Below, piece by piece: positions 1 through 64,000 of a stretch of 64,000 nucleotides of DNA. The stretch is from Minisyncoccia bacterium (GTDB lineage Bacteria; Patescibacteriota; Minisyncoccia; Phycocordibacterales; PALSA-1337). The stretch lies in contig JBGAUV010000001.1 of assembly GCA_044228445.1 (NCBI GenBank), positions 143,827 through 207,826 on the forward strand, in the 5' to 3' direction. The position numbers were made by a program, and so were the translations under genes. Numbering within the stretch: the first letter of the stretch is position 1; every line of letters begins with the position of its first letter. The notes under the pieces were generated by a model. The model was not told the DNA's origin, did not search any database, and was given only the letters and a program-made list of their open reading frames with translations.

Positions 1-318
1 ATACATGTAAATGATCCAGGAAAAGTGGAGGGTAATGTTGTTTTTACTTATTTAGATATATTTGATACTGATAAGGCAGAAGTTGCAAATTTAAAACAAC
101 AATATAAAAAAGGAGGACTAGGTGATGTTGCTATTAAAAATAGATTAATAGAAGTTTTGGAAAAAATAATTGCTCCAATTAGAAGTAAAAGACTTGAACT
201 AGAAAAGAATCCTGAAAAGATAATGGAAATATTGAAGCAAGGAAATGAAAAGGCTAGAGAAATAGCAAAACAAACTATGGATAAAGTTAAAAAGGGTGTC
301 AGAATTGACTATTTCTAG
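1..318 (+). CDS. trpS: Tryptophan--tRNA ligase, C-terminal fragment (5' end outside window)
   Basis: ORF open to the window start; translation ...KKGGLGDVAIKNRLIEVLEKIIAPIRSKRLEL... resembles the TrpRS C-terminal anticodon-binding region. Confidence 0.7.
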   Translation: MHVNDPGKVEGNVVFTYLDIFDTDKAEVANLKQQYKKGGLGDVAIKNRLIEVLEKIIAPIRSKRLELEKNPEKIMEILKQGNEKAREIAKQTMDKVKKGVRIDYF

Positions 319-376
319 ATTTTAACGTACTCTCTTTTTTAGGTTAGTAAACGAAACTTCAGAATAAGGAGGTAGT

Positions 377-946
377 GTGAGTGTTATAACCAGATATTTT
401 CTTGCAATCCAAACGTACGGCCGGGTGAATAGTGATCCGAATAATAGTGGGTCAAATGGAACTAAAGCAAGAATTGATTATGCAGTGAATCTCATTCGGT
501 TGGGGATCATTCCTCATCAAAACTTAATAGCAATTTTCCCTCAAGGATATAGTAAGAGAAATCCCAGAAAAGATAATGGCAATGAAAGTCTGGGACGAAA
601 TGCTAGCAGATACTTTTCTGAAGTATCTAGAGGTTTAAATATTTCGATACTGAATGAACCTCTTACTTGGGGCACAGACAGAGATGTTGAAATGACTATG
701 TTTCAGGTGGGAATGTATCTTAATGATATCAATCAAAACGCAATTGGTTGTGTACATTTTGTATCAGACCCATGTCATATTCAAAGGGTAATGATTTGTG
801 CTTGCGCAAATAGTTCCTTTAATACCAGACTGGTCTTTCACTCCGCTACTTCTCATAGACTGCCGAATTTTCAAAGGTTTGTGAGAGAACCTGTAGCGAG
901 GTTATATGCTCGATTTATCTTCAGAGGGATGACTAGATTTACTTGA
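377..946 (+). CDS. Hypothetical protein, tentatively DUF218/YdcF-like
   Basis: GTG start preceded by aggagg; weak resemblance to DUF218 motifs (DPCHIQRV vs the DPtmqRa-type motif); low certainty. Confidence 0.3.
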   Translation: MSVITRYFLAIQTYGRVNSDPNNSGSNGTKARIDYAVNLIRLGIIPHQNLIAIFPQGYSKRNPRKDNGNESLGRNASRYFSEVSRGLNISILNEPLTWGTDRDVEMTMFQVGMYLNDINQNAIGCVHFVSDPCHIQRVMICACANSSFNTRLVFHSATSHRLPNFQRFVREPVARLYARFIFRGMTRFT

Positions 947-971
947 GAATTTAGTAGTGATCCCAGTTACA

Positions 972-1012
972 AAAGACCGCCAGCACGATGTGCTTTGGCG
1001 GTTTTTCTTTTT
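972..1012 (+). terminator. Rho-independent terminator (copy 1 of a repeated element)
   Basis: aaagACCGCCAgcacgatgtgctTTGGCGGTttttcttttt; GC stem plus T-run; near-identical copy at 2995..3039. Confidence 0.6.
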
Positions 1013-1117
1013 AATAAATTTAATATTTTTACTTGATATAAATAATTTATTGTGTTATAATTTTGTTGGCTTTTGAAATTTAAAAAAACAACAAAACAAC
1101 GTTAAAGAGGAGGAAGT

Positions 1118-2983
1118 TTGAAAAAAATCAAAGAAACAGCGAAAACAATATTTTTCGCAGCTAAGTACTCGTTTTCTTTTTGCTATCGGAATTGCAAAAC
1201 GGAAACATTGTTACGAATAAATCTAGTATTGTTCGGAACATTCATGTCTTATTTGACCATATATTCGGTTGGATATATCGTAAATACAGTACAAAAAGTA
1301 CTGTTAAATAAGACAAAGTTTGATTCACTCACTGAATTTTTATTTGGTGATATGAATAAACCTTTAACTTTTCTAGTGGTATTACCTTTTGTGGGTGTAT
1401 TACTAGGAAGATTAAATTGGTTTTTTAGGTCGAGATGGAATCAAAAACTTCGGTTTGCAAATAGTAGAGAGGTTAATGATCATCGAGCTAAACTCGATAT
1501 AGCAACAATTAAGAGTAAGAAGTTTGATGATCTTACTAGGAGAATCACTGAACTACCTGATTCTTGGCAAACAAGAATTTTGTTTTCTGAAGAGATGTTC
1601 AGTTTGTTAGGAACAATAATCTCTTTTGTCTTGTTCGGAACTTCATTAATTTGGTATAAGCCAGTGTACGCACTAATTCTTTTTCTCACAGCCTTACCTA
1701 TGGCTATAGCTGAGGTTAAGTATGTGAGTATGTGGTGGATTTTATTCCAAGAACTGGTACCGATTAACAAACAGAGAAGTGTACTTGAAAAAGCGTTTGG
1801 AGGACAAACTGCTTTTGTTCAAGGAAAGATGTTCGGTCAGCACAAAACCTTGAGAGATTGTATTGATAAAAATATCTCTGATGTGATTGGAAGGAATGAT
1901 AGGATTAGAAAGATAGGAATGATTAGGGAATTCATTACTTTCACTATATCTCAAATGGGGTTTTGTGCAGTAATAATTCATGCAATTTGGTACATTGTTA
2001 ATAATGGCGGTGAAGTCGGAACATTAACAGTTATTATTGCATCAGCTAGGACTTTTCAAGGAAACTTGGAGTCAATTGTATCTCTTATTGCTGATCAATG
2101 GAATTCAGCAAAGGGAGTTAATCTCATAGAAGAAGAATTTTTTGCAACAAAATCGTCCATCAGCACACCTTATCCAGTTGTGCCGAGGTTTGATATTGTT
2201 CCTAAGATTACTTTTAAAAATGTTGGTTTTACTTACCCAGAAGGTAAAAAACAAGTACTTACGAATCTAGACTTTACCATAAATCCAGGTGAGAAAGTTG
2301 CAATTGTAGGAGATAGTGGAAATGGTAAGTCTACATTAATGGCTCTACTACTTAGACAATACGATCCAACTGTAGGAAGGATTGATATTGAAGGTGTAGA
2401 TTTGAGAAATATTGAGCCTGATGTTTGGTGTAAACTAATATCAGGTTTAACGCAAGAGTATGCCATTCTACAAAGACCTATCGGTGAAGAAATTGCTTCA
2501 TCAAGGCTTGATGCTGATTATGATGAAGAGCGTGTTCGTAAATCGGCTGAATTCGCATGTTTTCTTGGTGTTGTTAATTCTGATCCGAAGGGTTTCAGAT
2601 TACAGATAGGAACAGAATTTGGTGGTAAAGATTTCTCTGGTGGCGAAACCCAGAGACTCGCTCTTGCTAGGGTGTTTTATCGGAATACTCCTATACTCAC
2701 ATTGGATGAACCTGATGCTAGACTTGATCCTGAATCTGCAAATGAAGTAATGGAAAATATATTTGCAATCCAGGGCAAAACTATCATTATCATAACTCAT
2801 CACGTATCACGCGCTTTGCGTTGTGATAAGGTGATAGTCATGAAAAATGGTAGGGTGGTTGAAATAGGTGCTCCAGGTGAACTCAGAGACAAGCAAGGTT
2901 TTTTCTCAAGAATGCTTGTTGCTGATATGAAACGTCAGGGGAAAGATAAATCTCCTGAATCAGATACTGCAGGATCTGAATAA
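1118..2983 (+). CDS. ABC transporter, fused permease/ATP-binding protein (peptide/bacteriocin-type exporter family, no peptidase domain)
   Basis: TTG start after agaggaggaag RBS; N-terminal multi-TM region; Walker A GDSGNGKST; ABC signature FSGGETQRLALARV; Walker B ILTLDEPDARLD. Confidence 0.9.
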   Translation: MKKIKETAKTIFFAAKYSFSFCYRNCKTETLLRINLVLFGTFMSYLTIYSVGYIVNTVQKVLLNKTKFDSLTEFLFGDMNKPLTFLVVLPFVGVLLGRLNWFFRSRWNQKLRFANSREVNDHRAKLDIATIKSKKFDDLTRRITELPDSWQTRILFSEEMFSLLGTIISFVLFGTSLIWYKPVYALILFLTALPMAIAEVKYVSMWWILFQELVPINKQRSVLEKAFGGQTAFVQGKMFGQHKTLRDCIDKNISDVIGRNDRIRKIGMIREFITFTISQMGFCAVIIHAIWYIVNNGGEVGTLTVIIASARTFQGNLESIVSLIADQWNSAKGVNLIEEEFFATKSSISTPYPVVPRFDIVPKITFKNVGFTYPEGKKQVLTNLDFTINPGEKVAIVGDSGNGKSTLMALLLRQYDPTVGRIDIEGVDLRNIEPDVWCKLISGLTQEYAILQRPIGEEIASSRLDADYDEERVRKSAEFACFLGVVNSDPKGFRLQIGTEFGGKDFSGGETQRLALARVFYRNTPILTLDEPDARLDPESANEVMENIFAIQGKTIIIITHHVSRALRCDKVIVMKNGRVVEIGAPGELRDKQGFFSRMLVADMKRQGKDKSPESDTAGSE

Positions 2984-2994
2984 TAATCCTCAAA

Positions 2995-3039
2995 CAAAAA
3001 GACCGCCAGCACAATGTGCTTTGGCGGTTTTTCTTTTTA
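2995..3039 (+). terminator. Rho-independent terminator (copy 2; one mismatch versus 972..1012)
   Basis: aaagACCGCCAgcacaatgtgctTTGGCGGTttttcttttt immediately 3' of the ABC exporter. Confidence 0.6.
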
Positions 3040-3042
3040 TTT

Positions 3043-3087
3043 TGTGCGCCTAGTTGGAATCGAACCAACGACCCACTCCTTAAAAGG
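3043..3087. repeat. attR-like 45-bp direct repeat, identical to the 3' portion of tRNA-Lys at 14087..14131
   Basis: tgtgcgcctagttggaatcgaaccaacgacccactccttaaaagg matches the tRNA-Lys gene from the acceptor 3' end through the anticodon stem; sequence diverges right after. Confidence 0.85.
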
Positions 3088-3266
3088 AAACAGCAATAGC
3101 TGTTTTCTTAGGAAACGCTTATATTATCTTGCTTAAATTAACTTTCGGTTGAAAAAGAGCGGACCTTTGAACGACCTGTTTTCCAAATTTATAAACTTTA
3201 GAAAACTATTCGTTTTTAGACTAATTAACTTGTAAAATGTCCGACTGACGTAGACATTATACCAAG

Positions 3267-4199
3267 CTATCCAAATGATAGCTTGTCTATATCTTCTCCC
3301 ATGGATTCAGTTCTCATGGAACGAATGTATTTCATTGTCATTAAAATACTGGTATGACCCAACAGTTTTTGTATCTTGAAGGCGCTTACATTGTTCTCGT
3401 CGAGTTTGCAGGCAAAAGTATGTCGAAACATGTGGAGGTGTAGTTTGACCCCCGACTTTTTTATAAGAGCATTTGTCCAGTGTTTTAAACCTTGACGGCT
3501 CAATCCCTTGTCTCCTTTGTTGGAGGCTATCAAACATTCCGTTCGTAAGCCGAGCGCCTCCCTTGCTTCAAAGTACTCCTGTATGTGTAAGAGTAGAGTG
3601 GGGTGAATTTTGAGCTTCCTAGTAATCTTGGATTTCGAGGTTTCTCCTCTTATCGTCATGACAGCTCTATCCTTGTTAAAATCAGAAACACGTAGAGATA
3701 TAAATTCACCCTTTCTTATTCCCAGAAATAATAAAAGACTCACCATCATAGTATCCCGTCGCCGGATAAATGAGTTACTCGATTTTAGTACGATTGCGCT
3801 ATAAATTTTTTGAATATCAGAATCTTCTATTTTTCGAAAATCATCATACTTTACGCTAGGTGGTCTTATGTCATTTAAAGGATTAACAGATATACAACCT
3901 TTTTTCTCTAGCCAATTAAAAAATACATTCAATTTACTCCACTGCGTTTTAATAGTTGAGTTCTTTACTCCTTTCTTTATTTTATTTTTTCCGACTATTC
4001 TCGTTCGAGTCTGGATTCGTTTGAAAAACTCTATAAGCATTTCGGTGCTTAAAAACTTAAGTGTAGAAATTTCTGGCATTATTTTTAAAAAGAGATTGAA
4101 TACAGCTCTATAACCCCTGAGCGTTTCAGGGCTTAGTCGTGTAGAGTATTGCATTACATCCTCAAACTCATTAAAGAGTTTTCGTAGATCATTCTCCAT
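3267..4199 (-). CDS. Tyrosine-type site-specific recombinase/integrase
   Basis: C-terminal catalytic region ...HLHMFRHTFACKL...LLGHTSILMTMKYIRS (R..H..R..Y); N-terminal SAM-like core-binding domain. Confidence 0.9.
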   Translation of the reverse strand: MENDLRKLFNEFEDVMQYSTRLSPETLRGYRAVFNLFLKIMPEISTLKFLSTEMLIEFFKRIQTRTRIVGKNKIKKGVKNSTIKTQWSKLNVFFNWLEKKGCISVNPLNDIRPPSVKYDDFRKIEDSDIQKIYSAIVLKSSNSFIRRRDTMMVSLLLFLGIRKGEFISLRVSDFNKDRAVMTIRGETSKSKITRKLKIHPTLLLHIQEYFEAREALGLRTECLIASNKGDKGLSRQGLKHWTNALIKKSGVKLHLHMFRHTFACKLDENNVSAFKIQKLLGHTSILMTMKYIRSMRTESMGEDIDKLSFG

Positions 4200-4705
4200 A
4201 ACAAATAGAAAAACTAGGTCGGGGCGGTTATTTAATTGTGCTTACCTAGTTAGAGAAACAGTGATGGTGAGAGATGGTGAGTGTGTGGCGTGCAATGATT
4301 GGGCAAACGACTATGATTATTTGTAATTATGGTCTATCTAATTTTTCCGTCAATTCTATTTTTAATTCGCATTCGCAGTTCTCGGCTTAACTAAGCGATC
4401 TTTTTAAAATCAACAATGTGGATAACCCTGTGGAGATTATAGTTTTTGAAGCCAAGAAACAAATTTTCCAATTGCAAGTAAAGGGATGACCTACGTCGAA
4501 TGGTCAATATTGTTTTTGACAGACTGCGTATCGCTCATTCATTGCAAGATAGCGCACCAACTAATTTTAACAAAATGCTTCAGTGGAATAATAAAGAAAT
4601 AAAGAAGTTCGTTATAATCTAATCCAGACTTTTTGAGATGCCGCTCGGTAATTTTTATGCTGACGAAAGGAAAAGGTTAGTAGCTATAAATCTACGACAA
4701 AATCT

Positions 4706-4745
4706 TACTTTTTTTCACGAAAAAAGCCGCCAAGCAGGGTTGCTG
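4706..4745 (-). terminator. Rho-independent terminator (minus strand) 3' of the tautomerase-like gene
   Basis: Minus-strand read GCCGCCtcgcagcaaccctgcttGGCGGCttttttcgtgaaaaaaa; marks the left edge of the GC-rich cassette. Confidence 0.55.
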
Positions 4746-4783
4746 CGAGGCGGCGTGATTTTGCGTTGATGAACATTGCGAGA

Positions 4784-5170
4784 CTACTTGAAGTCCTCGG
4801 TGGTCGGCTTGTGTCGCCGGCCCATTCGAGGGTTGGTCCAGAAGCCCTGCTTGGGATCGAAGGGGAACACGAAGCATTCGACCATTGCCTTCGGAAAGTG
4901 CTCCTTGAGCGTTTTCCCGAGGCGTTCGGCCAAACGATTGCGAACCTCTGCGGTCCGTTCCGGCTTTTTGAATAGGCCGGTCACTTCGATGATGATCTCG
5001 GTTCCAAGACCAAACTTCATCATGTCGGGCGGAAAGAGAACTGTCATCGAATGCTTGCCTTTTAGGCCAAGCTCGGGGACACCCTCAACGGCTTTGACGA
5101 TGCCTTCGAAGACCTGGTTGAGCTTACGCTCAGTGGACTTCGGAAGGCACCAAATTTTGATTATGGGCAT
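4784..5170 (-). CDS. Tautomerase-family protein (tandem 4-OT/MIF-like halves, Pro1)
   Basis: Begins MPIIKIW...; second half IIEVTGLFKKPERTAEVRNRLAERLGKTLKEHF resembles a 4-oxalocrotonate tautomerase unit; ~55% GC. Confidence 0.5.
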   Translation of the reverse strand: MPIIKIWCLPKSTERKLNQVFEGIVKAVEGVPELGLKGKHSMTVLFPPDMMKFGLGTEIIIEVTGLFKKPERTAEVRNRLAERLGKTLKEHFPKAMVECFVFPFDPKQGFWTNPRMGRRHKPTTEDFK

Positions 5171-5174
5171 GCGG

Positions 5175-6032
5175 TTATCCCTTTTCTTTTGTTGATGGTT
5201 GAGGTTTCTTTGCCAGCCACTGACTCAAGTACCACGCTCCGAAAAGCGAGATAGCAACGCCAGTCCACTGAACAAATGTGAGGTGTTCTCCGAGCATGAA
5301 GTATGCCCCGATGATGACCGCAGGAGTTTCCCCCTGAGCTAAGACACTGGCTTCAGTTATTCGAAGGTTCTCAAAGGCCAGCATGTTTGCTATCCAATAG
5401 AGAAAACCTCCGACGAACGCAAAGCCGAGAAGCAGAACTGTAAGCTTGGGAGTCATGGTGCTGATCAAGGGCGTATTAACGCTTAAGATCAGTCCAAGTG
5501 TTCCCATGCCAATCCCTGCAAAAAACCCTTTCTGCAAAGATGTAGTTTTCGCTTTTGCGAACAACTCGTACAGGACGCCGCTCATTACTGTTCCGAAAAC
5601 ACTCCAGACGAATCCTTCCCATTGGAAGAGTCCACCCTTGCGTGCAATCAGCACTCCGCCGAGCATAAGCACAAGGCCGATGATTGAAGCCTCTGAAATC
5701 TTTCGTCCCAGAAATAAACTGATGGCGAAATTAATAAGAGGTGTCGCGGTAATGATGATGATCGTGGGACCTGCGCCCCAATGCCGGATACCCTGGAAAA
5801 GTCCCAGCGTTGCAAATGGCAGCGTGATTGCGATCAGCCAGGTGTATTTGTCCACCTTGCCGATAACTCCACGGAGTCCAATGAATGCCGCGATGGTAGT
5901 CATGAATCCACGGAATATCATGAGTTGTTCCGGAGTGAACATGTGAAGGACGTTGACGAACGGGAGGGCGAGCCCTGCTGTAAGCCAAATCCCAACTACT
6001 CCGAAAAGACCGATAAAAGTCTTTGGTTTCAA
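5175..6032 (-). CDS. EamA/DMT-family transporter (10 TM, drug/metabolite exporter)
   Basis: Two internally repeated 5-TM halves with glycine-rich helices typical of EamA; GC-rich. Confidence 0.8.
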   Translation of the reverse strand: MKPKTFIGLFGVVGIWLTAGLALPFVNVLHMFTPEQLMIFRGFMTTIAAFIGLRGVIGKVDKYTWLIAITLPFATLGLFQGIRHWGAGPTIIIITATPLINFAISLFLGRKISEASIIGLVLMLGGVLIARKGGLFQWEGFVWSVFGTVMSGVLYELFAKAKTTSLQKGFFAGIGMGTLGLILSVNTPLISTMTPKLTVLLLGFAFVGGFLYWIANMLAFENLRITEASVLAQGETPAVIIGAYFMLGEHLTFVQWTGVAISLFGAWYLSQWLAKKPQPSTKEKG

Positions 6033-6182
6033 GGTGCACCCTCCTTTCTTGGTTAAGCTTTAAGTCAATGAACTGCTAACTCGACCAAAATACCATGGAT
6101 TATTGACTATGGCAAGTTTTTATGCTAGTTTAAGCACAGAATTTCTGAACGAAAAAACAATCAAAAACGAAAGGACTTTGTC

Positions 6183-8054
6183 ATGAAAAAACAGCATTGG
6201 ATCATCCCGCTTCTCTTGGTGGCATTCATCAGGGCGGAATTCACCACAGTCCAGGCCTACTCGGCTTGGGACCAGTCGCAGGTCACGTATGATGCCTCTC
6301 GGGGTGTTTACGTCGATCACTACAAAATCCCTTTGGACAATTTCATTGCAGCAGGTGCGGCCAGTAACCCTGACCAAGCCAAAGAAATCGCTGCAATGTA
6401 TAACGGTCCTCGGGACATTCCGGCGAAGCGAAAGCTCGTCGTGAAGTTTCGGACAGACGTGTTCCGTAAGGAAGAGAACTACGCATGCGCAAGTATGATG
6501 TTTCTCACCAAGCCTGTCTCGAAGCGTCGTCTCGTTCTCGTGAACGTCGAACAGACAATTAACGAGAATATCCCAACTGACGATCGTCAGTATCGGGCCT
6601 GGCCTCATCTCGGACTTCTCTTTGTGGGCACAGCTGCTCAAGAAGAAGGCTGGGAGGTAGTCATGTGGGACGAGCTCGTCAAAGGCTTCGCGCCGATGGA
6701 GCAGCTCGTTCAGCCAGGTGACGTTGTTGGTTTCAGTTGTGTTGTGACAGGAATGGAACGTAGCATTGAGTTGGCTCGGAAAGCAAAGGAACTTGATGCT
6801 CGGTATGTGATCGTGGGAAATGATTCCGCGATCTTCCGAGCAAACCAGATTCTAGCGCTGCCCGACAAGCCGGTTGATGTTGTGTTCACTTCGAATAGCC
6901 TCACGGCCATTCGGAGATTCTTCCGAGAGATTGAAAACGCAAATCTCGAATCGCTGCAAATTCCTGGTGTCCAAGTGACATTGGGGCAAGTGCCGCAATC
7001 GAATGAGCGTGATCGTCTCTTGGTGGATCTTTCCATTCGCAAGCGCGACAAAGCTGAAGGACGGTTTGAAAACGACGACGTGTTCGTTGTTCCGAAGCTC
7101 GATCTCTATCCGCACTGGAATGAGGTCTGGTCCAACTACCGCGCGACGTTCGGACACAAGCACAGTAATCCTGATACGGTGAAGAACGGCATGAGCCTCT
7201 TCGCCCAGGGTTGCACCCGAACTCGTGGAAGTGATGTTTGCAGCTACTGCACCATCTACGGCGTTGCGGACATCCGCATGCCACAGAGGGAATACCTTCG
7301 TCGGACCGCTGAGGCCTACAAAGCTTTCGGCATCGACATGGTGTTCAACGTAACTGACAGCGTCTACGAGATGGGCGGTGTGGCTAAAGCGCTCCAGGAG
7401 CTCGGTATTACCTGGAATGCAATGACCATCTACGGTCGATCGCAGGGAATAACTCAGAACCCAGGTCTTCTCGAACAATGGCAACGAGTCGCAACAGAGC
7501 GACTCCTCGTCAACGTTGGGATGGACTCGGGAGACGACAAACTTCTGCGAGAAGGAGTTGTGAAATCCTCGATCAACAGAAAGAGGACTCGCCTTGAGGA
7601 AAACCAAGAGGCGGTGCGACTCATCCGGCAAGCCGGTGCGCATCTTCACTACTCACTCATCTTCGGAACGCCCGGCGAGACATTGGAGACCTGCGAAAGC
7701 AGTATCCGGTTTCTCGAGTGGACGATTGCGACACTCGGTCACCAGTTGGACATCTGCGAAACAGACATCTACTGGCTTAACTTCGGGTCACCTGCAAGCA
7801 AGGTGTTCCATGACTATTCGGAAGCGCAGCGACTTGCTGCGATGGCCGGAAAGTCGATCTCCAGAGAGGAGTGGTACGAAAACTTCGCTCGTCACCAAGA
7901 GGCACTCGTCGTGCCCGAGGCGACGGAAGAAGCCTGGTACCGCCACTTCACGAAGATCGATCTTGCGACTGCGCAGGCTTATAACCAGCGTTGCGTCGAG
8001 ATCATGGCTCGCCATAACGGCAGCATTCGAGGTCGTGCGTACAAGCCGATCTAA
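6183..8054 (+). CDS. B12-binding-domain radical-SAM-like enzyme with atypical cysteine motif and a signal-peptide-like N-terminus
   Basis: PHLGLLFVGTAAQEEGWEVVMWDE...GFSCVVTGMERSIELARKAKELDARYVIVGNDSA resembles the cobalamin-binding domain of class B rSAMs; cysteine cluster is C-x8-C-x2-C (GCTRTRGSDVCSYC) instead of CxxxCxxC; N-terminus MKKQHWIIPLLLVAFIRAEFTTVQA/YS looks like a Sec signal; ~55% GC. Confidence 0.5.
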   Translation: MKKQHWIIPLLLVAFIRAEFTTVQAYSAWDQSQVTYDASRGVYVDHYKIPLDNFIAAGAASNPDQAKEIAAMYNGPRDIPAKRKLVVKFRTDVFRKEENYACASMMFLTKPVSKRRLVLVNVEQTINENIPTDDRQYRAWPHLGLLFVGTAAQEEGWEVVMWDELVKGFAPMEQLVQPGDVVGFSCVVTGMERSIELARKAKELDARYVIVGNDSAIFRANQILALPDKPVDVVFTSNSLTAIRRFFREIENANLESLQIPGVQVTLGQVPQSNERDRLLVDLSIRKRDKAEGRFENDDVFVVPKLDLYPHWNEVWSNYRATFGHKHSNPDTVKNGMSLFAQGCTRTRGSDVCSYCTIYGVADIRMPQREYLRRTAEAYKAFGIDMVFNVTDSVYEMGGVAKALQELGITWNAMTIYGRSQGITQNPGLLEQWQRVATERLLVNVGMDSGDDKLLREGVVKSSINRKRTRLEENQEAVRLIRQAGAHLHYSLIFGTPGETLETCESSIRFLEWTIATLGHQLDICETDIYWLNFGSPASKVFHDYSEAQRLAAMAGKSISREEWYENFARHQEALVVPEATEEAWYRHFTKIDLATAQAYNQRCVEIMARHNGSIRGRAYKPI

Positions 8055-8077
8055 TCCATCAGTTCTTTAACTCAAAC

Positions 8078-8117
8078 ACAGTACTCCGCGAGGTGATCCC
8101 TCTCGGAGTATTTTTTC
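8078..8117 (+). terminator. Rho-independent terminator 3' of the rSAM-like gene
   Basis: tACTCCGcgaggtgatccctctCGGAGTAttttttctt; marks the right edge of the GC-rich cassette. Confidence 0.6.
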
Positions 8118-8639
8118 TTAAGCTTGTCATGCACGGTGTGACTATACAGTCTCGGGGAAAGAAGTGGGTGAGAAACTCGATATTAATCTTAGTTTCTCCT
8201 TTACACCCGTCATATACTCCAGATCTGTGAAATGACCATAATCTATTTTCCTGTTTTCTTAACTTCGTAACCATTGTGAATGGCCACTTTAGTTGTTCCT
8301 CCAATACCCAACCATGTTCCGACTATCAGTATAGCTAGACCACCTACGATTGAGATCATAAGTTCGCTCATGTGCAGGATTATAGAGGAAAGGAAATACA
8401 AGGGTACTGGTAAATATGTAAAATACATTGTATTATTTTAGAACAATTAAATATAGAAGTAGCCTAACCCCCCAAGCAATTGGCGGCATGGCGAAGAAGT
8501 CCTATCGAGCACAGAAACCCGTCACGGGTCGCTTGATAGGCCGTATAGGGAAACTTATACGAGAGGCTTCGAGCCTCTACCGTGGCGGATTTCTGTTCAC
8601 GCCTCGGATTACAAGCCCTATCAAGCTAAAAATATCAAT

Positions 8640-8876
8640 ATGTTTGGAAAAGATTTTGTGTGCCTCAATTGTGGTACTGTGGGGAAGCGTAAGTTGCAGG
8701 TAAGGGGTAATTTAGTATTAGAAATACTGCTTTGGTTCTTCTTTCTTATTCCAGGTATTATTTATTCAATATGGCGCCACGCCTCTACTAAACAGATATG
8801 CAAAGCTTGTGGTAGTCTTAATATGGTTCCAGTCGATTCTCCGAAAGGACAAGAGGTGGTGAAGAAAAATAAATAA
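8640..8876 (+). CDS. Zinc-ribbon membrane protein (two CxxC pairs flanking one TM helix)
   Basis: CLNCG...TM(LVLEILLWFFFLIPGIIYSIW)...CKACGS; stop abuts the thermonuclease start. Confidence 0.4.
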   Translation: MFGKDFVCLNCGTVGKRKLQVRGNLVLEILLWFFFLIPGIIYSIWRHASTKQICKACGSLNMVPVDSPKGQEVVKKNK

Positions 8877-8877
8877 C

Positions 8878-9738
8878 ATGAAAAAACTATTTTTGTTTGG
8901 GGCGAGTAGCGTCTTTGTCCTTTTTCTTACTGTACTTTTCTTTTCCTCGACACCTACGGAACAGGGGATTAAGGCACTGGAGAGTAAGTCTACACTTGTA
9001 AGCGAAGCGACAATTCCTTCCGTTGCACCAATTGCAGAAGGTCCGAAGGTTTATTCTGTGGTAAGTGTAATTGATGGTGATACTTTGAAAATAAGTATGA
9101 ATGGTAAAGAGGAGACTCTTCGTCTGATCGGTATTGATACCCCGGAGACAGTTGATCCACGAAAGACGGTGCAGTGTTTTGGAAAAGAAGCATCAAACAA
9201 AGCAAAGGAGTTGCTGGTCGGTAAGAGGGTTCGCATTGAAGTTGATCCTACACAAGGGGAACGAGATAAGTATGATCGTCTGCTCGTTTACATTCATCGT
9301 GAGGATGGGCTTTTTTACAACAAACATATGATCGAGCAGGGATATGCTCATGAGTATACTTACAACACCCCCTACATATATCAAGCTGAATTCAAAGCTG
9401 CTCAAGCTAGAGCTCGTACGAACCAGAAAGGACTATGGTCTCCAGCAACCTGTAATGGAGATACAACATCTAGCCCGATTGTTTTGACTCCTCCGCCCAC
9501 ACAAAGCCCCGCGGTAGCCCCTACACCTGCACCTACAGTATCACCTGTTCAAGAGCCTGCATCTGCTCCTCAATCAGTGGGGAAGTATTACACTTCTTCT
9601 TACGGCAGTTCCAAATACTACTACCCAGAAGCGTGTGGTGGTTGGAAAAGTCTCTCGCCGAAGTATTTAAAATCCTTTGACTCGCTAGAGGCGTTACTCG
9701 CCACATATTCGCGAACAAAAAGCCCTCAGTGTCAGTAG
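8878..9738 (+). CDS. Secreted/membrane-anchored thermonuclease (staphylococcal nuclease fold) with Pro-rich linker and C-terminal Cys-containing Ada-like metal-binding motif
   Basis: N-terminal TM/signal; SNase motifs VIDGDT and RLIGIDTPE; C-terminus KYYYPEAC...FDSLEALLATYSRTKSPQC. Confidence 0.85.
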   Translation: MKKLFLFGASSVFVLFLTVLFFSSTPTEQGIKALESKSTLVSEATIPSVAPIAEGPKVYSVVSVIDGDTLKISMNGKEETLRLIGIDTPETVDPRKTVQCFGKEASNKAKELLVGKRVRIEVDPTQGERDKYDRLLVYIHREDGLFYNKHMIEQGYAHEYTYNTPYIYQAEFKAAQARARTNQKGLWSPATCNGDTTSSPIVLTPPPTQSPAVAPTPAPTVSPVQEPASAPQSVGKYYTSSYGSSKYYYPEACGGWKSLSPKYLKSFDSLEALLATYSRTKSPQCQ

Positions 9739-9898
9739 GGCAGTATTCAGGATATTTCTGACCCATTAGTTTCTTTGTGAAGTCTTCATTCTGAAATAAC
9801 GCGCTTCGCATCCTGGATTCCCGAGTCTTTTAAAAAGATGACCCTTGAATTCCAGATTTAAGGACCATTCACGCAGGTGTGTGACCCTTTCTGGTTAC

Positions 9899-10417
9899 CT
9901 AGATTGGATCAGGTTCGTGTATTTTTCCCTGAACTCTTTCTCTCGCTTCTTCAAATGATTTGTTGTCAGTGGGAGGAGAGTATCGGACGATATCGTTATA
10001 TCGATCATGTATGTGTCTTGTCGCAGTTTCGAGTTCTTTATCGGTCATTGCTTTCGAAAACGTATCTCTAAGAGACCTTACATCCTGTTTGAGAGTCGTA
10101 AAATTCTTTGCGGCATTCAAGTGATCGTAATATTCCTTGAGTGGATTTAGTACGCTACCAACTGCGGCGACGACCGCAGAGATGACGCCTAGCCAAACGA
10201 CCCATTCAGGTGCATCTTTTATTCCAATATATGTACCAGATACAGCAGCAATAACAGCCGGAATCGTCTGGAATCTTGTGAGTCGTCGTCGTTGTTTATC
10301 CGCGATGACATGATGAGTTTCAGCAGTATAAACGCAATTTTGATATATCACCTCGCATTCTTCTGTGTATGTTTCTTTCATGATAGTGGAATTAATTCTC
10401 CGAATATTTTTCTCCAC
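9899..10417 (-). CDS. 2TM effector with SLATT-like architecture (predicted membrane-disrupting partner of the SMODS cyclase)
   Basis: Soluble N-terminal region, two adjacent TM helices (IPAVIAAVSGTYIGI / WVVWLGVISAVVAAVGSVL) and a conserved C-terminal helix; overlaps the upstream cyclase gene by 40 nt in an operon. Confidence 0.55.
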   Translation of the reverse strand: MEKNIRRINSTIMKETYTEECEVIYQNCVYTAETHHVIADKQRRRLTRFQTIPAVIAAVSGTYIGIKDAPEWVVWLGVISAVVAAVGSVLNPLKEYYDHLNAAKNFTTLKQDVRSLRDTFSKAMTDKELETATRHIHDRYNDIVRYSPPTDNKSFEEARERVQGKIHEPDPI

Positions 10418-11304
10418 GCTAGGTGTTTTCCCGCATCGGTTGAGGCGGTAAGAGCGTCACGACTATGGTATTTCAAATATTCCAATGCTTGTAAAACCTC
10501 TAGTTTTGTTGCAAGGTCTATTCGAATTACCGGAGAATTACTCCCTGGGATTGAGAGGTGATTATCCAGATAAGATTCGATATTGTGGATGAATCCAGCC
10601 ACAATTGCAGGGTACGTCACAAGTATAGCGTTCTTTTTGCAGCCTGCAATGATCTCGGGTACGAGCTTCGTGGCCATTATTTCAATTGGGAATGACTTGA
10701 GAGAAGGGAAGTATTCTCGCCGGATTGCCTTCATCATTTTTATTACTGGAGTAAGAATTCCACCCGTTTGGTTATTTACAGCCGAAATGTATTCGGCGTC
10801 ATGATCGTAGTCAGCCAATTCCCATGTTCCAAGGCTGTTTGGTATCCAGTAACCTCTACCTTTCGGACTATGAATAATTCCGTTTGGAGAATGTCCAATA
10901 TTATCGATGTATGCAGGTACAATTTCTACTTTGACGTTATTTGCATATTCGAAAGTGACGGTGGGGTGATCTTGTTGTGGTGACATGGCACCGTACCGTT
11001 CGCTTTCTCGCACGATTGAATGAACATGATCCATCGCCATTTGAGCGGTAACACCGCCTGGACCCCAACGATCAAATTGACCGAGTACAACCAGGATATC
11101 AATATCGAAAGCGTCGTCTTCTCGTGGCTGTATTCTCGTCTTTCGATAGTTGTGGAGAGAACCAATCAATTTGGTGTCTTTGATGTTTTGACCATTATTT
11201 TCAATAACGCCCCTGACAGCGTTGTGCTGCCGTGATATGGTTTCACTAAACGTGTCGGTCAGTTCAAGATTCGCTTTCAGTTTTAAAAAGGTATCAGTGA
11301 TCAT
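10378..11304 (-). CDS. SMODS/CD-NTase-like nucleotidyltransferase (cyclic oligonucleotide synthase, CBASS-type)
   Basis: Pol-beta NTase signature G-S-x14-D-x-D: LIGSLHNYRKTRIQPREDDAFDIDILVV; ~300 aa single domain; directly followed by the 2TM effector. Confidence 0.7.
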   Translation of the reverse strand: MITDTFLKLKANLELTDTFSETISRQHNAVRGVIENNGQNIKDTKLIGSLHNYRKTRIQPREDDAFDIDILVVLGQFDRWGPGGVTAQMAMDHVHSIVRESERYGAMSPQQDHPTVTFEYANNVKVEIVPAYIDNIGHSPNGIIHSPKGRGYWIPNSLGTWELADYDHDAEYISAVNNQTGGILTPVIKMMKAIRREYFPSLKSFPIEIMATKLVPEIIAGCKKNAILVTYPAIVAGFIHNIESYLDNHLSIPGSNSPVIRIDLATKLEVLQALEYLKYHSRDALTASTDAGKHLAWRKIFGELIPLS

Positions 11305-11305
11305 T

Positions 11306-11578
11306 TTAGAGGTAGTTTTTTAACCAAGTTACAGTATCGGAATCGATACTCTTCGTAGCCCAATCGCATTTTGTGATGTCAATTGCAATAAGCTTGTCAT
11401 TTGTATCTAAATGAAGCTTGGCCGCATCTCGCACTTGTCCGGCGGTGTAGGAGGTTTTTAAAAGCCAGACAGATTCGACGGGTCTTGCATAGCCACTATA
11501 GGTTTTAAGATGCTTCCATAGTTCGGAGTAGTCCTTTCCGGGCTTTCGAAGATCGTATGATATGAGTATTGTGTTCAT
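11306..11578 (-). CDS. Small alpha/beta protein with Cas2/VapD-like sequence pattern; first gene of the SMODS operon
   Basis: ILISYDLRKPGKDYSELWKHLKTYSGYARPVESVWLL follows the YD[IL]..(K/R)..L..yG.R...SV[FW] pattern of Cas2-fold proteins; stop is 2 nt before the cyclase start. Confidence 0.3.
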   Translation of the reverse strand: MNTILISYDLRKPGKDYSELWKHLKTYSGYARPVESVWLLKTSYTAGQVRDAAKLHLDTNDKLIAIDITKCDWATKSIDSDTVTWLKNYL

Positions 11579-11708
11579 GTGTTATGATTTGGTGAATAAA
11601 TAATCAAAGGGTGAGGTTCCCAACTGGGAAGATTACTCTCTGTTGAATATAGTTTATCAAAATGATTAATAATTTGTCAAATCACTTTGAAAAAGGTATG
11701 ATATCTAC

Positions 11709-12050
11709 ATGAAAAATGAATCAAATAAGGCTTCCTCAATAGGAGGGCAAATTAGACAGGCGCGCGAAGAAATGAATATGTCGCAATTGGACTTGGCTAA
11801 GGCGACAGGATTTGAGTCAGCCACTGCCATTTCTCTCATGGAAAGCGATCAGAGAAAAGTGACAATCGATACTTTACAGAAACTCGGGGATGTTCTTCAT
11901 AAAGATATAAAATATTTTCTTGGGGCAGAAGAAAAGCCAACAGTGACTACCGAGTTTGCGTTAAGAGCAGATCCTCATCTAAACAAAGAAGACAAAGAGG
12001 CACTTCTTCATCTTATTGATTTGGCTAAGAAGCGTAAAAATGGAAAATAA
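11709..12050 (+). CDS. XRE-family HTH transcriptional regulator (ImmR-like)
   Basis: IRQAREEMNMSQLDLAKATGFESATAISLMESDQRKVTIDTLQKLGDVL is a Cro/C1-type HTH. Confidence 0.8.
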   Translation: MKNESNKASSIGGQIRQAREEMNMSQLDLAKATGFESATAISLMESDQRKVTIDTLQKLGDVLHKDIKYFLGAEEKPTVTTEFALRADPHLNKEDKEALLHLIDLAKKRKNGK

Positions 12051-12540
12051 CATTGATGACCTCGGTCCTCGTAAAAAATTCGCAAAAGGTCTCGCAGAGA
12101 AGCTTTTAAAAGATGTTGGAATTACGGAAGTTCCTGTTTCGTTGCAGATAGTAATAGAGTATCTTCAAACCCAGTATGACCTCGATGTGCGAAAAGTCTC
12201 GTTGAGTAATGCCGTCTCCGGATTACTAGTAACTTGTAGAGACGTCGATGGAGAATATTCCACGATCATTTTTAATGAAAATCATCCTTGGTGCAGGAAG
12301 AGATTTACGATTGCACATGAAATTGGTCACCTATTGATGGGTCATACTTGTAATAAAAATGATCCCACAGCCACTTATAATGAAAAGGAAGCAAATTGCT
12401 TTGCGGCGGAACTTCTCGTGCCATGTAAGATTTTAAAAAAGACCTTTAAAACTGTCACTAAAATTCCTGACCTATCAAAACTTTTTAGGGTTAGTGCTGA
12501 AACGATGGGATATCGAATAATGGAATGTCGTCTAATTTAA
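12040..12540 (+). CDS. ImmA/IrrE-family metallopeptidase (COG2856; anti-repressor protease)
   Basis: HEIGHLLMGH (HExxH) and downstream EANCFAAELLVP; start chosen at internal ATG (MENNIDD) overlapping the XRE gene by 11 nt. Confidence 0.75.
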   Translation: MENNIDDLGPRKKFAKGLAEKLLKDVGITEVPVSLQIVIEYLQTQYDLDVRKVSLSNAVSGLLVTCRDVDGEYSTIIFNENHPWCRKRFTIAHEIGHLLMGHTCNKNDPTATYNEKEANCFAAELLVPCKILKKTFKTVTKIPDLSKLFRVSAETMGYRIMECRLI

Positions 12541-12542
12541 AG

Positions 12543-13043
12543 TTAATCAGTAGAGATAATCTTAGGCATCAGTCTCGCCCATTTTTTCGTACTGCTCTCT
12601 TTTGATGCTGGAATCATCATTAGCTCAGGCTTTTCAAAACTAGTTGATTCTTCTATAAAAAATAAAGCCGAGTCCCATTTCATAATGGTATTTGCTGCTG
12701 CAATTCGTTCGCTTTGTGTGGTGGAGCGGACCTCACCGAAGCTGGTTATCTGCTTTCCTTTGACTATATCAACCAATTCATCCGTAAGAAGGCGGTGGCG
12801 CTCCCTAAGTGCAGTCAAGCGTGCCTCCCTTGTCTGTCTACCCACTAATTCAATATTTTCTTTTCGAACTTTGGATACGAGACGTGAGACATAGTGCCAA
12901 TCAAGAGTACCACCATTTACATTTCTATATCCCACAAGGTAGAGCTGAACCCGTAGTTTTTGGACCGAGATAAGTGGATGAAGAGCCAACTCATCTCTTA
13001 TTGTACTTTTTATTCCGTCTTCTACTTCTGGTTGTTTTCTCAT
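12543..13043 (-). CDS. Hypothetical protein (island cargo, immediately downstream of the integrase gene, overlapping it by 4 nt)
   Basis: ORF only; no recognisable motif. Confidence 0.3.
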   Translation of the reverse strand: MRKQPEVEDGIKSTIRDELALHPLISVQKLRVQLYLVGYRNVNGGTLDWHYVSRLVSKVRKENIELVGRQTREARLTALRERHRLLTDELVDIVKGKQITSFGEVRSTTQSERIAAANTIMKWDSALFFIEESTSFEKPELMMIPASKESSTKKWARLMPKIISTD

Positions 13044-13969
13044 TTAAGTTCGTGGTTATTCGCGGTTATTAATGGCGTAATGTCGTTGAGAGGGTGCTTT
13101 ACCATCTGCGACCTCAGGTGTTCTGCACTTGCTGCCAAGTAGATCGTTGTAGTCTTTATATCACTATGACCCATCATTTTTGAGAGGGAATAGATGTCAC
13201 AGCCTCCTTCGAGCATTAAGGTGGCGAAGGTGTGTCGTAGCTTATGAACGCTGAACGCTGTCCCTGAAGCCTGCCGCATCTGCGCCACCAGTCTTTTTAA
13301 ACCATTTGCAGTGAATCCTGTATCTCTTCGAAGGGAAGAAAAGAATTCTGGATTTACTTTATTGAGTCTCTTTCTTTCCTCCACGTACTTCTTCAGACTT
13401 TGAGCAAGGGTGTAGCTTATTGGCACGATCCGGTCTTTCGCTCCTTTGCCTTGCCTCACAAAGAGAGTGAGATTGTCCAGATCGATATCTGTATATTTTA
13501 AATTCAAGAGTTCCTGCTTACGGAGACCAGCAAAAATGAAGGTTGCGAATATGGCGTGGTTTCTATAGCGAAGGAATTTATACTCATAGGGGTAGTTATA
13601 GACTATCTCGAGAAGCCTGAGAGTGCTTTGCTGTGAGAGTTTGGGAGGTAACCGTTTCTCCATCTTTGGTTTTTCAATATTCAAGATGGGATTTTTCTCC
13701 ATGTAGCCTTGCTTTACGCACCAGCGAAAGAAAACTAGAAGTGATTTGTGGTAGACGATATAAGTATTTACAGTCCACTTCCGCTCTGTACGGCCGCGAT
13801 AAAATAAAGCTCGTATATTCTCTTCATTCACATCATTTAAATTCGTGATTCCTGAAAACTTACTGAAGCACCTCGTTACATATCTGTATCTCCGTATGGT
13901 GTCTTTGGAATAACCTCGGATTGATAGGGAGTAGTCACAGAATTTCTGCGACAAAATTTCAATATCCAT
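13040..13969 (-). CDS. Tyrosine-type site-specific recombinase/integrase (tRNA-proximal)
   Basis: ...HKLRHTFATLMLEGGCDIYSLSKMMGHSDIKTTTIYL... (R..H..R..Y); 5' end lies 118 bp from the tRNA-Lys 3' end. Confidence 0.9.
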   Translation of the reverse strand: MDIEILSQKFCDYSLSIRGYSKDTIRRYRYVTRCFSKFSGITNLNDVNEENIRALFYRGRTERKWTVNTYIVYHKSLLVFFRWCVKQGYMEKNPILNIEKPKMEKRLPPKLSQQSTLRLLEIVYNYPYEYKFLRYRNHAIFATFIFAGLRKQELLNLKYTDIDLDNLTLFVRQGKGAKDRIVPISYTLAQSLKKYVEERKRLNKVNPEFFSSLRRDTGFTANGLKRLVAQMRQASGTAFSVHKLRHTFATLMLEGGCDIYSLSKMMGHSDIKTTTIYLAASAEHLRSQMVKHPLNDITPLITANNHELK

Positions 13970-14087
13970 GTTTTTTCTCGACGAATACTTATCCCCAGTT
14001 TATTTTGACCCTACGGCCTGTTCACCGCAGGAGGTGGTCGTTCAAAATCTCTCTTTTTCCGAATCAGCCCTAGAAATATAACGAATG

Positions 14088-14160
14088 TGCGCCTAGTTGG
14101 AATCGAACCAACGACCCACTCCTTAAAAGGGAGATGCTCTACCAACTGAGCTATAGGCGC
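14088..14160 (-). tRNA. tRNA-Lys (anticodon UUU)
   Basis: Reverse complement GCGCCTATAGCTCAGTTGGTAGAGCATCTCCCTTTTAAGGAGTGGGTCGTTGGTTCGATTCCAACTAGGCGCA; anticodon loop CUUUUAA; good acceptor/D/T arms. Confidence 0.9.
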
Positions 14161-14336
14161 ATTTAATTTACTTACTAACTTTAAACCATACTACCATAGT
14201 TTGTTCTGGTCCTACCAAAACAGCTATAGGCGCATTTATTTATTTGTAAAAATACAATTTAACTTCTATAACCGTCGCTTGTCTACCAAAACAGCTACAG
14301 GCGCATTGAAACACAACAAAAAAGAATATACCTTTT

Positions 14337-14698
14337 TTATAACGGTAAGTCAAAAGCAAATGTACCCGCACCACTTACTATAAGACAAAAAGATATAATA
14401 AGTAGAATTATATAATAATTAACTCCATCAGTAAGAAATGCTTTCTCTTTTAACTTACCGTAGAGCTTTATACCAAAATATATAAATGAAACTATACCTG
14501 CTAGTTGAACAAATAGACCAAAAATGAAGAGTAAACCTAGTACACCAAATAGGATTGAATATACTGCTTCAGAACTCTTGGTTTTTACTTTCCATGTTTT
14601 ATATGCCCAATGAATAAAGATAAAACCTAGTGTTAAACGTAGTAAAAATGGGGCAAGTTGTTCAAAAGCTAATAATCCTGGAAGTAGTGAAAGCATGT
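14337..14698 (-). CDS. DoxX-family membrane protein
   Basis: LRLTLGFIFIHWAYKTWK... is DoxX-like with 3-4 TM; start placed at the internal Met to avoid overlap with the divergent neighbour. Confidence 0.45.
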
Positions 14699-14731
14699 TG
14701 ATGTTTATAAAATCTAATATATAGTAGGGAT

Positions 14732-15214
14732 ATGATAACACAAAAGCCAGAGATTTGTCTCGCTTTAAACAATATACGCAGTACTCATAATGTTGGGTCA
14801 ATATTTAGAACTGCTGATGGTGTAGGAATAAAGAAGATCTATATATGCGGGGTAAGTCCAAGTCCTGTAGATCGCTTTGGTCGTGAAAGGAAAGATCTGG
14901 CAAAGGTGGCATTGGGTGCTGAAAAGACCATTGTTTGGGAATATTGTAAGGATATAAAAGATTTAATTGAAATAAAAAAGAAACAAGGATTTGAAATTTT
15001 TGCTTTAGAACAAAATGAAAATTCAGTTGATTATAAAGATGTAAAAATCGTGAAAGATACACTTATAATCCTTGGAGAAGAGACAAGGGGTATAGATAAA
15101 GAAATATTAAATATGTGTAATAAAATAGTAGAGATTCCAATGAGAGGGAATAAAGAATCACTAAATGTTTCGGTGGCCTCAGGTGTCTTACTCTATCGTT
15201 TGCTTGATAAATAA
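14732..15214 (+). CDS. SpoU/TrmH-family RNA 2'-O-methyltransferase (TrmL-like size)
   Basis: IRSTHNVGSIFRTADGVG ... LILGEETRGI ... ESLNVSVASGVLLY (SPOUT motifs). Confidence 0.85.
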   Translation: MITQKPEICLALNNIRSTHNVGSIFRTADGVGIKKIYICGVSPSPVDRFGRERKDLAKVALGAEKTIVWEYCKDIKDLIEIKKKQGFEIFALEQNENSVDYKDVKIVKDTLIILGEETRGIDKEILNMCNKIVEIPMRGNKESLNVSVASGVLLYRLLDK

Positions 15215-15255
15215 TTATATTGACATTGTATATACATTGTATATACTTATATTAT

Positions 15256-15540
15256 ATGTCAATAATTAATGATTCAATAATAAGTATTCGTATTGATAAA
15301 GACACAAAAGCTAAAGCACAGAAAGTTGTAGAGAGTATTGGTCTTGATATATCATCAGCTATAAAGGCTTTTTTAACCAAAGTAATTCAGACCGAATCCA
15401 TACCTTTCAATTTAGAAAATAAAGGAGTATTGAATAATCCTAAATTTATTTTAGATATAAAAAAAGAGAGTTTATATACAAAAAGACATGGAAAGAGGTT
15501 TTCTTCAACAAAAGAAATGTTAAATGATATACTCAAATAA
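15256..15540 (+). CDS. Type II antitoxin, DinJ/RelB family
   Basis: ISIRIDKDTKAKAQKVVESIGLDISSAIKAFLTKVI; abuts the toxin gene. Confidence 0.7.
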   Translation: MSIINDSIISIRIDKDTKAKAQKVVESIGLDISSAIKAFLTKVIQTESIPFNLENKGVLNNPKFILDIKKESLYTKRHGKRFSSTKEMLNDILK

Positions 15541-15821
15541 TGCCGTATGAATTATCTTATACTTCAAAATTTAGAAAATCACTTAAAAAGATAGTTTTAT
15601 CTGGAAAATTTAAAATTGAATTGCTTGAAACTGTTTTAAATATATTAAAAGAGAGAAGTCTTTTACCGGAAAAATACAAGGATCATGAATTAAATGGAAA
15701 ATTAAAAGGTTTGAGAGAGTGCCATATAAAAGGTGATCTGTTATTAATTTATGAAGTAGATAAAGACGAAAGATTAATAATATTACATGAAATAGGCTCA
15801 CACTCTTATTTATTTGGATAG
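15540..15821 (+). CDS. Type II toxin, YafQ/RelE-family mRNA interferase
   Basis: KDHELNGKLKGLRECHIKGDLLLIYEVDKDERLIILHEIGSHSYLF. Confidence 0.75.
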   Translation: MPYELSYTSKFRKSLKKIVLSGKFKIELLETVLNILKERSLLPEKYKDHELNGKLKGLRECHIKGDLLLIYEVDKDERLIILHEIGSHSYLFG

Positions 15822-16682
15822 TTTTTGGTGTTTGTTGCAGTAATGAGTTGACCTAGTACCTAGAACTATTCTTTCTATAATTCCATCACAGTTTTTCATT
15901 AAACAATTTTTTCCTTTTCTTTTATATACCATATGTTGTTCTTGAAACTTACCTCTTTTTCCATGAATATTTCTATAATCAGACATTGAATCACCTCCAA
16001 AATCAATTCCTTTTTTTAAGGTAGTTTTAATTGCATTATATAAATCCCTCATTTTATCTTCAGGAATTTTATTTACTATACTTCTTGGGTCTATACTTGA
16101 ACGACAAAGACTTTCATCGGCATAAATATTTCCAATACCAGCAATTATTGTTTGATCCATTAAAACAAGTTTGATTTTTCCATTAGGTTTTCTATTTATA
16201 CAATTTAAAAACTTTTTGAAAGTAAAACTTTTTTCAAGTGGTTCTGGACCAATATCTTTTAAATGATCTGATAAATGAAGTGTATCAGTAGGGATTAAAC
16301 TTACTTTTGCAAACCTTCTTGTATCACATAGTTCCAGAGTTTTTCCATTTGATAGATTAAATATAAGTCTAATAAAACGATTATATGGATCATTTTTATC
16401 ATAATCCCCATAAAGCAAATGCCCAGTCATTTTCATATGAATAAGTATTGTTTTATTATCTGAAAGATTTATAAGGACATTTTTTGCTCTTCTATTTACA
16501 CTTATTATTTCTTTATTTAAAATCTCTTTTTTAAAATATTTAAAGAAATTAGGGTCTTTTATATTATCTTTACCCTTAAAATATGAGCTTTTATAGTCAT
16601 TCCAAATATCGACTATTTTAAGTCCCGGTAGAACACTATGTAATCCACTAGCTGTGGTTTGTACTTCTGGTAATTCTGGCAT
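15810..16682 (-). CDS. mutM: Formamidopyrimidine-DNA glycosylase (Fpg/Nei family)
   Basis: N-terminal MPELPEV; C-terminal zinc finger CLMKNCDGIIERIVLGTRSTHYCNKHQ. Confidence 0.9.
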   Translation of the reverse strand: MPELPEVQTTASGLHSVLPGLKIVDIWNDYKSSYFKGKDNIKDPNFFKYFKKEILNKEIISVNRRAKNVLINLSDNKTILIHMKMTGHLLYGDYDKNDPYNRFIRLIFNLSNGKTLELCDTRRFAKVSLIPTDTLHLSDHLKDIGPEPLEKSFTFKKFLNCINRKPNGKIKLVLMDQTIIAGIGNIYADESLCRSSIDPRSIVNKIPEDKMRDLYNAIKTTLKKGIDFGGDSMSDYRNIHGKRGKFQEQHMVYKRKGKNCLMKNCDGIIERIVLGTRSTHYCNKHQKLSK

Positions 16683-16705
16683 ACAATTCTTATATCATAT
16701 TTCAT

Positions 16706-17953
16706 ATGAAGCACATAATTATCGCATTTCTGGCTATTATACTTTTATTATCACCTTGGGTAGTAAAGAGTTTTCCTAATACAATAAAATACGTTAGTGA
16801 AAACTATATAAAGAATGCTAGTGATTTTTTGGCTTCAGTAATTCACAAACCTGTGCAAGTTGCTGATATGAAGTCTAGATATAGTAATTCTACAAATAAA
16901 ATAAATATCTTAATTGTTCCAGGACATGAACCTAGTTTTGGTGGGGCAGAGTATTTGGATTTAAAAGAAAGAGATATGAATGTTGAACTTTCAAATAGTT
17001 TGGCTGAATTTTTTTCTAGAAATAGTCACTACAATGTAAATATTTCTCGTGATAAACAAAGTTGGAATCCTATTTTAAGCGATTATTTTAAAAATCATTG
17101 GGATGAAATCGTTGCTTTCTTAAAAGATAGTAAACAAGAAGTTTTAACTTCAATTCAAAATGGAAGTATGAAGCTTGATAATAATGGATTATTTCATAAT
17201 AATGCCCCAAGAGATGTGGCTTATAGACTTTATGGAATAAATAAATGGGGTAATGAAAATAATATTGATATTGCTATCCATGTTCATTTCAATGATTATC
17301 CAAGAAGAAATGCTTCAATTCCTGGAAAGTATTCGGGTCTTACTATTTATGTACCGGAATCAAGTTTTCAAAATAATGCTAGTACAGTTGCTGTTGCTGA
17401 CACTATATTTAAAAGACTTACAAAATACAATGCAAAAAGTAATTTACCAAAAGAAGATGATGGTATAGTCGAGGATAGTGATCTTATAGCTATTGGTGCT
17501 TATAATTCTTCAAATGCAGCAAGTATGTTAATTGAATATGGTTATATTTATGAACCACAATTTGCTGATCAATATGTTAGAGAAGCTAGTCTGAGAGAAT
17601 TGGCTTATCAAACATACTTGGGTGTAGAAGATTTCTTTAATCAAAATAATCAAAATGGAATTGCTTATGATACCTTGGTTTTGCCATATACATGGAAAAA
17701 TACCCTGGATGAAAAATCTATAGAAAAAAATGATATATTTGCACTTCAAACTGCTCTAACGTTAGATGGTGTATATCCACCACAAGGTAAACAAAAAAAT
17801 GATTGTCCAAGAACAGGAAAGATTGGTCCTTGTACTAAAGCTTCAATACTAGAATTTCAAAAGAAATATGGAATAACAGGAGAGGGTGGGGTGGTTGGTA
17901 AAAAAACACTAGATATACTAAACAATAAATTTTCAGTAAAACAAGTTATATAG
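16706..17953 (+). CDS. Putative cell-wall hydrolase (amidase-like core) with C-terminal peptidoglycan-binding domain
   Basis: N-terminal signal/TM; VPGHEPSFGGAEY resembles the Amidase_3 GHGG.D.GA motif; C-terminal PG_binding_1-like ALQTALTLDGVYPP...ILEFQKKYGITGEGGVVGKKTLDIL. Confidence 0.5.
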   Translation: MKHIIIAFLAIILLLSPWVVKSFPNTIKYVSENYIKNASDFLASVIHKPVQVADMKSRYSNSTNKINILIVPGHEPSFGGAEYLDLKERDMNVELSNSLAEFFSRNSHYNVNISRDKQSWNPILSDYFKNHWDEIVAFLKDSKQEVLTSIQNGSMKLDNNGLFHNNAPRDVAYRLYGINKWGNENNIDIAIHVHFNDYPRRNASIPGKYSGLTIYVPESSFQNNASTVAVADTIFKRLTKYNAKSNLPKEDDGIVEDSDLIAIGAYNSSNAASMLIEYGYIYEPQFADQYVREASLRELAYQTYLGVEDFFNQNNQNGIAYDTLVLPYTWKNTLDEKSIEKNDIFALQTALTLDGVYPPQGKQKNDCPRTGKIGPCTKASILEFQKKYGITGEGGVVGKKTLDILNNKFSVKQVI

Positions 17954-19160
17954 TTTTTGTATTTTTTAATTCTTGTTTTGCAACTTCTTCATCACTCCAA
18001 GGTTGCTTTTCTCCATTTGGACCCATTATATATGGATCAGTCCCTTTACCAGTGATTAAAACTACATCACCTTTTTTTGCTAACTTTATTCCTTGGCGTA
18101 TAGCTTGTCTTCTATCCATAATTATTTCGAGTGGATGATTCTTTATTCCTTTTGCAACATCATCAACTATATTTTGAGGATTTTCATCATAAGGATCTTC
18201 ATTCGTAAGTATTATGTAATCACAATATTGATCAGCTATTTTTCCCATTTCTGATCTTTTCCAAGTATCTCTACCGCCACCTGTACCACCAAGAATTGCA
18301 ATCTTTCTTTTATTTGGAAATGCTTTATATAGTTTTTCTAGAGAATCAGTTGTATGAGCATAATCTACAACTACATCAAAATCCTGACCTTGTTTTATAA
18401 ACTGCACTCTTCCTAGAACTTGTTTGAATTTTTTTATACCAAGTCTTATTGTATTTTCATCTATACCAAGTTCTTTACAGAGACTATATGCGCCGGAAAC
18501 ATTGTATTTATTAAAATCTCCAATAAGTGAAGTTTCAATATCATTTCTCATATTGAACTTTATTTTTTTATCAAATTCATAAGATAAAAATTTATCACTT
18601 TCTTTATCGTCACTATTAACTACAATTATTCTCGGTCTTTTATTTGATTTGCTTAATTCTTTTGCAATTTTTAATTTTGCATCTCTATAGTTTTCATATG
18701 AACCATGAGCTTCAATATGTTCAGGTGAAAGATTGGTAAAGACTAGGGAATTGGGGTAAATAAATTTATGACGGAAGTTCAATACACCCTGTGATGTTAC
18801 TTCCATAACTATATAGTCACAACCAGATTTTACAGCATTGTATATAAAGTTTTGAATAAAGAATCTTCCAGGCATAGACATTTTATATAAATTTGGTTTT
18901 GTCTCATCACCGATCTTTATTCTTATAGTATTTGAAACTGCAGTTTTATATCCAGCTTTTTCTAAAATTGCATTTATTATTTCTGTAGTTGTACTTTTTC
19001 CTTTTGTTCCTGTAACAGTAATTATATTTATTTTTTTTCCTGGGAAACCATAAAGTATTGCCCCGGTTAGACTCAATGAATAGTGATACATAGGTTGAAA
19101 AAAACTATATATATTTTTAGGTATTAACTTTCTTATTTGACCTAGTATTTTATCAAGCAT
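17946..19160 (-). CDS. Mur ligase family protein
   Basis: P-loop TGTKGKSTTTEII; Mur ligase middle and C-terminal domains. Confidence 0.8.
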   Translation of the reverse strand: MLDKILGQIRKLIPKNIYSFFQPMYHYSLSLTGAILYGFPGKKINIITVTGTKGKSTTTEIINAILEKAGYKTAVSNTIRIKIGDETKPNLYKMSMPGRFFIQNFIYNAVKSGCDYIVMEVTSQGVLNFRHKFIYPNSLVFTNLSPEHIEAHGSYENYRDAKLKIAKELSKSNKRPRIIVVNSDDKESDKFLSYEFDKKIKFNMRNDIETSLIGDFNKYNVSGAYSLCKELGIDENTIRLGIKKFKQVLGRVQFIKQGQDFDVVVDYAHTTDSLEKLYKAFPNKRKIAILGGTGGGRDTWKRSEMGKIADQYCDYIILTNEDPYDENPQNIVDDVAKGIKNHPLEIIMDRRQAIRQGIKLAKKGDVVLITGKGTDPYIMGPNGEKQPWSDEEVAKQELKNTKTI

Positions 19161-19174
19161 GTATTTAATTTATT

Positions 19175-19741
19175 TTAATTTTTTCCTAGTTCCTTTAAGG
19201 CTAGTTTAACTCTTGCTCCAGTTCCTATGTCTTTTGGAATTTTACGCAAGACATCTCTTGCTTCTTCTGGGGAATAGCCAAGAGCCTTCAGTGCTTCTAT
19301 AACATCAATATCACCTGAAACTTCAACACTATCTATATCTACTGCTCCAAGTTTATCTCTCAATTCTAATACTATTTTTTCAGCTGTCTTTTTTCCAATT
19401 CCAGATATTTTTACAAGGTGAGCAACAGAACCACCTTTTATAGAATTTATAAGAGTATCAACACTAGCAAGGGATAGTATGTTTTGAGCACCTTTAGGTC
19501 CAATTCCTGAAACAGAGATCAAGAGTTCAAAAAAGTCTTTATCCCTTTTTTCTATAAAACCATAAAGATCCATAGCATCATCCCTTACTACCATGTATAT
19601 CCAAAACATAGTCTCAAATCCTTGTTTTAGGCTCTGTATAGCATCAGAAGTTAAAAATACCTTATACCCAACACCTGATACATCAAGCACTATGTATTTA
19701 TTATCTTTATGTATGATTTTACCTTGAAGTGAAGCTATCAT
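19175..19741 (-). CDS. ruvA: Holliday junction branch-migration protein RuvA
   Basis: MIASLQGKI...YVVLDVSGVGYKV...ISGIGPKGAQNIL. Confidence 0.9.
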   Translation of the reverse strand: MIASLQGKIIHKDNKYIVLDVSGVGYKVFLTSDAIQSLKQGFETMFWIYMVVRDDAMDLYGFIEKRDKDFFELLISVSGIGPKGAQNILSLASVDTLINSIKGGSVAHLVKISGIGKKTAEKIVLELRDKLGAVDIDSVEVSGDIDVIEALKALGYSPEEARDVLRKIPKDIGTGARVKLALKELGKN

Positions 19742-19811
19742 GGTTCAATCATATATCAAGTCTTGTGTTTTTTGAAGCTGTATGTTAATTTGTAAGACAC
19801 ATAACAAATAT

Positions 19812-20084
19812 ATGCCTATAACATCTGGAGCAAAAAAAGCATTAAGAGCAAGCTATAAAAAGCGCGTTTTCAACCTTCGTATGAAGGCAAACATGGATTT
19901 GAACATTAAAAAGTTTAGAAAGTTAATTTCAGAAAAGAAAGTAGCAGAAGCAAAAGCACTTGTACCTAGTATATATCAAGCATTTGATAAAGCAGTAAAG
20001 AAAGATTTCATAAAAGCAAATGCAAGCTCAAGATATAAGTCTAGAGTAATGCATGCTCTAAAGAAAGCAGAGGGAGTTAAATAA
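19812..20084 (+). CDS. rpsT: 30S ribosomal protein S20
   Basis: Basic helical protein, AKKALRASYKKRVFNLRMK...KANASSRYKSRVMHAL; start at internal Met. Confidence 0.85.
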   Translation: MPITSGAKKALRASYKKRVFNLRMKANMDLNIKKFRKLISEKKVAEAKALVPSIYQAFDKAVKKDFIKANASSRYKSRVMHALKKAEGVK

Positions 20085-20087
20085 AAC

Positions 20088-20118
20088 AAAAAGACCGGTA
20101 GTACCGGTTTTTTTGTTG
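20088..20118 (+). terminator. Rho-independent terminator
   Basis: aaaaagACCGGTAgTACCGGTttttttg. Confidence 0.6.
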
Positions 20119-20199
20119 ATTACTTATTATTTATACATAATTATAAATAGTTGATAATTCGCTACTTATTTAGCAGTAATTGAGTTAATATTATGGTAT

Positions 20200-21009
20200 A
20201 TGAAAAATAATTTTTTATCAGTATCTGTTCTTTTTTGGATTATAATCGGGTCAGTTTTATGGAATTTACTTTACAACGACTCTTTTAAAGGAATTCTGGA
20301 TTCGGAGCATATACTTTATTTTATATTGATTTGTCTCGCTACTTATACTCTAGGAACTATAATGTATTTACAGCTAACAAAAAAATATAAGAACGTTGTT
20401 ATTGATATTAAAAATAGTGATAAAAGAACTTATTATGAAAGTAAAACACAATACTATTTTGTTTCGATAATAGCTTTTGTTGTTTTTTCTGCACTCTCTT
20501 TATTTAATATTAAAGGATTAAGCAGTGTTTCCATTTACTTTGTTGGTGTAAGTTTATTAGCTTTGGTATTAGTTTATTTCTACAGAACTTCTTCTTTTAT
20601 TCTTAGTCAGGATAAGTTTATATGGAAAAAAGGTTTTACAAAAATAGAGTGTCCTTGGTCTGATGTTATAGCTATTCATCATGATATTGAACCTAGTTTG
20701 GTAAATGCCGGTAGAAAGTTTAAATCATCTTCATTTTTTATAGAAACAAAACAAGGTTTTACTGGATATGCTGATCTCACAAATATAAAAGTAAAAGGAT
20801 ATTTTACTTTATTAAATCAAGGTAATAAATTAATTGAAGAGATAAAATTAAAATCAGGTTCTTTAGAAAAAGCCGGTGATATTTCAATGTTTAAGCAAAC
20901 AAAAAAACTTAAAGATTTAGTTCTATTATTACTTGGCATTTTTCTTATTCCTGTAGTTATAGTAACTATGTATTCATTCTTTACTGGTTTCAATTTATTT
21001 AATTTTTAA
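20200..21009 (+). CDS. Hypothetical membrane protein
   Basis: Multiple TM segments; no motif. Confidence 0.4.
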   Translation: MKNNFLSVSVLFWIIIGSVLWNLLYNDSFKGILDSEHILYFILICLATYTLGTIMYLQLTKKYKNVVIDIKNSDKRTYYESKTQYYFVSIIAFVVFSALSLFNIKGLSSVSIYFVGVSLLALVLVYFYRTSSFILSQDKFIWKKGFTKIECPWSDVIAIHHDIEPSLVNAGRKFKSSSFFIETKQGFTGYADLTNIKVKGYFTLLNQGNKLIEEIKLKSGSLEKAGDISMFKQTKKLKDLVLLLLGIFLIPVVIVTMYSFFTGFNLFNF

Positions 21010-21014
21010 TTAAT

Positions 21015-21338
21015 ATGAAAAAATATATTTTATTCTCAAGTCTTACTACTTTCTTTTTTCCATTAATAATGTTCTTTCCCTTATTCTTTCTTAGTTTATT
21101 TATACATAACCCTCTTCTTTTACTTACCAATATAACAGGTACAGATTCTACCGGTTTTATATTAGCGGGATTTATTTGGATTATTATTGGAGGTTTAATT
21201 GGTTATCTTATATTTACTTTTCGTAACATTACTTATACAAAAAAGGGTATACCTGTTCCATCTTTTGGCTTTTCAGCAATTATATTAACTATTCTTATTC
21301 AATTAGTAATTACCTATATAGTTTCGTATTTAATATAG
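21015..21338 (+). CDS. Hypothetical membrane protein
   Basis: 3 TM; followed by terminator aaaaaACCGGCAGTACCGGTttttt at ~21345..21375. Confidence 0.4.
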   Translation: MKKYILFSSLTTFFFPLIMFFPLFFLSLFIHNPLLLLTNITGTDSTGFILAGFIWIIIGGLIGYLIFTFRNITYTKKGIPVPSFGFSAIILTILIQLVITYIVSYLI

Positions 21339-21507
21339 TAAAACAAAAAAACCGGCAGTACCGGTTTTTTGTTGGCGTTACCTTTTTATTCTTAGTACTT
21401 TTTTAGTATAAGAAAATTTTAGATAGGTCATCTATATGTACTATTTGGATTATTTTAAAATATTAGATTGAGGTACTTTCATTTAAACTCAAAATTAGAC
21501 TTTAAAT

Positions 21508-22383
21508 CTACTGAACGTTAACTTTTATGCTTGAAGTTGCGTTTTTTCCATAAAAATCTGAAGCTGTAAATTCTAATAGATAAGTTCCAGCTTTATCAAA
21601 TTTCCAATTTATAGACGAAGAGTAGGGTTCCGTTGATTTGATGCCCGCTATTTTTGATAGGTTTGTTTGAATTGGTAATGTTTGTGTGATTGACATGCTA
21701 TAGCTTATTTTTTGTCCCTCGGGATCATTAGCAACAATAGTCCAGATTCCATTCTCATTTATTTTTAGATTGGTTGGACCTGTAACATTTGAGATTACAG
21801 GTATTTTATTTGCCATTTCTATAGGGTCTAAAACTGTAATTAAGCTATCGCTTGTATCACAAGAACTTGAGGTCTTTTCTGACCCCATACAAATTCTTAG
21901 GTAATAGTTTCCCTTATTTGTTGGAGTCCATGAATAGGTGTTCGTGTTGGAAATGTTTGAAGCTAAAATAATTTCAGGATCTACAACAGCAAGACACGCT
22001 TGTCCTGACTTCAAATTAAAACATCCTGAAAGATTTTGTATTAAATAAATTGTAACATCCCCCTTAGATGAAATACTAGAATTTGTCCAGGTGATACCAA
22101 CCTTATTTCCAATTTTTATATTTTCTCCGTTGTTTGGATATGTAATTTTTAGCTTAGAAGTAGTTTTTGTATTTTGAACTGGTGTTGAAGGTTTAATTTC
22201 GATACGGTTTGTTGATGTGGTTGAGGTGTGTTGATCGGATGGAGTGTTTGTGTCTGTAGGCATTAATAAATCAACTTTTTTATTTTTATAATAAAACACA
22301 CTAATACCTATTGATAAAATAGCTATCATTACAATAACTAATGGGGCAACAAAACCTTTTTGTTTATTTTTCATGTGATTCAT
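21508..22383 (-). CDS. Hypothetical secreted protein with N-terminal anchor and Ser/Thr-rich linker
   Basis: N-terminal TM followed by TS-rich low-complexity stretch and beta-rich body. Confidence 0.4.
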   Translation of the reverse strand: MNHMKNKQKGFVAPLVIVMIAILSIGISVFYYKNKKVDLLMPTDTNTPSDQHTSTTSTNRIEIKPSTPVQNTKTTSKLKITYPNNGENIKIGNKVGITWTNSSISSKGDVTIYLIQNLSGCFNLKSGQACLAVVDPEIILASNISNTNTYSWTPTNKGNYYLRICMGSEKTSSSCDTSDSLITVLDPIEMANKIPVISNVTGPTNLKINENGIWTIVANDPEGQKISYSMSITQTLPIQTNLSKIAGIKSTEPYSSSINWKFDKAGTYLLEFTASDFYGKNATSSIKVNVQ

Positions 22384-22454
22384 ATACTAACTTAATTTGA
22401 AGGGTTTGAGTAGTAACTTTTCTATTTCACCAACTTAAGTCTTTCTCACTAAAG

Positions 22455-22528
22455 GGTGCCCCCGGTAGGAATCGAACCTACATCACAACTTCCGCAAAGT
22501 TGTGTCCTATCCATTGAACGACGAGGGC
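22455..22528 (-). tRNA. tRNA-Arg (anticodon GCG as read from the loop)
   Basis: Reverse complement GCCCTCGTCGTTCAATGGATAGGACACAACTTTGCGGAAGTTGTGATGTAGGTTCGATTCCTACCGGGGGCACC; anticodon loop UUGCGGA. Confidence 0.55.
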
Positions 22529-22553
22529 ATATAAATACTTTGCTACACTACCA

Positions 22554-23012
22554 TTAAAATCCAAATCTCTCAAGAATCTTCTGAAATATTGATTCATGAT
22601 GCTCAGTTTCGGCAATATAGTTTAAAAGTATATCTCTAACTTCTTCTGGATCGACTTCATCAATATGAACAATAATATATGGTGAAAAAGTCTTTAAAGA
22701 TTTTAATATTATTTTAGCTGGACGTTCATCTGCATCTATCCAGAATGATTCTAGGCTAAGAAAAGGGTATAGAACATTGTCAATAATTATTCCTCTATCA
22801 TTTATTTCACATTGAATATCTCTATTTGCTCTACTAGCATGAACAATTAATGAAAATACTCCAACAAGTATAAATACACCAAAAATAAAGTTACCGAAGA
22901 TAAATGAAAGGGCAGTAGCAGTAACAGTAATAATACCAACTGACCAATACCAATCATTATCTTTTTCTGATTTAAAATGTTGTTTTGCTACCCAAGATAT
23001 GAGGGGTTTCAT
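22554..23012 (-). CDS. Hypothetical membrane protein (bacterial PH-domain-like)
   Basis: Two N-terminal TM helices then soluble domain. Confidence 0.35.
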   Translation of the reverse strand: MKPLISWVAKQHFKSEKDNDWYWSVGIITVTATALSFIFGNFIFGVFILVGVFSLIVHASRANRDIQCEINDRGIIIDNVLYPFLSLESFWIDADERPAKIILKSLKTFSPYIIVHIDEVDPEEVRDILLNYIAETEHHESIFQKILERFGF

Positions 23013-23081
23013 AACGATATTATAGCACTAGATTTGGTACAAATAAAAAATACCAGCATAAGCTGGCATTTTTTAATTTTG

Positions 23082-23168
<87 letters not shown>

Positions 23169-23249
23169 ATTTACAATATAATTAATATACTGAGTATTTA
23201 GATATTCTCATACTTTGCTCATATTTTCAATATGCAGTAAGATTACCAT

Positions 23250-23645
23250 ATGAGATTACTAGGAATTGATTATGGTTCAAAGAGAGTAGGAATAGCAATA
23301 TCTGATGTTGATGCAGGCTTCGCAATACCAACAAGTGTAATAAAAAACCAAGGAGATATAGAAAAACTTTTAAAAGAAGTAATAGAATTGGCGACTAAAA
23401 ATTCAATAAAAGAAATAGTAATAGGGGAGTCAAAAGATTTTAAAGGGAAAGATAATTCTATTATGAATGAAAGTTTGGAATTTAAAAAAAGACTAGAAGA
23501 TAAAGGTTATACTGTACATATGGAACCAGAATTTCTAACAAGTTTTCAAGCAGAGAAAATTCAAGGTAAAAATGATTTATTGGATGCTTCAGCAGCGGCA
23601 ATTATATTGCAAAGCTTTATAGATAAAAGAAAGTTTCAAAAATAA
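23250..23645 (+). CDS. ruvX: Putative pre-16S rRNA nuclease / Holliday junction resolvase-like YqgF (RuvX)
   Basis: MRLLGIDYGSKRVGIAISD... Confidence 0.85.
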   Translation: MRLLGIDYGSKRVGIAISDVDAGFAIPTSVIKNQGDIEKLLKEVIELATKNSIKEIVIGESKDFKGKDNSIMNESLEFKKRLEDKGYTVHMEPEFLTSFQAEKIQGKNDLLDASAAAIILQSFIDKRKFQK

Positions 23646-23687
23646 TACAGAGTGGAAATGAGTTTTCTATTGTGCTAGATTAAATAT

Positions 23688-24074
23688 ATGAACCCACAAA
23701 AAATCTCATATGATGATTTTGCAAAAGTAGAAATAAAAGCTGGTAAAATACTTTCAGCAGAAAAAATACCAGATACTGATAAGCTTTTAAAGTTATCAGT
23801 AGATTTTGGTGAAAATCAAGAAATTCCAAGTGTTGAAGAGGGAAAGACAGTTTTAGTTTCAAAACCAAGACAAATAGTCTCAGGTATATCTATGTATTTT
23901 TCTGATCCTACAGTTTTAATAGGTAAAACATGTATGTTTGTTACGAATCTTGAACCAAGAATGATAAAAGGTTATGAAAGCAATGGTATGCTTTTTGCAC
24001 TTTCAACAAATGATGGTAATTTTTCTTTACTTGAACCAAATCAAACTATACCAGTTGGAACTAAAGCAAAATAA
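23688..24074 (+). CDS. tRNA-binding domain protein (CsaA/EMAP-like)
   Basis: FAKVEIKAGKILSAEKIPDTDKLLKLSVDFGE is a tRNA_bind OB fold. Confidence 0.75.
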   Translation: MNPQKISYDDFAKVEIKAGKILSAEKIPDTDKLLKLSVDFGENQEIPSVEEGKTVLVSKPRQIVSGISMYFSDPTVLIGKTCMFVTNLEPRMIKGYESNGMLFALSTNDGNFSLLEPNQTIPVGTKAK

Positions 24075-24698
24075 ATGAATATACAAGACATTCTTGATCC
24101 ACAAAAAATAATTAGCCTATTTGGTGTTATTGGCGTAATAGCAATAGTATTTGCTGAATCAGGTTTATTCTTTGGCTTCTTTTTACCTGGAGATTCACTA
24201 CTTTTTACAGCAGGACTTTTATCTTCACAAGGAATACTGCCATTTTGGATTTTATTGATCGGAGTATTTGTGGCTGCTGTACTTGGGGATAATGTTGGAT
24301 ATTGGTTTGGTAAAAAACTCGGTCCAGCTTTATTTGTAAAAGAGGATTCTTTTTTCTTCAAGAGAAAATATATTGCTCAAGCACAACACTTTTATGAAAA
24401 GCATGGTAAAAAGACAATTATTCTTTCAAGATTTATTCCAATAATTCGTACTTTTGCACCAATAGTTGCAGGAATAGGGAATATGAATTATAAGATTTTC
24501 TTTTTATACAATGTTATAGGAGGATTCGTATGGTCTATAGGTCTAACTGTGCTCGGTTATATACTAGGCTCAACAATACCTGGAATAGATAAATATCTTT
24601 TACCAATCATACTACTCATAATCCTCATATCCTTTTTACCTGGTATATATCACTTGTTTAAATCATATTCAGTTAAAAACAAAAATATAGTACAATAG
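24075..24698 (+). CDS. DedA-family membrane protein
   Basis: FLPGDSLLFTAGLL... DedA/SNARE-associated signature. Confidence 0.85.
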   Translation: MNIQDILDPQKIISLFGVIGVIAIVFAESGLFFGFFLPGDSLLFTAGLLSSQGILPFWILLIGVFVAAVLGDNVGYWFGKKLGPALFVKEDSFFFKRKYIAQAQHFYEKHGKKTIILSRFIPIIRTFAPIVAGIGNMNYKIFFLYNVIGGFVWSIGLTVLGYILGSTIPGIDKYLLPIILLIILISFLPGIYHLFKSYSVKNKNIVQ

Positions 24699-24712
24699 TA
24701 GGAAAGTACTAT

Positions 24713-25660
24713 ATGTTTACAAGAACATTTTTCAAATTATTTCCACCACCACATTATTTGAATATTCCTTATTCAGGTTTGGATATTTCTGATGATGCAA
24801 TACGTGCGGTTGATATGCATAAAACCAGTAAGGGTTTTATTGTTAAAAATTATGGAATTGAGCCTCTAGCTCAAGGTGTAATAGAGTCTGGTCAAATAAA
24901 AGACATGGACGCTCTAGTTCAAGGTCTTAAGAATATAAAAGAAAGAATAAAATTAAATATAGTAAGAGCTTCTTTGCCTGAAGAGAGAATGTATTTGTTT
25001 AAAACTGAAGTTCCAACCACTGATGAAAATGAAATTAGACAACTTATAGAGTTTAAACTTGAAGAAAATGTTCCACTATCACCAAGTGAAGCAATATTTT
25101 TCTTTGATTTAATTCCAAATGCAAATACAAGTAAACAGCATTTTGCTAGTGTTTCTGTTGCTCCACAAGATCTTGTAAATAGTTATCTTGAAGCAATAAA
25201 AAAAGCCGGAATAACAGTAATAGCATTCGATATTCAACCAAAAGCTATTGCTAGAGCTATAGTACCAAAAGGATCACTTGATACAGAAATGATTGTACAT
25301 ATTATGAATAAAAGCACTGGTGTATATATAGTTACAGGAGGTGTACTTTGTTTTACATCAACTATACCTTGGGGTAAAGAGAATGTTGAAAATTCAAATG
25401 ATTTAAAGAAAGAGTTAGGTAGAGTTTATGAATATTGGAAAGATAGGGGACAGAGTTCTATAGGTCGAATAGTTTTATCTGGTAGTTCAGCTTTAAAAGA
25501 TGGTTTGCTTTCACAAATTGCTCCTGATCCACATATTCCAGTTGAACTAGCTCAAGTGTGGAGAAATGCATTTTCAACCGATGAATATATACCTCCAATA
25601 CCATTTGAAGAATCACTTGATTATGCTGTAGCAATAGGACTTTCATTACCAATACAATGA
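24713..25660 (+). CDS. pilM: Type IV pilus assembly protein PilM
   Basis: Actin-like ATPase fold; typical PilM N-terminus DISDDAIRAVDMHKTSKGFIVKNYG; followed by pilN/pilO-like genes. Confidence 0.85.
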   Translation: MFTRTFFKLFPPPHYLNIPYSGLDISDDAIRAVDMHKTSKGFIVKNYGIEPLAQGVIESGQIKDMDALVQGLKNIKERIKLNIVRASLPEERMYLFKTEVPTTDENEIRQLIEFKLEENVPLSPSEAIFFFDLIPNANTSKQHFASVSVAPQDLVNSYLEAIKKAGITVIAFDIQPKAIARAIVPKGSLDTEMIVHIMNKSTGVYIVTGGVLCFTSTIPWGKENVENSNDLKKELGRVYEYWKDRGQSSIGRIVLSGSSALKDGLLSQIAPDPHIPVELAQVWRNAFSTDEYIPPIPFEESLDYAVAIGLSLPIQ

Positions 25661-26208
25661 TACACTATACACTTTTACCAGAATCAGAAATAAGAGTTTT
25701 AAGAAGAGAATATAGAGTCAGGCTTTTTGTTATTCTTCTATTCTTTTTATCAATTGCTATTGTTATAGGAATAATATCTTTAGTACCATCTTTTACTGTT
25801 TCTAGAACAGAAGAGTCTAAAATTATTGAACAAGTAGAGAAAATGAAAAAAGATAGAATAGCAAAAGGTGTAAGTAAAATTGATAAAGAATTAACCCAAA
25901 TTCAATTTATAGTTTCAAGAGTCTTAGTTAAAAAAGATTATATACCGTTTTCAGAAGCAATAGAAAAAATAGGTAAATATAGAACAAATGGTTTATTTAT
26001 AAAATCATTTGAACTTTCATATGAAGACAGTTCAGCGACTACAACAAAAGCATATATTCAAGGTAATTCACTTACAAGAGAAGCATTAATTCAATTTAAA
26101 AAGAATATAGAAAGTGATAATGGTTTTAAAAATATTGAATTACCTATATCAGATTTGGCAAAAAATAAAAATATTACTTTTAGTATGAGATTTAATATTA
26201 TTAAATAA
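25657..26208 (+). CDS. PilN-like pilus assembly protein
   Basis: Single N-terminal TM then periplasmic domain; position after pilM. Confidence 0.5.
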   Translation: MIHYTLLPESEIRVLRREYRVRLFVILLFFLSIAIVIGIISLVPSFTVSRTEESKIIEQVEKMKKDRIAKGVSKIDKELTQIQFIVSRVLVKKDYIPFSEAIEKIGKYRTNGLFIKSFELSYEDSSATTTKAYIQGNSLTREALIQFKKNIESDNGFKNIELPISDLAKNKNITFSMRFNIIK

Positions 26209-26209
26209 A

Positions 26210-26812
26210 ATGAAAATAGGACATAAACACTACATACTACTTATAATGTCGATACTAGCTTTTATAGTATCAGGAACAGCCTATTTTATTATGTATAAAA
26301 ATATAGTTAAACAAGGAAGCATTACTTCAAAAGCACATGCTGAACTTCAATATCAAAATGAAATGAAAAAACATGAAGAAGACTTGGTTGAACTATATAA
26401 TAATTCTGAAAAGGATAGACAAAATATAAATAGTATAATTATATCTGAAGATAAAATTGTTGATTTTATAGAAGCAGTTGAAAATATAGGTAAACAATCG
26501 GGGACTGATATAACAATATCAAGTATTAATAAAGAGAATAAAGATTCAAAGGATGCAAAATTAAAAAATTTTAATATCGGCAACACTATAACAGCAAAAA
26601 TTGATGCAAAAGGAAGTTTTGCTTCAATTATGAAGTCACTAATTTTATTAGAAAATATTCCTTATCAAGTCTATTTAAATAATGTTGTTATAACTACTGA
26701 TGTTTCAGACAATGTTGGGAATGGAGATATAGTAGTGTCTACAAAAAAGAAGGTAGTAACAAATAGTAAATGGTCAATGTCATTACAAATAAAAGCATTA
26801 TCAACAAAATAA
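26210..26812 (+). CDS. PilO-like pilus assembly protein
   Basis: N-terminal TM, coiled coil, C-terminal domain; synteny. Confidence 0.4.
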   Translation: MKIGHKHYILLIMSILAFIVSGTAYFIMYKNIVKQGSITSKAHAELQYQNEMKKHEEDLVELYNNSEKDRQNINSIIISEDKIVDFIEAVENIGKQSGTDITISSINKENKDSKDAKLKNFNIGNTITAKIDAKGSFASIMKSLILLENIPYQVYLNNVVITTDVSDNVGNGDIVVSTKKKVVTNSKWSMSLQIKALSTK

Positions 26813-26813
26813 T

Positions 26814-27140
26814 ATGAATGAAAGATTAAAAAATATTCATTTACCGAGTTTAGGCTTAGGTAAAGCAATAAAAGAAATAGGTAGAAATGCCTATGTTGAT
26901 TGGGTAATTATATCTTTAGTTTTTATATTAATAGCTGGTCTTTCAGTAGCTTTTGGTGTTAAAGTTTATTATGACATGATAAATGGTAAGCTAGGTGAAA
27001 AGCAATTTGACTCTTCTGTTACAACAAAAGACTTTAATATTAAGGATTTTGAAATAGTTACAAAAAAACTTGAAGCAAAAGCAATAAATAGAGATAGGGT
27101 TAAATCAGGTTATATAGGTTTGCGAGATCCGTCTATATAG
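26814..27140 (+). CDS. Hypothetical membrane protein (pilus operon member)
   Basis: Single TM; synteny only. Confidence 0.3.
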   Translation: MNERLKNIHLPSLGLGKAIKEIGRNAYVDWVIISLVFILIAGLSVAFGVKVYYDMINGKLGEKQFDSSVTTKDFNIKDFEIVTKKLEAKAINRDRVKSGYIGLRDPSI

Positions 27141-27166
27141 GTTATATTCTATTTGTTACGGCATAT

Positions 27167-27241
27167 GCCCCTGTAGTTCAATGGATAGAACTGCGGACTT
27201 CTAAGCCGTCGATGTTGGTTCGATTCCAACCGGGGGCACCA
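27167..27241 (+). tRNA. tRNA-Arg (anticodon UCU)
   Basis: GCCCCTGTAGTTCAATGGATAGAACTGCGGACTTCTAAGCCGTCGATGTTGGTTCGATTCCAACCGGGGGCACCA; CCA encoded. Confidence 0.85.
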
Positions 27242-27467
27242 AATATAAAAAACCCAAAGCAGATTGGGTTTTTTATATTTGGTGCCAGACGGAGCCATGT
27301 TTTTCTACCAAGAAAAACAGGCGAGTCAGGCCCGTAGAAATTTCCGAGCGTCGGCGAGGAAATTATCTACGGGCACCAAGCTAAGATTCTATCTTATTGA
27401 TAGTGTTTTTTTGCTTCATATTTAATAAATAAAATAATTGAGAATATAATGGTTTTGTGTTAATTTA

Positions 27468-27800
27468 TTGTTAGAAAGAGAGGTTATCATGAACGTCGAC
27501 AAACAAAATTCTATAAATCGAATTAGGTCACTGTATGGTGATGAAACTGCCCAAGTCTATTCGGGTTTAGTTAATGATTATCCTGAAACTATCCCAATGA
27601 GTGTCATGTTTGCCAAATTTTCTGAAGCACGCAGGATAGTCCAAGCAAAGAATCCTGCGCTATCACCAGCTGTTGTGTCTTTCAGATCAAAACCGGCAGA
27701 TACAAATATCAATGAGGGGAAAGTACTTACTTCGTTAGAAGCAGAACGAAGGCGAGTGAGGTTGATGTTTAGGTCACAGGATGTGCCTTTTAACAGTTAA
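27468..27800 (+). CDS. Hypothetical protein
   Basis: ORF followed by terminator gaCCCCGTGttcgCACGGGGtttttt (27817..27842). Confidence 0.35.
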   Translation: MLEREVIMNVDKQNSINRIRSLYGDETAQVYSGLVNDYPETIPMSVMFAKFSEARRIVQAKNPALSPAVVSFRSKPADTNINEGKVLTSLEAERRRVRLMFRSQDVPFNS

Positions 27801-28352
27801 AATTTTCTTACTAAAGACCCCGTGTTCGCACGGGGTTTTTTAAATAGAAAACCTATCACGATGTGACACGTGATAGGCCTACCAATTTTGGTATTTATCA
27901 TTACGAGTGATGTTCGAACGGGTTTTTTTACCCTCCATACCCCAGCCTTACTTGGCGGTTCCTCGGGATGACTAGATTTCATTATTTTACTAATCCTCTA
28001 GCAATCACATTCCGCATAATTTATATCATAAAAATTTATTTATTTTAAATGAAAAAGCCGAGGATATAGTCCTACGGCTATAAACTATCTTATTCCCGCA
28101 ATTAAATATTTGTACCATGCGGCCTTTGTCCGATGAATGGCTTTTCAAATATATTTCTATATGAAGAATTTCTAATTGATCTCAATAGTAACTTCCTGTT
28201 CTTTTGTCTAAACTTATTTGGTTGTGGTATTGCAACTGTGTATATAGTTGCATCGGAGTCTGACTGGTTTGTATTCATTATTTCTACTCTATTTTTATTC
28301 TAATTTGAAGATATAACTGAGTCAAATAATTTTAGAGGTTCGTATAAAAGTG

Positions 28353-28425
28353 TGGGCGATACAGGACTTGAACCTGTGACCTTCGCTGTGTAAAAGCGCT
28401 GCTCTACCAACTGAGCTAATCGCCC
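28353..28425 (-). tRNA. tRNA-Val (anticodon UAC)
   Basis: Reverse complement GGGCGATTAGCTCAGTTGGTAGAGCAGCGCTTTTACACAGCGAAGGTCACAGGTTCAAGTCCTGTATCGCCCA. Confidence 0.8.
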
Positions 28426-28501
28426 GCAGAACAACTATAGAACATAATTAGTTTTTTTTCAATCTTGTATTTTAAAGTAATTACGATACAATATATTATA
28501 T

Positions 28502-29167
28502 ATGAGTTCAGATAATATTCAAAAAGCAATAGATTTGAGGAAAAAAGGATATTCAGTATCTGATATTTCAACCAATTTGCATGTTTCTAAAGGTAGTGTG
28601 AGTACGTGGGTTAGAAGTGTTGCGCTAACAAATAAACAAAGATCAATTTTAAAGTATAGATCATACACTCCAGAAATTATTGAAAAAAGAAGACAGACCA
28701 GAATAAAAAATGAAATGGAAAAAAGAGAATCAATCATTTTAAATCATTCTATAGAAATTAGTAAAATAGATAAAAATATGCTTAAAATGATAGGTATAGC
28801 TTTGTATTGGGGTGAGGGAGCTAAAACCATGAAGGGTATGGCCAGGATAAGTAATAGTGATCCTTCAATTATCAAAATAGGAATGAGGTTTTTTAGAGAA
28901 ATATGTGGAGTAGATAATTTAAGATTTAGAGCACATATTCATATTCATTCTAAGGAGGCTGTTGCATCAGCAGAAAAGTACTGGTCAGATATAACTGGTA
29001 TACCTATTGCACAATTCTACAAGACTTACCACATAAAGAGTAAAAGCTCTAAAAATACAAAGAACAACTTGAAATACGGAACGATTGATATTGGAGTCTG
29101 TGACACAAGTCTATTACTTAAGATATTGGGATGGATAGAAGGATTAAAAAAACAATTAATAATATGA
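28502..29167 (+). CDS. Hypothetical protein with N-terminal HTH-like region
   Basis: LRKKGYSVSDISTNLHVSKGSVSTWVR is HTH-like; remainder unassigned. Confidence 0.35.
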   Translation: MSSDNIQKAIDLRKKGYSVSDISTNLHVSKGSVSTWVRSVALTNKQRSILKYRSYTPEIIEKRRQTRIKNEMEKRESIILNHSIEISKIDKNMLKMIGIALYWGEGAKTMKGMARISNSDPSIIKIGMRFFREICGVDNLRFRAHIHIHSKEAVASAEKYWSDITGIPIAQFYKTYHIKSKSSKNTKNNLKYGTIDIGVCDTSLLLKILGWIEGLKKQLII

Positions 29168-29913
29168 ATAATATAATAAAACTTTATGAGGACAGTGATA
29201 TTGTCGCTATAAATAAACCTGCAGGTCTTGTTGTGCATAGTGATGGAAGAACACAAGAACCAAGTATAGTGGATTGGGTAGAAGAAAATTATCCAAGTAC
29301 AAAAGGAGTAGGTGAACCAACTGTTATGGCTTCAGGTGAGGTTATACATCGTTCTGGAATAGTCCATAGATTGGACAGAGAAACCTCAGGAGTAATGCTT
29401 ATAGCAAAGACAACAAAGGGTCATGAAGAATTGAAAAAACAATTCCAAGATAGAACAATAAAAAAGAAATATTTAACTTTTGTTCATGGTGATATGAAGG
29501 ATGATTTTGGAATAATAAATAAACCAATAGGTAAAAGTCCTGCTGATTTTAGAAAATGGTCAGCGACTCGTGGAGCAAAAGGGGAAATGAGAGAAGCAGA
29601 AACTTGGTGGACTAGGTTGTCTTTTAAAGACGGAATATCTTTTTTATTAATCGAACCAAAGACAGGGAGAACACACCAGATTAGAGTGCATATGAAAGCC
29701 GTAAATCACCCTGTGGTTTCAGATAAGCTTTATGCAAGAGAAAAGCCACAAGCTTTAGGTTTTATAAGAACAGCTTTGCATGCTTGGTCTATTATTTTTA
29801 TAAATTGTGAAGGTAAAAAGATAACAGTAAAAGCACCAATTCCACCTGATTTTATAAATGCAATAAAAGAATTAAATATAGAGGATATTGCTAAAAAAGA
29901 AGGTATATGTTAA
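29164..29913 (+). CDS. RluA-family pseudouridine synthase
   Basis: DIVAINKPAGLVVH ... HRLDRETSGVMLIAKT catalytic-Asp motif. Confidence 0.85.
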   Translation: MNNIIKLYEDSDIVAINKPAGLVVHSDGRTQEPSIVDWVEENYPSTKGVGEPTVMASGEVIHRSGIVHRLDRETSGVMLIAKTTKGHEELKKQFQDRTIKKKYLTFVHGDMKDDFGIINKPIGKSPADFRKWSATRGAKGEMREAETWWTRLSFKDGISFLLIEPKTGRTHQIRVHMKAVNHPVVSDKLYAREKPQALGFIRTALHAWSIIFINCEGKKITVKAPIPPDFINAIKELNIEDIAKKEGIC

Positions 29914-29925
29914 TTTAGTCATACT

Positions 29926-30354
29926 ATGTCAGTAAAAAACAATACTATAACACCAGCAAATACAGAAGAGAGATCAAAGCTTGATATGAGAGCAGGTGAT
30001 ACTGTTCGTGTATGGCAAAAGGTTAAAGAAAAGGATAAGACACGTCTACAGGCTTTTGAAGGTCTTGTACTAGCTAGAAAGCATGGCACACAGTCAGGAG
30101 CTAGTTTTACAGTAAGAAAAGTTATGGATGGAGTAGGGGTAGAAAGAATATTTCCACTATACTCACCAATGATAGATAAAATAGAGTTAGTACGCCGTGC
30201 AAAGGTTCGTCGTTCAAAACTATACTTCGTACGTGAAAAAGCTACAAAAGAAATCCGTCGTCAAATGAGAAGACTACTAGCAATTGAACCAGGACAAAAT
30301 ACAGATACAAAGATTGCAAAGACAGAAGAAGTAAAAGAAGAGGTAAAAGCATAA
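29926..30354 (+). CDS. rplS: 50S ribosomal protein L19
   Basis: [45 protein letters not shown]...; terminator aaCCGCgaaaGCGGtttttt follows. Confidence 0.9.
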
Positions 30355-30419
30355 ACAAATAACCGCGAAAGCGGTTTTTTGTTTGAAAATAAAATATTAT
30401 TCATATATATTTTAATTAT

Positions 30420-30501
30420 GCCCAGGTGGCGAAATTGGTAGACGCATACCCTTGAGGTGGGTACGCCGTAAGGTGTGGAGGTTCGAGTCCTCTCTTGGGC
30501 A
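30420..30501 (+). tRNA. tRNA-Leu (anticodon GAG)
   Basis: GCCCAGGTGGCGAAATTGGTAGACGCATACCCTTGAGGTGGGTA...long variable arm...GTTCGAGTCCTCTCTTGGGCA. Confidence 0.85.
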
Positions 30502-30551
30502 CATTGACATATTTAATATTTAAATGTAATTTTTAGTTAGAAAGGAAACCC

Positions 30552-30764
30552 ATGGAATTAAAAGCTTTCGTAATGAGTGATGGTGAAGTTGCAAGAGTAA
30601 CAGTGTGGATAAGAGAACACGATCTAGAATGTCCAATTAGAAGCCAAGGTTCGATTCCTGGAAAATTTACATATTCATTCACACCAAATTCTCTCGGTTT
30701 GGTTAAAAAAGTGACTTGTGCTTGTGGTCAGTTAATTGATCTAACCGATTATGAATCATGGTGA
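30552..30764 (+). CDS. Hypothetical small protein
   Basis: ORF with aggaaacc RBS-like sequence; Cys pairs (C-x20-C...CAC). Confidence 0.3.
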   Translation: MELKAFVMSDGEVARVTVWIREHDLECPIRSQGSIPGKFTYSFTPNSLGLVKKVTCACGQLIDLTDYESW

Positions 30765-30878
30765 GTGTAATGGATAATAAAAGCCCTACCGGACAAAGGT
30801 GGGGCTTTTAAATTTTAATTCTGATATAAAAAATTAATTGTATATACTTTTTAATTAAATGTGGTATAAATAAACTAT

Positions 30879-30953
30879 GGTGGCTATAGTTTAGTGGTAA
30901 AACCTCGGTCTGTGGATCCGAAGTTGTGGGTTCGATTCCCACTAGCCACCCCA
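30879..30953 (+). tRNA. tRNA-His (anticodon GUG) with extra 5' G
   Basis: GGTGGCTATAGTTTAGTGGTAAAACCTCGGTCTGTGGATCCGAAGTTGTGGGTTCGATTCCCACTAGCCACCCCA. Confidence 0.8.
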
Positions 30954-32531
30954 TTCGAGAATCAGTTGTTGAAAAGCGATATTTCGCGCGTCAACAGAGC
31001 TGTATTCTCTCAGTCCTAACCTCTCAAATTCAGCCTTGAATTCAGGGTATACCTTTTTGATTGGCTGTAACCACTCATTGCCGGTGATAAAGACTTTTCC
31101 GCCCTTTATGTAGAAGTTCTGGCCTAATGCCGAGAATATTTCACGCTTTCTTTGAAGATCACCGACAATAAACTCCTTTCGAGCATAACAAGCAAAGCTA
31201 AAGACTTGTTCGGTAAGGTCCAGCCACTTTGAAGCACGTCCCTCGGTTTCTCGGAGTTTTGCCTGGAGTCTCGCAATCTTATCTTTCAGGATGTCACGCT
31301 CTTTGACGAATGTCTCGTCGTCAATAAGATCGCGATAACGCATCTTGGTTAAGTTATCGAGTTCGGTTTGCGACTCTACAACAGTCTTGTGTTGCATCTC
31401 ATAGATTTTAGTACGGTCCTCAATTTCTTTATCATTATTACGATTGAGAGCCTCAATAGCCCAGATCTGAAACTCGGGGAGTATGGTGTACTCCTCAAGT
31501 AAAAGTTCAATCTGTGTTTCTAAATCATCTAGTCTGATCGGGTTTCTTCTTGAACATCGCTCAACACCTTTCTTGTTTCCGCCACAGTGGTAGTAAACAT
31601 AATTTTTCATTTGACCAGTGCTTTTGATTTTCTTCATCCTTTCGGTGGCGGTATACATCGAACCACACAAACCACAGCGAATAAGCCCGGTGAAAGCGAA
31701 CTCATGAGTTTTAGCTCTTGGTTTTCCGGTCCTATCAAAGATAGCCTGGACCTGATCGAATTCCTCAAGAGTGATCATCGGCTTATGATTGCCTTTATAT
31801 ATTTTCTTACCCCAATGGAAGTTGCCGGTGTAGAAAATATTATTAAACATTTTGTAAATCACGCTCGGTGCCATCTCAACTCCACCACTGTGCTTACTCT
31901 TAAGGGAACGATAGCCCCACTCTTTACTTGCTATCTCTGCAATCTTTTTCGGAGTGTAACTACCAGTAAGCATGAGGTCCCACATTTTACGAACTAGGTG
32001 AAAACGTTCTGGATCGGGAAGGATTGTGTGCTCAAGTCGCTCGTTGATATAGCCAGCCGGTGCCTTTGAAGGGAACCATCCACGCTCTGCCTTGCCATGC
32101 ATGCCTCGCTTGGTATTCTTGCGAAGTTCGATAATGAACTGATTTGCCATTCCACTCTCAACACTAAAAAGCAGGACGTTATCATCTGGCAAATATTCTC
32201 GTTCCATTGTTTGGATAGATTGAATGATTCCTTTCTGAAGCATCCAGCTTAGCTTTCCGCTATCAATAGGATTGCGTGCTAGGCGATTGATTTGCCAGCA
32301 GAGAATTCCTTTTGCTTCGCCTTTTTCAATACGCCGAAGCATATCATTAAAGATTGGTCGCCCGGGTTGCTTGGCCGATTTTGCCTCGGTCAGTATTTCT
32401 TTGATTGAAATACCAAGAGAGTTGGCTCGCTCTTTGAGCCTATTAACCTGATCCTCGATTGATTGCTCTTGTCGGTCCTCTGATTCAGAAGACTTGCGAG
32501 CATACATGAAATATTCAACATTTGTAGCCAT
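30942..32531 (-). CDS. Large serine recombinase/integrase (resolvase catalytic domain + recombinase domain + Zn ribbon)
   Basis: N-terminus YARKSSESEDRQEQSIEDQ (catalytic Ser); C-terminal Cys cluster CGLCGS...YYHCGG...C; stop overlaps the 3' end of tRNA-His by 12 nt. Confidence 0.9.
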   Translation of the reverse strand: MATNVEYFMYARKSSESEDRQEQSIEDQVNRLKERANSLGISIKEILTEAKSAKQPGRPIFNDMLRRIEKGEAKGILCWQINRLARNPIDSGKLSWMLQKGIIQSIQTMEREYLPDDNVLLFSVESGMANQFIIELRKNTKRGMHGKAERGWFPSKAPAGYINERLEHTILPDPERFHLVRKMWDLMLTGSYTPKKIAEIASKEWGYRSLKSKHSGGVEMAPSVIYKMFNNIFYTGNFHWGKKIYKGNHKPMITLEEFDQVQAIFDRTGKPRAKTHEFAFTGLIRCGLCGSMYTATERMKKIKSTGQMKNYVYYHCGGNKKGVERCSRRNPIRLDDLETQIELLLEEYTILPEFQIWAIEALNRNNDKEIEDRTKIYEMQHKTVVESQTELDNLTKMRYRDLIDDETFVKERDILKDKIARLQAKLRETEGRASKWLDLTEQVFSFACYARKEFIVGDLQRKREIFSALGQNFYIKGGKVFITGNEWLQPIKKVYPEFKAEFERLGLREYSSVDARNIAFQQLILEWGG

Positions 32532-32599
32532 AAGTGGGTAATGTTAATTAATAAAGGATGTTGCTGTATTAGCTTCTTCGTGGGCTAATTGCAAGTCCT

Positions 32600-33958
32600 T
32601 TAAAAGGGAACATCGTCGGCTTTTATCTCATCTTCAGCTTTTGCAATCTCTACCCCCGACTCGTACGCACTATTTATTTTTTCAGTTTGCTCAAGCTTTC
32701 TAATGGCTGTCGTAGGGTATGTCAGGAGTTGTCGGCGATCATTCGGGTCCGGCTCTTGAAAGATAAGGCCAGCTGATTCGATGTTTGGTAGATAATCATA
32801 ACGAAGTCTGAACATGCCCAGATTGCCACCATAGACGTGAGCGTATTGTTTGAGCATGTCTTGTCGACTTACACCGACTTTCTTTTCTTCGGGTACAGGA
32901 TCACCGAATTCATCAACTTGGTCCCGATTCCACAGAGGCATAATAATCTGCTGGTAGAACTCGTAGAGATAAGGAGAGATTTCAAGCTCTTGAAAGAGTG
33001 ATATCTTGTCCCAAATTTCAAAACCGGTATCAATATCAAGTTCGGAAGCATACACCGTTGAACCTTCACGCTTACGATGCCAAACATTGAGAAGGGTGAC
33101 GGACTTTATGATGGAATAAATACGTTTGATATCGCGTTGATTTCTCGGTTGCGGATTTTTAATGTGAGCCAGGAATCTGTCTTGGACCATTTTCTCATTT
33201 TCAATAATGATCTCATCGATACCTTCTGCTTTGATTGCTTGTATACGTTTTATAAGAGCCTTACGGAGAGGGTTCTCGTTTAGCTCTTTGTAGTTCTTTT
33301 TGTCTGACTCTTTACGAGAAGATTGATGAATACCGGCAAAGATTTTCTCCTGATTTATTTCAGGGCTAAGAAGTAGGAAACGAGTCATTTCTTGTTGGTC
33401 CATTTTGGCATTGGCTGAGCAGAATATGACAGAAGGGAAACCTCTTACAACAGCCGTCTTTGTTTTGGTCCCACCTTTTTGAGTTTTGTCGGTGATTTTG
33501 TGTCTTGTTTCTTTCTCGTCGTGAGATAGAAGCGATCGAAGTTTTGTTAAGAGAGTTGAGTGGGGCATATCAAGGAAAATGATGATCTTTCTTGATAGGT
33601 CGATGAAGTGTTCGTTCGTCTCTTTTTTGTATACGCCAGTCTCATGCAGAAATGAAGTTGGTGATGCACCGGCTAGCTTCATTACATCCTCTTGAGGAAA
33701 GAGGTGAGATATCTCGAGAGGGATGAAGCTTTTTCCTGAAGATGAGGGTGCGTTAAAACTGATATTGAATTGCGCGTTGTCGGTGTATGCCGCAAGCATG
33801 GCAAGAAACGTGATGATTTTATTACCGTCATCTTTTTTGATAGTAAGGTCCAGCACTTCCCGGACCTGATCGAGAGTGATAGGTTCTGGTGGAGTAATGC
33901 GATCCTTAATTTTGTTGAGTTCCTCGTTGATTGTAAGTGACTCTAGGTTCTGATTCAT
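32600..33958 (-). CDS. P-loop NTPase, putative element replication (primase/helicase-like) protein
   Basis: Walker A FNAPSSSGKSF; size and context as for plasmid/phage D5/P4-type primase-helicases; family not resolved. Confidence 0.4.
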   Translation of the reverse strand: MNQNLESLTINEELNKIKDRITPPEPITLDQVREVLDLTIKKDDGNKIITFLAMLAAYTDNAQFNISFNAPSSSGKSFIPLEISHLFPQEDVMKLAGASPTSFLHETGVYKKETNEHFIDLSRKIIIFLDMPHSTLLTKLRSLLSHDEKETRHKITDKTQKGGTKTKTAVVRGFPSVIFCSANAKMDQQEMTRFLLLSPEINQEKIFAGIHQSSRKESDKKNYKELNENPLRKALIKRIQAIKAEGIDEIIIENEKMVQDRFLAHIKNPQPRNQRDIKRIYSIIKSVTLLNVWHRKREGSTVYASELDIDTGFEIWDKISLFQELEISPYLYEFYQQIIMPLWNRDQVDEFGDPVPEEKKVGVSRQDMLKQYAHVYGGNLGMFRLRYDYLPNIESAGLIFQEPDPNDRRQLLTYPTTAIRKLEQTEKINSAYESGVEIAKAEDEIKADDVPF

Positions 33959-34172
33959 GATTTTGTAATTTATGTGTTAATAAAGGAATGGTTTCGATTC
34001 GTCGCTTTTGGACGAGTTCGTATTCTTCTTTGCTCATCGGCTTGTAGACGAGTTCCATCAAGCGCAAAAGCTGAGTCCCTTTTGCAAGAGCCTCATCTTT
34101 GCTTATATCCACTCCAAAACGAGCCTTGTAGAGCTCTTGGAATTTCTTGATATCTGCGTCCAAAAGTAACAT
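33906..34172 (-). CDS. Small conserved hypothetical protein (paralog of 46550..46804)
   Basis: Shares F.E.Y....G.DI...EA...G..LL.LM..VY.P..KEE pattern with the ORF at 46550. Confidence 0.35.
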   Translation of the reverse strand: MLLLDADIKKFQELYKARFGVDISKDEALAKGTQLLRLMELVYKPMSKEEYELVQKRRIETIPLLTHKLQNHESEPRVTYNQRGTQQN

Positions 34173-34174
34173 GG

Positions 34175-34456
34175 CTATTCCGAGTAAAGTTTGTTCTTCA
34201 GAGCTTTAATGCTGTCGAACATAGAACGAGCCTTCACCTCGACCTCGTCAGTGAAGTATTTGTTGGCGTATTCCTCGATGCGAGGCTCACGCTTGAACAT
34301 AAACAAGGCTTTGCGCGGATTGTCGCGGTCCAGAGATTCAAGTTTGAATCCGAGACACAGCAAAAAACTGGCACAGCCCAAGTCGTATGTCGTAAAGACA
34401 TCTGATGGATCAACGGAATCATCCGAGGACCATCGTGTGGTTTTCTTTTTGATCAT
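34175..34456 (-). CDS. Hypothetical protein (DUF5659-like TYDLGCASFLL motif)
   Basis: VFTTYDLGCASFLLCLGFKLESL resembles a phage-associated small-protein family. Confidence 0.3.
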   Translation of the reverse strand: MIKKKTTRWSSDDSVDPSDVFTTYDLGCASFLLCLGFKLESLDRDNPRKALFMFKREPRIEEYANKYFTDEVEVKARSMFDSIKALKNKLYSE

Positions 34457-34592
34457 GGGTAATCGAATTAATTGGTAATGAATGCTCTAAACAAAAAGCC
34501 AAAGCATTGTGCTTTGACTGTAGTCGTCCGGGAGAAATAAATGGACGGAACGATTATGGGTTTAATGTGGGTTCAATGTGACCCGATAAAAA

Positions 34593-35216
34593 TCATGGCG
34601 CGAGCTTGTATCCGACACCTTTGATGTTCTTAATTATGTCTTTATTTTTAGCTTTCTTTGCTGGCAAAATACCGAGTGCCTCTTTGATGTTACGGATTAC
34701 AAAAGTGAGATTGCGCTTGGTGGTCTTTGAAACAGGTGCACCGAGTATATCCGCATAGGTCACCTGATTATTTTTAGCCATCGCTAGTTTGAGAAGTACC
34801 GCAAACTCCTGGCTCTTAGGATTGAAAATAGCTTGAACTGTATTCAAACGGACCGTAGCAGTAACTTTATCGATAGAAAGAGTGTTGGTTCCGATGGTGA
34901 TAGAGATAAGATCGGTGTCCGGCTTGCTTACCCTTACATGATCACCAAAAGTGCTGATGACCCAGAAACTGACCGCCTTACCAATAACATTAAGGTCCTT
35001 GATGAGATTCTCTTGTTCAAGTTTTTTCAGAACGAGTATCTGTTCGTTTGCAGGGAATGAAGGTTGGTCTTTGAGTTGAAACTTTAAAATACCAGCCGGG
35101 CTTATCTGAGCTCTTTCATGTATCAAATCTTTGATTAATTGTAATTTTTCCCCAGCTTTCATTTTATGGTAATAGTAATATTCCCTTAATCTACTCTTTT
35201 TTAGCAGATTTTCCAA
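34593..35216 (-). CDS. Hypothetical protein
   Basis: ORF only. Confidence 0.3.
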   Translation of the reverse strand: MENLLKKSRLREYYYYHKMKAGEKLQLIKDLIHERAQISPAGILKFQLKDQPSFPANEQILVLKKLEQENLIKDLNVIGKAVSFWVISTFGDHVRVSKPDTDLISITIGTNTLSIDKVTATVRLNTVQAIFNPKSQEFAVLLKLAMAKNNQVTYADILGAPVSKTTKRNLTFVIRNIKEALGILPAKKAKNKDIIKNIKGVGYKLAP

Positions 35217-35273
35217 TATAGTGAGCCTAAGTGTGGGGTAGCTCGGCTTTTTCGTTCTTTGAACATTGTATGG

Positions 35274-35302
35274 TTGACATATACCCCTAGGGGGTATATA
35301 CT
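35274..35302 (+). promoter_or_regulatory. Sigma70-like promoter (TTGACA-17-TATACT) with a CsoR-type GC-rich palindromic operator in the spacer
   Basis: ttgacATATACCCCtagGGGGTATATact; palindrome ATATACCCC/GGGGTATAT resembles the known CsoR operator (TACCC..GGGTA). Confidence 0.7.
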
Positions 35303-35309
35303 ATTGTTT

Positions 35310-35585
35310 ATGAAATACATAGATGAAAAAGGAAAAGAGAAAATTATTAAGCAACTCAAGCGAATTGAGGGGCAGGTTCGCGGTTTACAAAAATTAGTCG
35401 AGAATGATACTTATTGCATTGATGTTATCACTCAAACATCGGCGGTTAAGCAGAGTTTGTCCTCTGTTGAGGATGTATTAATGGAGAATCATTTAGGTCA
35501 CTGTGTTCACCATCAGATGTCTTCTGGTCAAGTTGATAAGGCAAAAGGTGAAGTTCTTAAGGTTTATAAATTAAAAAGAAAATAA
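35310..35585 (+). CDS. csoR: Copper-sensing repressor, CsoR/RcnR family
   Basis: VRGLQKLVENDTYCIDVITQTSAVKQSL...HLGHCVHH (C-H-C metal ligands); the annotated upstream Met would place the operator inside the ORF, so the internal start is used. Confidence 0.8.
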   Translation: MKYIDEKGKEKIIKQLKRIEGQVRGLQKLVENDTYCIDVITQTSAVKQSLSSVEDVLMENHLGHCVHHQMSSGQVDKAKGEVLKVYKLKRK

Positions 35586-35586
35586 T

Positions 35587-36147
35587 ATGAAGATATCAAT
35601 ATATTTAGCATTAGGTTTAGTAGTTGTTGGCGCAATATTGGGCGTTGCTTTTGGATATTATATAACTCCTGATTATAAAGTATCGATGTATGATAAAAAT
35701 ACTATGAGTCTTGGCCAGGCTGACAGAACTTTTGATCTTCGATATGTAAATGCCATGATTTCTCACCATAGAGGTGCCATGCTTCTTGCTGAACAGTTGG
35801 CTAAAAATACTACACGTCCAGAAATGAAGACTTTGGCACAGAATATTCTTGCAGATGAGCCAAAAGCTATCGCTGAACTTTATTCATGGAAAAAGGATTG
35901 GTATGGAGATACTAAAAGCGTGAGAGATCCGATTGTGGCGAATCTAGGTCCAGCAGGAGAGACATTTGATTTACGTTTTCTCAACGCGATCATAGCTCAC
36001 CATGAGGCTGGTATTGTTATGACAAAAGAGACACGACTAAAATCTAGTCGAGCTCAGGTATTGGATAATGCTAATGCGGTCGAGGCATTTCTTTCAAATG
36101 GCCTGCAAACCCTCAAAGGTCTTAGAAGTACTTGGTACAACATTTAA
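35587..36147 (+). CDS. DUF305-family protein (copper-resistance associated)
   Basis: Two repeats of F(D)LRY/FLNAMI.HH..A..M. Confidence 0.8.
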
Positions 36148-36152
36148 TAATC

Positions 36153-38411
36153 ATGACTACACAAATTTTAAAAGTTAAAGGAATGCATTGTGCTAGTTGT
36201 GCTTCAATCATTACCAAGAAGCTCAGTGCAATGCCTCATGTTAAATCGGTCTCGGTAAATTATGGAAATGAAAAAGCTAAGATCGATTATGATGACGCTC
36301 ACATATCGATTGACTCAATGAATGATGAGATAAGTAAGCTCGGATACTCTTTTGTCTCGGAAAATAATCAGGCTAATAGTGGACATGATCATGCTCTCAT
36401 GAAAGCAGATGAACTGGATGAACTTAGAAATAAGACTTCATTTATTATCCCAGTCACAATCACAGTGTTTGCTCTTATGATGTGGGACATTCTTGCACGA
36501 ACAACTGCATGGATGCCAAGTTTGCCAATTCCGATGGCGCTTTTTAATACCATTTCAATGGTTATGGCAACCGTAGCTTTATTTTGGGTTGGCAAACCGT
36601 ATTTGCTTGGCGTAACAAGATTCATAAGACATCGTGTTGCGAACATGGACACCCTCATTGGCCTCGGTACGCTTGTTGCTTATACCTACAGTATCCTTAT
36701 AACACTTTTGCCATCCTTGGGGACTTTATTGCGCGTACCTGAGTATACCTATTTTGACGTAACAATTGTTGTCATCGGTTTTATAACATTAGGCAAATAT
36801 CTAGAAGCACGATCGAAGAAGAAAACTGGAGATGCTATTGAAAAATTACTGAATCTTCAAGCAAAAACAGCCTTAGTTATTCGTAATGGCAAAGAGGTGG
36901 AAGTAAAAATTGATGAAGTTGTTCACGGTGACAGAATTATTATAAAGCCGGGTAGTAAAATCCCGGTTGATGGACTAGTCCTCGAGGGTAGTTCATTTGT
37001 TGATGAATCAATGGTCACTGGTGAACCGATTGCCGTTGAAAAAAAGATTGGTGATAGTGTTGTTGCTGGAACGATTAATACTAGCGGCTCATTTATATTC
37101 GAAGCTAAAAAGGTTGGTAAAGAAACTCTGTTGTCTCAAATTATAAAAATGGTTGAAGATGCACAAGGCAGCAAAGCGCCTATTGAGGCTCTTGCAGATA
37201 AGATATCGGGCATATTTGTTCCTATTGTGCTCATTATTGCTCTCGTTTCTCTCATTGTCTGGCTTGCAGTCGGATCTCAATTCATCGGTTTTTCTCAATC
37301 TGTGTCTCTGGGTATTTTGTCTTTTGTAAGCGTCCTCGTCATTGCTTGTCCTTGTGCTCTTGGTCTTGCAACTCCTACCGCCATTATTGTTGGTGTTGGT
37401 AAAGGCGCTCGAAATGGAATTCTTATCAAAGATGCAGCGTCACTTGAACACTTACATAAGGTAGATACCGTTGTGGTGGACAAAACAGGCACTATTACGC
37501 TAGGCAAGCCAACAGTTGTTGATATTCATAATGAATCCAAATTGAGTAATGATGATTTCATCCGCATTATTGCGTCGCTCGAAAGTAAATCTGAGCACCC
37601 GATTGCACATGCAGTTACTCAATATGCTCATGACAAAAATATAACTTTAGCGAAAGCATTAAGCTTTTCAATTATTCAAGGTAAGGGTCTGAAAGGTGTT
37701 GTGGATGGTACAGAGTATTTTATTGGAAATGCTCAATTGATGAGTGAACTTAAAATTTCTTTCAATCAAAACCAGTTAGACCAGTATACCTCTCAAGGGA
37801 AGACACCCGTTCTTATAAGTACCAAAGACAACTTTCTTGGATTTGTTATGGTCGCAGATGAAGTGAAGAAAGAATCAAAAGACGCAGTGGCGAGTTTGCA
37901 CAAGCTCGGAATAAAAGTAGTTATGCTTACAGGTGACGAAGAGAAAACTGCAAAATACATAGCCTCGCAAGTTGGTATAGACGAAGTGATTGCTCATGTT
38001 TTGCCACAAGACAAAATGGACAAAATTAAGGCGTTACAAGCACAAGGTAAAATCGTGGCCATGGCTGGTGATGGTGTGAATGATGCACCAGCGCTCGCAC
38101 AAGCCAATGTTGGTATTGCTATGGGTACTGGAACTGATGTGGCGATAGAATCAGCAGGCATAACGCTTCTTCATGGTGATATCTCAAAACTGGTAAAGGC
38201 TATTAAACTCTCAAAGATAACTATGCGAGGGATTAAACAAAATCTTTTCTGGGCCTTTATCTACAATATTATTGGCATTCCACTTGCCGCCGGTTTGTTT
38301 TACCCACTCTTCGGTTGGTTGCTAAACCCAATATTCGCAGGCTTTGCCATGGCTATGTCGTCGGTATCGGTTGTATCAAATTCACTTCGTATTAAGGCTA
38401 AAAAATTATAA
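36153..38411 (+). CDS. copA: Copper-translocating P1B-type ATPase
   Basis: N-terminal [11 protein letters not shown]; CPC motif ACPCALG; DKTGTIT; [10 protein letters not shown]. Confidence 0.95.
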
Positions 38412-38416
38412 TTACT

Positions 38417-39448
38417 ATGAACATACAAACACAAAAATACACCTTCCACGTTCACGGCATGCACTGCAATGCATGTGTGCTTATGATAGAGAGCGAGCTT
38501 GGCGATCTGCCAAATATCACTCATGTTAAGTCGAGTCTCAACAATCATTCGGTAGAAGTTATTGGTGATTTTGGAAATAAAACACCAGAACAGATCGCTA
38601 CAGAACTTACGATACCACTCAAATCACACGGATATACTGTATCAGTTGAAAAACAAGTTCATGACAAGAAATGGTCAGACTTTAAGATTGCGATACCCAT
38701 AGCTCTGGGTTTTGCCGTACTCTTTGTTATGTTGCAGAAAATGGGAATCGTAAATCTTGTCAGTGCGGGAAACGTAACTTATGGCACAGCATTTGTAATT
38801 GGTGTTATTGCATCACTTTCGACATGTATGGCGGTTGTTGGTGGTTTAGTTCTCTCAATGTCAGCTACATTTGCTAAAGAGGGAGATAAGGTAAGACCTC
38901 AGCTCATGTTCCATATTGGGAGAATAGTTTCTTTTTTCATTCTCGGTGGTGTTATTGGCGCAATTGGATCAGCATTTACATTAAACACTTCCGCAACATT
39001 TATACTGGGTCTAATTATTGGAATAGTTATGCTTATTCTCGGTATTAATCTTCTTGATACATTCCATTGGGCTAAAAAACTTCAGCCTTCGATGCCAAAG
39101 TTTATTGCAAAACATGCCCACGGTGTTTCAAGATTCAATCATACACTTACTCCGCTTCTTGTCGGTATCGCAACATTCTTCTTGCCATGCGGATTCACTC
39201 AATCAATGCAACTTTATACACTCACAACAGGAAGTTTCCTGCAGGGCGGGCTCACCATGCTTGCATTTGCGCTCGGCACATTACCGGTCCTAGCTCTTAT
39301 TAGCTTCAGTTCATTCAGTATTCAGAAAAGCTCAAAGGCTGGAATCTTCTTCAAAACCGCTGGATTGATAGTCATTATGTTCGCAATATTCAATCTCATT
39401 AATAGCTTGGTGGTGATCGGAATCTTACCTCCAATATTTAATTTTTAG
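38417..39448 (+). CDS. HMA-domain fused to DsbD/CcdA-like thiol-disulfide transporter membrane domain
   Basis: N-terminal HVHGMHCNACV (HMA); membrane domain with FLPCGF and second Cys-containing helix typical of the DsbD_2/CcdA family. Confidence 0.6.
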   Translation: MNIQTQKYTFHVHGMHCNACVLMIESELGDLPNITHVKSSLNNHSVEVIGDFGNKTPEQIATELTIPLKSHGYTVSVEKQVHDKKWSDFKIAIPIALGFAVLFVMLQKMGIVNLVSAGNVTYGTAFVIGVIASLSTCMAVVGGLVLSMSATFAKEGDKVRPQLMFHIGRIVSFFILGGVIGAIGSAFTLNTSATFILGLIIGIVMLILGINLLDTFHWAKKLQPSMPKFIAKHAHGVSRFNHTLTPLLVGIATFFLPCGFTQSMQLYTLTTGSFLQGGLTMLAFALGTLPVLALISFSSFSIQKSSKAGIFFKTAGLIVIMFAIFNLINSLVVIGILPPIFNF

Positions 39449-39461
39449 TATAATCATATTT

Positions 39462-39851
39462 ATGAAAGCAACCGTAATATCAATAATAATTGCAATCGTT
39501 CTCATCGGCGGGGCTTTCATGCTCGCAAATAACAGTGGTGGTACAAATTCTACAGCGAATGCCAACAATGTCAGCATTGTAGATGGTAAACAAATAATCG
39601 AGATTACCGCGCGTGGTGGTTATCAGCCGAGAAATAGTGTAGCCAAAGCGGGCGTACCAACAATAATAAGATTCGAAACCAGTGGAACATTTGATTGTTC
39701 ATCGTCCATTAGGATTCCAAGTTTGAACATCTTCAAATCTCTTCCTCAAACAGGATCTACAGATATTGATGTCGGAACTCAATCAGTTGGTAAACTTGTG
39801 GGTTCCTGCGGAATGGGAATGTATCCTTTTTCAGTTGAATTCAAGAGCTAG
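39462..39851 (+). CDS. Secreted small beta-rich protein with C-terminal Cys/Met cluster (putative copper-binding, cupredoxin-like)
   Basis: N-terminal TM/signal; ...FDCSSS...GSCGMGMYPF; assignment by context in the cop cassette. Confidence 0.3.
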   Translation: MKATVISIIIAIVLIGGAFMLANNSGGTNSTANANNVSIVDGKQIIEITARGGYQPRNSVAKAGVPTIIRFETSGTFDCSSSIRIPSLNIFKSLPQTGSTDIDVGTQSVGKLVGSCGMGMYPFSVEFKS

Positions 39852-39862
39852 ACTTCTTCGAA

Positions 39863-40222
39863 ATGTTCCGGTATGTTCGTCGTGCGATGAAAACATTTGT
39901 AAAAGCGCAAGCGAAAGACGTGAATGGTACGAGCTTCGTTGGATATCTCCAAGCTGATTACGAGCATATGTTCGCGCTTTTCAGCTTTCCTAATGATCGG
40001 ACCCGAGATGATGAGTGGAGATCATCAGACCAAAAGACTCGCTTTGAGTGGGCGTTCAAGATCAAGGGAAAGAAACCAACGGTAGTCACAATTTATGACT
40101 ATAAGGATAATCGGTCGATCGAAGATATTGATATGTGGCATGTGGGCTTAAAGGGGGACCAAGAGAAACTCGAAGTATTTTTCAGAGAACAGCACTTGTT
40201 TGTGATGACCAATCAAAAGTGA
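39863..40222 (+). CDS. Hypothetical protein
   Basis: ORF, GC higher than neighbours; followed by an 18-bp inverted repeat. Confidence 0.3.
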   Translation: MFRYVRRAMKTFVKAQAKDVNGTSFVGYLQADYEHMFALFSFPNDRTRDDEWRSSDQKTRFEWAFKIKGKKPTVVTIYDYKDNRSIEDIDMWHVGLKGDQEKLEVFFREQHLFVMTNQK

Positions 40223-40226
40223 ACTG

Positions 40227-40264
40227 GATGTTAGGTTTAACCTAACATCCAGTCACAATTTAGA
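40227..40264. repeat. Near-perfect inverted repeat (14-18 bp arms)
   Basis: gtgaaCTGGATGTTAGGTTtAACCTAACATCCAGtcac; no T-run after it. Confidence 0.6.
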
Positions 40265-40492
40265 AAAATAGGAACTTTTAATTTGAAATCGATGTATTAA
40301 AGGTTGAGAGCTTAACTTTTAATAAAGATTAGTGAATGGGACCTATTTTGAGGGTGCTTTTCACTGAATATTAGCAAAAAGTGGTGAAAACTTTCGGTTG
40401 CTGGACTTGTTCGTATATTCTTGGCATGTTCATACACATATTGGTTTTAAAGCGTTTCAAGGGCCTTTAGTTAAGTTAATAAAAATGATAAA

Positions 40493-41458
40493 ATGAGCCC
40501 AATGACTACACAGCAAGCAATAAAAGAAATACAGAATAAATTTGATGTGAATGCTATTTTTGCATACAGGGTTTATTCTCTTGCTGATAAGAAGAATTTA
40601 TTTGAAGATGTAGCTAAAATTATTGCTGAAAAACCAAAACCTTTTGTGAAGTGGGTTGGCGGTAAGAGACAACTTCTTGCGCAGTTTCGAAAATTAAACT
40701 TATACCCACCCGAGTTATTCGATATAAAGACTGGTAGATATTTTGAACCATTTGTAGGTGGCGGTGCTGTATTTTTTGATTTACTTCCTGAGAAAGGATT
40801 CCTATCTGATTTAAATAAGGAACTCGTTACTACATACAATGTAATTAAAAATGATGTTGAGGGTTTAATTGCATCACTTAAGAAACATAAGACTGATAAG
40901 GAATATTTTTTGAAGGTCCGAGCACAAGATCCAAATAAACTTAGTGACCTAGCTGTTGCATCACGTTTTATATTCCTGAATAGAACCTGTTTCAATGGAA
41001 TGTATCGAGTAAACAGTAAAGGTGGATTCAATGTGCCGTATGGTAAATACACTAATCCTTTGATTTGTGATGAAAGTAATCTCAAGAAAGTTAATAAAGC
41101 ACTTCAAGATATTGAAATAAAACATCAAGATTACAAAGAGGTTTTGAAGAAGGCTAAAAAGGGAGATTTTATATATTTTGACCCACCCTACTATCCAGTA
41201 AGTAAGACTGCATCATTCACATCGTACACAGCAGAATCATTCCTTGATAAAGAACAAATAGAACTTAGAGATACGGTCCTCGAATTACATAAGCGAGGAT
41301 GCTATGTGATGCTATCAAACTCAGACACGCCATTCATAAATAAGATTTATTCAGGTTTCAAAGGAATACGAATTAACAAAGTTGAGGCTGGCCGAGCCAT
41401 TAACTCAAAAGGATCAGGTAGAGGTAAAATCACCGAGGTTCTTGTAACAAATTACTAA
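40493..41458 (+). CDS. Dam-family N6-adenine DNA methyltransferase (DpnM-like, GATC)
   Basis: VKWVGGKRQLL; FEPFVGGGAVFFDL (motif I); IYFDPPYY (DPPY motif IV). Confidence 0.9.
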   Translation: MSPMTTQQAIKEIQNKFDVNAIFAYRVYSLADKKNLFEDVAKIIAEKPKPFVKWVGGKRQLLAQFRKLNLYPPELFDIKTGRYFEPFVGGGAVFFDLLPEKGFLSDLNKELVTTYNVIKNDVEGLIASLKKHKTDKEYFLKVRAQDPNKLSDLAVASRFIFLNRTCFNGMYRVNSKGGFNVPYGKYTNPLICDESNLKKVNKALQDIEIKHQDYKEVLKKAKKGDFIYFDPPYYPVSKTASFTSYTAESFLDKEQIELRDTVLELHKRGCYVMLSNSDTPFINKIYSGFKGIRINKVEAGRAINSKGSGRGKITEVLVTNY

Positions 41459-41460
41459 AT

Positions 41461-42318
41461 ATGAAAAAAGACTTTAATAATTTAATATCAACATTCAAAA
41501 GCTCAATTAAGACTTGGGATTATTTCGTTAATTGGAATAAAGTATTTTCAAATAGTTCAGAATTAGAAATTGCTTTAAATAAGCTTAACTACCTACTCGG
41601 TAAAGAAAACCTAAAAGAGGAATTTAATAAGTTATACAGCTCAAATCCTGATATTGTGAAAGCTTTACCTGTTTTATTAGCGGTCCGAGAAAATAAACTT
41701 GAAGTATTTGATAAGGCTACTAAGAACTCTGAATTCTTTGATTTTTCGGGTAAGGAAAAAGATTCTGATAAATATTTTGAATTTCTAAGTAAATCAGGTC
41801 TTGCAAAATTATTCCAAAAGGATGGAATTAAAAATCTTGTTGATTATGTTATGGGAGTAGAAGTTGGTCTTGATAGTAATGGACGAAAGAATCGAGGTGG
41901 TACTTTGATGGAAGAAATAACGGGTACATTCCTCAATGATTTCTGTAAAAAGAATGGGTTTGAATGTTTATCTCAAGCACGTTCAAGTGCTATAAAAGCT
42001 AAGTGGGGTTTTGATGTAAGGATAGATAAATCTGAGAGAAGTTTTGATTTTGCTATCTATAATGCAAAGAATAAAAAGCTGAAATTGTTTGAGGCTAATT
42101 TTTATAATGGTGGCGGTTCAAAGTTAAAAGCTGTCTGTGGTGAATTCAAAAGCCTTCATGATGAGCTTAAGTCCCAAGGGATAGATTTTATATGGGTAAC
42201 TGATGGACTAGGTTGGAATACAGCCAAAAGACCACTTGAAGAAACATACAATCACAATGAGTACGTATTTAATCTTAATATGCTCGAATCGGGCGTTCTA
42301 AACGAACTAAAATGGTAA
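41461..42318 (+). CDS. Type II restriction endonuclease, DpnII/MboI family (GATC)
   Basis: NLVDYVMGVEVGLDSNGRKNRGGT...FDFAIYN...FEANFYNGGGSKL...IWVTDGLGW closely tracks the DpnII family. Confidence 0.85.
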   Translation: MKKDFNNLISTFKSSIKTWDYFVNWNKVFSNSSELEIALNKLNYLLGKENLKEEFNKLYSSNPDIVKALPVLLAVRENKLEVFDKATKNSEFFDFSGKEKDSDKYFEFLSKSGLAKLFQKDGIKNLVDYVMGVEVGLDSNGRKNRGGTLMEEITGTFLNDFCKKNGFECLSQARSSAIKAKWGFDVRIDKSERSFDFAIYNAKNKKLKLFEANFYNGGGSKLKAVCGEFKSLHDELKSQGIDFIWVTDGLGWNTAKRPLEETYNHNEYVFNLNMLESGVLNELKW

Positions 42319-42324
42319 CCACCC

Positions 42325-43089
42325 ATGGCAATAAAGAAAGCTACAGAATTAAAACTGCATCCGGAAGAATTCGAACTAGAATGTACAACGGTCTGGGCTT
42401 TTCCTCGTCGTGGTAATTGGGCAACTCACACATCAGATTGGCGTGGTAACTGGTCCCCGGAAGTAGCTCGAAACCTCATTCTTCGATACTCAAAAGAAGG
42501 TGATGTTTTACTTGATTCAATGATTGGTGGTGGTACTACTGCTATTGAGGCAAAGATTTTAAATAGAAATATTATTTATTCTGATGTAAATCAGGTGGCG
42601 CTTGATCGCACAAAGAAAGCTCTCAATTTTAAAGTTGATAATAAGGCATGGCAAAGAGGTTTTAAATGGGATTCACGTAATCTATCCAAAATAAAAGATG
42701 AGACTATAGACTTTGTACTCACTCATCCACCATACGTAGATATTATTAAATACAGTGAAGGAAAATTAGTTGATGATCTGTCTAACATAAGTGATATAGA
42801 TGCTTTCTGTGATGAGATGGAAAAAGTAGCAAAAGAGTTTTATAGGGTCCTAAAACCTGGTAAGTTCTGTGCAATTCTCATAGGAGATACTAGACGAAAG
42901 AAAATGTACCAACCGCTCGCCTACAGGGTAATGGACAGATTTCTTAAAGCAGGACTACTTCTCAAGGAAGATATCATTAAGCGACAATTCAATTGTAAGG
43001 CTACTGGATTCTGGGTGACCAAGTCTAAAGAGGCTAACTTCCTACTTATAATGCATGAGCATCTTTTTGTGTTTCAGAAGACAAAGTAA
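42325..43089 (+). CDS. Second N6-adenine DNA methyltransferase of the DpnII-type system (DpnA-like)
   Basis: DSMIGGGTTAIEA (SAM-binding) and LTHPPYVDII (motif IV). Confidence 0.7.
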   Translation: MAIKKATELKLHPEEFELECTTVWAFPRRGNWATHTSDWRGNWSPEVARNLILRYSKEGDVLLDSMIGGGTTAIEAKILNRNIIYSDVNQVALDRTKKALNFKVDNKAWQRGFKWDSRNLSKIKDETIDFVLTHPPYVDIIKYSEGKLVDDLSNISDIDAFCDEMEKVAKEFYRVLKPGKFCAILIGDTRRKKMYQPLAYRVMDRFLKAGLLLKEDIIKRQFNCKATGFWVTKSKEANFLLIMHEHLFVFQKTK

Positions 43090-43116
43090 CCTAAAAATAT
43101 CCACCAAGAATTTTAG

Positions 43117-43779
43117 TTGAATGATGTTATTCGTGCTAAAATATGTAGAGTCATTTTTATGGAAACAAAAAATATTAAAAAAATTTATTCTACAAATGAT
43201 TTTTTAATAAGATCTGTTTTGCGCGGTATTTTAGAAAAAAAACGAGAGCAATATAGAAAACAAGGTCATAAGGCAGAAATTTTTGATGAGCTTGGTGTAC
43301 AACATGGGGCAAATAGAGTTGACTACGCTATTGTGAATGGAATCATGTGTGGCTTCGAAATAAAAAGTGATCGCGACACGTTGGACCGTCTACCAGAACA
43401 GGTAAAAGAATTTAGTGAAGTATTTGATGAGTTAACTCTTGTTGTTGGAAAAAAACATCTCTATCACGCAATTCATCAGATACCAGATTGGTGGGGTGTT
43501 TGGCTTGCAAAGGAAGATGGGACTGGCTTAGTGGAGATTCAAGTTATCCGCGAGCCTCAGAAAAATAAGTACCAGGATATTAAATCCATCGCTAGATTGC
43601 TTTGGAAAGAAGAAGCTCTGAGAATTTTAGAAGAACGCAACGAAGCAAAGGGTTTAAGAAATAAATCTAGGGAAATTATCTATACAAGGATTAAAGATGT
43701 CTTTGCTTCAGAATTGGATACTTTCAAAGCAAGAGTAAGTCTTACTTTGACTTCGAGAGAAGGTTGGAGAGTTGATTAA
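43117..43779 (+). CDS. PD-(D/E)xK nuclease-fold protein (sce7726-like)
   Basis: RVDYAIVNG...GFEIKSDRD gives a D...E.K catalytic signature. Confidence 0.45.
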   Translation: MNDVIRAKICRVIFMETKNIKKIYSTNDFLIRSVLRGILEKKREQYRKQGHKAEIFDELGVQHGANRVDYAIVNGIMCGFEIKSDRDTLDRLPEQVKEFSEVFDELTLVVGKKHLYHAIHQIPDWWGVWLAKEDGTGLVEIQVIREPQKNKYQDIKSIARLLWKEEALRILEERNEAKGLRNKSREIIYTRIKDVFASELDTFKARVSLTLTSREGWRVD

Positions 43780-44857
43780 TCACCATTGTGATATGGTGAT
43801 TAATACCTGCTGTTAGCCATGTTTGAGGGCTACCAGTGGTCTTTGCATTCACGTCAGCTTTTTCATGTATATATTCATCTCCAAAACTGAAATCTTTTCC
43901 TTTGAAAAAATTCTGTCCAGCAAGAAGTTGTGCTTGTGCGGGGTACTGTTTATATCCTGCACCTTTTTTATTTTTCAGTCCTTCTCCTCTTAATACTTCC
44001 CAAGTATCTTCATTCGTATAGCGAATGCTAGCGCTCGTGTTAACCCCGACCATATGACCATAATAAATAGGGTGTTGAATCGTATAGTCAGAAAATATAG
44101 GCTTTCTAGTTATTGTTGGATTTCCAAGTATATCCTTCCAAACCTTCCAATCGTATCTTTCGATTTTGTAGTGCCCATGTTTTTCATAGTCGGATAAGTC
44201 TCTGGGAAATGAGCCTCCGGTTAGTATTACAGAACGCCATTTATCAAGATGAGGTATCAATGAAAGTTTGCTTGATACAGCTTGAGATGTCATTTGTTGA
44301 TCTACTATCTTTAAATCGATTAGAAGATCAATGTTGCTATGGTCCAAACCCTCATCTTTTATAAACTCATTTATCTTTGTCGCTGTTTCGTTGTTTAGGT
44401 GTGAATCATCAATGCGAATACACAGACCTCTATCATTAGACTTGGCAAATTTCATAGCGATTTTTTTAGTCTCAGCGTCTGCATCCGTACTTATGGCCGG
44501 AATGATATAAGTAACTGGAATGGAGAACAGATCGGACTGGTTTGCTGTAGTCAGTATCTGATCAAAAGCAGATGCACGTATATCACCATCCAAGAGGTGA
44601 ACATCAACAAAGAATGGTTCTTTGCCCCAGTGCTCAATAATGCCAGATGTTATTTCTGGTAGGTTTCTTAAAAACTTAGTCTTTGAGTCTTCAAGAATTT
44701 TTTTATAGTCAGTTTTATCAATCTTGGGTGGTGGCAAGATGAACTCAAACAATGGTGTAACGTTTGTACGGTCCTTACTGAACAAATGTTTGAGAGCTCG
44801 CGTCTCAGCTGGTCTCCATCGGATTATAGGCACGTAAGATTTTATTGGATTTTTCAT
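43742..44857 (-). CDS. Beta-protein-family (sce7725-like) protein
   Basis: N-terminus KSYVPIIRWRPAETRALKHL matches the Beta_protein family opening (YVPILK.K..E..AL); convergent with and overlapping the sce7726-like gene by 38 nt. Confidence 0.45.
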   Translation of the reverse strand: MKNPIKSYVPIIRWRPAETRALKHLFSKDRTNVTPLFEFILPPPKIDKTDYKKILEDSKTKFLRNLPEITSGIIEHWGKEPFFVDVHLLDGDIRASAFDQILTTANQSDLFSIPVTYIIPAISTDADAETKKIAMKFAKSNDRGLCIRIDDSHLNNETATKINEFIKDEGLDHSNIDLLIDLKIVDQQMTSQAVSSKLSLIPHLDKWRSVILTGGSFPRDLSDYEKHGHYKIERYDWKVWKDILGNPTITRKPIFSDYTIQHPIYYGHMVGVNTSASIRYTNEDTWEVLRGEGLKNKKGAGYKQYPAQAQLLAGQNFFKGKDFSFGDEYIHEKADVNAKTTGSPQTWLTAGINHHITMVINQLSNLLSKSK

Positions 44858-44878
44858 GTTGGGTAATTTTAATAGTAA

Positions 44879-46111
44879 TTATTTGCTAGCGAATATATCC
44901 GGGAAGAGCCATTGGACACGAGACTCAGCATTCGTAACTATTTTATTAAGGTAATAATAGTTTTGATGTTTGAAGCGAATGATTCCAGCGACTACGGATA
45001 TGTGTACACCTAACTCATTTGCAAGACTTTGTGCGGCCATAGCTGAAGGTATGACTTTTGCGGGACTGATTTCCCATTTTGCCTTCGGTAGAATAGCTTC
45101 CTCAGCAAGCTCGTCAGCTTCTTCTTCTGTATCTTTAGAACTAAACTCAACACCTTTTTTGTCTTGGAGTTTTTCATCAAAGAACGAATCAAAGTCGCCA
45201 CCATAGTGTTTGATTATGTGTGCCAATTCGTGAAGAAGGGTGAACCAGAAATTATCTAGTCGATCGTGTCTTAGAGTTAGTCCAATTATAGGATTTTCTT
45301 TTTCAGTTAATATTGCGGCACCATCGAGGTGTGTTTTAGGAAGATGGGGTTCAATAACAAGTTTGATACCTACGTCTGCTAACATTTTAATAGCTTTTCT
45401 CGGACCATCTGTGTCTACACTGAGCTTGATTAAAGCTCTCATAAAAGAAATATCTAATGAACCATGTTTATATTTAACAGGAACTTTCATTTTGTCGGCT
45501 TTCTGCACTACACGAATTTGCCAAGCAAGCAAAGCATCTTTATCGGTTAAGATTGCTGATCTGTAGCTTGTTTTTCTTAATAACGCAACAGGTTGAAGTC
45601 TTAATGATCCTAATGAAGTAAATAAGCCATCAAGCAAATCTGATTTTGTATTGTTCTTTAGTGTTTTCTTACCAAAATATCCTCGGTTTTCCATTAACTT
45701 AACAAGTCGAATATCCCAACGCTCATATTTTGAGTCTGGGTTAGCGTCAGTCTTTTGAATTAATACTTTTGCAGGTATACCGAGACCTGTTTCAAGGGCA
45801 CGTATCATCTCGAGAGATAATGGTCGTTTGCCTGAAAGTACTTCTGAGACTCTGCTACGACTACCGATGTAAGGTATTAGATCTGCTGGTTTGAGATCGG
45901 CTTGTTCCATTCGGAAATTGATAGCTTCAATGGGGGTGGGTAGTGATTGGGGGAGTGTCCTAGATTCATATTCTTGAATAAGAGTAGTAAGGAGTGTAAG
46001 TTGTTCACCTTCAACAGATTCTGGATTAGGATCAAGATTCATTAACTCCTCAACTGATTTGAGGGCGTCACGATAGTCTTGTTCGGTTTTTATTACTTTG
46101 ATGTTGTTCAT
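44879..46111 (-). CDS. HigA-like antitoxin: N-terminal HTH fused to DUF955/ImmA-like Zn-peptidase domain
   Basis: HELAHIIKH (HExxH) in the C-terminal half; immediately downstream of the HigB toxin gene. Confidence 0.65.
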   Translation of the reverse strand: MNNIKVIKTEQDYRDALKSVEELMNLDPNPESVEGEQLTLLTTLIQEYESRTLPQSLPTPIEAINFRMEQADLKPADLIPYIGSRSRVSEVLSGKRPLSLEMIRALETGLGIPAKVLIQKTDANPDSKYERWDIRLVKLMENRGYFGKKTLKNNTKSDLLDGLFTSLGSLRLQPVALLRKTSYRSAILTDKDALLAWQIRVVQKADKMKVPVKYKHGSLDISFMRALIKLSVDTDGPRKAIKMLADVGIKLVIEPHLPKTHLDGAAILTEKENPIIGLTLRHDRLDNFWFTLLHELAHIIKHYGGDFDSFFDEKLQDKKGVEFSSKDTEEEADELAEEAILPKAKWEISPAKVIPSAMAAQSLANELGVHISVVAGIIRFKHQNYYYLNKIVTNAESRVQWLFPDIFASK

Positions 46112-46118
46112 ATTTTTG

Positions 46119-46406
46119 CTAACCTATATCCCAGTTATCATATTCCTTGTGTGTGCCGACCTTTTTTATAAGCACAACCTGGTTTTTGTAGTTTATCTGT
46201 ACTAGGACTCGGTACTTATTGTGACAGATGTCGAATATTACATGCTGGTTCTTTACTAAACTTGCCTTCCTATATCTTTCCTTGAGTTCATGAGGGGTTT
46301 GCCACTTAGCATTCTCAACTTCAGCTTCCCACGAGTCTATGTGGGACCTTGCATCGGTGTGCCTCTCTTTGAAATCTTGTGTAATTTTTTTGCCTAGTAA
46401 TTTCAT
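46119..46406 (-). CDS. higB: HigB-family toxin (RelE/ParE superfamily)
   Basis: FDICHNKYRVLVQINYKNQVVLIKKVGTHKEYDNWD. Confidence 0.7.
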   Translation of the reverse strand: MKLLGKKITQDFKERHTDARSHIDSWEAEVENAKWQTPHELKERYRKASLVKNQHVIFDICHNKYRVLVQINYKNQVVLIKKVGTHKEYDNWDIG

Positions 46407-46549
46407 TTGTCACAGAAGGGTCCACTGATACATTAATAAATGTTCCCATAGTGGGAATACTATACCTAGTACGATTGGAAGTCAAGATTCTTTTCATAAT
46501 GGTCCATTTTTGATATAAAAGACCCCATAATTAGCCCCTAAATGCCCCT

Positions 46550-46804
46550 GTGTACGCTTTTCAGGCGAGGTTCGGGGGTAATTACAAACATATGATTTCA
46601 AAACAAGCGTTAGAAGAATTCAAAGAGATTTGGCGAAAGGAAAACCCTGGCCAAGATATCGACGATGCAACTGCAATGGATCAGGCAGTAGCTTTGCTTA
46701 CTCTCATGGATACAGTCTACAGACCAGTGAAGAAAGAATGGCTCGAAAAGTATAAGAGCGAAGTGGTTGAAGAAAATAGTGAAGACAAGGGTAGGGTGAA
46801 ATAA
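46550..46804 (+). CDS. Small conserved hypothetical protein (paralog of 33906..34172); 3' end overlaps a DGR-flanking repeat
   Basis: Shared motif with the other element's small ORF; last 22 nt are one copy of the AGTGAAGACAAGGGTRGGGT repeat. Confidence 0.35.
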   Translation: MYAFQARFGGNYKHMISKQALEEFKEIWRKENPGQDIDDATAMDQAVALLTLMDTVYRPVKKEWLEKYKSEVVEENSEDKGRVK

Positions 46805-47043
46805 CCTAAGGTCGTTATTTACGATAAAACTTTACAACTTGATAACGCCTGATCATGCCTGTTAACTCCTGACCGTCAATACGGTTAAATTACGGTGGTC
46901 GACCTGATAGAACAGGAAAATAACAGGTGAACTGGTCCGCAAAGAATTTGCGGTGATTACGGTCACTTAGAAGTAGTCCGAAATAGTGAATGAGACAGTG
47001 GGGTAATAGCCTAAATTACCCATATTAGTCTGTTTTATCGGTA

Positions 47044-47072
47044 TTGACAATAGTGCAATATGGGTGTATAAT
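47044..47072 (+). promoter_or_regulatory. Perfect consensus sigma70 promoter upstream of the DGR target gene
   Basis: TTGACAatagtgcaatatgggtgTATAAT (17-nt spacer); 5' UTR contains a 9-bp perfect stem GGTCATAGC...GCTATGACC. Confidence 0.65.
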
Positions 47073-47212
47073 AGTTACATAGTTCTTTGATAAGAATTGC
47101 GAGTTGGTCATAGCGAAAAGCGGCTCAATCTTGGGCCCCTCCTTGCTATGACCACACCGGCCCATAGTGCCTCCTCGGCGTAGAGGGAAACCAAAAAGAA
47201 AGGAAACTGACC

Positions 47213-47926
47213 ATGAATACCATGCTCAGCAAGGCGCTCCGCGAATTCACAACCGGACCGCTCAATCAGCTCATTGTGAACCTCGGTGGCCAGGAAGGCG
47301 ACCAATGGGAAGAGGAACTGAAGAAGTTTCTCCGCAAGGAACCCTGTTGGAGTAACGGACAGGTCGCGCAAGTGACCCAACCGAAAACCAAGCCCTCGAT
47401 CCTCGAGCTCGTCTCGACTGTCGTGGTCTCGGCAACCACCAGCAAGTTCATCGCCAAAGATAAGTTCGTGGTCAACACCAAGCGCAACGCTCCGGTGAAG
47501 ATCTCGGCAGTCTGGGACAACTTCACCAGCTGGTTCCTGTCGGGCGACGGCAAGACCGAAGACCCTATCAGCGAACAGACGCTCCGCTACCACAAATTGC
47601 GGAAGTCTTCAGTTGATGGTCCCATCATTACCGAACTGGGTGGCGAGGAGAAATCCGAAACCACTTTGACGGAAATGTTCTCCTTGATGGAGAAGCAGAA
47701 GAATGGTGAAGACGGTGTTCTCTTGAACAACGGCTACGCCAACATCTTCTACATTCGGGACCAGAATGGTGTGCTTCGCGCGGTCGACGTGTGCTGGTTC
47801 GACGACGGCTGGGACGTCGATGCGTTCTCCGTCGAGAACCCGGGCAGGTGGTCTGATGGCTACCAGGTGTTCTCTCGCAATTCTGTTCTCGAATCCTCGG
47901 AACCTTCGGCTCCGGCGCAAGCCTGA
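47213..47926 (+). CDS. DGR target (variable) protein with C-terminal variable region
   Basis: C-terminus ...GVLRAVDVCWFDDGWDVDAFSVENPGRWSDGYQVFSRN is the VR counterpart of the TR; ~55% GC in an AT-rich genome. Confidence 0.85.
   Translation: MNTMLSKALREFTTGPLNQLIVNLGGQEGDQWEEELKKFLRKEPCWSNGQVAQVTQPKTKPSILELVSTVVVSATTSKFIAKDKFVVNTKRNAPVKISAVWDNFTSWFLSGDGKTEDPISEQTLRYHKLRKSSVDGPIITELGGEEKSETTLTEMFSLMEKQKNGEDGVLLNNGYANIFYIRDQNGVLRAVDVCWFDDGWDVDAFSVENPGRWSDGYQVFSRNSVLESSEPSAPAQA
47768..47877 (+). repeat. DGR variable repeat (VR), 110 bp
   Basis: Aligns to the TR with 14 mismatches, every one at a TR adenine (AAC to GAC/TGC/TTC/GGC/TAC; AAT to GAT/TCT). Confidence 0.9.
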
Positions 47927-48243
47927 TCCTTTGTCCCTTGGACCCTTTGACCCTCGGTCTGCTTCGGCGGATTGGGGGTCAATTTTTTATATTTAAATTT
48001 CTCTTGCTATACTTATTTCCGAAATCATGTGTTACGTGACGGTTACGGCTTTCACGTCATGGTCTTAAGATATTTTTCTCGAGAGTCACACTGGGTATGC
48101 CTTGTGTGAGAGTGGGGAAAGTCTCTTCAAAAAAATAACAAGAATTGGTATATGAGATTAGCGGACTTTGAGGTCCCAGATAAAATTCAGCTGGTCATGG
48201 TTTGGCTGGCGGTGATATAGATGATCTTGTATACGATAACGCT

Positions 48244-48353
48244 GGTGTGCTTCGCGCGGTCAACGTGAACTGGAACGACGACGGCTGGAACGTCAATGCG
48301 AACTCCGTCGAGAACCCGAACAGGTGGAATGATGGCAACCAGGTGTTCTCTCG
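48244..48353 (+). repeat. DGR template repeat (TR), 110 bp
   Basis: Asn-codon-rich (AAC/AAT) copy of the VR; the enclosing ORF 48202..48483 is not considered coding. Confidence 0.9.
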
Positions 48354-48376
48354 AAACTGTTGGTTTTCTCCTCGGC

Positions 48377-48768
48377 TTAAGGTCGGGGAGTTTTTGCTTG
48401 CAAACCCTTCTTCCAACCACCAAGTTGTCGCCCTATTTCCTCAAGTTTTCCGATTAAGTCCGAGTATGTATCAGTTGGAATAATTTTACTTTCCCATGCG
48501 AGTTGTACAAAGAACTTCACAATATCAAGTTTTGTGATGGCTTTGTTTAATATTGGTATTTTGTGTTCAGGTGGGAGATAAGAAAGACAGAATGTGTATT
48601 CAAGTACATCAAGAAAAGCCTGTTCAATTCTGTTTCCAATTCCATACCGCTCGACTTTCGGAAAATCACGATAGATAGAGAGCCAAAAACGATATGTCTC
48701 TTTCGATTTGAGAATTACCTGTGGTAATTCTCGGGGGGGGTAATATGATCCTTATTAGTATGAGTCAT
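48377..48768 (-). CDS. avd: DGR accessory variability determinant (Avd), antisense to TR/RT; frame interrupted at a G8 tract
   Basis: Minus-strand translation ...ELPQVILKSKETYRFWLSIYRDFPKVERYGIGNRIEQAFLDVLEYTF...VKFFVQLAWESKII...IGKLEEIGRQLGGWKKGLQAK is an Avd four-helix bundle; no canonical in-frame start, but the ATG at 48768..48766 joins this frame if the 48733..48740 G8 run were G9. Confidence 0.65.
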
Positions 48769-49755
48769 GAGTATAAGAATATCATATCCATCAAAAATCT
48801 ATGCGATGCGTGGACCGAATTTATATGTGGCAAGAAATCTAAAAAGGACGTTGCTGAATTTTCTCTGAATCTCTCTCAAAACATTTTCAAATTGCACGAG
48901 GAACTGCGAACAAAAACGTATAGACATGGTGCATACGAAGCTTTTTCGATAAGTGATCCGAAACCGAGAAGTATTCACAAGGCTACGGTCCGAGATAGAT
49001 TATTGCATCATGCTATTTACAGGATTTTGTATCCCTATTTTGATAAAAAGTTTATTTATGATTCTTACTCCTGTCGACAGTTCAAAGGAACACATCGAGC
49101 GTTAAATCGGTTCAATGATTTCGTGATGAAAGTATCACAAAGTAATAGCAGGGCATGCTGGGTTTTGAAATGCGATGTAAGAAAGTTTTTCGCATCTATT
49201 GATCATGAAAAGCTTATTGAAATATTCAAGCGACATATTAATGATATGGAAACGATCTGGCTTGTTGAACGCATTGTTGAGAGTTTTCAAAGTACTGGTC
49301 CAGGAAAGGGTTTGCCTTTAGGTAACCTGACCTCGCAACTCTTGGTAAATGTTTACATGAATGAGTTCGACCAGTTTGTGAAGCACAAGCTCAAAGCTAA
49401 GTATTATATTCGGTATGCCGATGACTTCGTTATTATGCACCATGAGAAAGATGTGTTGGTGGATATTCTGCCAAAGGTCCAGAGCTTTCTCAGTGAGCAA
49501 CTAAAGCTGTCTCTTCATCCAGATAAGGTGTTTATAAAGACAGCTTCATCAGGCGTAGATTTTCTGGGCTGGGTCCATTTTCCGCACCATCGAGTGATAC
49601 GGACAACAACAAAAAATCGTATGTTCAAGAAAATCAAAGATTCTCAAGAAAAGCCGGAAGTCGTCCAGTCGTACCTCGGACTTTTGAGTCATGGTAATGG
49701 TTGGAAATTGAAACAGAGAGTTAAGGATAAAATAGTGAAGACAAGGGTGGGGTAA
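48745..49755 (+). CDS. DGR reverse transcriptase
   Basis: RT motifs LKCDVRKFFASIDH, LPLGNLTSQLLVNVYMNEFD (DGR-type [LI]GxxxSQ), YIRYADDFVIM (YxDD), LHPDKVFI, FLGW; start taken at ATG 48745 (or 48760). Confidence 0.9.
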   Translation: MILISMSHEYKNIISIKNLCDAWTEFICGKKSKKDVAEFSLNLSQNIFKLHEELRTKTYRHGAYEAFSISDPKPRSIHKATVRDRLLHHAIYRILYPYFDKKFIYDSYSCRQFKGTHRALNRFNDFVMKVSQSNSRACWVLKCDVRKFFASIDHEKLIEIFKRHINDMETIWLVERIVESFQSTGPGKGLPLGNLTSQLLVNVYMNEFDQFVKHKLKAKYYIRYADDFVIMHHEKDVLVDILPKVQSFLSEQLKLSLHPDKVFIKTASSGVDFLGWVHFPHHRVIRTTTKNRMFKKIKDSQEKPEVVQSYLGLLSHGNGWKLKQRVKDKIVKTRVG

Positions 49756-50254
49756 CCCAATAAATTTACCCGTAATAACGGGAAATTAACGGGAAGTCAC
49801 TTTTTTGCAACATAGTGAGTGAGAGTGTGGGGTAAGACTGATAAAGCAGTTAAAAAGCAGTCTCGCACTCCGTTGTTAATACAACGTGAAAACAACGGCA
49901 GTTATTGCCGTTAAAAAACAGTGAAAAAACGGTTAACACCCGCCCTTTAAAAAGGGTAAAAAAGGGCGTAGTTATTATAAATACAGATCTGATACAGAGA
50001 AGAAATTACTTTTTAGATACAGTGAGTGCTGGTGTAGGGTAACAATCTTTGAAGCTTGGAATGTAGATCGTAGCATCGTCGATTTTTCGGAAGATTTCTG
50101 TAACTTGAGCGACCACGCGACCCCAAGAAATGTCTCAAAAATATAGAATTATTATTAGTATGTTTTAATAAAAAACAGTTTTAAATTAATTTGATTTAAT
50201 CTAATACTAAACAAAATTCTATTGTATAATATAAACATAATATTATATTAAAAA

Positions 50255-50749
50255 ATGCTTAATTTTGGCTCATATTTATTATCAAGTGCTTATTCTTCAA
50301 TTTTACCTCTATTTAATTTAGGTAGTTCTGTTGCTTCTGTAAGTAATGCTGGCGATTCTTTGAATGCTATTCCTGTGGCTATATTTACTTTATTTGGTTT
50401 CTTTTGGTTTATTACATTGGCTTTAGGAATACTTATTTATGTATCAATGTGGAAAGTATTTGTCAAAGCGGGGAAACCTGGTTGGGCTTCACTTATTCCT
50501 ATTTATAACGTTATTGTTTTATTTGAAATAACAAACAAACCTACTTGGTGGATTATTCTAATGTTTATTCCATTTGTAAACATCGTTATTGCTTTTATTT
50601 TAACTCATGATTTAGCAATTTCTTTCGGTAAGGATATTGGTTTTGCAATAGGGCTTATATTATTACCTTACGTATTTTATCCAATACTTGCTTTTAGTGA
50701 TGCAAAATACGTTGGTATAAATTCAAATAACGCTATGTCTAATAAATGA
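50255..50749 (+). CDS. Membrane protein (DUF5684-like)
   Basis: KAGKPGWASLIPIYNVIVLFEITNKPTWWIILMFIP. Confidence 0.4.
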   Translation: MLNFGSYLLSSAYSSILPLFNLGSSVASVSNAGDSLNAIPVAIFTLFGFFWFITLALGILIYVSMWKVFVKAGKPGWASLIPIYNVIVLFEITNKPTWWIILMFIPFVNIVIAFILTHDLAISFGKDIGFAIGLILLPYVFYPILAFSDAKYVGINSNNAMSNK

Positions 50750-51636
50750 AAAAAAGTATCAAAATAATAATTGCAGTTATATTAGCAATAATACTTGGTA
50801 TTATTTTGTATAAAAATTATTATTTTTTCTTACCAAATTTATTTATTTCAAAACCTCCAGTTTCAATTTACCCTGAAACTATTTACCCAGGAGATCCTAT
50901 TTTTATTACTATAAACGCTAGTTCAACACCCAAGAAAATAAGTTTTGATAATAAAGTTATTCCAAGTTTTTATTTTAACGGTGCAAACAATGCTCTATTT
51001 GCAACTGATTTTTATGAAAAGAAATTGCAACATAGAGTCTCAGTCGAACTTAATAATGGAATGATAATCAATAAAGATATAGTTTTGACCAGTAGAGAAA
51101 AAATAGAAAAACCACTAGGTATACCAGAAAAACTCGGAGGCAATACTCCACAAGCAGGGAAGGCTCTTGTAAATAATTTAGCAAATGAAAACTACGTTTT
51201 AAATAATATTCAGAGTTCTTCAAAAATGATATGGAAACAACCTTTTGCAAAACCACTTCAAAATTTATTTATAACTGATACTTATGGTTATGATAGAAAA
51301 ACAGTTGGCTATACTATAGTTCATAAAGGAACAGATTTTAGAGCTGAAATTGGTACACCTGTATATGCTATGAATGATGGAATTGTAAGAATAGCGAGAA
51401 ATTTTACTGTATATGGAAATGTTATTGCTATTGATCATGGACAAGGATTAATTACTTTATATATGCATTTATCAAAGATAAATGTTAAACAAGGTGATAT
51501 GGTAAAAATAGGTGAAAATATCGGTGAGAGTGGTCAAACAGGATATGTATCAGCACCACATTTACATATAAGTATAAAGATAAATGGTATATCTATAGAC
51601 CCTGCAACATTTATGAAATTTTTCAAGATTATATAA
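50746..51636 (+). CDS. M23-family peptidase (LytM-like)
   Basis: HKGTDFRAEIGTPVYAMNDGIV...IDHGQGLITLYMHLS...GESGQTGYVSAPHLH. Confidence 0.9.
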   Translation: MKKSIKIIIAVILAIILGIILYKNYYFFLPNLFISKPPVSIYPETIYPGDPIFITINASSTPKKISFDNKVIPSFYFNGANNALFATDFYEKKLQHRVSVELNNGMIINKDIVLTSREKIEKPLGIPEKLGGNTPQAGKALVNNLANENYVLNNIQSSSKMIWKQPFAKPLQNLFITDTYGYDRKTVGYTIVHKGTDFRAEIGTPVYAMNDGIVRIARNFTVYGNVIAIDHGQGLITLYMHLSKINVKQGDMVKIGENIGESGQTGYVSAPHLHISIKINGISIDPATFMKFFKII

Positions 51637-51719
51637 AATATTATGTATGTTAGTATGTTATTCATAAATAAATAAAAATATGCAAAAAAATAATAATAAC
51701 AGCAGTAGTAATAGTAGCA

Positions 51720-52145
51720 GTGATAGGGGGTGTGTTTTATATGAAGAATAAATCAAGTTCGACACCACAGACCTCAATACCAAGTGAAAGTATAAACACA
51801 GCAAGTTCTACACAAGCAACTAGTACAATTCAAAATAATACAAATGCTAGCACAACAACAAGTACAAAGATAAATACTGCAACAAGTACTATGGCAAGTA
51901 CAACAGTAAAGACATATAAGATATCAGATATTGCTATGCATAAAGATAGTAAGGATTGCTGGACAACTATAGATGGAGAGGTATTTGATCTTACTGCTTG
52001 GATAAAGCAGCACCCAGGAGGGGATAAAGCTATATTATCTATTTGTGGAATAGACGGAACAAAAGCTTTTGAAGGTCAACATGGTGGAAAAGCAAAGATA
52101 GAAATGAAGCTTGAAACATTCAAGATCGGAAATCTTTCAAAATAG
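51720..52145 (+). CDS. Cytochrome b5-like heme-binding domain protein with Ser/Thr-rich N-terminal linker
   Basis: DCWTTIDGEVFDLTAWIKQHPGG...GIDGTKAF; start may be the internal Met at 51741. Confidence 0.7.
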   Translation: MIGGVFYMKNKSSSTPQTSIPSESINTASSTQATSTIQNNTNASTTTSTKINTATSTMASTTVKTYKISDIAMHKDSKDCWTTIDGEVFDLTAWIKQHPGGDKAILSICGIDGTKAFEGQHGGKAKIEMKLETFKIGNLSK

Positions 52146-52173
52146 TTAAAATAACATGTTATAATACTACCAA

Positions 52174-52734
52174 ATGAGAGGTGGTAAAAATAAAAAATCT
52201 AGCGCAATTTTAGAGGATGTATTTTATATCTTTGTAGGTATAGTAATAGCTATTGTTTTTTCAAGGTCAGGTTTGGTTGATCAGATATATGGAGTTTTGG
52301 GAAATAGTGTTCTTGCTTGTTTTATTGCTGGAATATTTTTTACTTCTGCTTTTACTATTGCCCCTAGTTCAATATTTCTTGTGCATATTGCTCAATCACT
52401 TCCATTACAAACAGTTGCATTATGGGGAGCTCTAGGGGCGGTGGTGGGGGATCTTATATTATTTCTATTTATTAGAGATAAATTTGCTGAAGATTTATTA
52501 AAAAGCTTCAAACCTAGTTTTACAAAACACATCTTTAAATCTTTTCATTTAGGATTTTTAAAATGGTTTTCTCCAATACTAGGTGCTTTTATTATTGCTT
52601 CACCTTTACCTGATGAACTTGGCCTTACTCTTATGGGTTTATCAAAGACAAGACTTTATATACTTATACCTGTATCATTTATCATGAATATGATAGGTAT
52701 TAATGTGATTGTTTGGTTTTCACATATTATATAG
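52174..52734 (+). CDS. Hypothetical membrane protein
   Basis: 5-6 TM. Confidence 0.4.
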   Translation: MRGGKNKKSSAILEDVFYIFVGIVIAIVFSRSGLVDQIYGVLGNSVLACFIAGIFFTSAFTIAPSSIFLVHIAQSLPLQTVALWGALGAVVGDLILFLFIRDKFAEDLLKSFKPSFTKHIFKSFHLGFLKWFSPILGAFIIASPLPDELGLTLMGLSKTRLYILIPVSFIMNMIGINVIVWFSHII

Positions 52735-52771
52735 TTTTTAATTTGATTTATGTGCTAAAATTAAAGGAAAT

Positions 52772-55126
52772 ATGTCGCACATTTCTTCCAATACAGCATA
52801 CGATTCAAAAATAATAGCTTTTGATCTTGATGGTACTCTCTCAAAGAGTAAAGAAAAAATTTCCCCTAGTATATCGTCATTATTAAACTCTCTTAGTAAA
52901 AAAAGAAAGATATTGATAATATCTGGAGGATCTTTTGAACAATACAATAAACAATTAATTCCTTTTATTGAACCCAATGAAAACTTTATTTTATTGCCAC
53001 TTGAGGGTAGTGAAAGGTTTGAGTATTCAAGAAAAACAGAAAAATGGGAAATGACTTTCAAAAAAGAATTTCCAAAAGATATTAAAAAGGATGTAGTAAA
53101 TGTTTTAAATAAAATAATAAATTCAGGTAAATATGATATACCAAGTATTCACGAAGGATCATACATAGAAGACAGAGATACAGAAATAGCCTTTTCTGCT
53201 TTAGGTCAAAATGCTAATATAAAAGAGAAAGAGAATTGGGATAAAGATCATAAAAAAAGGGAAAAAATAAAAAAAGAGATTGAAAGTGAAATTCCAAATG
53301 TTGCTGTAACAATAGGTGGTACTACAACAATAGAAGTTCTGACAAAAGGTTGGAGTAAAGCTGTAGGCCTAATTTATTATATAAAACAACATAACTATAA
53401 TAATAACGATATATTATTTATTGGCGATGCAATATTTCCTGGAGGTAATGATTATTCAATTTTTGAGAAAAATATTCAATGTATAAAAGTGAATAGTCCA
53501 CAAGATACAGAAATGATACTTGAAAAAATTTTATTAATAAACAGCACACCAAAATCTAATAATCCAATTGCGTATTTTTCTATGGAATATGCTCTAGATC
53601 ATAATCCTTTAATGTATGCAGGAGGTTTGGGTGTATTATCTGGAGATTATTTATTACAAGCAAGTAAGGATAAAGTTCCTTTATTTGCTTTTGGTTTGAA
53701 ATATAGTGACGCTCCACCAGATGATTTTTTTGAATTAAAAGATAAAGAAGGAAATATTGTTATTTTTTCAATACCTATTGAACAAAGTATAGTAAAAGCA
53801 AAAGTATGGCAGAGAAATATTGATAAAGATGGAATAGTAAAGCTTTACCTTTTTGATACTGATGTAAAAGAAAATAATGAAAATGATAAAAAAATAACTA
53901 GAAATCTTTATGATCCTATTTTTTTATCTAGATTAAAACAACAAATAGTTTTAGGAATTGGTAGTGTTAAACTCATTAAATATTTGGAAATTAATCCAAG
54001 TATTTACCATTTAAATGAAGGACATACAAGTTTTGTTGGTTTTGCTATTTTAAATGAAATGCCTATTTCAGAATGTACAAAAATAGTTGGAACAAAACAT
54101 ACTATTCTTCCAGAGTCAGGTTTATTTATAAAATATTTTGATTTAAAAAATATTCTTGAGAAATATTGTGAAAGTAATAAAAAAGATATTAATAATCTAT
54201 TTGATATGGGTAAATATGAAGGGGATCCAGAGTTGTTTTCTACTACAAAGTTTTTAATGAAAATATCAATAAGATCAAATGGTGTAAGTATTCCACATGT
54301 TGATTTTGAAAAAAAAGCTCACCCAAATAGTAAATTAATTCCAATAACCAATGGTGTGTATATAGATCGTTGGCAATCAAAAGAATTAAAAAATATTAAT
54401 TCAATAACAAATGAGGAATTGGCAAATATAAGAAAGAAGCTACGTTCAGTTATGATTGATTTTGTAAAAGAGAGAACAGGAATAACATTAAATAAAAATA
54501 TCTGCACACTTGTTTGGGCAAGAAGATTTGCTATGTATAAGAGACCATATTTATTATTTTCTGATGAAGAAAGAATAATAAATATTCTTTTAAATAAACA
54601 CTATCCAATGCAAATAATTATTTCAGGCAAACCTCATGAGGCAGATATAGAAGGACAAAAGATTATGAATAAAATTATTGAACTTGAAAAGAACCCAAGA
54701 ATAAAAGGAAGGTTGGCATATATAAAAGGTTATTCAACAGAAATATCTGAAAACTTAGTAAAGGGTGCTGATATATGGATAAATACACCTGAAATGGGTA
54801 AAGAAGCTTGTGGAACAAGTGGTATGAAATCAGGATTAAATGGAGCGGTACAATTAACAGTTCCAGATGGTTGGGCGGGTGAGGTTAATTGGAATGGAAT
54901 GGGTTATGTATTACCACAGGATGATCCAAAAGAAATGCTTTATGATTTACTCGAAAATGAAATCGCTCCTAGCTTTTATGAAAAATCTCTTGATAAAAGT
55001 GAAAATAAAGAATACGTTTCTGAAAAGTGGTTACAAATGTCTAGAAGTACAATTGAATTAGTAATGAAAAACTACACCACAGATAAAATGTTATCTGAAT
55101 ATATCCAAAAGCTGTATCATTTGTGA
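52772..55126 (+). CDS. HAD-like phosphatase domain fused to alpha-glucan (glycogen) phosphorylase
   Basis: N-terminal IIAFDLDGTL (HAD motif I) and FIGDAIFPGGND; C-terminal phosphorylase EACGTSGMKSGLNGAVQLTVPDGWAGE (PLP site). Confidence 0.75.
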   Translation: MSHISSNTAYDSKIIAFDLDGTLSKSKEKISPSISSLLNSLSKKRKILIISGGSFEQYNKQLIPFIEPNENFILLPLEGSERFEYSRKTEKWEMTFKKEFPKDIKKDVVNVLNKIINSGKYDIPSIHEGSYIEDRDTEIAFSALGQNANIKEKENWDKDHKKREKIKKEIESEIPNVAVTIGGTTTIEVLTKGWSKAVGLIYYIKQHNYNNNDILFIGDAIFPGGNDYSIFEKNIQCIKVNSPQDTEMILEKILLINSTPKSNNPIAYFSMEYALDHNPLMYAGGLGVLSGDYLLQASKDKVPLFAFGLKYSDAPPDDFFELKDKEGNIVIFSIPIEQSIVKAKVWQRNIDKDGIVKLYLFDTDVKENNENDKKITRNLYDPIFLSRLKQQIVLGIGSVKLIKYLEINPSIYHLNEGHTSFVGFAILNEMPISECTKIVGTKHTILPESGLFIKYFDLKNILEKYCESNKKDINNLFDMGKYEGDPELFSTTKFLMKISIRSNGVSIPHVDFEKKAHPNSKLIPITNGVYIDRWQSKELKNINSITNEELANIRKKLRSVMIDFVKERTGITLNKNICTLVWARRFAMYKRPYLLFSDEERIINILLNKHYPMQIIISGKPHEADIEGQKIMNKIIELEKNPRIKGRLAYIKGYSTEISENLVKGADIWINTPEMGKEACGTSGMKSGLNGAVQLTVPDGWAGEVNWNGMGYVLPQDDPKEMLYDLLENEIAPSFYEKSLDKSENKEYVSEKWLQMSRSTIELVMKNYTTDKMLSEYIQKLYHL

Positions 55127-55142
55127 TATAATATCATGACGT

Positions 55143-56669
55143 ATGTCTATATTCGGCTCAAGAAAAGGTTTAAAAATCCTTTTTGTCGGAACGGAAGTTT
55201 CTCCTTTTGCAAAGGTTGGTGGTCTTTCTTCGGTTGCACATTCTTTACCTAGCGCTTTAAATAAACTTGGTCACGATGCTAGGGTAATGATTCCAAGATA
55301 CTTATTTATTGAAGATCAGAAATACCATTTAGAAATGGAATATCAAAATCTAAATGTACCCACAGGAGTTTTGGAAGGGGAAGAAGGTCAAAAAACACTT
55401 GTATGTAATGTAAAAAAGTTTATACCAAATGATGAAGATAATATTTCAAATAACTTTATTACATATTTTCTTGAAAATATGGAATATTATGAACAAAGAG
55501 CAAATGTGTATGGATATGCAGATGATCCAATACGCTGGGCATTATTATGTAGAGGAGCGCTTGAATTTATAAAACAAAGTAATGATTGGGTTCCAGATAT
55601 TATTGTTGGCCTAGATTGGCAAGCTGGTCTTATTCCAAACTATATAAAAACAATATATGCAAAAGATCCGGTAATAGGCGGAATATCAACTGTATTTTCA
55701 ATTCATAATTTATTTTTTCAAGGAATGTTTGACCATCATTTTGTCTCTGAAATGGATTTTGATGATGGTCATTCAGCAATACCAAGTTTCTTTAACCCAA
55801 GACTATTCAAATTGAATTTGATGCGAAGAGGAATTATGTATGCCAATGTAGTAAATACAGTTTCTCCAAGTTATGCAAAAGAAATAATGTCAAAAGAGTA
55901 TGGTGAGTTACTAGATGAATTGCTAAGAGAAAGAAGGGCTGTTTTAACAGGAATATTGAATGGTATTGATTATGATGTTTGGGATCCAGAAAATGATCCC
56001 CATATATCTTTTAAGTACAATAAAAGAAATATATCTGAAAGATCAAAAAATAAAACTGCTCTTCAAGAAAGATTCAATCTCCCAGTAAATAAAGATGTAT
56101 TTTTACTTTCAATAGTTAGTAGACTAACTAGACAAAAGGGTTTTGATTTACTCATGAGTACACTAGATTTAATTGCACAAGAATTACCAATTCAGCTAAT
56201 AGTAGTAGGTGAAGGCGATTCTGATCTAATGGCATTTTTTCATGGTTTAGAAACAAAATATCCAGATAAAGTTGCTACACATTTGAAATTTGATAGTGTT
56301 TTACCGCATCTTGTTTATGCAGGAGCAGATGCGGTTCTTGTTCCATCTCGTTTTGAACCTTGTGGTTTAGTTCAAATGGAAGCTATGAGAATGGGTTGTA
56401 TTCCTATTGTTCGTAAAACAGGAGGATTGGCTGATAGTGTTGAAGATTATAATCCAAATAAAGGAACTGGAACAGGTTTTGTATTTGAAAGATTTGATCC
56501 GTATTCACTTATGATTGCTCTAGTTAGAGCTTTTGAAAATTTCCGAGATAAGAAAAAGTGGCAAGAACTTACGAAAAGAGCAATGTTGAAGGATTTTTCT
56601 TGGGATAGTTCAGCAGAAAAGTATTTGGAATTAATGAGAAGAGCTATAAAAATTCATAATAAAAATTAA
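55143..56669 (+). CDS. glgA: Glycogen synthase (GT5)
   Basis: KILFVGTEVSPFAKVGGLSSV... Confidence 0.9.
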   Translation: MSIFGSRKGLKILFVGTEVSPFAKVGGLSSVAHSLPSALNKLGHDARVMIPRYLFIEDQKYHLEMEYQNLNVPTGVLEGEEGQKTLVCNVKKFIPNDEDNISNNFITYFLENMEYYEQRANVYGYADDPIRWALLCRGALEFIKQSNDWVPDIIVGLDWQAGLIPNYIKTIYAKDPVIGGISTVFSIHNLFFQGMFDHHFVSEMDFDDGHSAIPSFFNPRLFKLNLMRRGIMYANVVNTVSPSYAKEIMSKEYGELLDELLRERRAVLTGILNGIDYDVWDPENDPHISFKYNKRNISERSKNKTALQERFNLPVNKDVFLLSIVSRLTRQKGFDLLMSTLDLIAQELPIQLIVVGEGDSDLMAFFHGLETKYPDKVATHLKFDSVLPHLVYAGADAVLVPSRFEPCGLVQMEAMRMGCIPIVRKTGGLADSVEDYNPNKGTGTGFVFERFDPYSLMIALVRAFENFRDKKKWQELTKRAMLKDFSWDSSAEKYLELMRRAIKIHNKN

Positions 56670-56687
56670 TTAAATATTTTAATATAT

Positions 56688-58184
56688 ATGAAGTGGGCCA
56701 ATTTTTTACATATTTATCAACCTGCAGATCAACAACCAGATATTTTAAAGGCAATACTTGATCAATGTTATAGACCGATCATTTCTCATATAGCAAATAC
56801 TGATAATATAAAAATTACTTTAAACATTACGGGTGCTCTTATAGAACTTTTTGATAAGAATGGTTATAGAGATATTATTGAACAATTAAAACAAGCGGGG
56901 GAACAAGGAAAAATCGAATTTACTAGTTCAGCAAAATATCATGGTTTCCTACCTTTACTTAGTGATGAGGATATAGTTAGACAAATAAAAGCAAATGATG
57001 AAACTATGGTTCAGTATCTCGGTAAAAAGGCCTATAAACCAAAGGGATTTTTTCCACCAGAAATGGGTTTTAACAATAACATTGTTCCAATTATAGAAAA
57101 GCTTGGATATAAGTGGATTATTCTGGATGAAATTTCAGGTTATGGAGAGCCAGAGAGAATTGATTATACAAAAATATATAAAATAAAAGATTCAAGTTTG
57201 AATGTATTCTTTAGAGAAAGAAGATTGAGTAATCTTATAATGTCCGCAGTTGTAAGATCAAAAGAAACTTTATTACAAGCAATGAAACAAGATTTGCAGA
57301 GTGAAAGATATATAGTCACTGCCATGGATGGTGAGACATTCGGACATCATAGACCAGGTCTTGAAAAAATGCTTTTTGACATACTTGATACAAAAGATTT
57401 TAATCTTGTGACAATTTCAGATTTATTAAAAGATAAAAGAGAAGTAGTAGAAATTTCTCCAGTACCTTCAACATGGGCAAGTAGTAAACAAGATATAGAA
57501 AAGGGGATTCAGTTTTTATCCTGGAAAGATCCTGAAAATAAAATCCATACTTGGCAATGGGAATTATTTTATTTAGTTAGAAATGAAGTTGAAAAAATAG
57601 ATAAAAAGAGTCCAGTATATGAAGAAATAAAAAAGAAAATGGATATTGGGACAGCAAGTGATCACTTTTGGTGGGCTTCAGCGAAACCATGGTGGAGTCT
57701 TGAAATGATAGAAGATGGTGAATATAGACTACTTGAAACTGTAAGAATGATACCTGGTGTTTCTGAAGATGTTTTACGTAAAGCTAGAGATTTGTATGAA
57801 AAAATAATTTCAACTGCTTTTCAATGGCAAAGAACAGGAAAAATAAGATCAATGATGACAAGTCAAAATTCAATTCTAAGAATTCCATTTAAAGATAGAA
57901 CTATTGGTCGTGGTGGTGCAGAAGAAGGCGTTTATCATGCTTTTATAGATATGATGAAAACACAAGAAAAACTGGCTTCATTAAAAGGTGAATATGAAAA
58001 AGCTATACTCTGGAGAGATGCAATTTATAAACTAGAAAATAAACTAGATATTTATGACACTATAAATGCTATAGATTTATTGAGAATAGAATTACCAAAT
58101 GAAGAGGTAGAAAAAACTATATTGAAGTATAAAGAAAAATATACAGCTATTAGAGGAGGTCAGCCAGAACAAAGGGGAAGTTAA
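56688..58184 (+). CDS. Glycoside hydrolase family 57 protein (alpha-glucan branching/processing)
   Basis: ANFLHIYQP... N-terminus and overall GH57 pattern. Confidence 0.75.
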   Translation: MKWANFLHIYQPADQQPDILKAILDQCYRPIISHIANTDNIKITLNITGALIELFDKNGYRDIIEQLKQAGEQGKIEFTSSAKYHGFLPLLSDEDIVRQIKANDETMVQYLGKKAYKPKGFFPPEMGFNNNIVPIIEKLGYKWIILDEISGYGEPERIDYTKIYKIKDSSLNVFFRERRLSNLIMSAVVRSKETLLQAMKQDLQSERYIVTAMDGETFGHHRPGLEKMLFDILDTKDFNLVTISDLLKDKREVVEISPVPSTWASSKQDIEKGIQFLSWKDPENKIHTWQWELFYLVRNEVEKIDKKSPVYEEIKKKMDIGTASDHFWWASAKPWWSLEMIEDGEYRLLETVRMIPGVSEDVLRKARDLYEKIISTAFQWQRTGKIRSMMTSQNSILRIPFKDRTIGRGGAEEGVYHAFIDMMKTQEKLASLKGEYEKAILWRDAIYKLENKLDIYDTINAIDLLRIELPNEEVEKTILKYKEKYTAIRGGQPEQRGS

Positions 58185-58186
58185 TA

Positions 58187-58744
58187 TTAAAAATTTATTA
58201 ATTCAACTTCAGGTAGTTTTTTATAATTAGGATTTTTTATAAATTCAATTTTACCGTTTTTTTCTATAACATAATATCCAGCACCATGAAGTCTTTTGAA
58301 TGGTTCATAATCAGCATGTCCAGGAAATGATACTGCATTATTTTCATCTAGATTTACAGGGCTATCATCACGAGTAACTAACCATGTTTTTCCTATATTT
58401 ATACCAAGATGACCCATGCCTGAAGGAATAAATACACTATCCCCAGATTTTACCTTTATTGCTTTAAAACTTTTTAATAAATCATCTGATCCGTCTCTCT
58501 CTTGAAGTATTATTATTCCCTCACCTGAAAGGATATGATAAGTCTCATCTAGCTTTCCGACATGATAGTGTCCATAAGTTTTTATATATTCTCCATCAAC
58601 ACTTCCTGTTTCCCAAACTGTAATATTACCTTTATCACTACCTCCACGAATCATATAATAATGGTTTTCTGGCCCTGCTGCTTCAGGATTCATGAGCACA
58701 TCTTTCATCTCTTTTTGACTTCTACATGCATATGGTGATTTCAT
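58187..58744 (-). CDS. Cupin-type glucose-6-phosphate isomerase (archaeal-type cPGI)
   Basis: TYGHYHVGKLDETY (TxGHxH...ExY); start at internal Met, because the longer ORF would overlap the divergent dsbA. Confidence 0.8.
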   Translation of the reverse strand: MKSPYACRSQKEMKDVLMNPEAAGPENHYYMIRGGSDKGNITVWETGSVDGEYIKTYGHYHVGKLDETYHILSGEGIIILQERDGSDDLLKSFKAIKVKSGDSVFIPSGMGHLGINIGKTWLVTRDDSPVNLDENNAVSFPGHADYEPFKRLHGAGYYVIEKNGKIEFIKNPNYKKLPEVELINF

Positions 58745-58790
58745 ATATATAATAGTAGCATTAGAATAAAAATTAGCATATAATGCGTTT

Positions 58791-59441
58791 ATGAATATAA
58801 AAAGATTTTTAAATTGGGGAATATTTATAGTTATTTTAGGACTTATTGTTTGGGGTATGGTTGCTGCATCAAATAAGCAAGCAAGAGATGGAGCAAATTT
58901 AAATCTTCCAAGCAAGATTGTTGAAACTGATCATATACTTGGTCTAAAAGATGCACCTGTAACATTGGTAGAATATGGTGATTTCGAATGCCCAGCTTGT
59001 GGTATGTATTATCCTGTTGTTAAAAAACTTACTGATGAATACGGAACTTCTAGTCTGAGATTTGTATTTAGACATTTCCCTTTAACTCAACATGCAAAAG
59101 CAATTCCAGCAGCAAAGGTTGTAGAAGCAGCAGGTAGACAAGGAAAGTTTTTTGAAATGTATGATTTACTATATGAAAATCAGGATGAATGGATAAAAGC
59201 CAGTTCCTCAGATATTGTATTTGAAGGTTATGCAAAGAAACTAGGATTAAATATAGAAAAGTTTAATAGTGATATAAAGGATCCAGCTATTGATATTATA
59301 ATTGATAATGATTTTAAAGGTGGAGCAAAAGGTGGTGTAAAAGCTACTCCAACTTTCTTTGTAAATGGTAAATCAATACCAAATCCACAAAGTTATGTAG
59401 ACTTTAAGAAAATAATAGAAGATGCAATTATTACCAAATAA
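58791..59441 (+). CDS. DsbA-family thiol:disulfide oxidoreductase
   Basis: YGDFECPACGMYYP (CxxC). Confidence 0.85.
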   Translation: MNIKRFLNWGIFIVILGLIVWGMVAASNKQARDGANLNLPSKIVETDHILGLKDAPVTLVEYGDFECPACGMYYPVVKKLTDEYGTSSLRFVFRHFPLTQHAKAIPAAKVVEAAGRQGKFFEMYDLLYENQDEWIKASSSDIVFEGYAKKLGLNIEKFNSDIKDPAIDIIIDNDFKGGAKGGVKATPTFFVNGKSIPNPQSYVDFKKIIEDAIITK

Positions 59442-59874
59442 TATTCCAAAATGGGTTTTTGTTTTATTGTTTACAGTAGCAAGTATAGGTTTTGCTGATG
59501 CTACATTTCTGACTTTTGAACACTATAGAAATACTATTCCACCATGTCTTACATCGGGTTGCGAAAGTGTTCTTACTAGTGTTTATTCAGAAATATTTGG
59601 TATACCTGTAGCCTTGGGTGGAGCATTGTTTTATGTAGGAATGCTTATTGGTCTATTCTTATATTTTGATTTTAAAAAAGAATGGATATTACGAAGTACT
59701 TTAGCTTTTACTTCCGTAGGATTTTTATTCTCTGTATGGTTTGTTTATGTTCAAGCATTCTTATTGAAAGCATTTTGTCAGTATTGTATGCTTTCTGCTA
59801 CGACTTCAACTATATTATTTATTACAAGTCTATTTATTTTTATTAAGTATAGAAATAAAGAAATTCCAGTTTAG
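59422..59874 (+). CDS. Vitamin K epoxide reductase (VKOR) family protein (DsbB analogue)
   Basis: 4 TM, loop cysteines CLTSGC and TM CQYC. Confidence 0.75.
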   Translation: MQLLPNNIPKWVFVLLFTVASIGFADATFLTFEHYRNTIPPCLTSGCESVLTSVYSEIFGIPVALGGALFYVGMLIGLFLYFDFKKEWILRSTLAFTSVGFLFSVWFVYVQAFLLKAFCQYCMLSATTSTILFITSLFIFIKYRNKEIPV

Positions 59875-59896
59875 GCTATTTTTTTAAATTAAATAA

Positions 59897-60772
59897 ATGG
59901 ATAAAATAATTGATATAACAAAACCAAGTAAAGGCTATAGTCTAATAGATTCTGGTGATGGGGAAAAGCTAGAGAAATTCAGTGAATATATATTGAGAAG
60001 ACCAGATCCACAAGCTCTTTGGAAAAAGAGACTTGATGAAAAAGAATGGAAAAAGGCCAATGCGAGTTTTGAAAGAAATGAAGCACAAGCTGAATGGAAG
60101 TATAAAGATAAAAAACTAGATAAATGGTCTATAGATTTTTCTGATTTAAAATTTTGGATAAAACCAACAGCCTTTAAACATACTGGGATATTTCCTGAAC
60201 AAACAGTTAATTGGGATTGGACTAGAAAAATTATAAAAGAAAATATTGATAGGAAAGAAATAAATGTATTAAATTTATTTGGTTATACAGGTGGAGCAAG
60301 TTTGGCTTGTGCTCAAGCAGGAGCAAAAGTAGTTCATGTTGATAGTTCAAAATCAGCAATAACTTGGGCAAAAGAAAATGCAGAAATATCAGGTTTACAC
60401 GATAAACCAATAAGATGGATACTAGAAGATGTAAGACTTTTTGTTGAAAGAGAAATAAAAAGAGGGAATAAGTACGATGCCATAATTATGGATCCTCCAG
60501 CTTTTGGACATGGAGCAAATGATGAAGTTTGGAAAATAGAAAATGATTTAATTCCTTTAATAGATAAATGCATTGAAATTTTAAATGAAAAACCTTTATT
60601 CTTTTTGATAAATGGTTATTCAGCAGGTTATTCTTGTATAGCATATAAAAATATTTTAGATGTTTTGGTTAATAAATTCGGCGGAAGTACAGAAATAGGG
60701 GAATTGGCTATACAAGAAAATGATTCAAATCGTTTATTGCCTTGTGGTATTTTTGCTAGATGGAAAGGGTAA
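59897..60772 (+). CDS. Class I SAM-dependent methyltransferase (RlmI/RlmL-like rRNA MTase)
   Basis: LNLFGYTGGASLACA...IIMDPPAFG. Confidence 0.7.
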   Translation: MDKIIDITKPSKGYSLIDSGDGEKLEKFSEYILRRPDPQALWKKRLDEKEWKKANASFERNEAQAEWKYKDKKLDKWSIDFSDLKFWIKPTAFKHTGIFPEQTVNWDWTRKIIKENIDRKEINVLNLFGYTGGASLACAQAGAKVVHVDSSKSAITWAKENAEISGLHDKPIRWILEDVRLFVEREIKRGNKYDAIIMDPPAFGHGANDEVWKIENDLIPLIDKCIEILNEKPLFFLINGYSAGYSCIAYKNILDVLVNKFGGSTEIGELAIQENDSNRLLPCGIFARWKG

Positions 60773-60791
60773 AATATGATAGTATGTCTGC

Positions 60792-61589
60792 ATGGAAAAT
60801 CAAAAAAATAATGTTTGGAAACTTGCCTATTATGTAGGTATATTATTAGCCGTATTTTTAGCTGTAATATCTATAAAAGAGCTAAAGTCTATTAGTTACG
60901 TAGGAGATGAATTAAACTATGTAAAACAGATATCAGTGAATGGCAGCGGAGAAGTTGTTGCTATACCTGATATAGCTAGCTTCTCATTTTCAGTAACAGA
61001 AAATGCAAAGGTAATATCTGATGCACAAAATAAAGCTAGTGAAAAAATCAATAAAGCTTTGGATGCTCTAAAGGCAGAAGGAATAAAAGAAACTGATTTA
61101 AAAACAACTTCATATTCAATCAATCCACATTATGAATATACTCAAGGTATATGTACTAACTATTCATGTCCTCCAGGAAAATCAGTATTGTCTGGTTATG
61201 ATGTAGTACAAAGTGTTGAGGTAAAAGTAAGAGATACAAAGAAAATTGGAAAAGTATTGGAAATACTTGGTAGTCTAAATGTTCAAAATATAAACGGTCC
61301 AATATTCTCAGTTGATGATATAAAGAAAATAAAAGAACAAGCAAGAAATAAAGCTATAGAAAATGCTCAAATGAAAGCAAAAGAATTGTCTGATAAACTT
61401 GGAATAAAACTTGGAAAGATTACAAGTTTCTATGATTCGAGTGATGATACCGTATACCCTTATGCTAGAGAAGGAATGGGAGGTGATATGATATATTCAG
61501 CAAAAGTAGCAACAGCTGTAGCACCTCAAGTACCACAAGGTGAACAAAAGATAGTTGTTAACGTATCTATAACTTATCAAATAAAATAA
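60792..61589 (+). CDS. SIMPL-domain (DUF541) protein
   Basis: N-terminal TM then SIMPL-like periplasmic domain; terminator CAGACCTttcAGGTCTGtttt follows. Confidence 0.75.
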   Translation: MENQKNNVWKLAYYVGILLAVFLAVISIKELKSISYVGDELNYVKQISVNGSGEVVAIPDIASFSFSVTENAKVISDAQNKASEKINKALDALKAEGIKETDLKTTSYSINPHYEYTQGICTNYSCPPGKSVLSGYDVVQSVEVKVRDTKKIGKVLEILGSLNVQNINGPIFSVDDIKKIKEQARNKAIENAQMKAKELSDKLGIKLGKITSFYDSSDDTVYPYAREGMGGDMIYSAKVATAVAPQVPQGEQKIVVNVSITYQIK

Positions 61590-61723
61590 TATTTGGTAAA
61601 ATATAAGAGCAGAGCAGACCTTTCAGGTCTGTTTTGCTTTGTGTGTATTTATATTGACATTGGTCTTAAAAAAGCATATATTATACATACATCCCCGGGA
61701 GGGGTTTTTTAATAGAAAAAAAT

Positions 61724-61899
61724 ATGAAAATAGGAGAATATATAAAAGAAACAAAAGCAGAAATGAGTCACGTTAGCTGGCCAACAAGAAAGCAGGCAAT
61801 ATCATATACAATTATGGTTATTGGTGTATCTGTTATTACCGCTTTATTGTTAGGATTATTTGATTATATATTCAGCAGACTTCTAACCCTCCTTTTCTA
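61724..61899 (+). CDS. secE: Preprotein translocase subunit SecE (58 aa; below the ORF-track cutoff)
   Basis: MKIGEYIKETKAEMSHVSWPTRKQAISYTIMVIGVSVITALLLGLFDYIF; conserved secE-nusG-rplK order. Confidence 0.7.
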
Positions 61900-61926
61900 G
61901 TTTAAAATAAATATTTAAATAAAAAT

Positions 61927-62472
61927 ATGAATAAACAACAAAACGACGGAAAAAGAAATTGGTATGCAATACATACATATGCTGGATATGAAAATGCAGT
62001 TGCCCGCAATCTAAAACAGCGTATTGAATCTCTAGGAATGGAAGAAAATATCTTCAATGTAATAGTTCCTACAGAAAAGAAGATAAAAATAAAAGCAGGT
62101 AAAAGAGTAGAGGAAGAAGAAAAGATTTATCCTGGATATGTACTTGTTGAAATGATAGTTACAGATGATTCTTGGTTTGTTGTTAGAAATACACCAAGAG
62201 TTACAGGTTTCGTTGGTTCAGGAGTAGTACCAGTTCCTCTTGAAAAGAAAGAAGTTGATGCTCTATTTAGCAGAATGAATAAAGAAGAGATAAAGCATAC
62301 TATAGATCTTACTGTAGATGATGTTGTAAAGATTACAGATGGTCCTTTCAAGGATTTGGAAGGTAAGATAAGTGGTGTAGATGACAATAGAGGTAAGGTA
62401 AAGGTCTTAGTATCAATGTTCGGTAGAGAGACACCAGTTGAGCTAGACTTTTTGCAAGTTAAGAAGATTTAA
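61927..62472 (+). CDS. nusG: Transcription termination/antitermination factor NusG
   Basis: NWYAIHTYAGYENAV (NGN) plus C-terminal KOW. Confidence 0.9.
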   Translation: MNKQQNDGKRNWYAIHTYAGYENAVARNLKQRIESLGMEENIFNVIVPTEKKIKIKAGKRVEEEEKIYPGYVLVEMIVTDDSWFVVRNTPRVTGFVGSGVVPVPLEKKEVDALFSRMNKEEIKHTIDLTVDDVVKITDGPFKDLEGKISGVDDNRGKVKVLVSMFGRETPVELDFLQVKKI

Positions 62473-62510
62473 GGTAATGTAGTATTTACGAAAGAAATAA
62501 CATAAAAAAC

Positions 62511-62936
62511 ATGGCAAAGAAGATAATCAAAAAAGTAAAAGTAAGTGCTCCAGCAGGAAAAGCAACTCCAGCTCCACCACTTGGTCCTACACTAGGTCAG
62601 GCCGGTGTTAATATTGGTGATTTCACAAAGAAATTCAACGATGCTACAAAAGGCATGATGGGGGATATAGTTCCAGTTGTTATTACTGTATACGAAGATA
62701 GAACTTATGATTTTGTCCTAAAGACTCCACCAGCAAGCTCACTTATTTTAAAAGCAGCAGGTGTTGAAAAGGGTGCAGGAAAACATGCAGTAAAGAAAGC
62801 GGGAAGCATTACAAAAGCTCAAATAAAGGCTATAGCAGAAAAGAAAATGCCTGATCTAAATGCAAATACAATAGAAGGTGCAATGAAGATTATAGAAGGT
62901 TCATGTAGATCACTAGGTATAGAGATAAAAGGATAA
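62511..62936 (+). CDS. rplK: 50S ribosomal protein L11
   Basis: [22 protein letters not shown]; terminator ACACTCGattgaCGAGTGTttttttg follows. Confidence 0.95.
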
Positions 62937-62982
62937 ATTTAAAACAAAAAAACACTCGATTGACGAGTGTTTTTTTGTTTTA

Positions 62983-63510
62983 TTAATCCTTCATCTTATG
63001 TGTTCCTGAATAATTTACATTATATTCTAAAAGTAAACTTCCTGAACTTTCAGATTGAACTGAATTCACAAGCTCTAAATGAAATAACATATCATCATCA
63101 AAAAGCTTTAACCCTTTACCAAAGACAATTGGTTCAATAGTCAAAAAGATTTTATCTACTAATCTTGCTTTCATAAACATAGTGTAAATATGTGTACCAC
63201 CACATATTGCTACTTCTTTATATCCTTCAGATTCTAGTTTTTGTAGTAATGTTGCAGGATCATCATTTGTCATTCTTGCACCTTCATTACTAAAATCTTG
63301 GGTTCTAGAATAGACTATATTCACTCTATCTTTTAAAGGTTTGCCAAGAGTTTTCCAAGTATGTGAACCCATAACTATCACTCCTGCCTTCTTTGTAAGT
63401 TCAACAAAACGCTTTTTATCAGATTTACTAGTCCACATAGCAGGGTGATGCTCATCTTTGGCTATAAAGCCATCCATAGTAACCGCTGCAATGATATAAG
63501 ACTTGATCAT
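62983..63510 (-). CDS. Dihydrofolate reductase-family protein (RibD C-terminal-like)
   Basis: MIKSYIIAAVTMDGFIAKDEH...VIVMGSHTWKTLGKPLKDRVNIVYSRT. Confidence 0.65.
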   Translation of the reverse strand: MIKSYIIAAVTMDGFIAKDEHHPAMWTSKSDKKRFVELTKKAGVIVMGSHTWKTLGKPLKDRVNIVYSRTQDFSNEGARMTNDDPATLLQKLESEGYKEVAICGGTHIYTMFMKARLVDKIFLTIEPIVFGKGLKLFDDDMLFHLELVNSVQSESSGSLLLEYNVNYSGTHKMKD

Positions 63511-63575
63511 GGTTTTATTTATAAATATATGTTTATATTATATCCTATTTAATTTTTCTATCCATAATATAATCA

Positions 63576-64000
63576 CTATTTATTAATGCTTTTCTTTCTT
63601 TCATCTTCAACTTCGCTTGCCCATATTTTTATAAATTCCTTATCTCTAAAGTTATCAGCTAATTCTGGAAGAAATACTTTTTTTATACCTGCTTTAATCA
63701 TCTTTTCCCAACAGTCTCTACAACACCAAAAATGACCATACATATATACGTTTGAATTTTTCAGTTCATCATATTTATTCATTTTCTTTGCAGTACTAAT
63801 TAAATTTGCTTCTGCATGACTATCAGTATGACAACCAGGACATAATTCGAATCCTTCACCACTTTTAAATTTATCTAAACCCATCTTTTCTCTTTCATCA
63901 TTCAGGTATCTCCTAATGCAACCTTTTCTGTGTTTTGGAGTATTGAGATTATTCTCATGATATCCATTTCCATTTCCTGCTCTGGCTATTATATTTCCGT
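63576..64000 (-). CDS. CMP/dCMP deaminase-family zinc-binding protein (5' end beyond window)
   Basis: HAE...CCRDC zinc motifs; reading frame stays open upstream to the window edge. Confidence 0.6.
   Translation of the reverse strand, partial: GNIIARAGNGNGYHENNLNTPKHRKGCIRRYLNDEREKMGLDKFKSGEGFELCPGCHTDSHAEANLISTAKKMNKYDELKNSNVYMYGHFWCCRDCWEKMIKAGIKKVFLPELADNFRDKEFIKIWASEVEDERKKSINK

Follow-up and report, generated by a model that had tools for sequence, protein, structure and literature searches.

The direct repeats around the DGR in the window (the whole 64-kb stretch of DNA analyzed here) belong to a ~19-kb serine-recombinase mobile island at 30954-50125, which is inserted at the 3' end of a tRNA-His gene. 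The repeated motif is part of the island's integration module and not of the DGR, which is carried here as cargo inside an array of motif copies, between copies B and C (Table 1). The same motif-bearing integration module characterizes a family of mobile elements of Patescibacteria, consisting of islands and one prophage, that insert at tRNA-His. From sequence comparisons, we propose with a probability of roughly 0.55 that the motif is a cis site at which modules may be joined, and lost again, by recombination between direct copies.

Table 1. Features of the island and its right-end array, in window coordinates (L numbers denote related loci).
Feature	Position	Strand	Remarks
tRNA-His (GTG)	30880-30953	+	Found by ARAGORN and Rfam; 3' end is the left island junction (attL)
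Large serine recombinase (LSR), 529 aa as integrated	30942-32531	-	Pfam Resolvase, Recombinase, Zn_ribbon_recom
Motif copy Z	35220-35241	+	Between the leftward backbone operon (wHTH gene to LSR) and rightward cargo
Cargo block	35242-46520	+	Pfam: csoR/copA copper operon, DpnII restriction-modification, Beta_protein, IrrE-HTH, HigB
Conserved leader X	46521-46591	+	86-98% identity in L001, L102-L112, L126; upstream of small ORF
Small ORF, 70 aa	46592-46804	+	Core gene of the module; in minimal islands L102/L103
Motif copy A	46778-46799	+	Within the last codons of the small ORF
Spacer unit	46800-46984	+	Separates A from B (A to B, 207 bp); found in states I and III, missing in II
Motif copy B	46985-47006	+	Left DGR insertion limit compared with state I islands
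DGR cargo	47007-49733	+	Between copies B and C; RT ends at 49755 within C
DGR promoter, TTGACA-17-TATAAT	47044-47072	+	In DGR cargo
DGR target gene	47213-47926	+	VR at 47767-47880
TR	48243-48356		In DGR cargo
avd	48377-48742	-	In DGR cargo
RT	48745-49755	+	Stop codon from motif C
Motif copy C, A type	49734-49755	+	Fused to RT 3' end; provides RT stop codon
Unit tail1	49756-49813	+	80 bp motif-to-motif; invariant CCCGTAATAACGGGAAATTAACGGGAA at 49769-49795 (12-locus alignment)
Motif copy D	49814-49835	+	Motif match
Unit tail2	49836-50020	+	Hairpins with minus-strand T-runs; repeated a-N4-a'-N5-7-a' elements
Detached LSR 3' reading frame	50006-50125	-	RVVAQVTEIFRKIDDATIYIPSFKDCYPTPALTVSKK, then stop; open and conserved in 8 loci
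Motif copy E	50021-50042	+	Minus strand codes ..CYPTPALTVS.. of the LSR C-terminal tail

GC content rises from ~0.30 to 0.37-0.52 between 31 and 50 kb. The island junctions, set by flank changes in six related loci (L001, L004, L098, L103, L108, and L112) together with right-flank synteny with L001, lie at 30953/30954 (..CCACCCCA/TTCGAG..) and 50125/50126 (..GCGACCCCA/AGAAAT..), with attR after the ..GCGACCCCA at 50125. Related islands in L018, L098, and L103 occupy the same tRNA-His end. The LSR reading frame extends across attL to a TAG stop codon within the tRNA gene, giving the integrated protein the C-terminus ..ILEWGG; its NCBIfam matches were distant ones to XisF/Ccr (CcrA/B/C) families, below cut-off. 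The detached reading frame next to attR is in frame with the LSR gene both in the reconstructed attP and in the natural P-P' joint of L098/L109, and two database proteins (P0126 and P0128) join what appears by eye to be a recombinase-like C-terminal fragment to this LSR tail. The last 37 LSR codons are encoded by the same DNA as motif copy E and the last unit, in a frame that is continuous only in the excised (attP) form. Integration removes these 37 codons from the LSR gene, a truncation that, judged from the reading frames, would constitute a testable switch between integrated and excised forms.

The right end of the island is a conserved module in which the 70-aa ORF is followed by a motif-plus-hairpin array, and it recurs in minimal islands of 3-5 kb and at the end of one prophage (L122). 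Minimal islands L102 and L126 consist of tRNA-His, an LSR relic (~390 bp by DNA match), the small ORF, and the array; L103 has tRNA-His, a whole-length LSR (84% DNA match), the small ORF, and an array with a DGR. The complete module comprises the LSR, the 70-aa ORF, and three to six motif-plus-hairpin units that end at the attachment site. The small ORF product, a small, acidic protein with only 68 homologs and no family match, was modeled as a two-helix hairpin (pLDDT 84) with no fold match and no recognizable DNA-binding fold; we infer that it is a candidate directionality or regulatory factor. An element related to leader X follows the RT stop codon in L001, L006, L018, and L098.

Searching the window for AGTGA-N8-GTRGGGTRA with at most one mismatch gave six matches, all on the + strand (starting at 35220, 46778, 46985, 49734, 49814, and 50021), whereas dinucleotide shuffles averaged 0.06 matches and never exceeded 1. 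This formal search bore out the motif family noticed in the sequence-only reading, which had placed copies near 46986, 49815, and 50023 (matches at 46985, 49814, and 50021); five of the six copies are those it had described, and copy Z lies beyond the range it covered. Two copies do bracket the ~2.95-kb target/TR/avd/RT unit, as had been claimed, but the first starts at 46778, within a repeat that begins at 46773, and not at 46783. Their positions at the 3' ends of the small ORF and RT gene, in different frames (..ENSEDKGRVK and ..KIVKTRVG before the respective stops), were also correctly described. The two repeats (46773-46797 and 49729-49753) are identical at 24 of 25 positions and spaced by 2956 bp; we estimate that chance would produce ~1e-4 such pairs in 64 kb. 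Over the related loci, the consensus extends to ATAGTGAR-N7-GTRGGGTAA, an asymmetric sequence of ~24 bp, and all 82 copies scoring at least 25 bits in 26 loci lie on the small-ORF strand. The motif is bipartite, with half-sites AGTGAR and nGTRGGG ~12 bp apart that are invariant in coding and non-coding contexts, around a variable N8; its left part is conserved and its right side variable. A T-run precedes the motif, which includes a -10-like nATAGT.

Arrays occur in three states: A-207-B-80-D..E (state I), A joined directly to tail1 (state II), and A-207-B-(DGR)-C-80-D..E (state III). The window, L103, L104, and L107 carry the DGR between B and an additional copy, C; no DGR lies between B and the next unit in L098/L109, L105, L106, and L108; and the spacer is missing too in L001, L102, and L110. 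On a tree built from X and the small ORF, the states are mixed among close relatives; the tree is weak (235 nt), and recombination may itself affect it. Homology blocks shared with the window (L001, L102, L105, L106, L108, L109, L110, and L126) stop exactly at motif edges, at 46797, 47005/47006, 49729/49730, and 49833-49835, the stops at 46797 and 47006 lying around the spacer. In L105, L106, L108, and L109, homology halts at 47005/47006 and resumes at motif C/tail1 or just within it (49730 in L105, 49769 in L106 and L108) or, further in, at 49908 (L109).

Cargo lies between motif copies elsewhere as well. Segments of 4-6 kb occupy this position in three other islands: 4.1 kb between A and A' of L123 (23/24 identical), 6.4 kb between E and E' of L119, and 6.2 kb between E and E' of L126. 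The window has an 11.7-kb copper/restriction/toxin block between copies Z and B, compared to a single Z in L018/L098, which lack this block between Z and the DGR promoter. One Z copy each is found at the equivalent place in L018, L098, L119, and L123, joined to different cargo. At its left edge, the motif is fused to two unrelated genes, RT (in the window, L002, L004, and L103) and an unannotated gene (L112), and identity between the window and L126 is 97.5% left of A and 84.9% right of it. In all, the motif marks cargo joints in at least five independent cases. Other junctions lie away from it, namely the left edge of the L001 DGR, the LSR/small-ORF joint of L103, the truncated small ORF of L115, and the left joint of L112.

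If the motif is a site of module joining and loss, then a circle with one motif copy would insert into a resident copy, and two direct copies would permit deletion of the segment between them; the 24/25 A/C repeat would represent two 'A-type' copies around an inserted spacer-B-DGR segment. An element-encoded protein (the small ORF product, the LSR, or both) would probably bind the motif, or the motif would be cut at its edges. In the excised form, the array hairpins with minus-strand T-runs would most likely terminate transcription from both the full-length LSR gene and the convergent small ORF. Several observations count against a recombination site: the absence of dyad symmetry, the lack of resemblance by eye to the element's own attachment sites, the plain two-helix hairpin modeled for the small ORF, and the junctions that lie outside the motif edges. 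Nor does the motif look like a serine-integrase att site, as the copies are internal and not at the two island junctions, the asymmetric sequence lacks dyad symmetry of ~40-50 bp about a central dinucleotide, and by eye it has only the hexamer ACCCCA in common with the junction sequences, in inverted orientation. A simpler route is possible, in which all three states arise from state III via deletion between direct repeats of 9-25 bp, a process that requires no dedicated recombinase. It is also possible that the duplicated copies stem from tandem island fusion and subsequent deletions. We consider it unlikely that the motif is the recombination site of a hitherto undescribed cassette-capture system, an integron-like platform with different chemistry, in which kb-sized cargo (complete DGRs, restriction, and toxin modules) would be gained or released at an asymmetric 24-bp site, by whole-site duplication upon each insertion or by recombination of a circle with a resident site, under the control of the LSR and 70-aa protein or of a host enzyme.

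It is possible, if rather doubtful, that the motif is solely a protein-binding or regulatory site, serving near attR, for example, as an operator or architectural site for a directionality factor or repressor, with another copy at the backbone operon and no dedicated cassette recombination. Cargo would then border the motif because variants that keep the site survive and because short direct repeats or protein-bound fork barriers favor deletion. The asymmetric, bipartite site, with half-sites that stay invariant whether coding or not as N8 varies, fits this idea, as does the position of copy Z directly upstream of the leftward operon leading to the LSR, and direct-repeat deletion can yield every array state. 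There are precedents: the DNA-binding Xis of phiRv1, a serine-integrase system, has several direct sites within attP/attR, and the Cox boxes of P2 function both in regulation and in excision. By itself, however, regulation does not explain why, in four independent cases, cargo is flanked by two copies with the same type of N8, and it leaves unexplained the gene 3' ends fused exactly at the left motif edge. In addition, minimal islands encode only the LSR and the small acidic two-helix protein, which lacks a DNA-binding fold, and the copies span 0.4-0.8 kb rather than crowding at the crossover. Alternatively, the units could be RNA elements: they may be short transcripts or modules of 3'-UTRs in which the motif serves as a conserved 5' segment or seed, or a terminator stack between the convergent small ORF and full-length LSR gene, with the motif acting at the RNA level, a reading that we regard as decidedly improbable. 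The four hairpins described in the sequence-only reading are all present (CCCGTaataACGGG at 49769-49782, CGTTGTtaatACAACG at 49872-49887, AACGGCAgttatTGCCGTT at 49894-49912, and CGCCCTTT..AAAGGGCG at 49941-49968), and folding of the hairpin region is somewhat more stable than that of shuffled sequences for both strands (z-scores -1.8 to -3.4). T-runs follow hairpins on the minus strand and a T-run precedes the motif with its internal -10-like sequence; by eye, the motif GGGTAA pairs with a downstream TTACCC-like arm, with loop and arm varying between loci, and the a-N4-a'-N5-7-a' elements recur with different sequences. Two minus-strand array sites passed an intrinsic terminator scan and a third (AACGGCAataacTGCCGTT GTTTTC) fell just under threshold; over the whole region, 7 sites were counted where 3.7 were expected. 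Terminators could account for the hairpins, not for the motif. The earlier suggestion of a structured RNA found no positive support: a search of the array against Rfam 15 gave nothing at gathering score or E <= 1 except a chance-level RnaG hit (23 bits vs a cut-off of 153), and RNAalifold returned a single invariant 5-bp hairpin with no covariation. Moreover, by eye the motif lacks a convincing sigma-70 promoter geometry on either strand (spacing 12-15), its conservation is just as strong in three different coding contexts, and an RNA role leaves the cargo junctions unexplained.

Also proposed from the single sequence were RT recognition elements and att-like boundaries of a mobile DGR cassette. 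That the repeats are DGR-specific in either sense, as RT/Avd recognition elements or att sites of a self-mobile cassette, is very improbable and is contradicted already by the comparative data. In the window, the unit of target, TR, avd, and RT does have a copy on either side, four loci have a copy fused to the 3' end of RT, and the boundary idea is right to the extent that B and C flank the DGR in the four state III arrays and that the DGR is missing from the same array in L098/L109, L105, L106, and L108. But the motif also bounds unrelated cargo and occurs where the DGR is elsewhere or absent: arrays without a DGR carry it (L102, L105, L106, L108, L122, L123, and L126), the L018/L098 DGR has it on one side only, and in L001 the same DGR module (92% identity) lies upstream of X and the small ORF, outside the array. 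Recognition by RT is countered by absence of the motif downstream of RT homologs in L003 (94%), L005 (89%), L006 (82%), and ~75 more distant loci; the RT C-termini of L001, L003, L005, and L006 differ from the start of motif C onward. Among 80 RT-homology loci, only those with the same island end have the motif, with arrays in L001, L002, and L004 and single copies in L018 (variant Z), L045, and L049; copies of at least 25 bits are confined to L001, truncated L002 and L004, and the island end L049. A DGR accessory element (IMH, TR-flanking RNA, or RT/Avd site) was rejected on the same grounds, as the motif does not co-occur with RT/TR and its place relative to the DGR differs among the window, L001, and L018/L098. 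The remark that none of these features is a known DGR feature was correct.

DGRs are very common in Patescibacteria, and to our knowledge it is not understood how they spread from one genome to another. In this island, an entire DGR (promoter, target, TR, avd, and RT) acts as one of several interchangeable cargo units on a small, tRNA-His-targeting LSR element, and a false lead is removed because the motif is not a DGR component. If the motif is a true recombination site, it would represent a new route of cargo assembly on mobile elements in a large uncultured bacterial branch and might serve as a DNA-insertion tool. Even without a recombination role, the analysis defines the island along with its core module and attachment sites.

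Among known systems, an iteron replication origin was rejected, as the spacings are irregular (207, 80, 136-207, and ~2750 bp) and no Rep family was found. An attC site was rejected as well: Pfam scanning of the 20 island ORFs turned up only a serine recombinase, by eye the R''-L''..L'-R' arrangement with its RYYYAAC/GTTRRRY core is missing in the six copies, GGGTAAC/GTTACCC do not match the core, and A, D, E, and Z have no inverted partner. Resemblance to integron cassettes nevertheless exists in the one-orientation cargo units that each end in a recombination-site-like repeat, often over an ORF 3' end, in the presence or absence of single units between close relatives, and in the hairpin that forms part of the site in some copies (GGGTAA..TTACCC). 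Unlike integrons, the island lacks an IntI tyrosine recombinase and attI, its motif is conserved as an asymmetric sequence whereas attC is conserved as a structure, and its cargo has its own promoters (TTGACA-17 consensus, with -10 TATAAT for the DGR target and TATACT for csoR). Like the TnsB sites of Tn7, Mu end sites, and Xis/Cox boxes, the motif forms several asymmetric ~22-bp sites at irregular spacing within a few hundred bp of one end; unlike them, it has neither inverted copies at the other end nor a transposase, one of its copies is 15 kb distant, where backbone meets cargo, and cargo lies between copies. In the integration-dependent switches of temperate mycobacteriophages, attP lies within an ORF and integration alters the C-terminus. 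The island likewise has an attachment site inside a reading frame, with an LSR that is 37 codons longer when excised, although in the phages a repressor gene is split and the integrase is a tyrosine recombinase, whereas here the serine recombinase's own gene is split. Composite SCC elements of staphylococci (SCCmec, ACME, and others) have Ccr large serine recombinases and repeats of the integration-site sequence; the SCC repeat is the att core itself, whereas the motif here differs from the real junctions, is not the integration-site core of the recombinase, and also forms a hairpin-unit array at one element end. The island shares with SCC an LSR (with the distant Ccr matches below cut-off), insertion at the 3' end of a conserved gene, a repeat that overlaps the last codons of an ORF, and serial cargo modules parted by direct copies of a short sequence.

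Between 31 and 50 kb of the window, GC content rises from ~0.30 to 0.37–0.52, and right of position 50125 the gene order (M23 peptidase and others) is syntenic with that of the related genome L001. Because of this synteny, and because the sequence beyond ..GCGACCC(C)A differs in each related island, the mobile island spans 30954 to 50125, with the DGR (a retroelement with target, VR, TR, avd, and RT) among its cargo.

Features of the island and of other parts of the window (LSR, large serine recombinase)
Feature	Position	Strand	Remarks
Second GC-rich stretch	~5000-14000		GC up to 0.55; probably another integrated element
LOOT RNA	8461-8578	+	Rfam RF03000, 76 bits; within second GC-rich stretch
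tRNA-Lys	14087-14160	-	adjoins second GC-rich stretch
tRNA-His	30880-30953		left edge of GC-rich stretch
LSR	30942-32531	-	Resolvase, Recombinase, Zn_ribbon_recom domains
Four small/unknown genes	between LSR and Z		all on the minus strand; last encodes winged-helix protein
Weak motif-like match	32646-32677	-	17-19 bits; in 3' end of 452-aa backbone gene
Motif copy Z	35220	+	between winged-helix gene and copper operon
csoR promoter	35274-35302		TTGACA .. TATACT; encloses perfect palindrome TATACCCCTAGGGGGTATA, presumably the CsoR operator
Cargo genes	after Z		csoR/copA copper operon, DpnII restriction-modification, Beta_protein gene, IrrE-HTH gene, HigB
Conserved leader	46521-46591		..CCCnTAATTnCCnC..GTGTACGCTTTTC..; upstream of small ORF
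Small ORF	46592-46804		70 aa; ends in motif A
Motif A	46778	+	followed by 207-bp unit
Motif B	46985	+	followed by DGR
DGR	after B		target with VR, TR, avd, RT
DGR consensus promoter	47044-47072		
DGR target-gene 5' leader	47075-47212	+	hairpin at 47105-47154
RT-9 RNA, sub-threshold Rfam match	48032-48143	+	between target gene and TR; 33.5 bits vs gathering 46.1, E = 0.008
avd	48377-48742	-	opposite to TR and RT
Motif C	49734	+	fused to last RT codons; followed by 80-bp unit
Motif D	49814	+	followed by 207-bp unit
Motif E	50021	+	followed by final stretch ending ..GCGACCCCA at 50125

Six matches to an asymmetric motif, AGTGA-N8-GTRGGGTRA, were found in the 64-kb window at no more than one mismatch, all on the plus strand, compared with a mean of 0.06 in shuffled versions of the same sequence. 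The motif family proposed in a sequence-only reading is thus real, and formal repeat finding recovered the near-perfect repeat pair of that reading as 46773–46797 and 49729–49753 (24 of 25 positions identical, spacing 2956 bp). Its individual motif copies were also confirmed, except that the first coordinate was 5 bases too high and the copy at 35220 lies beyond the range it covered, and all four hairpins of the right-hand stretch are there as it described. The motif comprises two half-sites ~12 bp apart and is unlike the element's own attachment sites; by eye, resemblances to tRNAs or att cores are short and weak at most. Counterparts of the weak minus-strand match in the backbone gene are kept in three related islands (L018 1712, L097 5658, L098 5666).

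A comparison of homologous DGRs argues against a DGR role for the motif, such as the RT recognition elements that were one option of the sequence-only reading. Among 80 genome loci retrieved through homology to the RT, whose close relatives in Patescibacteria number in the thousands, a motif array follows the RT only in L001, L002, and L004 (RT 93–97% identical); L045 and L049 each have a single copy, L018 has a variant Z copy, and other sequence follows the RT in L003 (94%), L005 (89%), and L006 (82%). The 26 loci with the 70-aa ORF contain 82 motif copies scoring at least 25 bits, every one on the strand of that ORF. Loci lacking the ORF have none at this threshold, the exceptions being truncated contigs of the same array, L049, and viral contigs selected by pattern. 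Judged by this distribution, the motif does not belong to the DGR. Viral contigs of IMG/VR scanned with the generic motif gave 16 single matches, roughly the chance number by our estimate, none with an array and some of them unrelated palindromes.

Several features of the DGR and its relatives were observed along the way. The avd frame is open for 121 codons and has no ATG, GTG, or TTG in its first ~74 codons, and its region is 98–99% identical in L001 and L002. The target-gene 5' leader keeps 92% identity in L001 and 83% in L018, despite only 62% protein identity of the L018 RT, and is possibly conserved as a structured leader. Directly after the RT in L003 (~1965–2260) and L005 (~7150–7410) is a tRNA gene split by an intron-like insertion of ~200 nt.

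Sequence comparison assigns the motif array instead to a module, comprising the 70-aa ORF, its conserved leader, and the array, that occupies the right end of islands at tRNA-His. Two kinds of minimal element keep it: in L102/L126, the small ORF and array are combined with tRNA-His and an LSR relic whose DNA match covers only ~390 bp; in L103, they are combined with tRNA-His and an LSR matching over its whole length (84% by DNA), and the array contains the DGR. The module is common to phages and islands, because a prophage-like region (L122, 1–12307) carrying terminase, HNH, YopX, and NinG genes also ends with the small ORF and a motif array. The small-ORF family is narrow (68 proteins, 58–96% identity), with no match in Pfam, PHROG, or NCBIfam. 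AlphaFold models the small-ORF product as a two-helix hairpin (pLDDT 84), for which Foldseek found no structural neighbor in the PDB (best E-value 2), an exact-match query with the small ORF of the window gave no record, and a literature search for the module found no description. The same or a related leader element stands directly after the RT stop in L001 (7031–7100), L018 (~7030–7170), L098 (~10990–11135), and L006 (~6480–6640).

The last unit of the island is, by its reading frame, the detached 3' end of the LSR gene. From 50125 to 50006 the minus strand has an uninterrupted frame that is conserved across eight loci (..GRVVAxVxxIFxxIDDATIYIPSFKDCYPTPALT[IV]SKK*), and when the right end is joined to the left end, as by excision, this segment is in frame with the LSR and gives a 565-aa protein. 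The integrated LSR ends after 529 aa at a TAG within tRNA-His, so integration swaps its last 37 codons for two codons and a stop. A frame that crosses the attachment site could possibly act as a switch between the integrated and excised forms. A natural joint is present in L098/L109, where 47 nt of the LSR 3' end lie beside the tail, in frame, and P0126 and P0128 are database proteins in which an apparent C-terminal fragment of another recombinase (by eye) is joined to the same tail. A 47-nt direct repeat (20643–20690, 3971–4017) bounds the L098 island on both sides and runs from the tRNA end into the 3' coding part of the recombinase gene. This makes the right end of the L098 island an attP-like joint, which an element previously inserted at that site may have left. 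Differences in motif E among loci sit at third codon positions (TAC CCy ACA CCn GCn CTC ACT), and thus E is also under coding constraint. E alone retains an open and conserved frame on the minus strand, and we rejected the idea that the other copies are recombinase 3'-end relics of tandem insertion, as these have minus-strand stops and zero similarity to the tail peptide. The small ORF and the tail of the recombinase both contain IDDAT (inverted repeat 46651–46671/50070–50090), probably by chance, as orthologs do not keep it (IDDKT in L098, for example).

The 80-bp unit, the D unit, and this recombinase tail make up the hairpin-rich stretch, which folds moderately better than shuffled sequence on either strand (z = -1.8 to -3.4). 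The earlier proposal of a structured RNA found no counterpart in Rfam and no covariation in the 80-bp unit after C, whose hairpin is invariant. That unit holds an invariant CCCGTAATAACGGGAAATTAACGGGAA, and each unit contains at least one a-N4-a'-N5-7-a' element of differing sequence (CCGTcaatACGGttaaattACGG, GCCGTTaaaaAACGGTgaaaaAACGG, CCTGCAaaTGCAGGtaaaaTGCAGG). Because T-runs follow the stems on the minus strand, the hairpins fit putative terminators 3' of the complete recombinase frame, which after excision converges with the small ORF. The a-N4-a'-N5-7-a' elements, an inverted pair with a second direct copy ~11 bp on and A-tracts between, are found at 46840–46980, 49769–49795, and 49870–49970 and in matching units of related loci, with half-sites that vary by unit.

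Arrays occur in three states: A-207-B-80-D..E (I; L098/L109, L105, L106, L108), A joined directly to the 80-bp unit (II; L001, L102, L110), and A-207-B-[DGR]-C-80-D..E (III; the window, L103, L104, L107, and the right part of L002 and L004). Homology blocks of the window stop at motif edges (46797, 47005/47006, 49729/49730, 49833–49835), and identity to L126 is 97.5% left of A and 84.9% right of A. In a neighbor-joining tree of leader and small ORF, based on an alignment of only 235 nt, the states are intermixed, with the window (III) beside L102 (II), L105 (I) beside L107 (III), and L001 (II) beside L106 (I), which points to repeated events. Cargo also lies between copies of the same type, with A/A' flanking 4.1 kb in L123 (duplicated stretch AATAGTGAAGACGA[T/G]GGTGGGGT) and E/E' flanking 6.4 kb in L119 and 6.2 kb in L126. 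In L018 and L098 a single Z copy separates the winged-helix gene from the DGR promoter; by comparison, the window has an extra 11.7 kb from Z to B. In L119, Z adjoins yet another sequence. Moreover, the left edge of the motif is the fusion point of two unrelated genes, the RT in the window and an unannotated gene in L112 (..ALG|NSEDKCGVTQ*). The L001 RT reads AAGATAG where the window has AAAATAG|TGAAGAC, a microhomology that could have mediated the RT fusion.

These comparisons establish the motif as a cis element of the integration module, conserved and oriented, whose edges are strongly preferred break-and-join points. Dedicated recombination is not needed for the array states themselves, as deletions between direct repeats (9–25 bp), starting from state III, could yield all three, and same-type duplicates could arise by tandem fusion of islands followed by deletions. 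Some junctions also lie away from motifs (the DGR left edge in L001; the joint of LSR and small ORF in L103; a further junction in L115). Set against the deletion and fusion routes are four independent same-type duplicates around cargo and gene fusions exactly at the left edge, the outcome expected if a circle with a single site inserted site-specifically. Because of these duplicates and fusions, we read the motif as a junction site where recombination between direct copies would add and remove modules. In such a mechanism, site-specific insertion of a one-site circle would place cargo between same-type copies and fuse genes at the left edge; a circular DGR cassette would join RT..AGTGAAGACAAGGGTGGGGTAA directly to TAGCCTAAATTACCC, and the empty site would have B directly on the 80-bp unit that now follows C. 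The recombinase, the small-ORF product, and the winged-helix protein are candidate binders of the motif and of CCCGTAATAACGGGAAATTAACGGG.

Promoter functions for the motif were considered and rejected. Its reverse complement has CTCACTAT, as in a T7-type promoter, but the conserved part is longer, a polymerase gene is absent, and the viral matches are at chance level. For sigma-70, TTACCC and CACTAT/TATATT on the minus strand are only 12–15 nt apart, and the plus strand has a -10-like nATAGT without a -35. Separate consensus promoters follow Z and B.

If the motif is a true cassette-recombination site, the interest of the module rises. Composite SCC islands and integron cassette arrays are the closest known arrangements, and the defining features of each are found here only in part.

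Follow-up and report, generated by a model that had tools for sequence, protein, structure and literature searches.

The window (the whole 64,000-nucleotide stretch of DNA analysed here) carries a genuine chromosomal diversity-generating retroelement (DGR) of the CPR/Patescibacteria type, in which a target gene with VR near its 3' end is followed by TR, by avd and by the reverse transcriptase (RT) gene. In itself the element is a new representative of a known kind, Architecture B3 or DGR clade 2. Taken as a whole it is, in our judgement, probably best explained as a CPR-type DGR that makes its own TR RNA and whose Avd protein is gated by a simple-sequence repeat tract at the start of the avd gene.

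Layout of the element

The cassette reads target (+), TR (+), avd (-), RT (+), and its coordinates give the B3 order: TR, reverse-strand avd and RT, preceded by the target on the same strand as RT. This layout is typical of CPR DGRs (Wu et al. 2018, PMC5758913). In our comparison set of about 130 related loci it is shared by 10 genomic loci and, among the metagenomic loci, by all 72 in which the part before RT is preserved. The features are as follows.

46985-47006, + strand: upstream copy of the 22-nt motif AGTGARN4RNRGTRGGGTRA, which is lineage-specific and flanks the cassette on both sides
47044-47072, + strand: target gene promoter, consensus sigma-70 (TTGACA-17-TATAAT)
47104-47154, + strand: long, conserved hairpin in the target 5' UTR
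47213-47926, + strand: target gene, 237 aa, GC3 0.74
47768-47877, + strand: VR, mutagenised span 47786-47861
47947-47990, + strand: intrinsic terminator 3' of the target, 16-bp stem and T run, conserved in the relatives' alignment A3
47986-48013, + strand: predicted TR RNA promoter (promoter scan), extended -10 TGCTATACT at 48005-48013
48018-48243, + strand: structured leader RNA, roughly 225 nt in three helical domains, directly 5' of TR
48244-48353, + strand: TR, with 26 adenines; its mutagenised span holds ten AAY codons
48368-48395, + strand: hairpin and U-run, 14 nt after TR, holding the avd stop codon on the other strand
48377-48768, - strand: avd, with ATG at 48768-48766, nine codons, C8 tract, body at 48732-48380 and stop at 48379-48377
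48710-48732, no strand: 10-bp perfect hairpin GAGAATTACC-TGT-GGTAATTCTC, abutting the tract within the avd codons for RELPQVIL
48733-48740, no strand: simple-sequence repeat, G8 on the + strand and C8 in avd, putative phase-variation tract
48760-49755, + strand: DGR reverse transcriptase, conserved start M-S-H at 48760, alternative ATG at 48745

The initial annotation had called the DGR complete: all the parts are present, but avd lies on the opposite strand and, in this assembly, the G8 tract throws it out of frame relative to the one start codon that is plausible. A hairpin search of viral contigs gave no match, consistent with a cellular element.

The 22-nt motif recurs at 46778, 49734, 49814 and 50021, making 6 matches in the 64-kb window against 0.21 expected, and the copy at 49734 provides the final seven RT codons (residues IVKTRVG) together with the RT stop codon. 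We rejected it as a DGR feature, since it is present only in the window and in its closest relative, L010. These two share the block 46522-50130, which in L010 lies in a different context.

Adenine-specific divergence of VR from TR

Exact ungapped comparison at an offset of 476 aligns VR and TR over 110 bp with 14 mismatches, all 14 of them at TR adenines and at codon position 1 or 2 of AAC or AAT codons in the target frame—exactly the pattern that had been read from the sequence initially. Given 26 A in 110 nt, the chance that all 14 mismatches fall on A is 5.3e-11. Mismatches at TR adenines are also the rule in 12/12 cassettes of the same family and in most of 48 more distant ones. The 3' end that VR shares with TR is CCAGGTGTTCTCTCG, after which comes a fixed VR-specific base at 47878. 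This 15th difference, A to C (CGCAAT in VR, CGAAAC in TR), is a fixed VR/TR boundary of the IMH/IMH* type and not a product of mutagenesis, because it is identical in all 12 related cassettes.

The target proteins carry the same imprint. Homologous targets vary exactly at the AAY codons, with 10-14 different residues per variable column versus 3.2 elsewhere, and homologues that are 91-95% identical differ mainly at these columns. The TR itself is 100% identical in L010 and L014.

The target gene and its product

The perfect consensus promoter and the structured 5' UTR noted initially upstream of the target both hold. The promoter matches the consensus at 12/12 positions, and relatives have similarly strong upstream promoters with TGnTAnAAT; the 5' UTR, with a minimum free energy of -45.4 kcal/mol, folds better than shuffled sequences (z=-3.45), and in 8 relatives double changes preserve pairing at 11 of the 23 pairs of its long hairpin, for which there is no Rfam match.

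At its N-terminus (about residues 1-55) the protein is helical and swappable; the core that follows (about residues 57-225) is conserved. VR encodes residues 186-222 and is thus near the C-terminus, though not at the extreme C-terminus claimed for it, as 15 residues follow. An AF2 model built on a 114-sequence alignment of 50%-identity representatives reached a pLDDT of 93.4, whereas one from 45 close homologues reached only 45; in the model the fold appears only remotely C-type-lectin-like. Mtd (1YU0) and TvpA (2Y3C) are DGR targets with the C-type lectin fold, and the FGE/EgtB family offers a further comparison. Foldseek searches of PDB and BFVD with the model gave nothing significant, the target sequence had no match in Pfam, NCBIfam, PHROG or PDB sequences (a profile search of PDB included), and a Pfam scan of 114 family members gave no significant match. 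The family comprises more than 3,300 clusters at 50% identity, without annotation; the window's own target protein was absent from the contig index searched. The product is small and probably cytoplasmic. CPR DGR targets are known to have no recognisable domains (Roux et al. 2021, PMC8144416).

A structured RNA upstream of TR

The predicted TR RNA promoter is well conserved: across 12 loci TATACT is invariant and TG nearly so. From its position, the transcription start is predicted at about 48020, immediately 5' of leader helix 1. The leader's secondary structure (model R1) matches 69 loci, 67 of them at full length, with 91.9% of cells paired and double changes at 57 of 65 pairs; its covariation score of 0.696 compares with 0.225 in shuffles and about 0.10 in slid controls. 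At curated thresholds Rfam finds nothing in the window cassette or in 32 related loci.

The hairpin after TR also shows compensatory changes across loci, in a UUUCUCYC...GRGAGUUUUG frame conserved throughout the clade, and putatively terminates the TR RNA, corresponds to the Avd-binding stem-loop, or does both. We considered whether the invariant GAGAG motifs of the leader might pair with an invariant CUCUC in the 3' end of TR as a primer:template-like duplex, but more than 60 loci showed no consistent compensatory change and we did not adopt the idea.

The reverse transcriptase

The RT matches RVT_1 at 96.5 bits, and all its NCBIfam matches lie under their cut-offs in libraries without a dedicated DGR-RT model. 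Both sequence marks on which the initial annotation had relied, the DGR-type LGNLTSQ motif 4 and the catalytic YADD, are present on realignment, and GLPLGNLTSQ and YADD are invariant in 10 relatives (alignment A4). The first 9 nt of the gene overlap the start of avd on the opposite strand.

A repeat tract at the start of avd

Avd was recognised by bAvd (PF22296) at 47.4 bits, above the cut-off of 40, and by PHROG 3206 'Avd protein of DGR' at E=2e-17; its score of 62.5 bits with NCBIfam DivGenRetAVD is under the cut-off of 80. With eight C's the window's avd is out of frame with its ATG, whereas nine or twelve would bring it into frame, and L132, L133 and L137 have in-frame genes that share its N-terminus. 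The G8 tract is the only G/C run of at least 7 in the window, and in 387 kb of related loci 57 of the 59 G/C runs of at least 8 lie at this same junction. A repeat occupies the position in 82/83 loci, as G6-15, (GA)n, (GT)n, (TC)n or (CTGG)n; the 12 loci with non-homopolymer repeats include (GA)17, (GT)12, (TC)17 and (CTGG)9. An upstream ATG reading into the tract is present in every locus examined, and in 77 of 82 there is no ATG within 25 codons past it.

Tract length is polymorphic among contigs that are otherwise 99.8-100% identical (L136, at 98.3% and probably a VR/TR assembly chimera, excepted). Contigs with the identical RT protein P0294 have 12, 12, 11, 11 and 9 G's, and only n=9 yields a 119-aa Avd from the ATG. 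Those with the identical RT protein P0296 have 10, 10, 10, 11, 11 and 12: at n=10 a 130-aa Avd is read from the ATG, at n=12 an 18-aa stub, and n=11 is also in frame, via a GTG that precedes the tract by two codons. The lengths called automatically for avd alternate between 123-124 and 57-58 aa. The number of units thus differs between close relatives and sets an ON or OFF frame, as in contingency genes.

Overall, avd is in frame in 28/82 loci, the chance expectation. In the window's subfamily, where the ATG is 28 nt from the tract, n is 8, 10 or 11, all out of frame, the in-frame n=9 being seen once (L132); in other ATG-28 lineages all the tract lengths seen to date are likewise out of frame, the loci being mutually related and the statistics weak. 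One possible reading of this excess is a strong preference for OFF; another is that ribosomal or transcriptional slippage on the C-run also yields Avd. The hairpin that abuts the tract is confined to the same subfamily, with compensatory variants in L025 and L027 and more variants in L037, L049 and L066.

Other explanations of the tract could be weighed against these data. It is quite unlikely that the DGR is simply decaying—that avd has lost its start and frame, diversification has ceased and the VR/TR differences are relics. In the window the first ATG, GTG or TTG of the Avd frame does come only at codon 76, and two relatives, L001 and L002, have truly decayed, to target, TR and the last 48 avd codons with no RT; but the avd body is intact, conserved and free of internal stops, no damage is seen in RT, TR, leader or target, all of them under constraint, and the 'defect' sits precisely at a repeat whose position is conserved in 82 loci and is mended in sister contigs. 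Still less credible, indeed very improbable, is that length differences are sequencing or assembly artefacts of a homopolymer whose true sequence is constant. All tract lengths come from short-read consensus assemblies, in which homopolymer lengths can be wrong, and the contigs L119 and L120 end within the tract. Against this, replicate samples agree (L116-118 all at 11, L121 and L122 both at 10, L124-127 all at 10), lineages differ by up to 4 nt, repeats other than homopolymers stand at the same site, and artefacts would not place nearly all long G/C runs at a single gene junction.

We also consider unlikely a role other than through the avd DNA frame: the tract might tune transcription or translation of RT, acting as promoter spacer or as an element like a Shine-Dalgarno sequence, or Avd might be made from any length by RNA-polymerase slippage or ribosomal frameshifting on the C-run, aided by the hairpin. 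A distance of 4-30 nt separates the tract from the RT start downstream, a TAnnnT hexamer follows it directly in many loci, the hairpin abutting the C-run in the window's subfamily resembles frameshift signals, and out-of-frame lengths dominate that subfamily. On the other hand, the long dinucleotide and CTGG repeats have no sequence function in common and are too long for a promoter spacer, the hairpin is missing from most of the clade, and in-frame versions yield a conserved N-terminal peptide from the ATG. To our knowledge, (GA)n, (GT)n, (TC)n and (CTGG)n are not slippage or frameshift sites. The narrower proposal that poly-G serves as ribosome-binding site or promoter spacer for RT is unlikely in general, given non-G repeats at the same site.

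GC contrast and exchange of the target-TR module

GC content is 0.54 in the target outside VR (GC3 0.74), 0.58 in TR, 0.39 in RT and 0.38 in avd, and 0.28 in the neighbouring host genes (GC3 about 0.15). The target and TR are therefore GC-rich, as the initial annotation had said; RT and avd, described there as matching the host, are about 10 points above it and so intermediate. The contrast is not particular to this genome. All 30 of the 30 genomic relatives have a target GC of 0.45-0.60 regardless of RT GC (0.27-0.45), and the target is the more GC-rich in 43/43 metagenomic cassettes of the same RT clade. High target GC characterises the clade as a whole and does not reflect a single acquisition, and since every relative shows the same contrast it is no evidence for separate acquisition here.

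The idea behind that proposal, of separate histories for target-TR and RT, is supported on other grounds. The target-leader-TR module is 91-100% identical to those of L014, L027 and L005 (81% for the target core in L005), with a target dS of 0.26-0.42, whereas RT in the same comparison is about 66% identical at the nucleotide level with dS saturated. From these comparisons, the module appears to exchange independently of avd-RT. That a GC-rich donor recently supplied the block to a resident, AT-rich RT/avd pair could be read from the sharp GC step, from module identity (91-100% with L014 and L027, 81-96% with L005) and from the dS difference. We consider this rather unlikely: the contrast recurs whatever the host GC, and in clade cassettes with other targets; RT and avd are themselves raised above host GC; target GC3 barely tracks RT GC3 (r=0.19); and the whole block shared with L010 stands there in another context. 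The contrast in all relatives and the weak GC3 correlation therefore call for a force that persists rather than a single import, for which selection, continual exchange and biased gene conversion at a module prone to recombination are candidates.

Discussion

In the mechanism that we propose, a TR RNA of about 375 nt would be transcribed from its own extended -10 promoter and consist of the 225-nt leader, the 110-nt TR and the 3' hairpin with U-run, its ends being placed from sequence signals. RT together with Avd, which we take to be required, would copy TR into cDNA and misincorporate opposite adenines; by homing, the cDNA would take the place of VR, at the 3' end of the GC-rich target gene, whose small product is probably cytoplasmic. 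Ten AAY codons would be randomised in this way, and their residues displayed on the surface of a beta-hairpin, in a domain only remotely like a C-type lectin. This diversification would be gated by the hypermutable repeat that lies within the first avd codons, gain or loss of a unit, by slipped-strand mispairing at a presumably useful rate, shifting the Avd body into or out of frame. In the window's G8 state avd is out of frame, and the element is probably silent now and able to revert.

On balance we lean towards a joint reading in which an avd contingency locus would control hypermutation in a large clade of CPR DGRs, the TR RNA would be an independent transcript with a large protein-binding structure 5' of TR, and the GC-rich module would be exchangeable and pluggable into divergent avd-RT cores. 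A search of the accessible literature gave no description of the avd repeat tract, the structured leader 5' of TR or clade-wide GC-rich targets, some of which may have been described by Paul et al. 2017 (PMC5436926).

Among natural systems that diversify proteins DGRs are the most extreme, and they are more numerous in CPR bacteria than in almost any other group. If the avd switch is real, one mutational switch gates another, and cells would hedge between diversifying and keeping the current variant; it would account for the many CPR avd genes annotated as fragments, and tract length modulo 3 would be a sequence read-out predicting active DGRs in metagenomes. The 5' leader indicates that the RNA architecture of the Bordetella phage is not universal, and defines a construct for reconstituting a CPR DGR in vitro or for engineering. 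The lasting GC-richness and modular exchange of the target-TR block are testable.

Comparison with known systems

The element has the gene order, reversed avd and Patescibacteria host of CPR-type DGRs (B3 of Wu et al. 2018, PMC5758913; clade 2 of Roux et al. 2021, PMC8144416), and shares with them small targets without recognisable domains or membrane anchors, a C-terminal VR and an AAC-rich TR; finding no core difference, we regard it as a member.

With the DGR of Bordetella phage BPP-1 (mtd-avd-TR-brt) it shares adenine-specific mutagenesis, an RT with I/LGxxxSQ and YxDD, a four-helix-bundle partner in Avd, a stem-loop just after TR and an IMH-like boundary at the VR 3' end. We know of no repeat tract in BPP-1 avd. 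The BPP-1 genes are all on one strand, and its functional RNA (Avd-binding loop, priming A56, stop duplex and RT-binding stem) lies in the 140 nt 3' of TR, 20 nt on the 5' side being sufficient (Handa et al., PMC6182149; bioRxiv 10.1101/2023.10.23.563531). Here, in contrast, the large conserved RNA structure is 5' of TR, and the 3' side has one hairpin and U-run followed by antisense avd; the target is a chromosomal, apparently cytoplasmic protein of 237 aa, unlike the phage tail fibre diversified by BPP-1.

Structured RNAs found beside RT genes, RT-1 to RT-19, include the BPP-1 spacer as RT-10, and other RT motifs were speculated to belong to DGRs (Weinberg et al. 2017, PMC5737381). RT-9 (RF03080) is the Rfam family nearest to our leader, whose first hairpin and flanking conserved stretches align to the whole RT-9 model, at 33.5 bits (E about 1e-3 in a 441-nt search); this is under the gathering cut-off of 46.1, which none of 32 related loci reaches, and amounts to a resemblance only. 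The window leader is, moreover, more than twice as long, with two additional covarying domains.

At the simple-sequence-repeat contingency loci of Neisseria, Haemophilus, Campylobacter and Helicobacter, poly-G/C tracts, for example, lie within the frames of surface-structure genes. The avd tract is like these in being a homopolymer or short-unit repeat early in a frame, polymorphic between near-identical strains, with the frame lost and restored in one-unit steps. It differs in that the gene switched would be an accessory factor of targeted hypermutation rather than a surface antigen, and in that the hosts are CPR bacteria.

Adenine-confined divergence and the target protein

47044-47072, + strand: target promoter
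47104-47154, + strand: long hairpin in the target 5' UTR
47213-47926, + strand: target gene, 237 aa
47768-47877: variable repeat (VR)
48244-48353, + strand: template repeat (TR)

Exact comparison of VR with TR, at an offset of 476, gives 14 differences in 110 bp, every one of them at a TR adenine in codon position 1 or 2 of AAC or AAT codons in the target frame. With 26 adenines among the 110 TR bases, the probability of 14/14 falling on A by chance is 5.3e-11. The initial annotation, which had claimed such adenine-confined divergence, was right as observation and, overall, essentially right as interpretation. A 15th A-to-C difference, at 47878, is reached by extending the repeat three bases (TR CGAAAC, VR CGCAAT); because it is identical in 12 of 12 related cassettes, it marks where donor and recipient part at the 3' end, a fixed IMH*/IMH-like boundary, and is not a product of mutagenesis. 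Nine of the ten TR AAY codons in the mutagenised span (target residues 192-217) are altered in the window VR. In 45 homologues the AAY columns hold 10-14 different residues each, against a mean of 3.2 at other columns: indirect evidence that the target family is undergoing diversification.

The target has no Pfam, NCBIfam or PHROG match. Homologues at E<=1e-3 number 950; identity is 69-100% for the top 120, none of which is named. A profile search yielded 3,305 clusters at 50% identity, in which the core (about 57-225) is conserved and the N-terminal part varies. An AlphaFold2 model from a diverse alignment (pLDDT 93.4) predicts a three-helix N-terminal part and an alpha/beta core, the last three strands of which would correspond to VR. 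Inspection of the N-terminal sequence by eye revealed no signal-peptide-like or membrane-spanning hydrophobic stretch. One family member, P0121 (926 aa), carries the core domain five times in tandem; another, seen in the family alignment A2, carries a Ribosomal_L14 domain (E=1.6e-14), echoing the ribosomal-protein links of CPR DGRs noted by Wu et al. (2018, PMC5758913).

Both the consensus promoter and the structured 5' UTR proposed for the target are borne out: the promoter matches the consensus at 12 of 12 positions, and the hairpin outperforms shuffled sequences (z=-3.45), its pairing being retained in relatives via compensatory changes. The hairpin has no Rfam match; it may act as a regulatory RNA that binds a protein or a ligand. 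Its alignment with relatives (A7) displays an internal motif, GAAAAGYGGCU...GGCC, followed by a strongly conserved ribosome-binding region, AGAAAGGAAAnCUGACCAUG.

A repeat tract at the start of avd

48745 down to 48380, - strand: open Avd reading frame
48733-48740: C8 run immediately before the Avd body on the - strand (G8 on the + strand)
48710-48732: perfect 10-bp hairpin
48760, + strand: conserved M-S-H start of the reverse transcriptase (RT; RVT_1, 96.5 bits)

The avd product matches bAvd (PF22296, above cut-off) and the PHROG 'Avd protein of DGR', and NCBIfam DGR Avd below cut-off. In the window its frame contains no ATG, GTG or TTG before codon 76. Apart from the G8 tract, no G/C run in the entire window reaches 7, and a simple repeat occupies the same position in 82 of 83 loci: poly-G of 6-15 nt in at least 60, and (GA)n of 16-34 nt, (GT)n, (TC)n or (CTGG)9 in the remainder. 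Related loci totalling 387 kb contain 59 G/C runs of 8 or more, and 57 of them fall at the avd-RT junction. Since very different repeat units share one position, selection appears to act on repetitiveness itself, not on one particular sequence.

An ATG reading into the tract from upstream is present at every locus; one within 25 codons downstream is found at just 5 of 82. On the opposite strand, a conserved His codon of the RT (position 3-7) reads as the avd ATG, so the two genes begin back to back, overlapping (RT ATG at 48760 and avd ATG at 48768 in the window).

Tract lengths, all taken from consensus assemblies, differ between contigs that encode identical RTs and are elsewhere 99.8-100% identical (save L136, 98.3%). 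Contigs with RT P0294 have tracts of 12, 12, 11, 11 and 9 nt, and an ATG-initiated Avd of 119 aa (MTHTNRDHITPPRELPQVILK...) is obtained only at 9, the 11-nt tract giving an 18-aa stub; those with RT P0296 have tracts of 10, 10, 10, 11, 11 and 12 nt, with a 130-aa Avd at 10 and an 18-aa stub at 12. For one identical-RT pair, all three differences lie within or adjoining the tract. Close relatives of the window have 8, 9, 10 or 11 Gs between identical flanks, and it is because of this length variation that gene callers report avd as either 123-124 or 57-58 aa. Judged by sequence, the avd tract bears the signature of a contingency locus.

At its present length of 8 the tract puts the window's avd out of frame, and one more G:C pair would restore it. 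The in-frame fraction over loci, 28/82, is at chance level; out-of-frame lengths predominate in the window's subfamily, where the 10-bp hairpin abuts the C-run. Possible reasons in this subfamily are a preference for the OFF state or production of some Avd via slippage on the C-run. Two contigs, L119 and L120, have starts that break within the G tract. Positions 1-115 of L136 carry VR-like sequence where its sisters carry TR, with 16 consecutive A-to-N differences; the probable cause is chimeric assembly across the VR/TR repeat. The proposed repeat-tract switch is apparently undescribed: the literature searched, outside which lies Paul et al. 2017, contained no report tying DGRs or avd to homopolymers or phase-variable repeats.

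A structured leader 5' of TR

47947-47982, + strand: strong terminator closing the target gene
48005-48013, + strand: extended -10, TGCTATACT, of a promoter-like site directly after the terminator
about 48020-48243, + strand: leader directly 5' of TR, three helical domains conserved with compensatory changes
48368-48395, + strand: hairpin and U-run, fourteen nt past TR

The extended -10 is invariant in 12 loci. A covariance model of the leader matched 69 loci (67 full length), cassettes with unrelated targets among them, and the end of the match always coincided with TR. Across the 69 sequences 91.9% of cells are paired, and double-sided changes occur in 57 of 65 pairs. Covariation scored 0.696; shuffles reached 0.225, and sliding the partners left about 0.10. 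These figures are somewhat inflated, the alignment having been fitted to the model; the same helices emerged from an independent alignment by MAFFT. The hairpin past TR also covaries and its frame, UUUCUCYC...GRGAGUUUUG, is found clade-wide; it may be a terminator, a counterpart of the Avd-binding stem-loop, or both. From this arrangement we infer that TR is transcribed as an independent RNA of about 375 nt, with predicted ends near 48020 and 48395.

Distribution of the cassette

The LGNLTSQ motif 4 and YADD noted initially in the RT hold up, GLPLGNLTSQ and YADD being invariant in ten relatives. Target relatives occur at thirty genomic loci, all in Patescibacteria MAGs, and ten of these have a complete cassette of identical type: target, about 350 nt, TR, avd (- strand), RT. 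Loci L001 and L002 keep target, TR and an avd stump and have no RT. Their orphan cassettes (L001 6001-7309; L002 4720-6028) comprise target, VR, leader, TR and the last 48 avd codons, with no RT within 5 kb, and adenines still account for 21 of 21 VR/TR mismatches. Each could be a decayed DGR; the alternative is a target served in trans. Several genomes carry additional RT-less target copies (e.g. L012 with L027; L007 with L016), as expected of remote targets.

Exchange and composition of the target-leader-TR block

Base composition in the window
Target outside VR: GC 0.54, GC3 0.74
RT: GC 0.39, GC3 0.41
avd: GC 0.38, GC3 0.31
Neighbouring host genes: GC 0.28, GC3 about 0.15

Nucleotide identity (%) of segments of four related loci to the window (target core, spacer, leader, TR, avd, RT)
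L014: 91, 98, 96, 100, 85, 67
L027: 92, 94, 94, 97, 68, 66
L005: 81, 92, 96, 95, 58, 66
L016: 73, 90, 93, 97, 91, 86

The initial annotation had proposed that target and TR were acquired separately from the RT. As to separate histories this stands: segment identities differ between the two halves of the cassette, and so does dS (0.26-0.42 in the target where the RT is saturated, the reverse in L010 and L016); the target-leader-TR block is therefore swapped independently of the avd-RT core. The GC contrast invoked for it has a wider distribution. Among genomic relatives every target has 0.45-0.60 GC and the RT 0.27 to 0.45. In metagenomic cassettes of the same RT clade the target was the more GC-rich every time (43 of 43), by a mean of 14 points GC and 20 GC3, and target GC3 correlates with RT GC3 at r=0.19. 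Most of the 43 have targets with no tblastn link to that of the window. Because the contrast persists across the clade, one recent import cannot explain it. Selection could keep the block GC-rich, as could GC-biased gene conversion at a recombination-prone module or continual exchange.

Genomic surroundings

46522-50130: block comprising an 84-aa ORF, the DGR and about 375 bp downstream
46550-46804, + strand: the 84-aa ORF, no family match
46778, 46985, 49734, 49814, 50021 and 35220, + strand: 22-nt motif AGTGARN4RNRGTRGGGTRA
43742-46406, - strand: genes for a 95-aa HigB-family toxin, a 410-aa HTH and M78-peptidase protein (ImmA/IrrE-like) and a 371-aa 'Beta protein' (PF14350)
8461-8578, + strand: LOOT RNA (RF03000)
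60272-60366, + strand: predicted 95-nt tRNA-Thr(TGT)

The block recurs, 84-aa ORF included, at 94-98% identity in a different neighbourhood (L010 3629-7264), except at 47128-47428, where the distal 5' UTR and first 72 or so target codons are replaced by unrelated sequence. It amounts to a swap of the target's N-terminal module, and fits the modular N-terminus across the target family.

The 22-nt motif occurs 6 times in the window (0.21 expected), five copies bracketing the block, and outside the window only in L010, the closest relative (3885 and 6868). One copy encodes the C-terminal residues IVKTRVG of the RT (7 codons) plus its stop codon; another forms the 3' end of the 84-aa ORF. The motif is a candidate recombination or insertion site specific to the lineage.

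Upstream of the block, the HigB, HTH/M78 and 'Beta protein' genes, at about 39% GC, stand some 10 points over the host, which suggests an accessory island. The LOOT RNA belongs to a family of structured RNAs and scores 76 bits, well over the gathering score; another lies near a related DGR locus (L060 5018-5153). The tRNA-Thr was called by ARAGORN and not reported by the Rfam tRNA model at threshold; it may be intron-containing or otherwise unusual.

Comparison with known systems

The window element shares the layout 'Architecture B3, TR-(avd)-RT', which accounts for 90% of CPR DGRs (Wu et al. 2018), and corresponds to the CPR-restricted 'clade 2', whose targets are without recognisable or membrane domains (Roux et al. 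2021, PMC8144416). It is an ordinary representative of an already catalogued CPR class. The interest lies in three features that are traits of the whole clade: the avd tract, a TR RNA structured on its 5' side and probably transcribed independently, and an exchangeable, persistently GC-rich target-TR module.

The leader's sole Rfam resemblance is to RT-9 (RF03080), at 33.5 bits, under the cut-off of 46.1, which none of 32 related loci scanned reached. Motifs RT-1 to RT-19 lie near RT genes; only RT-10 was tied to a DGR, and others were speculated to belong to DGRs (Weinberg et al. 2017, PMC5737381). In the Bordetella phage the functional RNA is almost wholly 3' of TR, comprising an Avd-binding stem-loop, the priming adenosine, a stop duplex and an RT-binding stem, and the 5' requirement is only 20 nt (bioRxiv 10.1101/2023.10.23.563531); in the window, by contrast, the large RNA structure lies 5' of TR.

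Follow-up and report, generated by a model that had tools for sequence, protein, structure and literature searches.

We found that the avd gene of a DGR on a Patescibacteria contig is interrupted, between its start codon and the region encoding the four-helix body of Avd, by a run of eight cytosines, and that a length-variable, non-triplet repeat in avd is a clade-wide feature of approximately 100 related elements. This tract is likely to be a slipped-strand, phase-variable frame switch on avd, which would gate the mutagenesis performed by the DGR. We demonstrate the anatomy of the element, the conservation of the repeat site, the polymorphism of repeat length, its consequences for the reading frame and the integrity of the out-of-frame (OFF) alleles.

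Organization of the DGR

The window, by which we mean the whole 64 kb stretch of DNA analysed, contains a complete DGR at 47213-49755 in the order target/VR, TR, reverse-strand avd and RT, with the following parts:

47213..47926, + strand: DGR target gene (237 aa), an ORF carrying the VR near its C-terminus
47767-47880, + strand: VR, the repeat pairing with the TR
48243-48356, + strand: TR, the 114-nt counterpart of the VR, 87% identical to it, with the mismatches at TR adenines
48368..48400, + strand: hairpin CTCCTCGG...CCGGGGAG followed by TTTTTG, directly 3' of the TR and overlapping the opposite-strand avd stop codon
48377..48733, - strand: Avd body, an open frame whose first codon, CGA (Arg), takes in the last C of the tract and which ends with the stop codon at 48377-48379
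48733..48740, both strands: putative frame-switch repeat, G8 on the + strand and C8 in the avd sense
48741..48768, - strand: avd leader, consisting of the ATG at 48768-48766 and 9 further codons (MTHTNKDHI-T), antisense to the first RT codons
48760..49755, + strand: DGR reverse transcriptase (RVT_1 PF00078, 96.5 bits, E = 2.4e-27)

The VR is placed in the last third of the target ORF (47213-47926), for which a Pfam search gave no match. Among the 18 core mismatches between TR and VR, 15 are A-to-N changes, and the TR is located ~400 nt upstream of the RT. With an RVT_1 RT, an adenine-type TR/VR pair and a reverse-strand Avd, the element fulfils the structural criteria of a DGR of architecture B3. 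This architecture, TR-(avd)-RT, represents 90% of CPR DGRs (Wu et al. 2018, PMC5758913), and the order of target/VR, TR, reverse avd and RT is common to the window and to the CPR B3 elements of that study. The original prediction considered an antisense avd to be unusual, which failed for this clade, where it is the rule of B3. Across the 80 related loci recovered from genomes, avd was on the opposite strand and immediately upstream of RT in all 75 in which it was detected, whereas in the remaining five the contig ends shortly upstream of RT.

The avd reading frame is broken at the G8 tract

The G8 run at 48733-48740 of the + strand is the sole G/C run of at least 7 nt in the 64 kb window. On the minus strand, the frame of the Avd body (RELPQVILKSKETYRF...KTPRP, then the stop codon at 48377-48379) has no ATG, GTG or TTG from the upstream stop codons to residue ~84, and the sole upstream avd ATG (48768-48766) is one base off this frame. 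In the G8 state the frame of that ATG reads MTHTNKDHITPPENYHR and then terminates at 48717-48715, the two frames meeting within the run itself. One added C (G9 on the + strand) fuses leader and body into a 130-aa protein that matches Pfam bAvd PF22296 with 47.1 bits (cutoff 40), and homologous 130-aa proteins start with M.H..K..ITPPRELPQVILK. The leader is invariant in the lineage of the window, so that the in-frame lengths are only C9 or C12; we infer from the sequence alone that the G8 allele of the window is an OFF length for avd. Dinucleotide shuffles of the window contained on average 0.33 runs of this kind, with at least one in 25 of 100 shuffles, and the chance test within the window alone was therefore not significant; the significance of the tract derives from its position and from the comparison with relatives, and not from its rarity in the window.

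The start codons of avd and RT overlap head-to-head in ATGAGTCAT at 48760-48768, and this ATGNNNCAT 5'-overlap is kept throughout the window lineage. Each promoter must therefore sit inside the coding region of the other gene. More distant loci seem to have longer overlaps, of ~21 nt in L026 as judged by eye. All of the claims that the original prediction made about the sequence held, namely the position of the G8 run, the out-of-frame ATG, the rescue by G9, the 4-nt spacing from the tract to an RT ATG and the palindrome through which the two start codons overlap.

The repeat lies outside the predicted Avd fold

The AlphaFold model of P0002, a close in-frame homologue, is a four-helix bundle (pLDDT 88) with helices at residues 17-34, 38-62, 67-93 and 99-126. 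Residues 1-16, which hold the leader and the prolines encoded by the repeat, form no helix in the model and have low confidence. Foldseek matched the model to Bordetella phage Avd (4dwl; TM 0.89, rmsd 1.6 Å), and the matches also included DGR RNP entries (8ub7 and related). The tract of ON alleles is translated, as PP, PPP or PPPP, and as a ~25-residue NQQSAIS repeat in L038. Since the model predicts that the repeat falls in a disordered tail before helix 1, its length and sequence would be tolerated in ON alleles, and we infer from the model and the sequence that it acts as a frame gate outside the Avd fold.

Compared with Avd of the Bordetella phage BPP-1 (4dwl; RT-Avd-RNA complex 8ub7), the four-helix fold, the bAvd family and the TR/RT adjacency are shared. 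The differences are a sequence identity of only 14%, the opposite-strand position of the window avd and a disordered N-terminal leader bearing the repeat. Among 119 homologues in the protein database, 45 have the leader and tract, the latter encoding one to four prolines, and 74 are N-terminally truncated gene calls. The avd gene of such elements is often missed or truncated by gene callers, and surveys may under-count Avd-containing DGRs. In the P0002 lineage, gene callers also give only a 170-aa RT, its true start being a GTG. In one locus of that lineage, L108 (Ga0209210_1001129, 536-1524), the RT matches in two frames, indicating a frameshift inside RT, and avd is in frame with G9.

A non-triplet repeat occupies the same site across the clade

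A search of the genome collection with the RT returned 80 Patescibacteria/CPR loci (RT identity 58-97%), and a metagenome scan contributed 27 loci from the window's own lineage. After removal of duplicates, 96 non-redundant loci remained (RT 58-99% identical), which were aligned on the Avd body to place the repeat. The site lies between a leader of ~5-13 codons and the conserved motif (R)ELPQVILK / LLPVLQK. The original prediction had proposed that the tract be compared in related DGR loci, and this comparison revealed a length-variable repeat at the same site in relatives. In 89 of the 96 loci the site is occupied by poly-C in the avd sense, 6-14 nt long with a mode of 10, the commonest tracts being C8 (15 loci), C9 (21), C10 (26) and C11 (14). 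One locus, L016, has the interrupted tract CCCTCCC. The site holds other repeats in six of the 96 loci, namely (CCAG)10 in L018, (CAATCAG)11 in L038, (CA)9 in L022, (CT)9 in L032, (AG)11 in L057 and (AG)7 in L066. All of the repeat units are of 1, 2, 4 or 7 nt and never of 3 or 6, and each unit gained or lost thus shifts the avd frame.

We also examined where comparable repeats occur in the loci as a whole. In 794 kb of locus sequence, 92 of the 99 G/C runs of at least 7 nt were at the avd 5' site, with two more representing the same site at contig edges, and 6 of the 13 SSRs with units of at least 2 nt were likewise at this site. The outgroup consisted of 80 loci on viral contigs that encode distant Avd homologues; they came from an Avd-profile scan and included 7 divergent B3-like loci. 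The avd 5' end was free of repeats in all 80, and their 385 kb contained merely 3 G/C runs of at least 7 nt. An exact-pattern scan of viral contigs gave no matches. In the viral B3-like loci the starts are back-to-back, with CAT and ATG adjacent or 4 nt apart, and there is no overlap and no leader or repeat.

A few repeats were observed elsewhere in the loci. L046 carries two extra G10 tracts (3404-3413 and 5253-5262); one of them, just after the first RT, abuts a downstream TATAAT that is separated by 9 nt from an ATG, and the other makes up the 3' arm of a hairpin that precedes the ATG of a second avd, which lies on the same strand and is part of a second DGR. These two tracts are possible candidates for promoter-type phase variation. 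Heptanucleotide repeats are found in the flanks of L088 ((TTGGAAA)4, 133-160), L035 ((ACTAGCT)4, 2706-2733) and L055 ((AGTCAAA)4, 1184-1211), and L012 has a G9 within a hairpin at 7071-7079; these flank repeats could be further contingency sites.

Tract length differs between near-identical strains

Within the window lineage, G8 is found in the window and in the independent assemblies L093, L098 and L101, G9 in L024, L082, L086 and L107, G10 in L002, L005, L096, L103 and L104, and G11 in L001, L003, L088, L091 and L105, with G12 occurring in the sister group. Such differences separate sequences that are otherwise almost the same, which shows polymorphism of repeat number among close relatives with conserved flanks. 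L098 (G8) and L107 (G9) are 100% identical over 1167 nt, L096 (G10) and L101 (G8) have 2 mismatches in 2011 nt, L100 (G11) and L106 (G12) have 4 mismatches in 2074 nt, and the trio L096/L101/L082 (G10/G8/G9) is 99.5-99.9% identical. Over 2324 nt, L093 (G8) and L107 (G9) differ only in the tract and in four VR positions, all of which are at TR adenines. No indels besides the tract were present in L098/L107, L096/L101, L100/L106 or L093/L107, the pairs involving L082 having one gap each, and A/T runs of up to 7 nt in the flanks were unchanged in the ungapped comparisons (L098/L107, L093/L107 and L100/L106).

The VR differences between L093 and L107 are all at TR adenines, and the DGR of this sister lineage, to which the evidence is limited, has therefore been active on the timescale of tract change. 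L096/L101 was left out of the VR comparison, as the ungapped alignment lost register upstream of the VR. An exact match to the RT protein from ATG 48745 identified one contig, L197, whose RT protein equals that of the window and whose avd and RT DNA is identical from the TR onward, except that it has G10 for G8. An exact look-up of the window RT ORF from GTG 48721 returned no record.

Frame states and integrity of OFF alleles

For 95 loci we called the frame of the leader ATG relative to that of the Avd body. The two are in frame in 21 loci, 32 loci need +1 nt and 35 need -1 nt, with 6 being ambiguous and 1 lacking an ATG. The ON state is not enriched (22% observed against 33% by chance, p = 0.02), and close relatives show a mixture of ON and OFF alleles. 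An open Avd body of 114-132 codons is retained in all 70 out-of-frame loci with complete sequence, and given these intact bodies it is very likely that the OFF loci are not pseudogenes. The loci with short or interrupted tracts (L084, L021 and L016, two of which are C6 and the last, L016, interrupted) are all in frame (Fisher p = 0.007, L016 included), as expected if only ON alleles survive the loss of repeat mutability.

Sequence context of the cassette

Directly downstream of the TR, a CTCC..GGAG hairpin with a U-run, equivalent to that at 48368-48400, is found with compensatory stem changes in 60 of 90 related loci. The hairpin at 48368-48400 was called terminator-like, and on the other strand it overlaps the stop and the C-terminal codons of avd. 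It is possibly the terminator of the TR RNA, implying a separate RT promoter, or else a spacer-like priming structure, and the near-invariant C-terminal K-T-P of Avd may be constrained by it.

The GC content is 50-57% in the target region (47050-48100) and 25-30% in the genes downstream of RT (50050-50950), the mean of the window being 36%. Most of the differences between L197 and the window fall in the target gene and upstream of the TR, avd and RT being identical. The DGR cassette could be compositionally foreign or mosaic. A 16-bp GC-rich hairpin with a T-run is located on the + strand at 47947-47982, 20 nt past the target stop and ~65 nt past the VR; it may be the terminator of the target gene, or may correspond to the inverted repeat that other DGRs carry downstream of IMH. 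Immediately upstream of the DGR, the minus strand encodes a HigB-type toxin (46119-46406), a 410-aa HTH + IrrE/M78 peptidase-like protein (44879-46111) and a 'Beta protein' PF14350 gene (43742-44857), and the region 43742-46406 bears a possible resemblance to a toxin-antitoxin or defence-island neighbourhood.

Proposed switch and its limits

In the mechanism that we propose, the G8/C8 tract would be a hypermutable simple-sequence repeat between the avd start codon and the four-helix body, in which slipped-strand mispairing during replication would add or remove repeat units. The number of units would decide whether the start codon and the Avd body share a reading frame, such that Avd would be made when in frame (ON) and a 17-residue peptide when out of frame (OFF). 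Avd is needed together with RT for DGR cDNA synthesis in the systems studied, as shown for Bordetella, and its loss or gain would switch the mutagenesis of target adenines stochastically and reversibly in a population. The window would be in the OFF state, from which the gain of one base would give the 130-aa protein. The mutational mechanism, the reversibility within a population, the dependence of RT on Avd and the function are all inferred. The main reading of the original prediction, that slipped-strand changes in tract length could turn Avd, and with it the DGR, on and off, is supported and generalized by the comparison of ~100 loci, with the function remaining an inference.

The sequence-level criteria for an SSR contingency locus are fulfilled, namely a non-triplet repeat, tract polymorphism, and ON and OFF states with intact OFF bodies, frequent reversible switching in a clonal population and an effect on mutagenesis being inferred. 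The general framework of SSR phase variation has been reviewed (PMC11868660). As in the poly-G loci of Campylobacter jejuni and its phages, Neisseria and Helicobacter and the tetranucleotide repeats of Haemophilus influenzae, a non-triplet repeat lies inside the 5' end of an ORF. Further likenesses to contingency loci are a poly-G/C of 8-13 nt in a low-GC genome, a repeat number that varies between near-identical strains, ON and OFF frames with an intact downstream ORF, and the replacement of one repeat type by another between lineages at the same site. Unlike in those loci, the switched gene is not a surface, restriction-modification or receptor gene but codes for the accessory factor of a retroelement, which in turn hypermutates another gene. 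The hosts here are uncultivated Patescibacteria, and the repeat lies in the 5'-overlap with a divergent RT gene; no switching rates or mixtures have been measured here.

Several observations speak against the switch or limit it. Only consensus assemblies were used, without read-level mixtures, and 78% of these are OFF, which is unexpected if Avd is often needed and would equally suit a recoding process that circumvents the DNA frame. The homopolymer tracts are all C in the avd sense and G in the RT sense, a strand bias that may reflect common ancestry or an extra RNA-level role on the RT strand. Long poly-G is error-prone in sequencing and some single lengths may be wrong, and the dependence of RT on Avd is assumed by analogy with Bordetella.

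Alternative explanations

One alternative is a sequencing or assembly error, the true genome having G9 and an intact avd. Sequencing chemistries are known to struggle with poly-G, and the four G9 alleles of the same lineage do encode the 130-aa protein. However, G8 occurs in three other independent assemblies, L197, whose module is identical to that of the window, has G10 and not G9, lengths of 6-14 nt and other repeat types over ~100 loci cannot all be errors, and the flanking A/T homopolymers of up to 7 nt are stable in the ungapped pairs. We consider this explanation very improbable; for this single assembly, the error alternative of the original prediction cannot be excluded without reads, even with G8 recurring in three others, and the switch reading would stand even if the G8 call of the window were wrong. 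Another possibility is that the DGR is dying and its avd decaying into a pseudogene, the frame being broken in the window and in most relatives. The intact bodies of all 70 complete OFF loci, in which the lesion is always the same repeat, the VR changes at TR adenines between otherwise identical contigs, which point to recent activity, and the intact RT leave almost no room for this view. The tract could also serve mainly the expression of RT on the + strand, as a Shine-Dalgarno-like G-run or a promoter spacer, with the effect on avd being incidental. It lies 4 nt before ATG 48745, all homopolymer tracts are G in the RT sense, the first in-frame RT ATG is at most 20 nt from the tract in most loci, and T-A-x-x-x-T is enriched at +1..+6 past it. 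Against this, the tract and the RT ATG are anywhere from 2 to 64 nt apart across the clade, the -10-like signal is mostly gone without the window's own lineage, there is no -35 element at usable spacing, repeats of the (CT)n, (CCAG)n-complement and heptamer types do not resemble an SD, and the position of the tract is fixed to the Avd body and not to RT. Moreover, the +4 ATG is ATA in the close relatives L093, L096, L098, L101 and L107, which have ATG/GTG at the equivalent of 48760, 19 nt from the tract; the conserved RT start is likely ATG 48760 (MSHEYKN...), with the in-frame ATG 48745 as an alternative. A main role in RT expression is thus very unlikely, and the Shine-Dalgarno role that the original prediction assigned to the tract is weakly supported. 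An RT promoter with the tract as its spacer was rejected as a candidate, since no promoter-like site was found at the tract and TTGAGA, 25 nt upstream, would require a spacer of at least 27 nt; such a promoter or spacer role is unsupported and not excluded. A secondary effect on RT is conceivable given the 5' overlap of the divergent genes.

Constitutive recoding is the remaining rival, in which RNA polymerase slippage or a ribosomal -1/+1 shift on C CCC CCC would yield in-frame Avd whatever the tract length; the tract would then set a low Avd:RT ratio and would not be a heritable switch, variation in the DNA being a neutral by-product. Recoding at homopolymers occurs in Thermus dnaX and in IS elements, and poly(A) rescue in insect endosymbionts. 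The ATG frame of the window, A-CC CCC CCC G, is a perfect X XXY YYZ heptamer from which a -1 shift leads into the Avd frame, tract lengths centre on 9-10 nt, which is about the length of the transcription hybrid, and 78% of consensus alleles are out of frame with conserved bodies. As at homopolymer recoding sites, a homopolymer of ~9-10 nt lies between two frames and out-of-frame alleles persist with intact downstream sequence. Unlike at those sites, no fixed frame relation exists among homologues (32 need +1, 35 need -1 and 21 are in frame), so that this criterion of recoding is not fulfilled and a single programmed ribosomal shift, including the programmed -1 frameshift that we considered as a candidate, is ruled out. 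As to a conserved slippery sequence, poly-C is present in 89 of 96 loci, with other repeats standing in at six; these 2-, 4- and 7-nt repeats are non-slippery for ribosomes, and those of 4 and 7 nt also for RNA polymerase. In addition, short or interrupted tracts are always in frame. Constitutive recoding is hence unlikely as the primary function, and transcriptional slippage may act as a leak over DNA switching. Such slippage leaves unexplained both the repeats of 4 and 7 nt and the tendency of short tracts to be in frame. We therefore retain the slipped-strand frame switch as the preferred reading.

Relation to previous work and biological meaning

The antisense avd of B3 elements was already known and slippage switches are known as such, so that it is the target gene that is new, which we regard as likely for the switch and as unproven in function. 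The searched text of Wu et al. (PMC5758913) contains no avd repeat, homopolymer or frameshift in this sense, its 'frameshift' hits being VR indels. Our literature search found no DGR or Avd paper dealing with a homopolymer, contingency locus or phase variation, prior notice in Paul et al. 2017 not being excluded, and the 2025 phase-variation review (PMC11868660) does not mention retroelements. According to a 2024 preprint on Bacteroides DGRs, the signals and regulation of mutagenic retrohoming are still undiscovered.

In a bolder reading, which we favour by a narrow margin, the DGRs of the whole Patescibacteria clade would be gated by a hypermutable avd repeat, a stochastic, heritable and reversible switch through which a subpopulation would diversify its target; as part of this reading, the tract in the 5' overlap might also modulate RT expression. 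If true, a repeat-based frame switch on avd would provide a testable regulation of DGR mutagenesis, an open question in the field, and would apply to the very large population of CPR/Patescibacteria DGRs. Tract length could then mark the activity state of DGRs at read level in metagenomes. The switch would extend contingency-locus biology from host-associated pathogens to uncultivated episymbionts, and would represent a case of one evolvability device controlling another.
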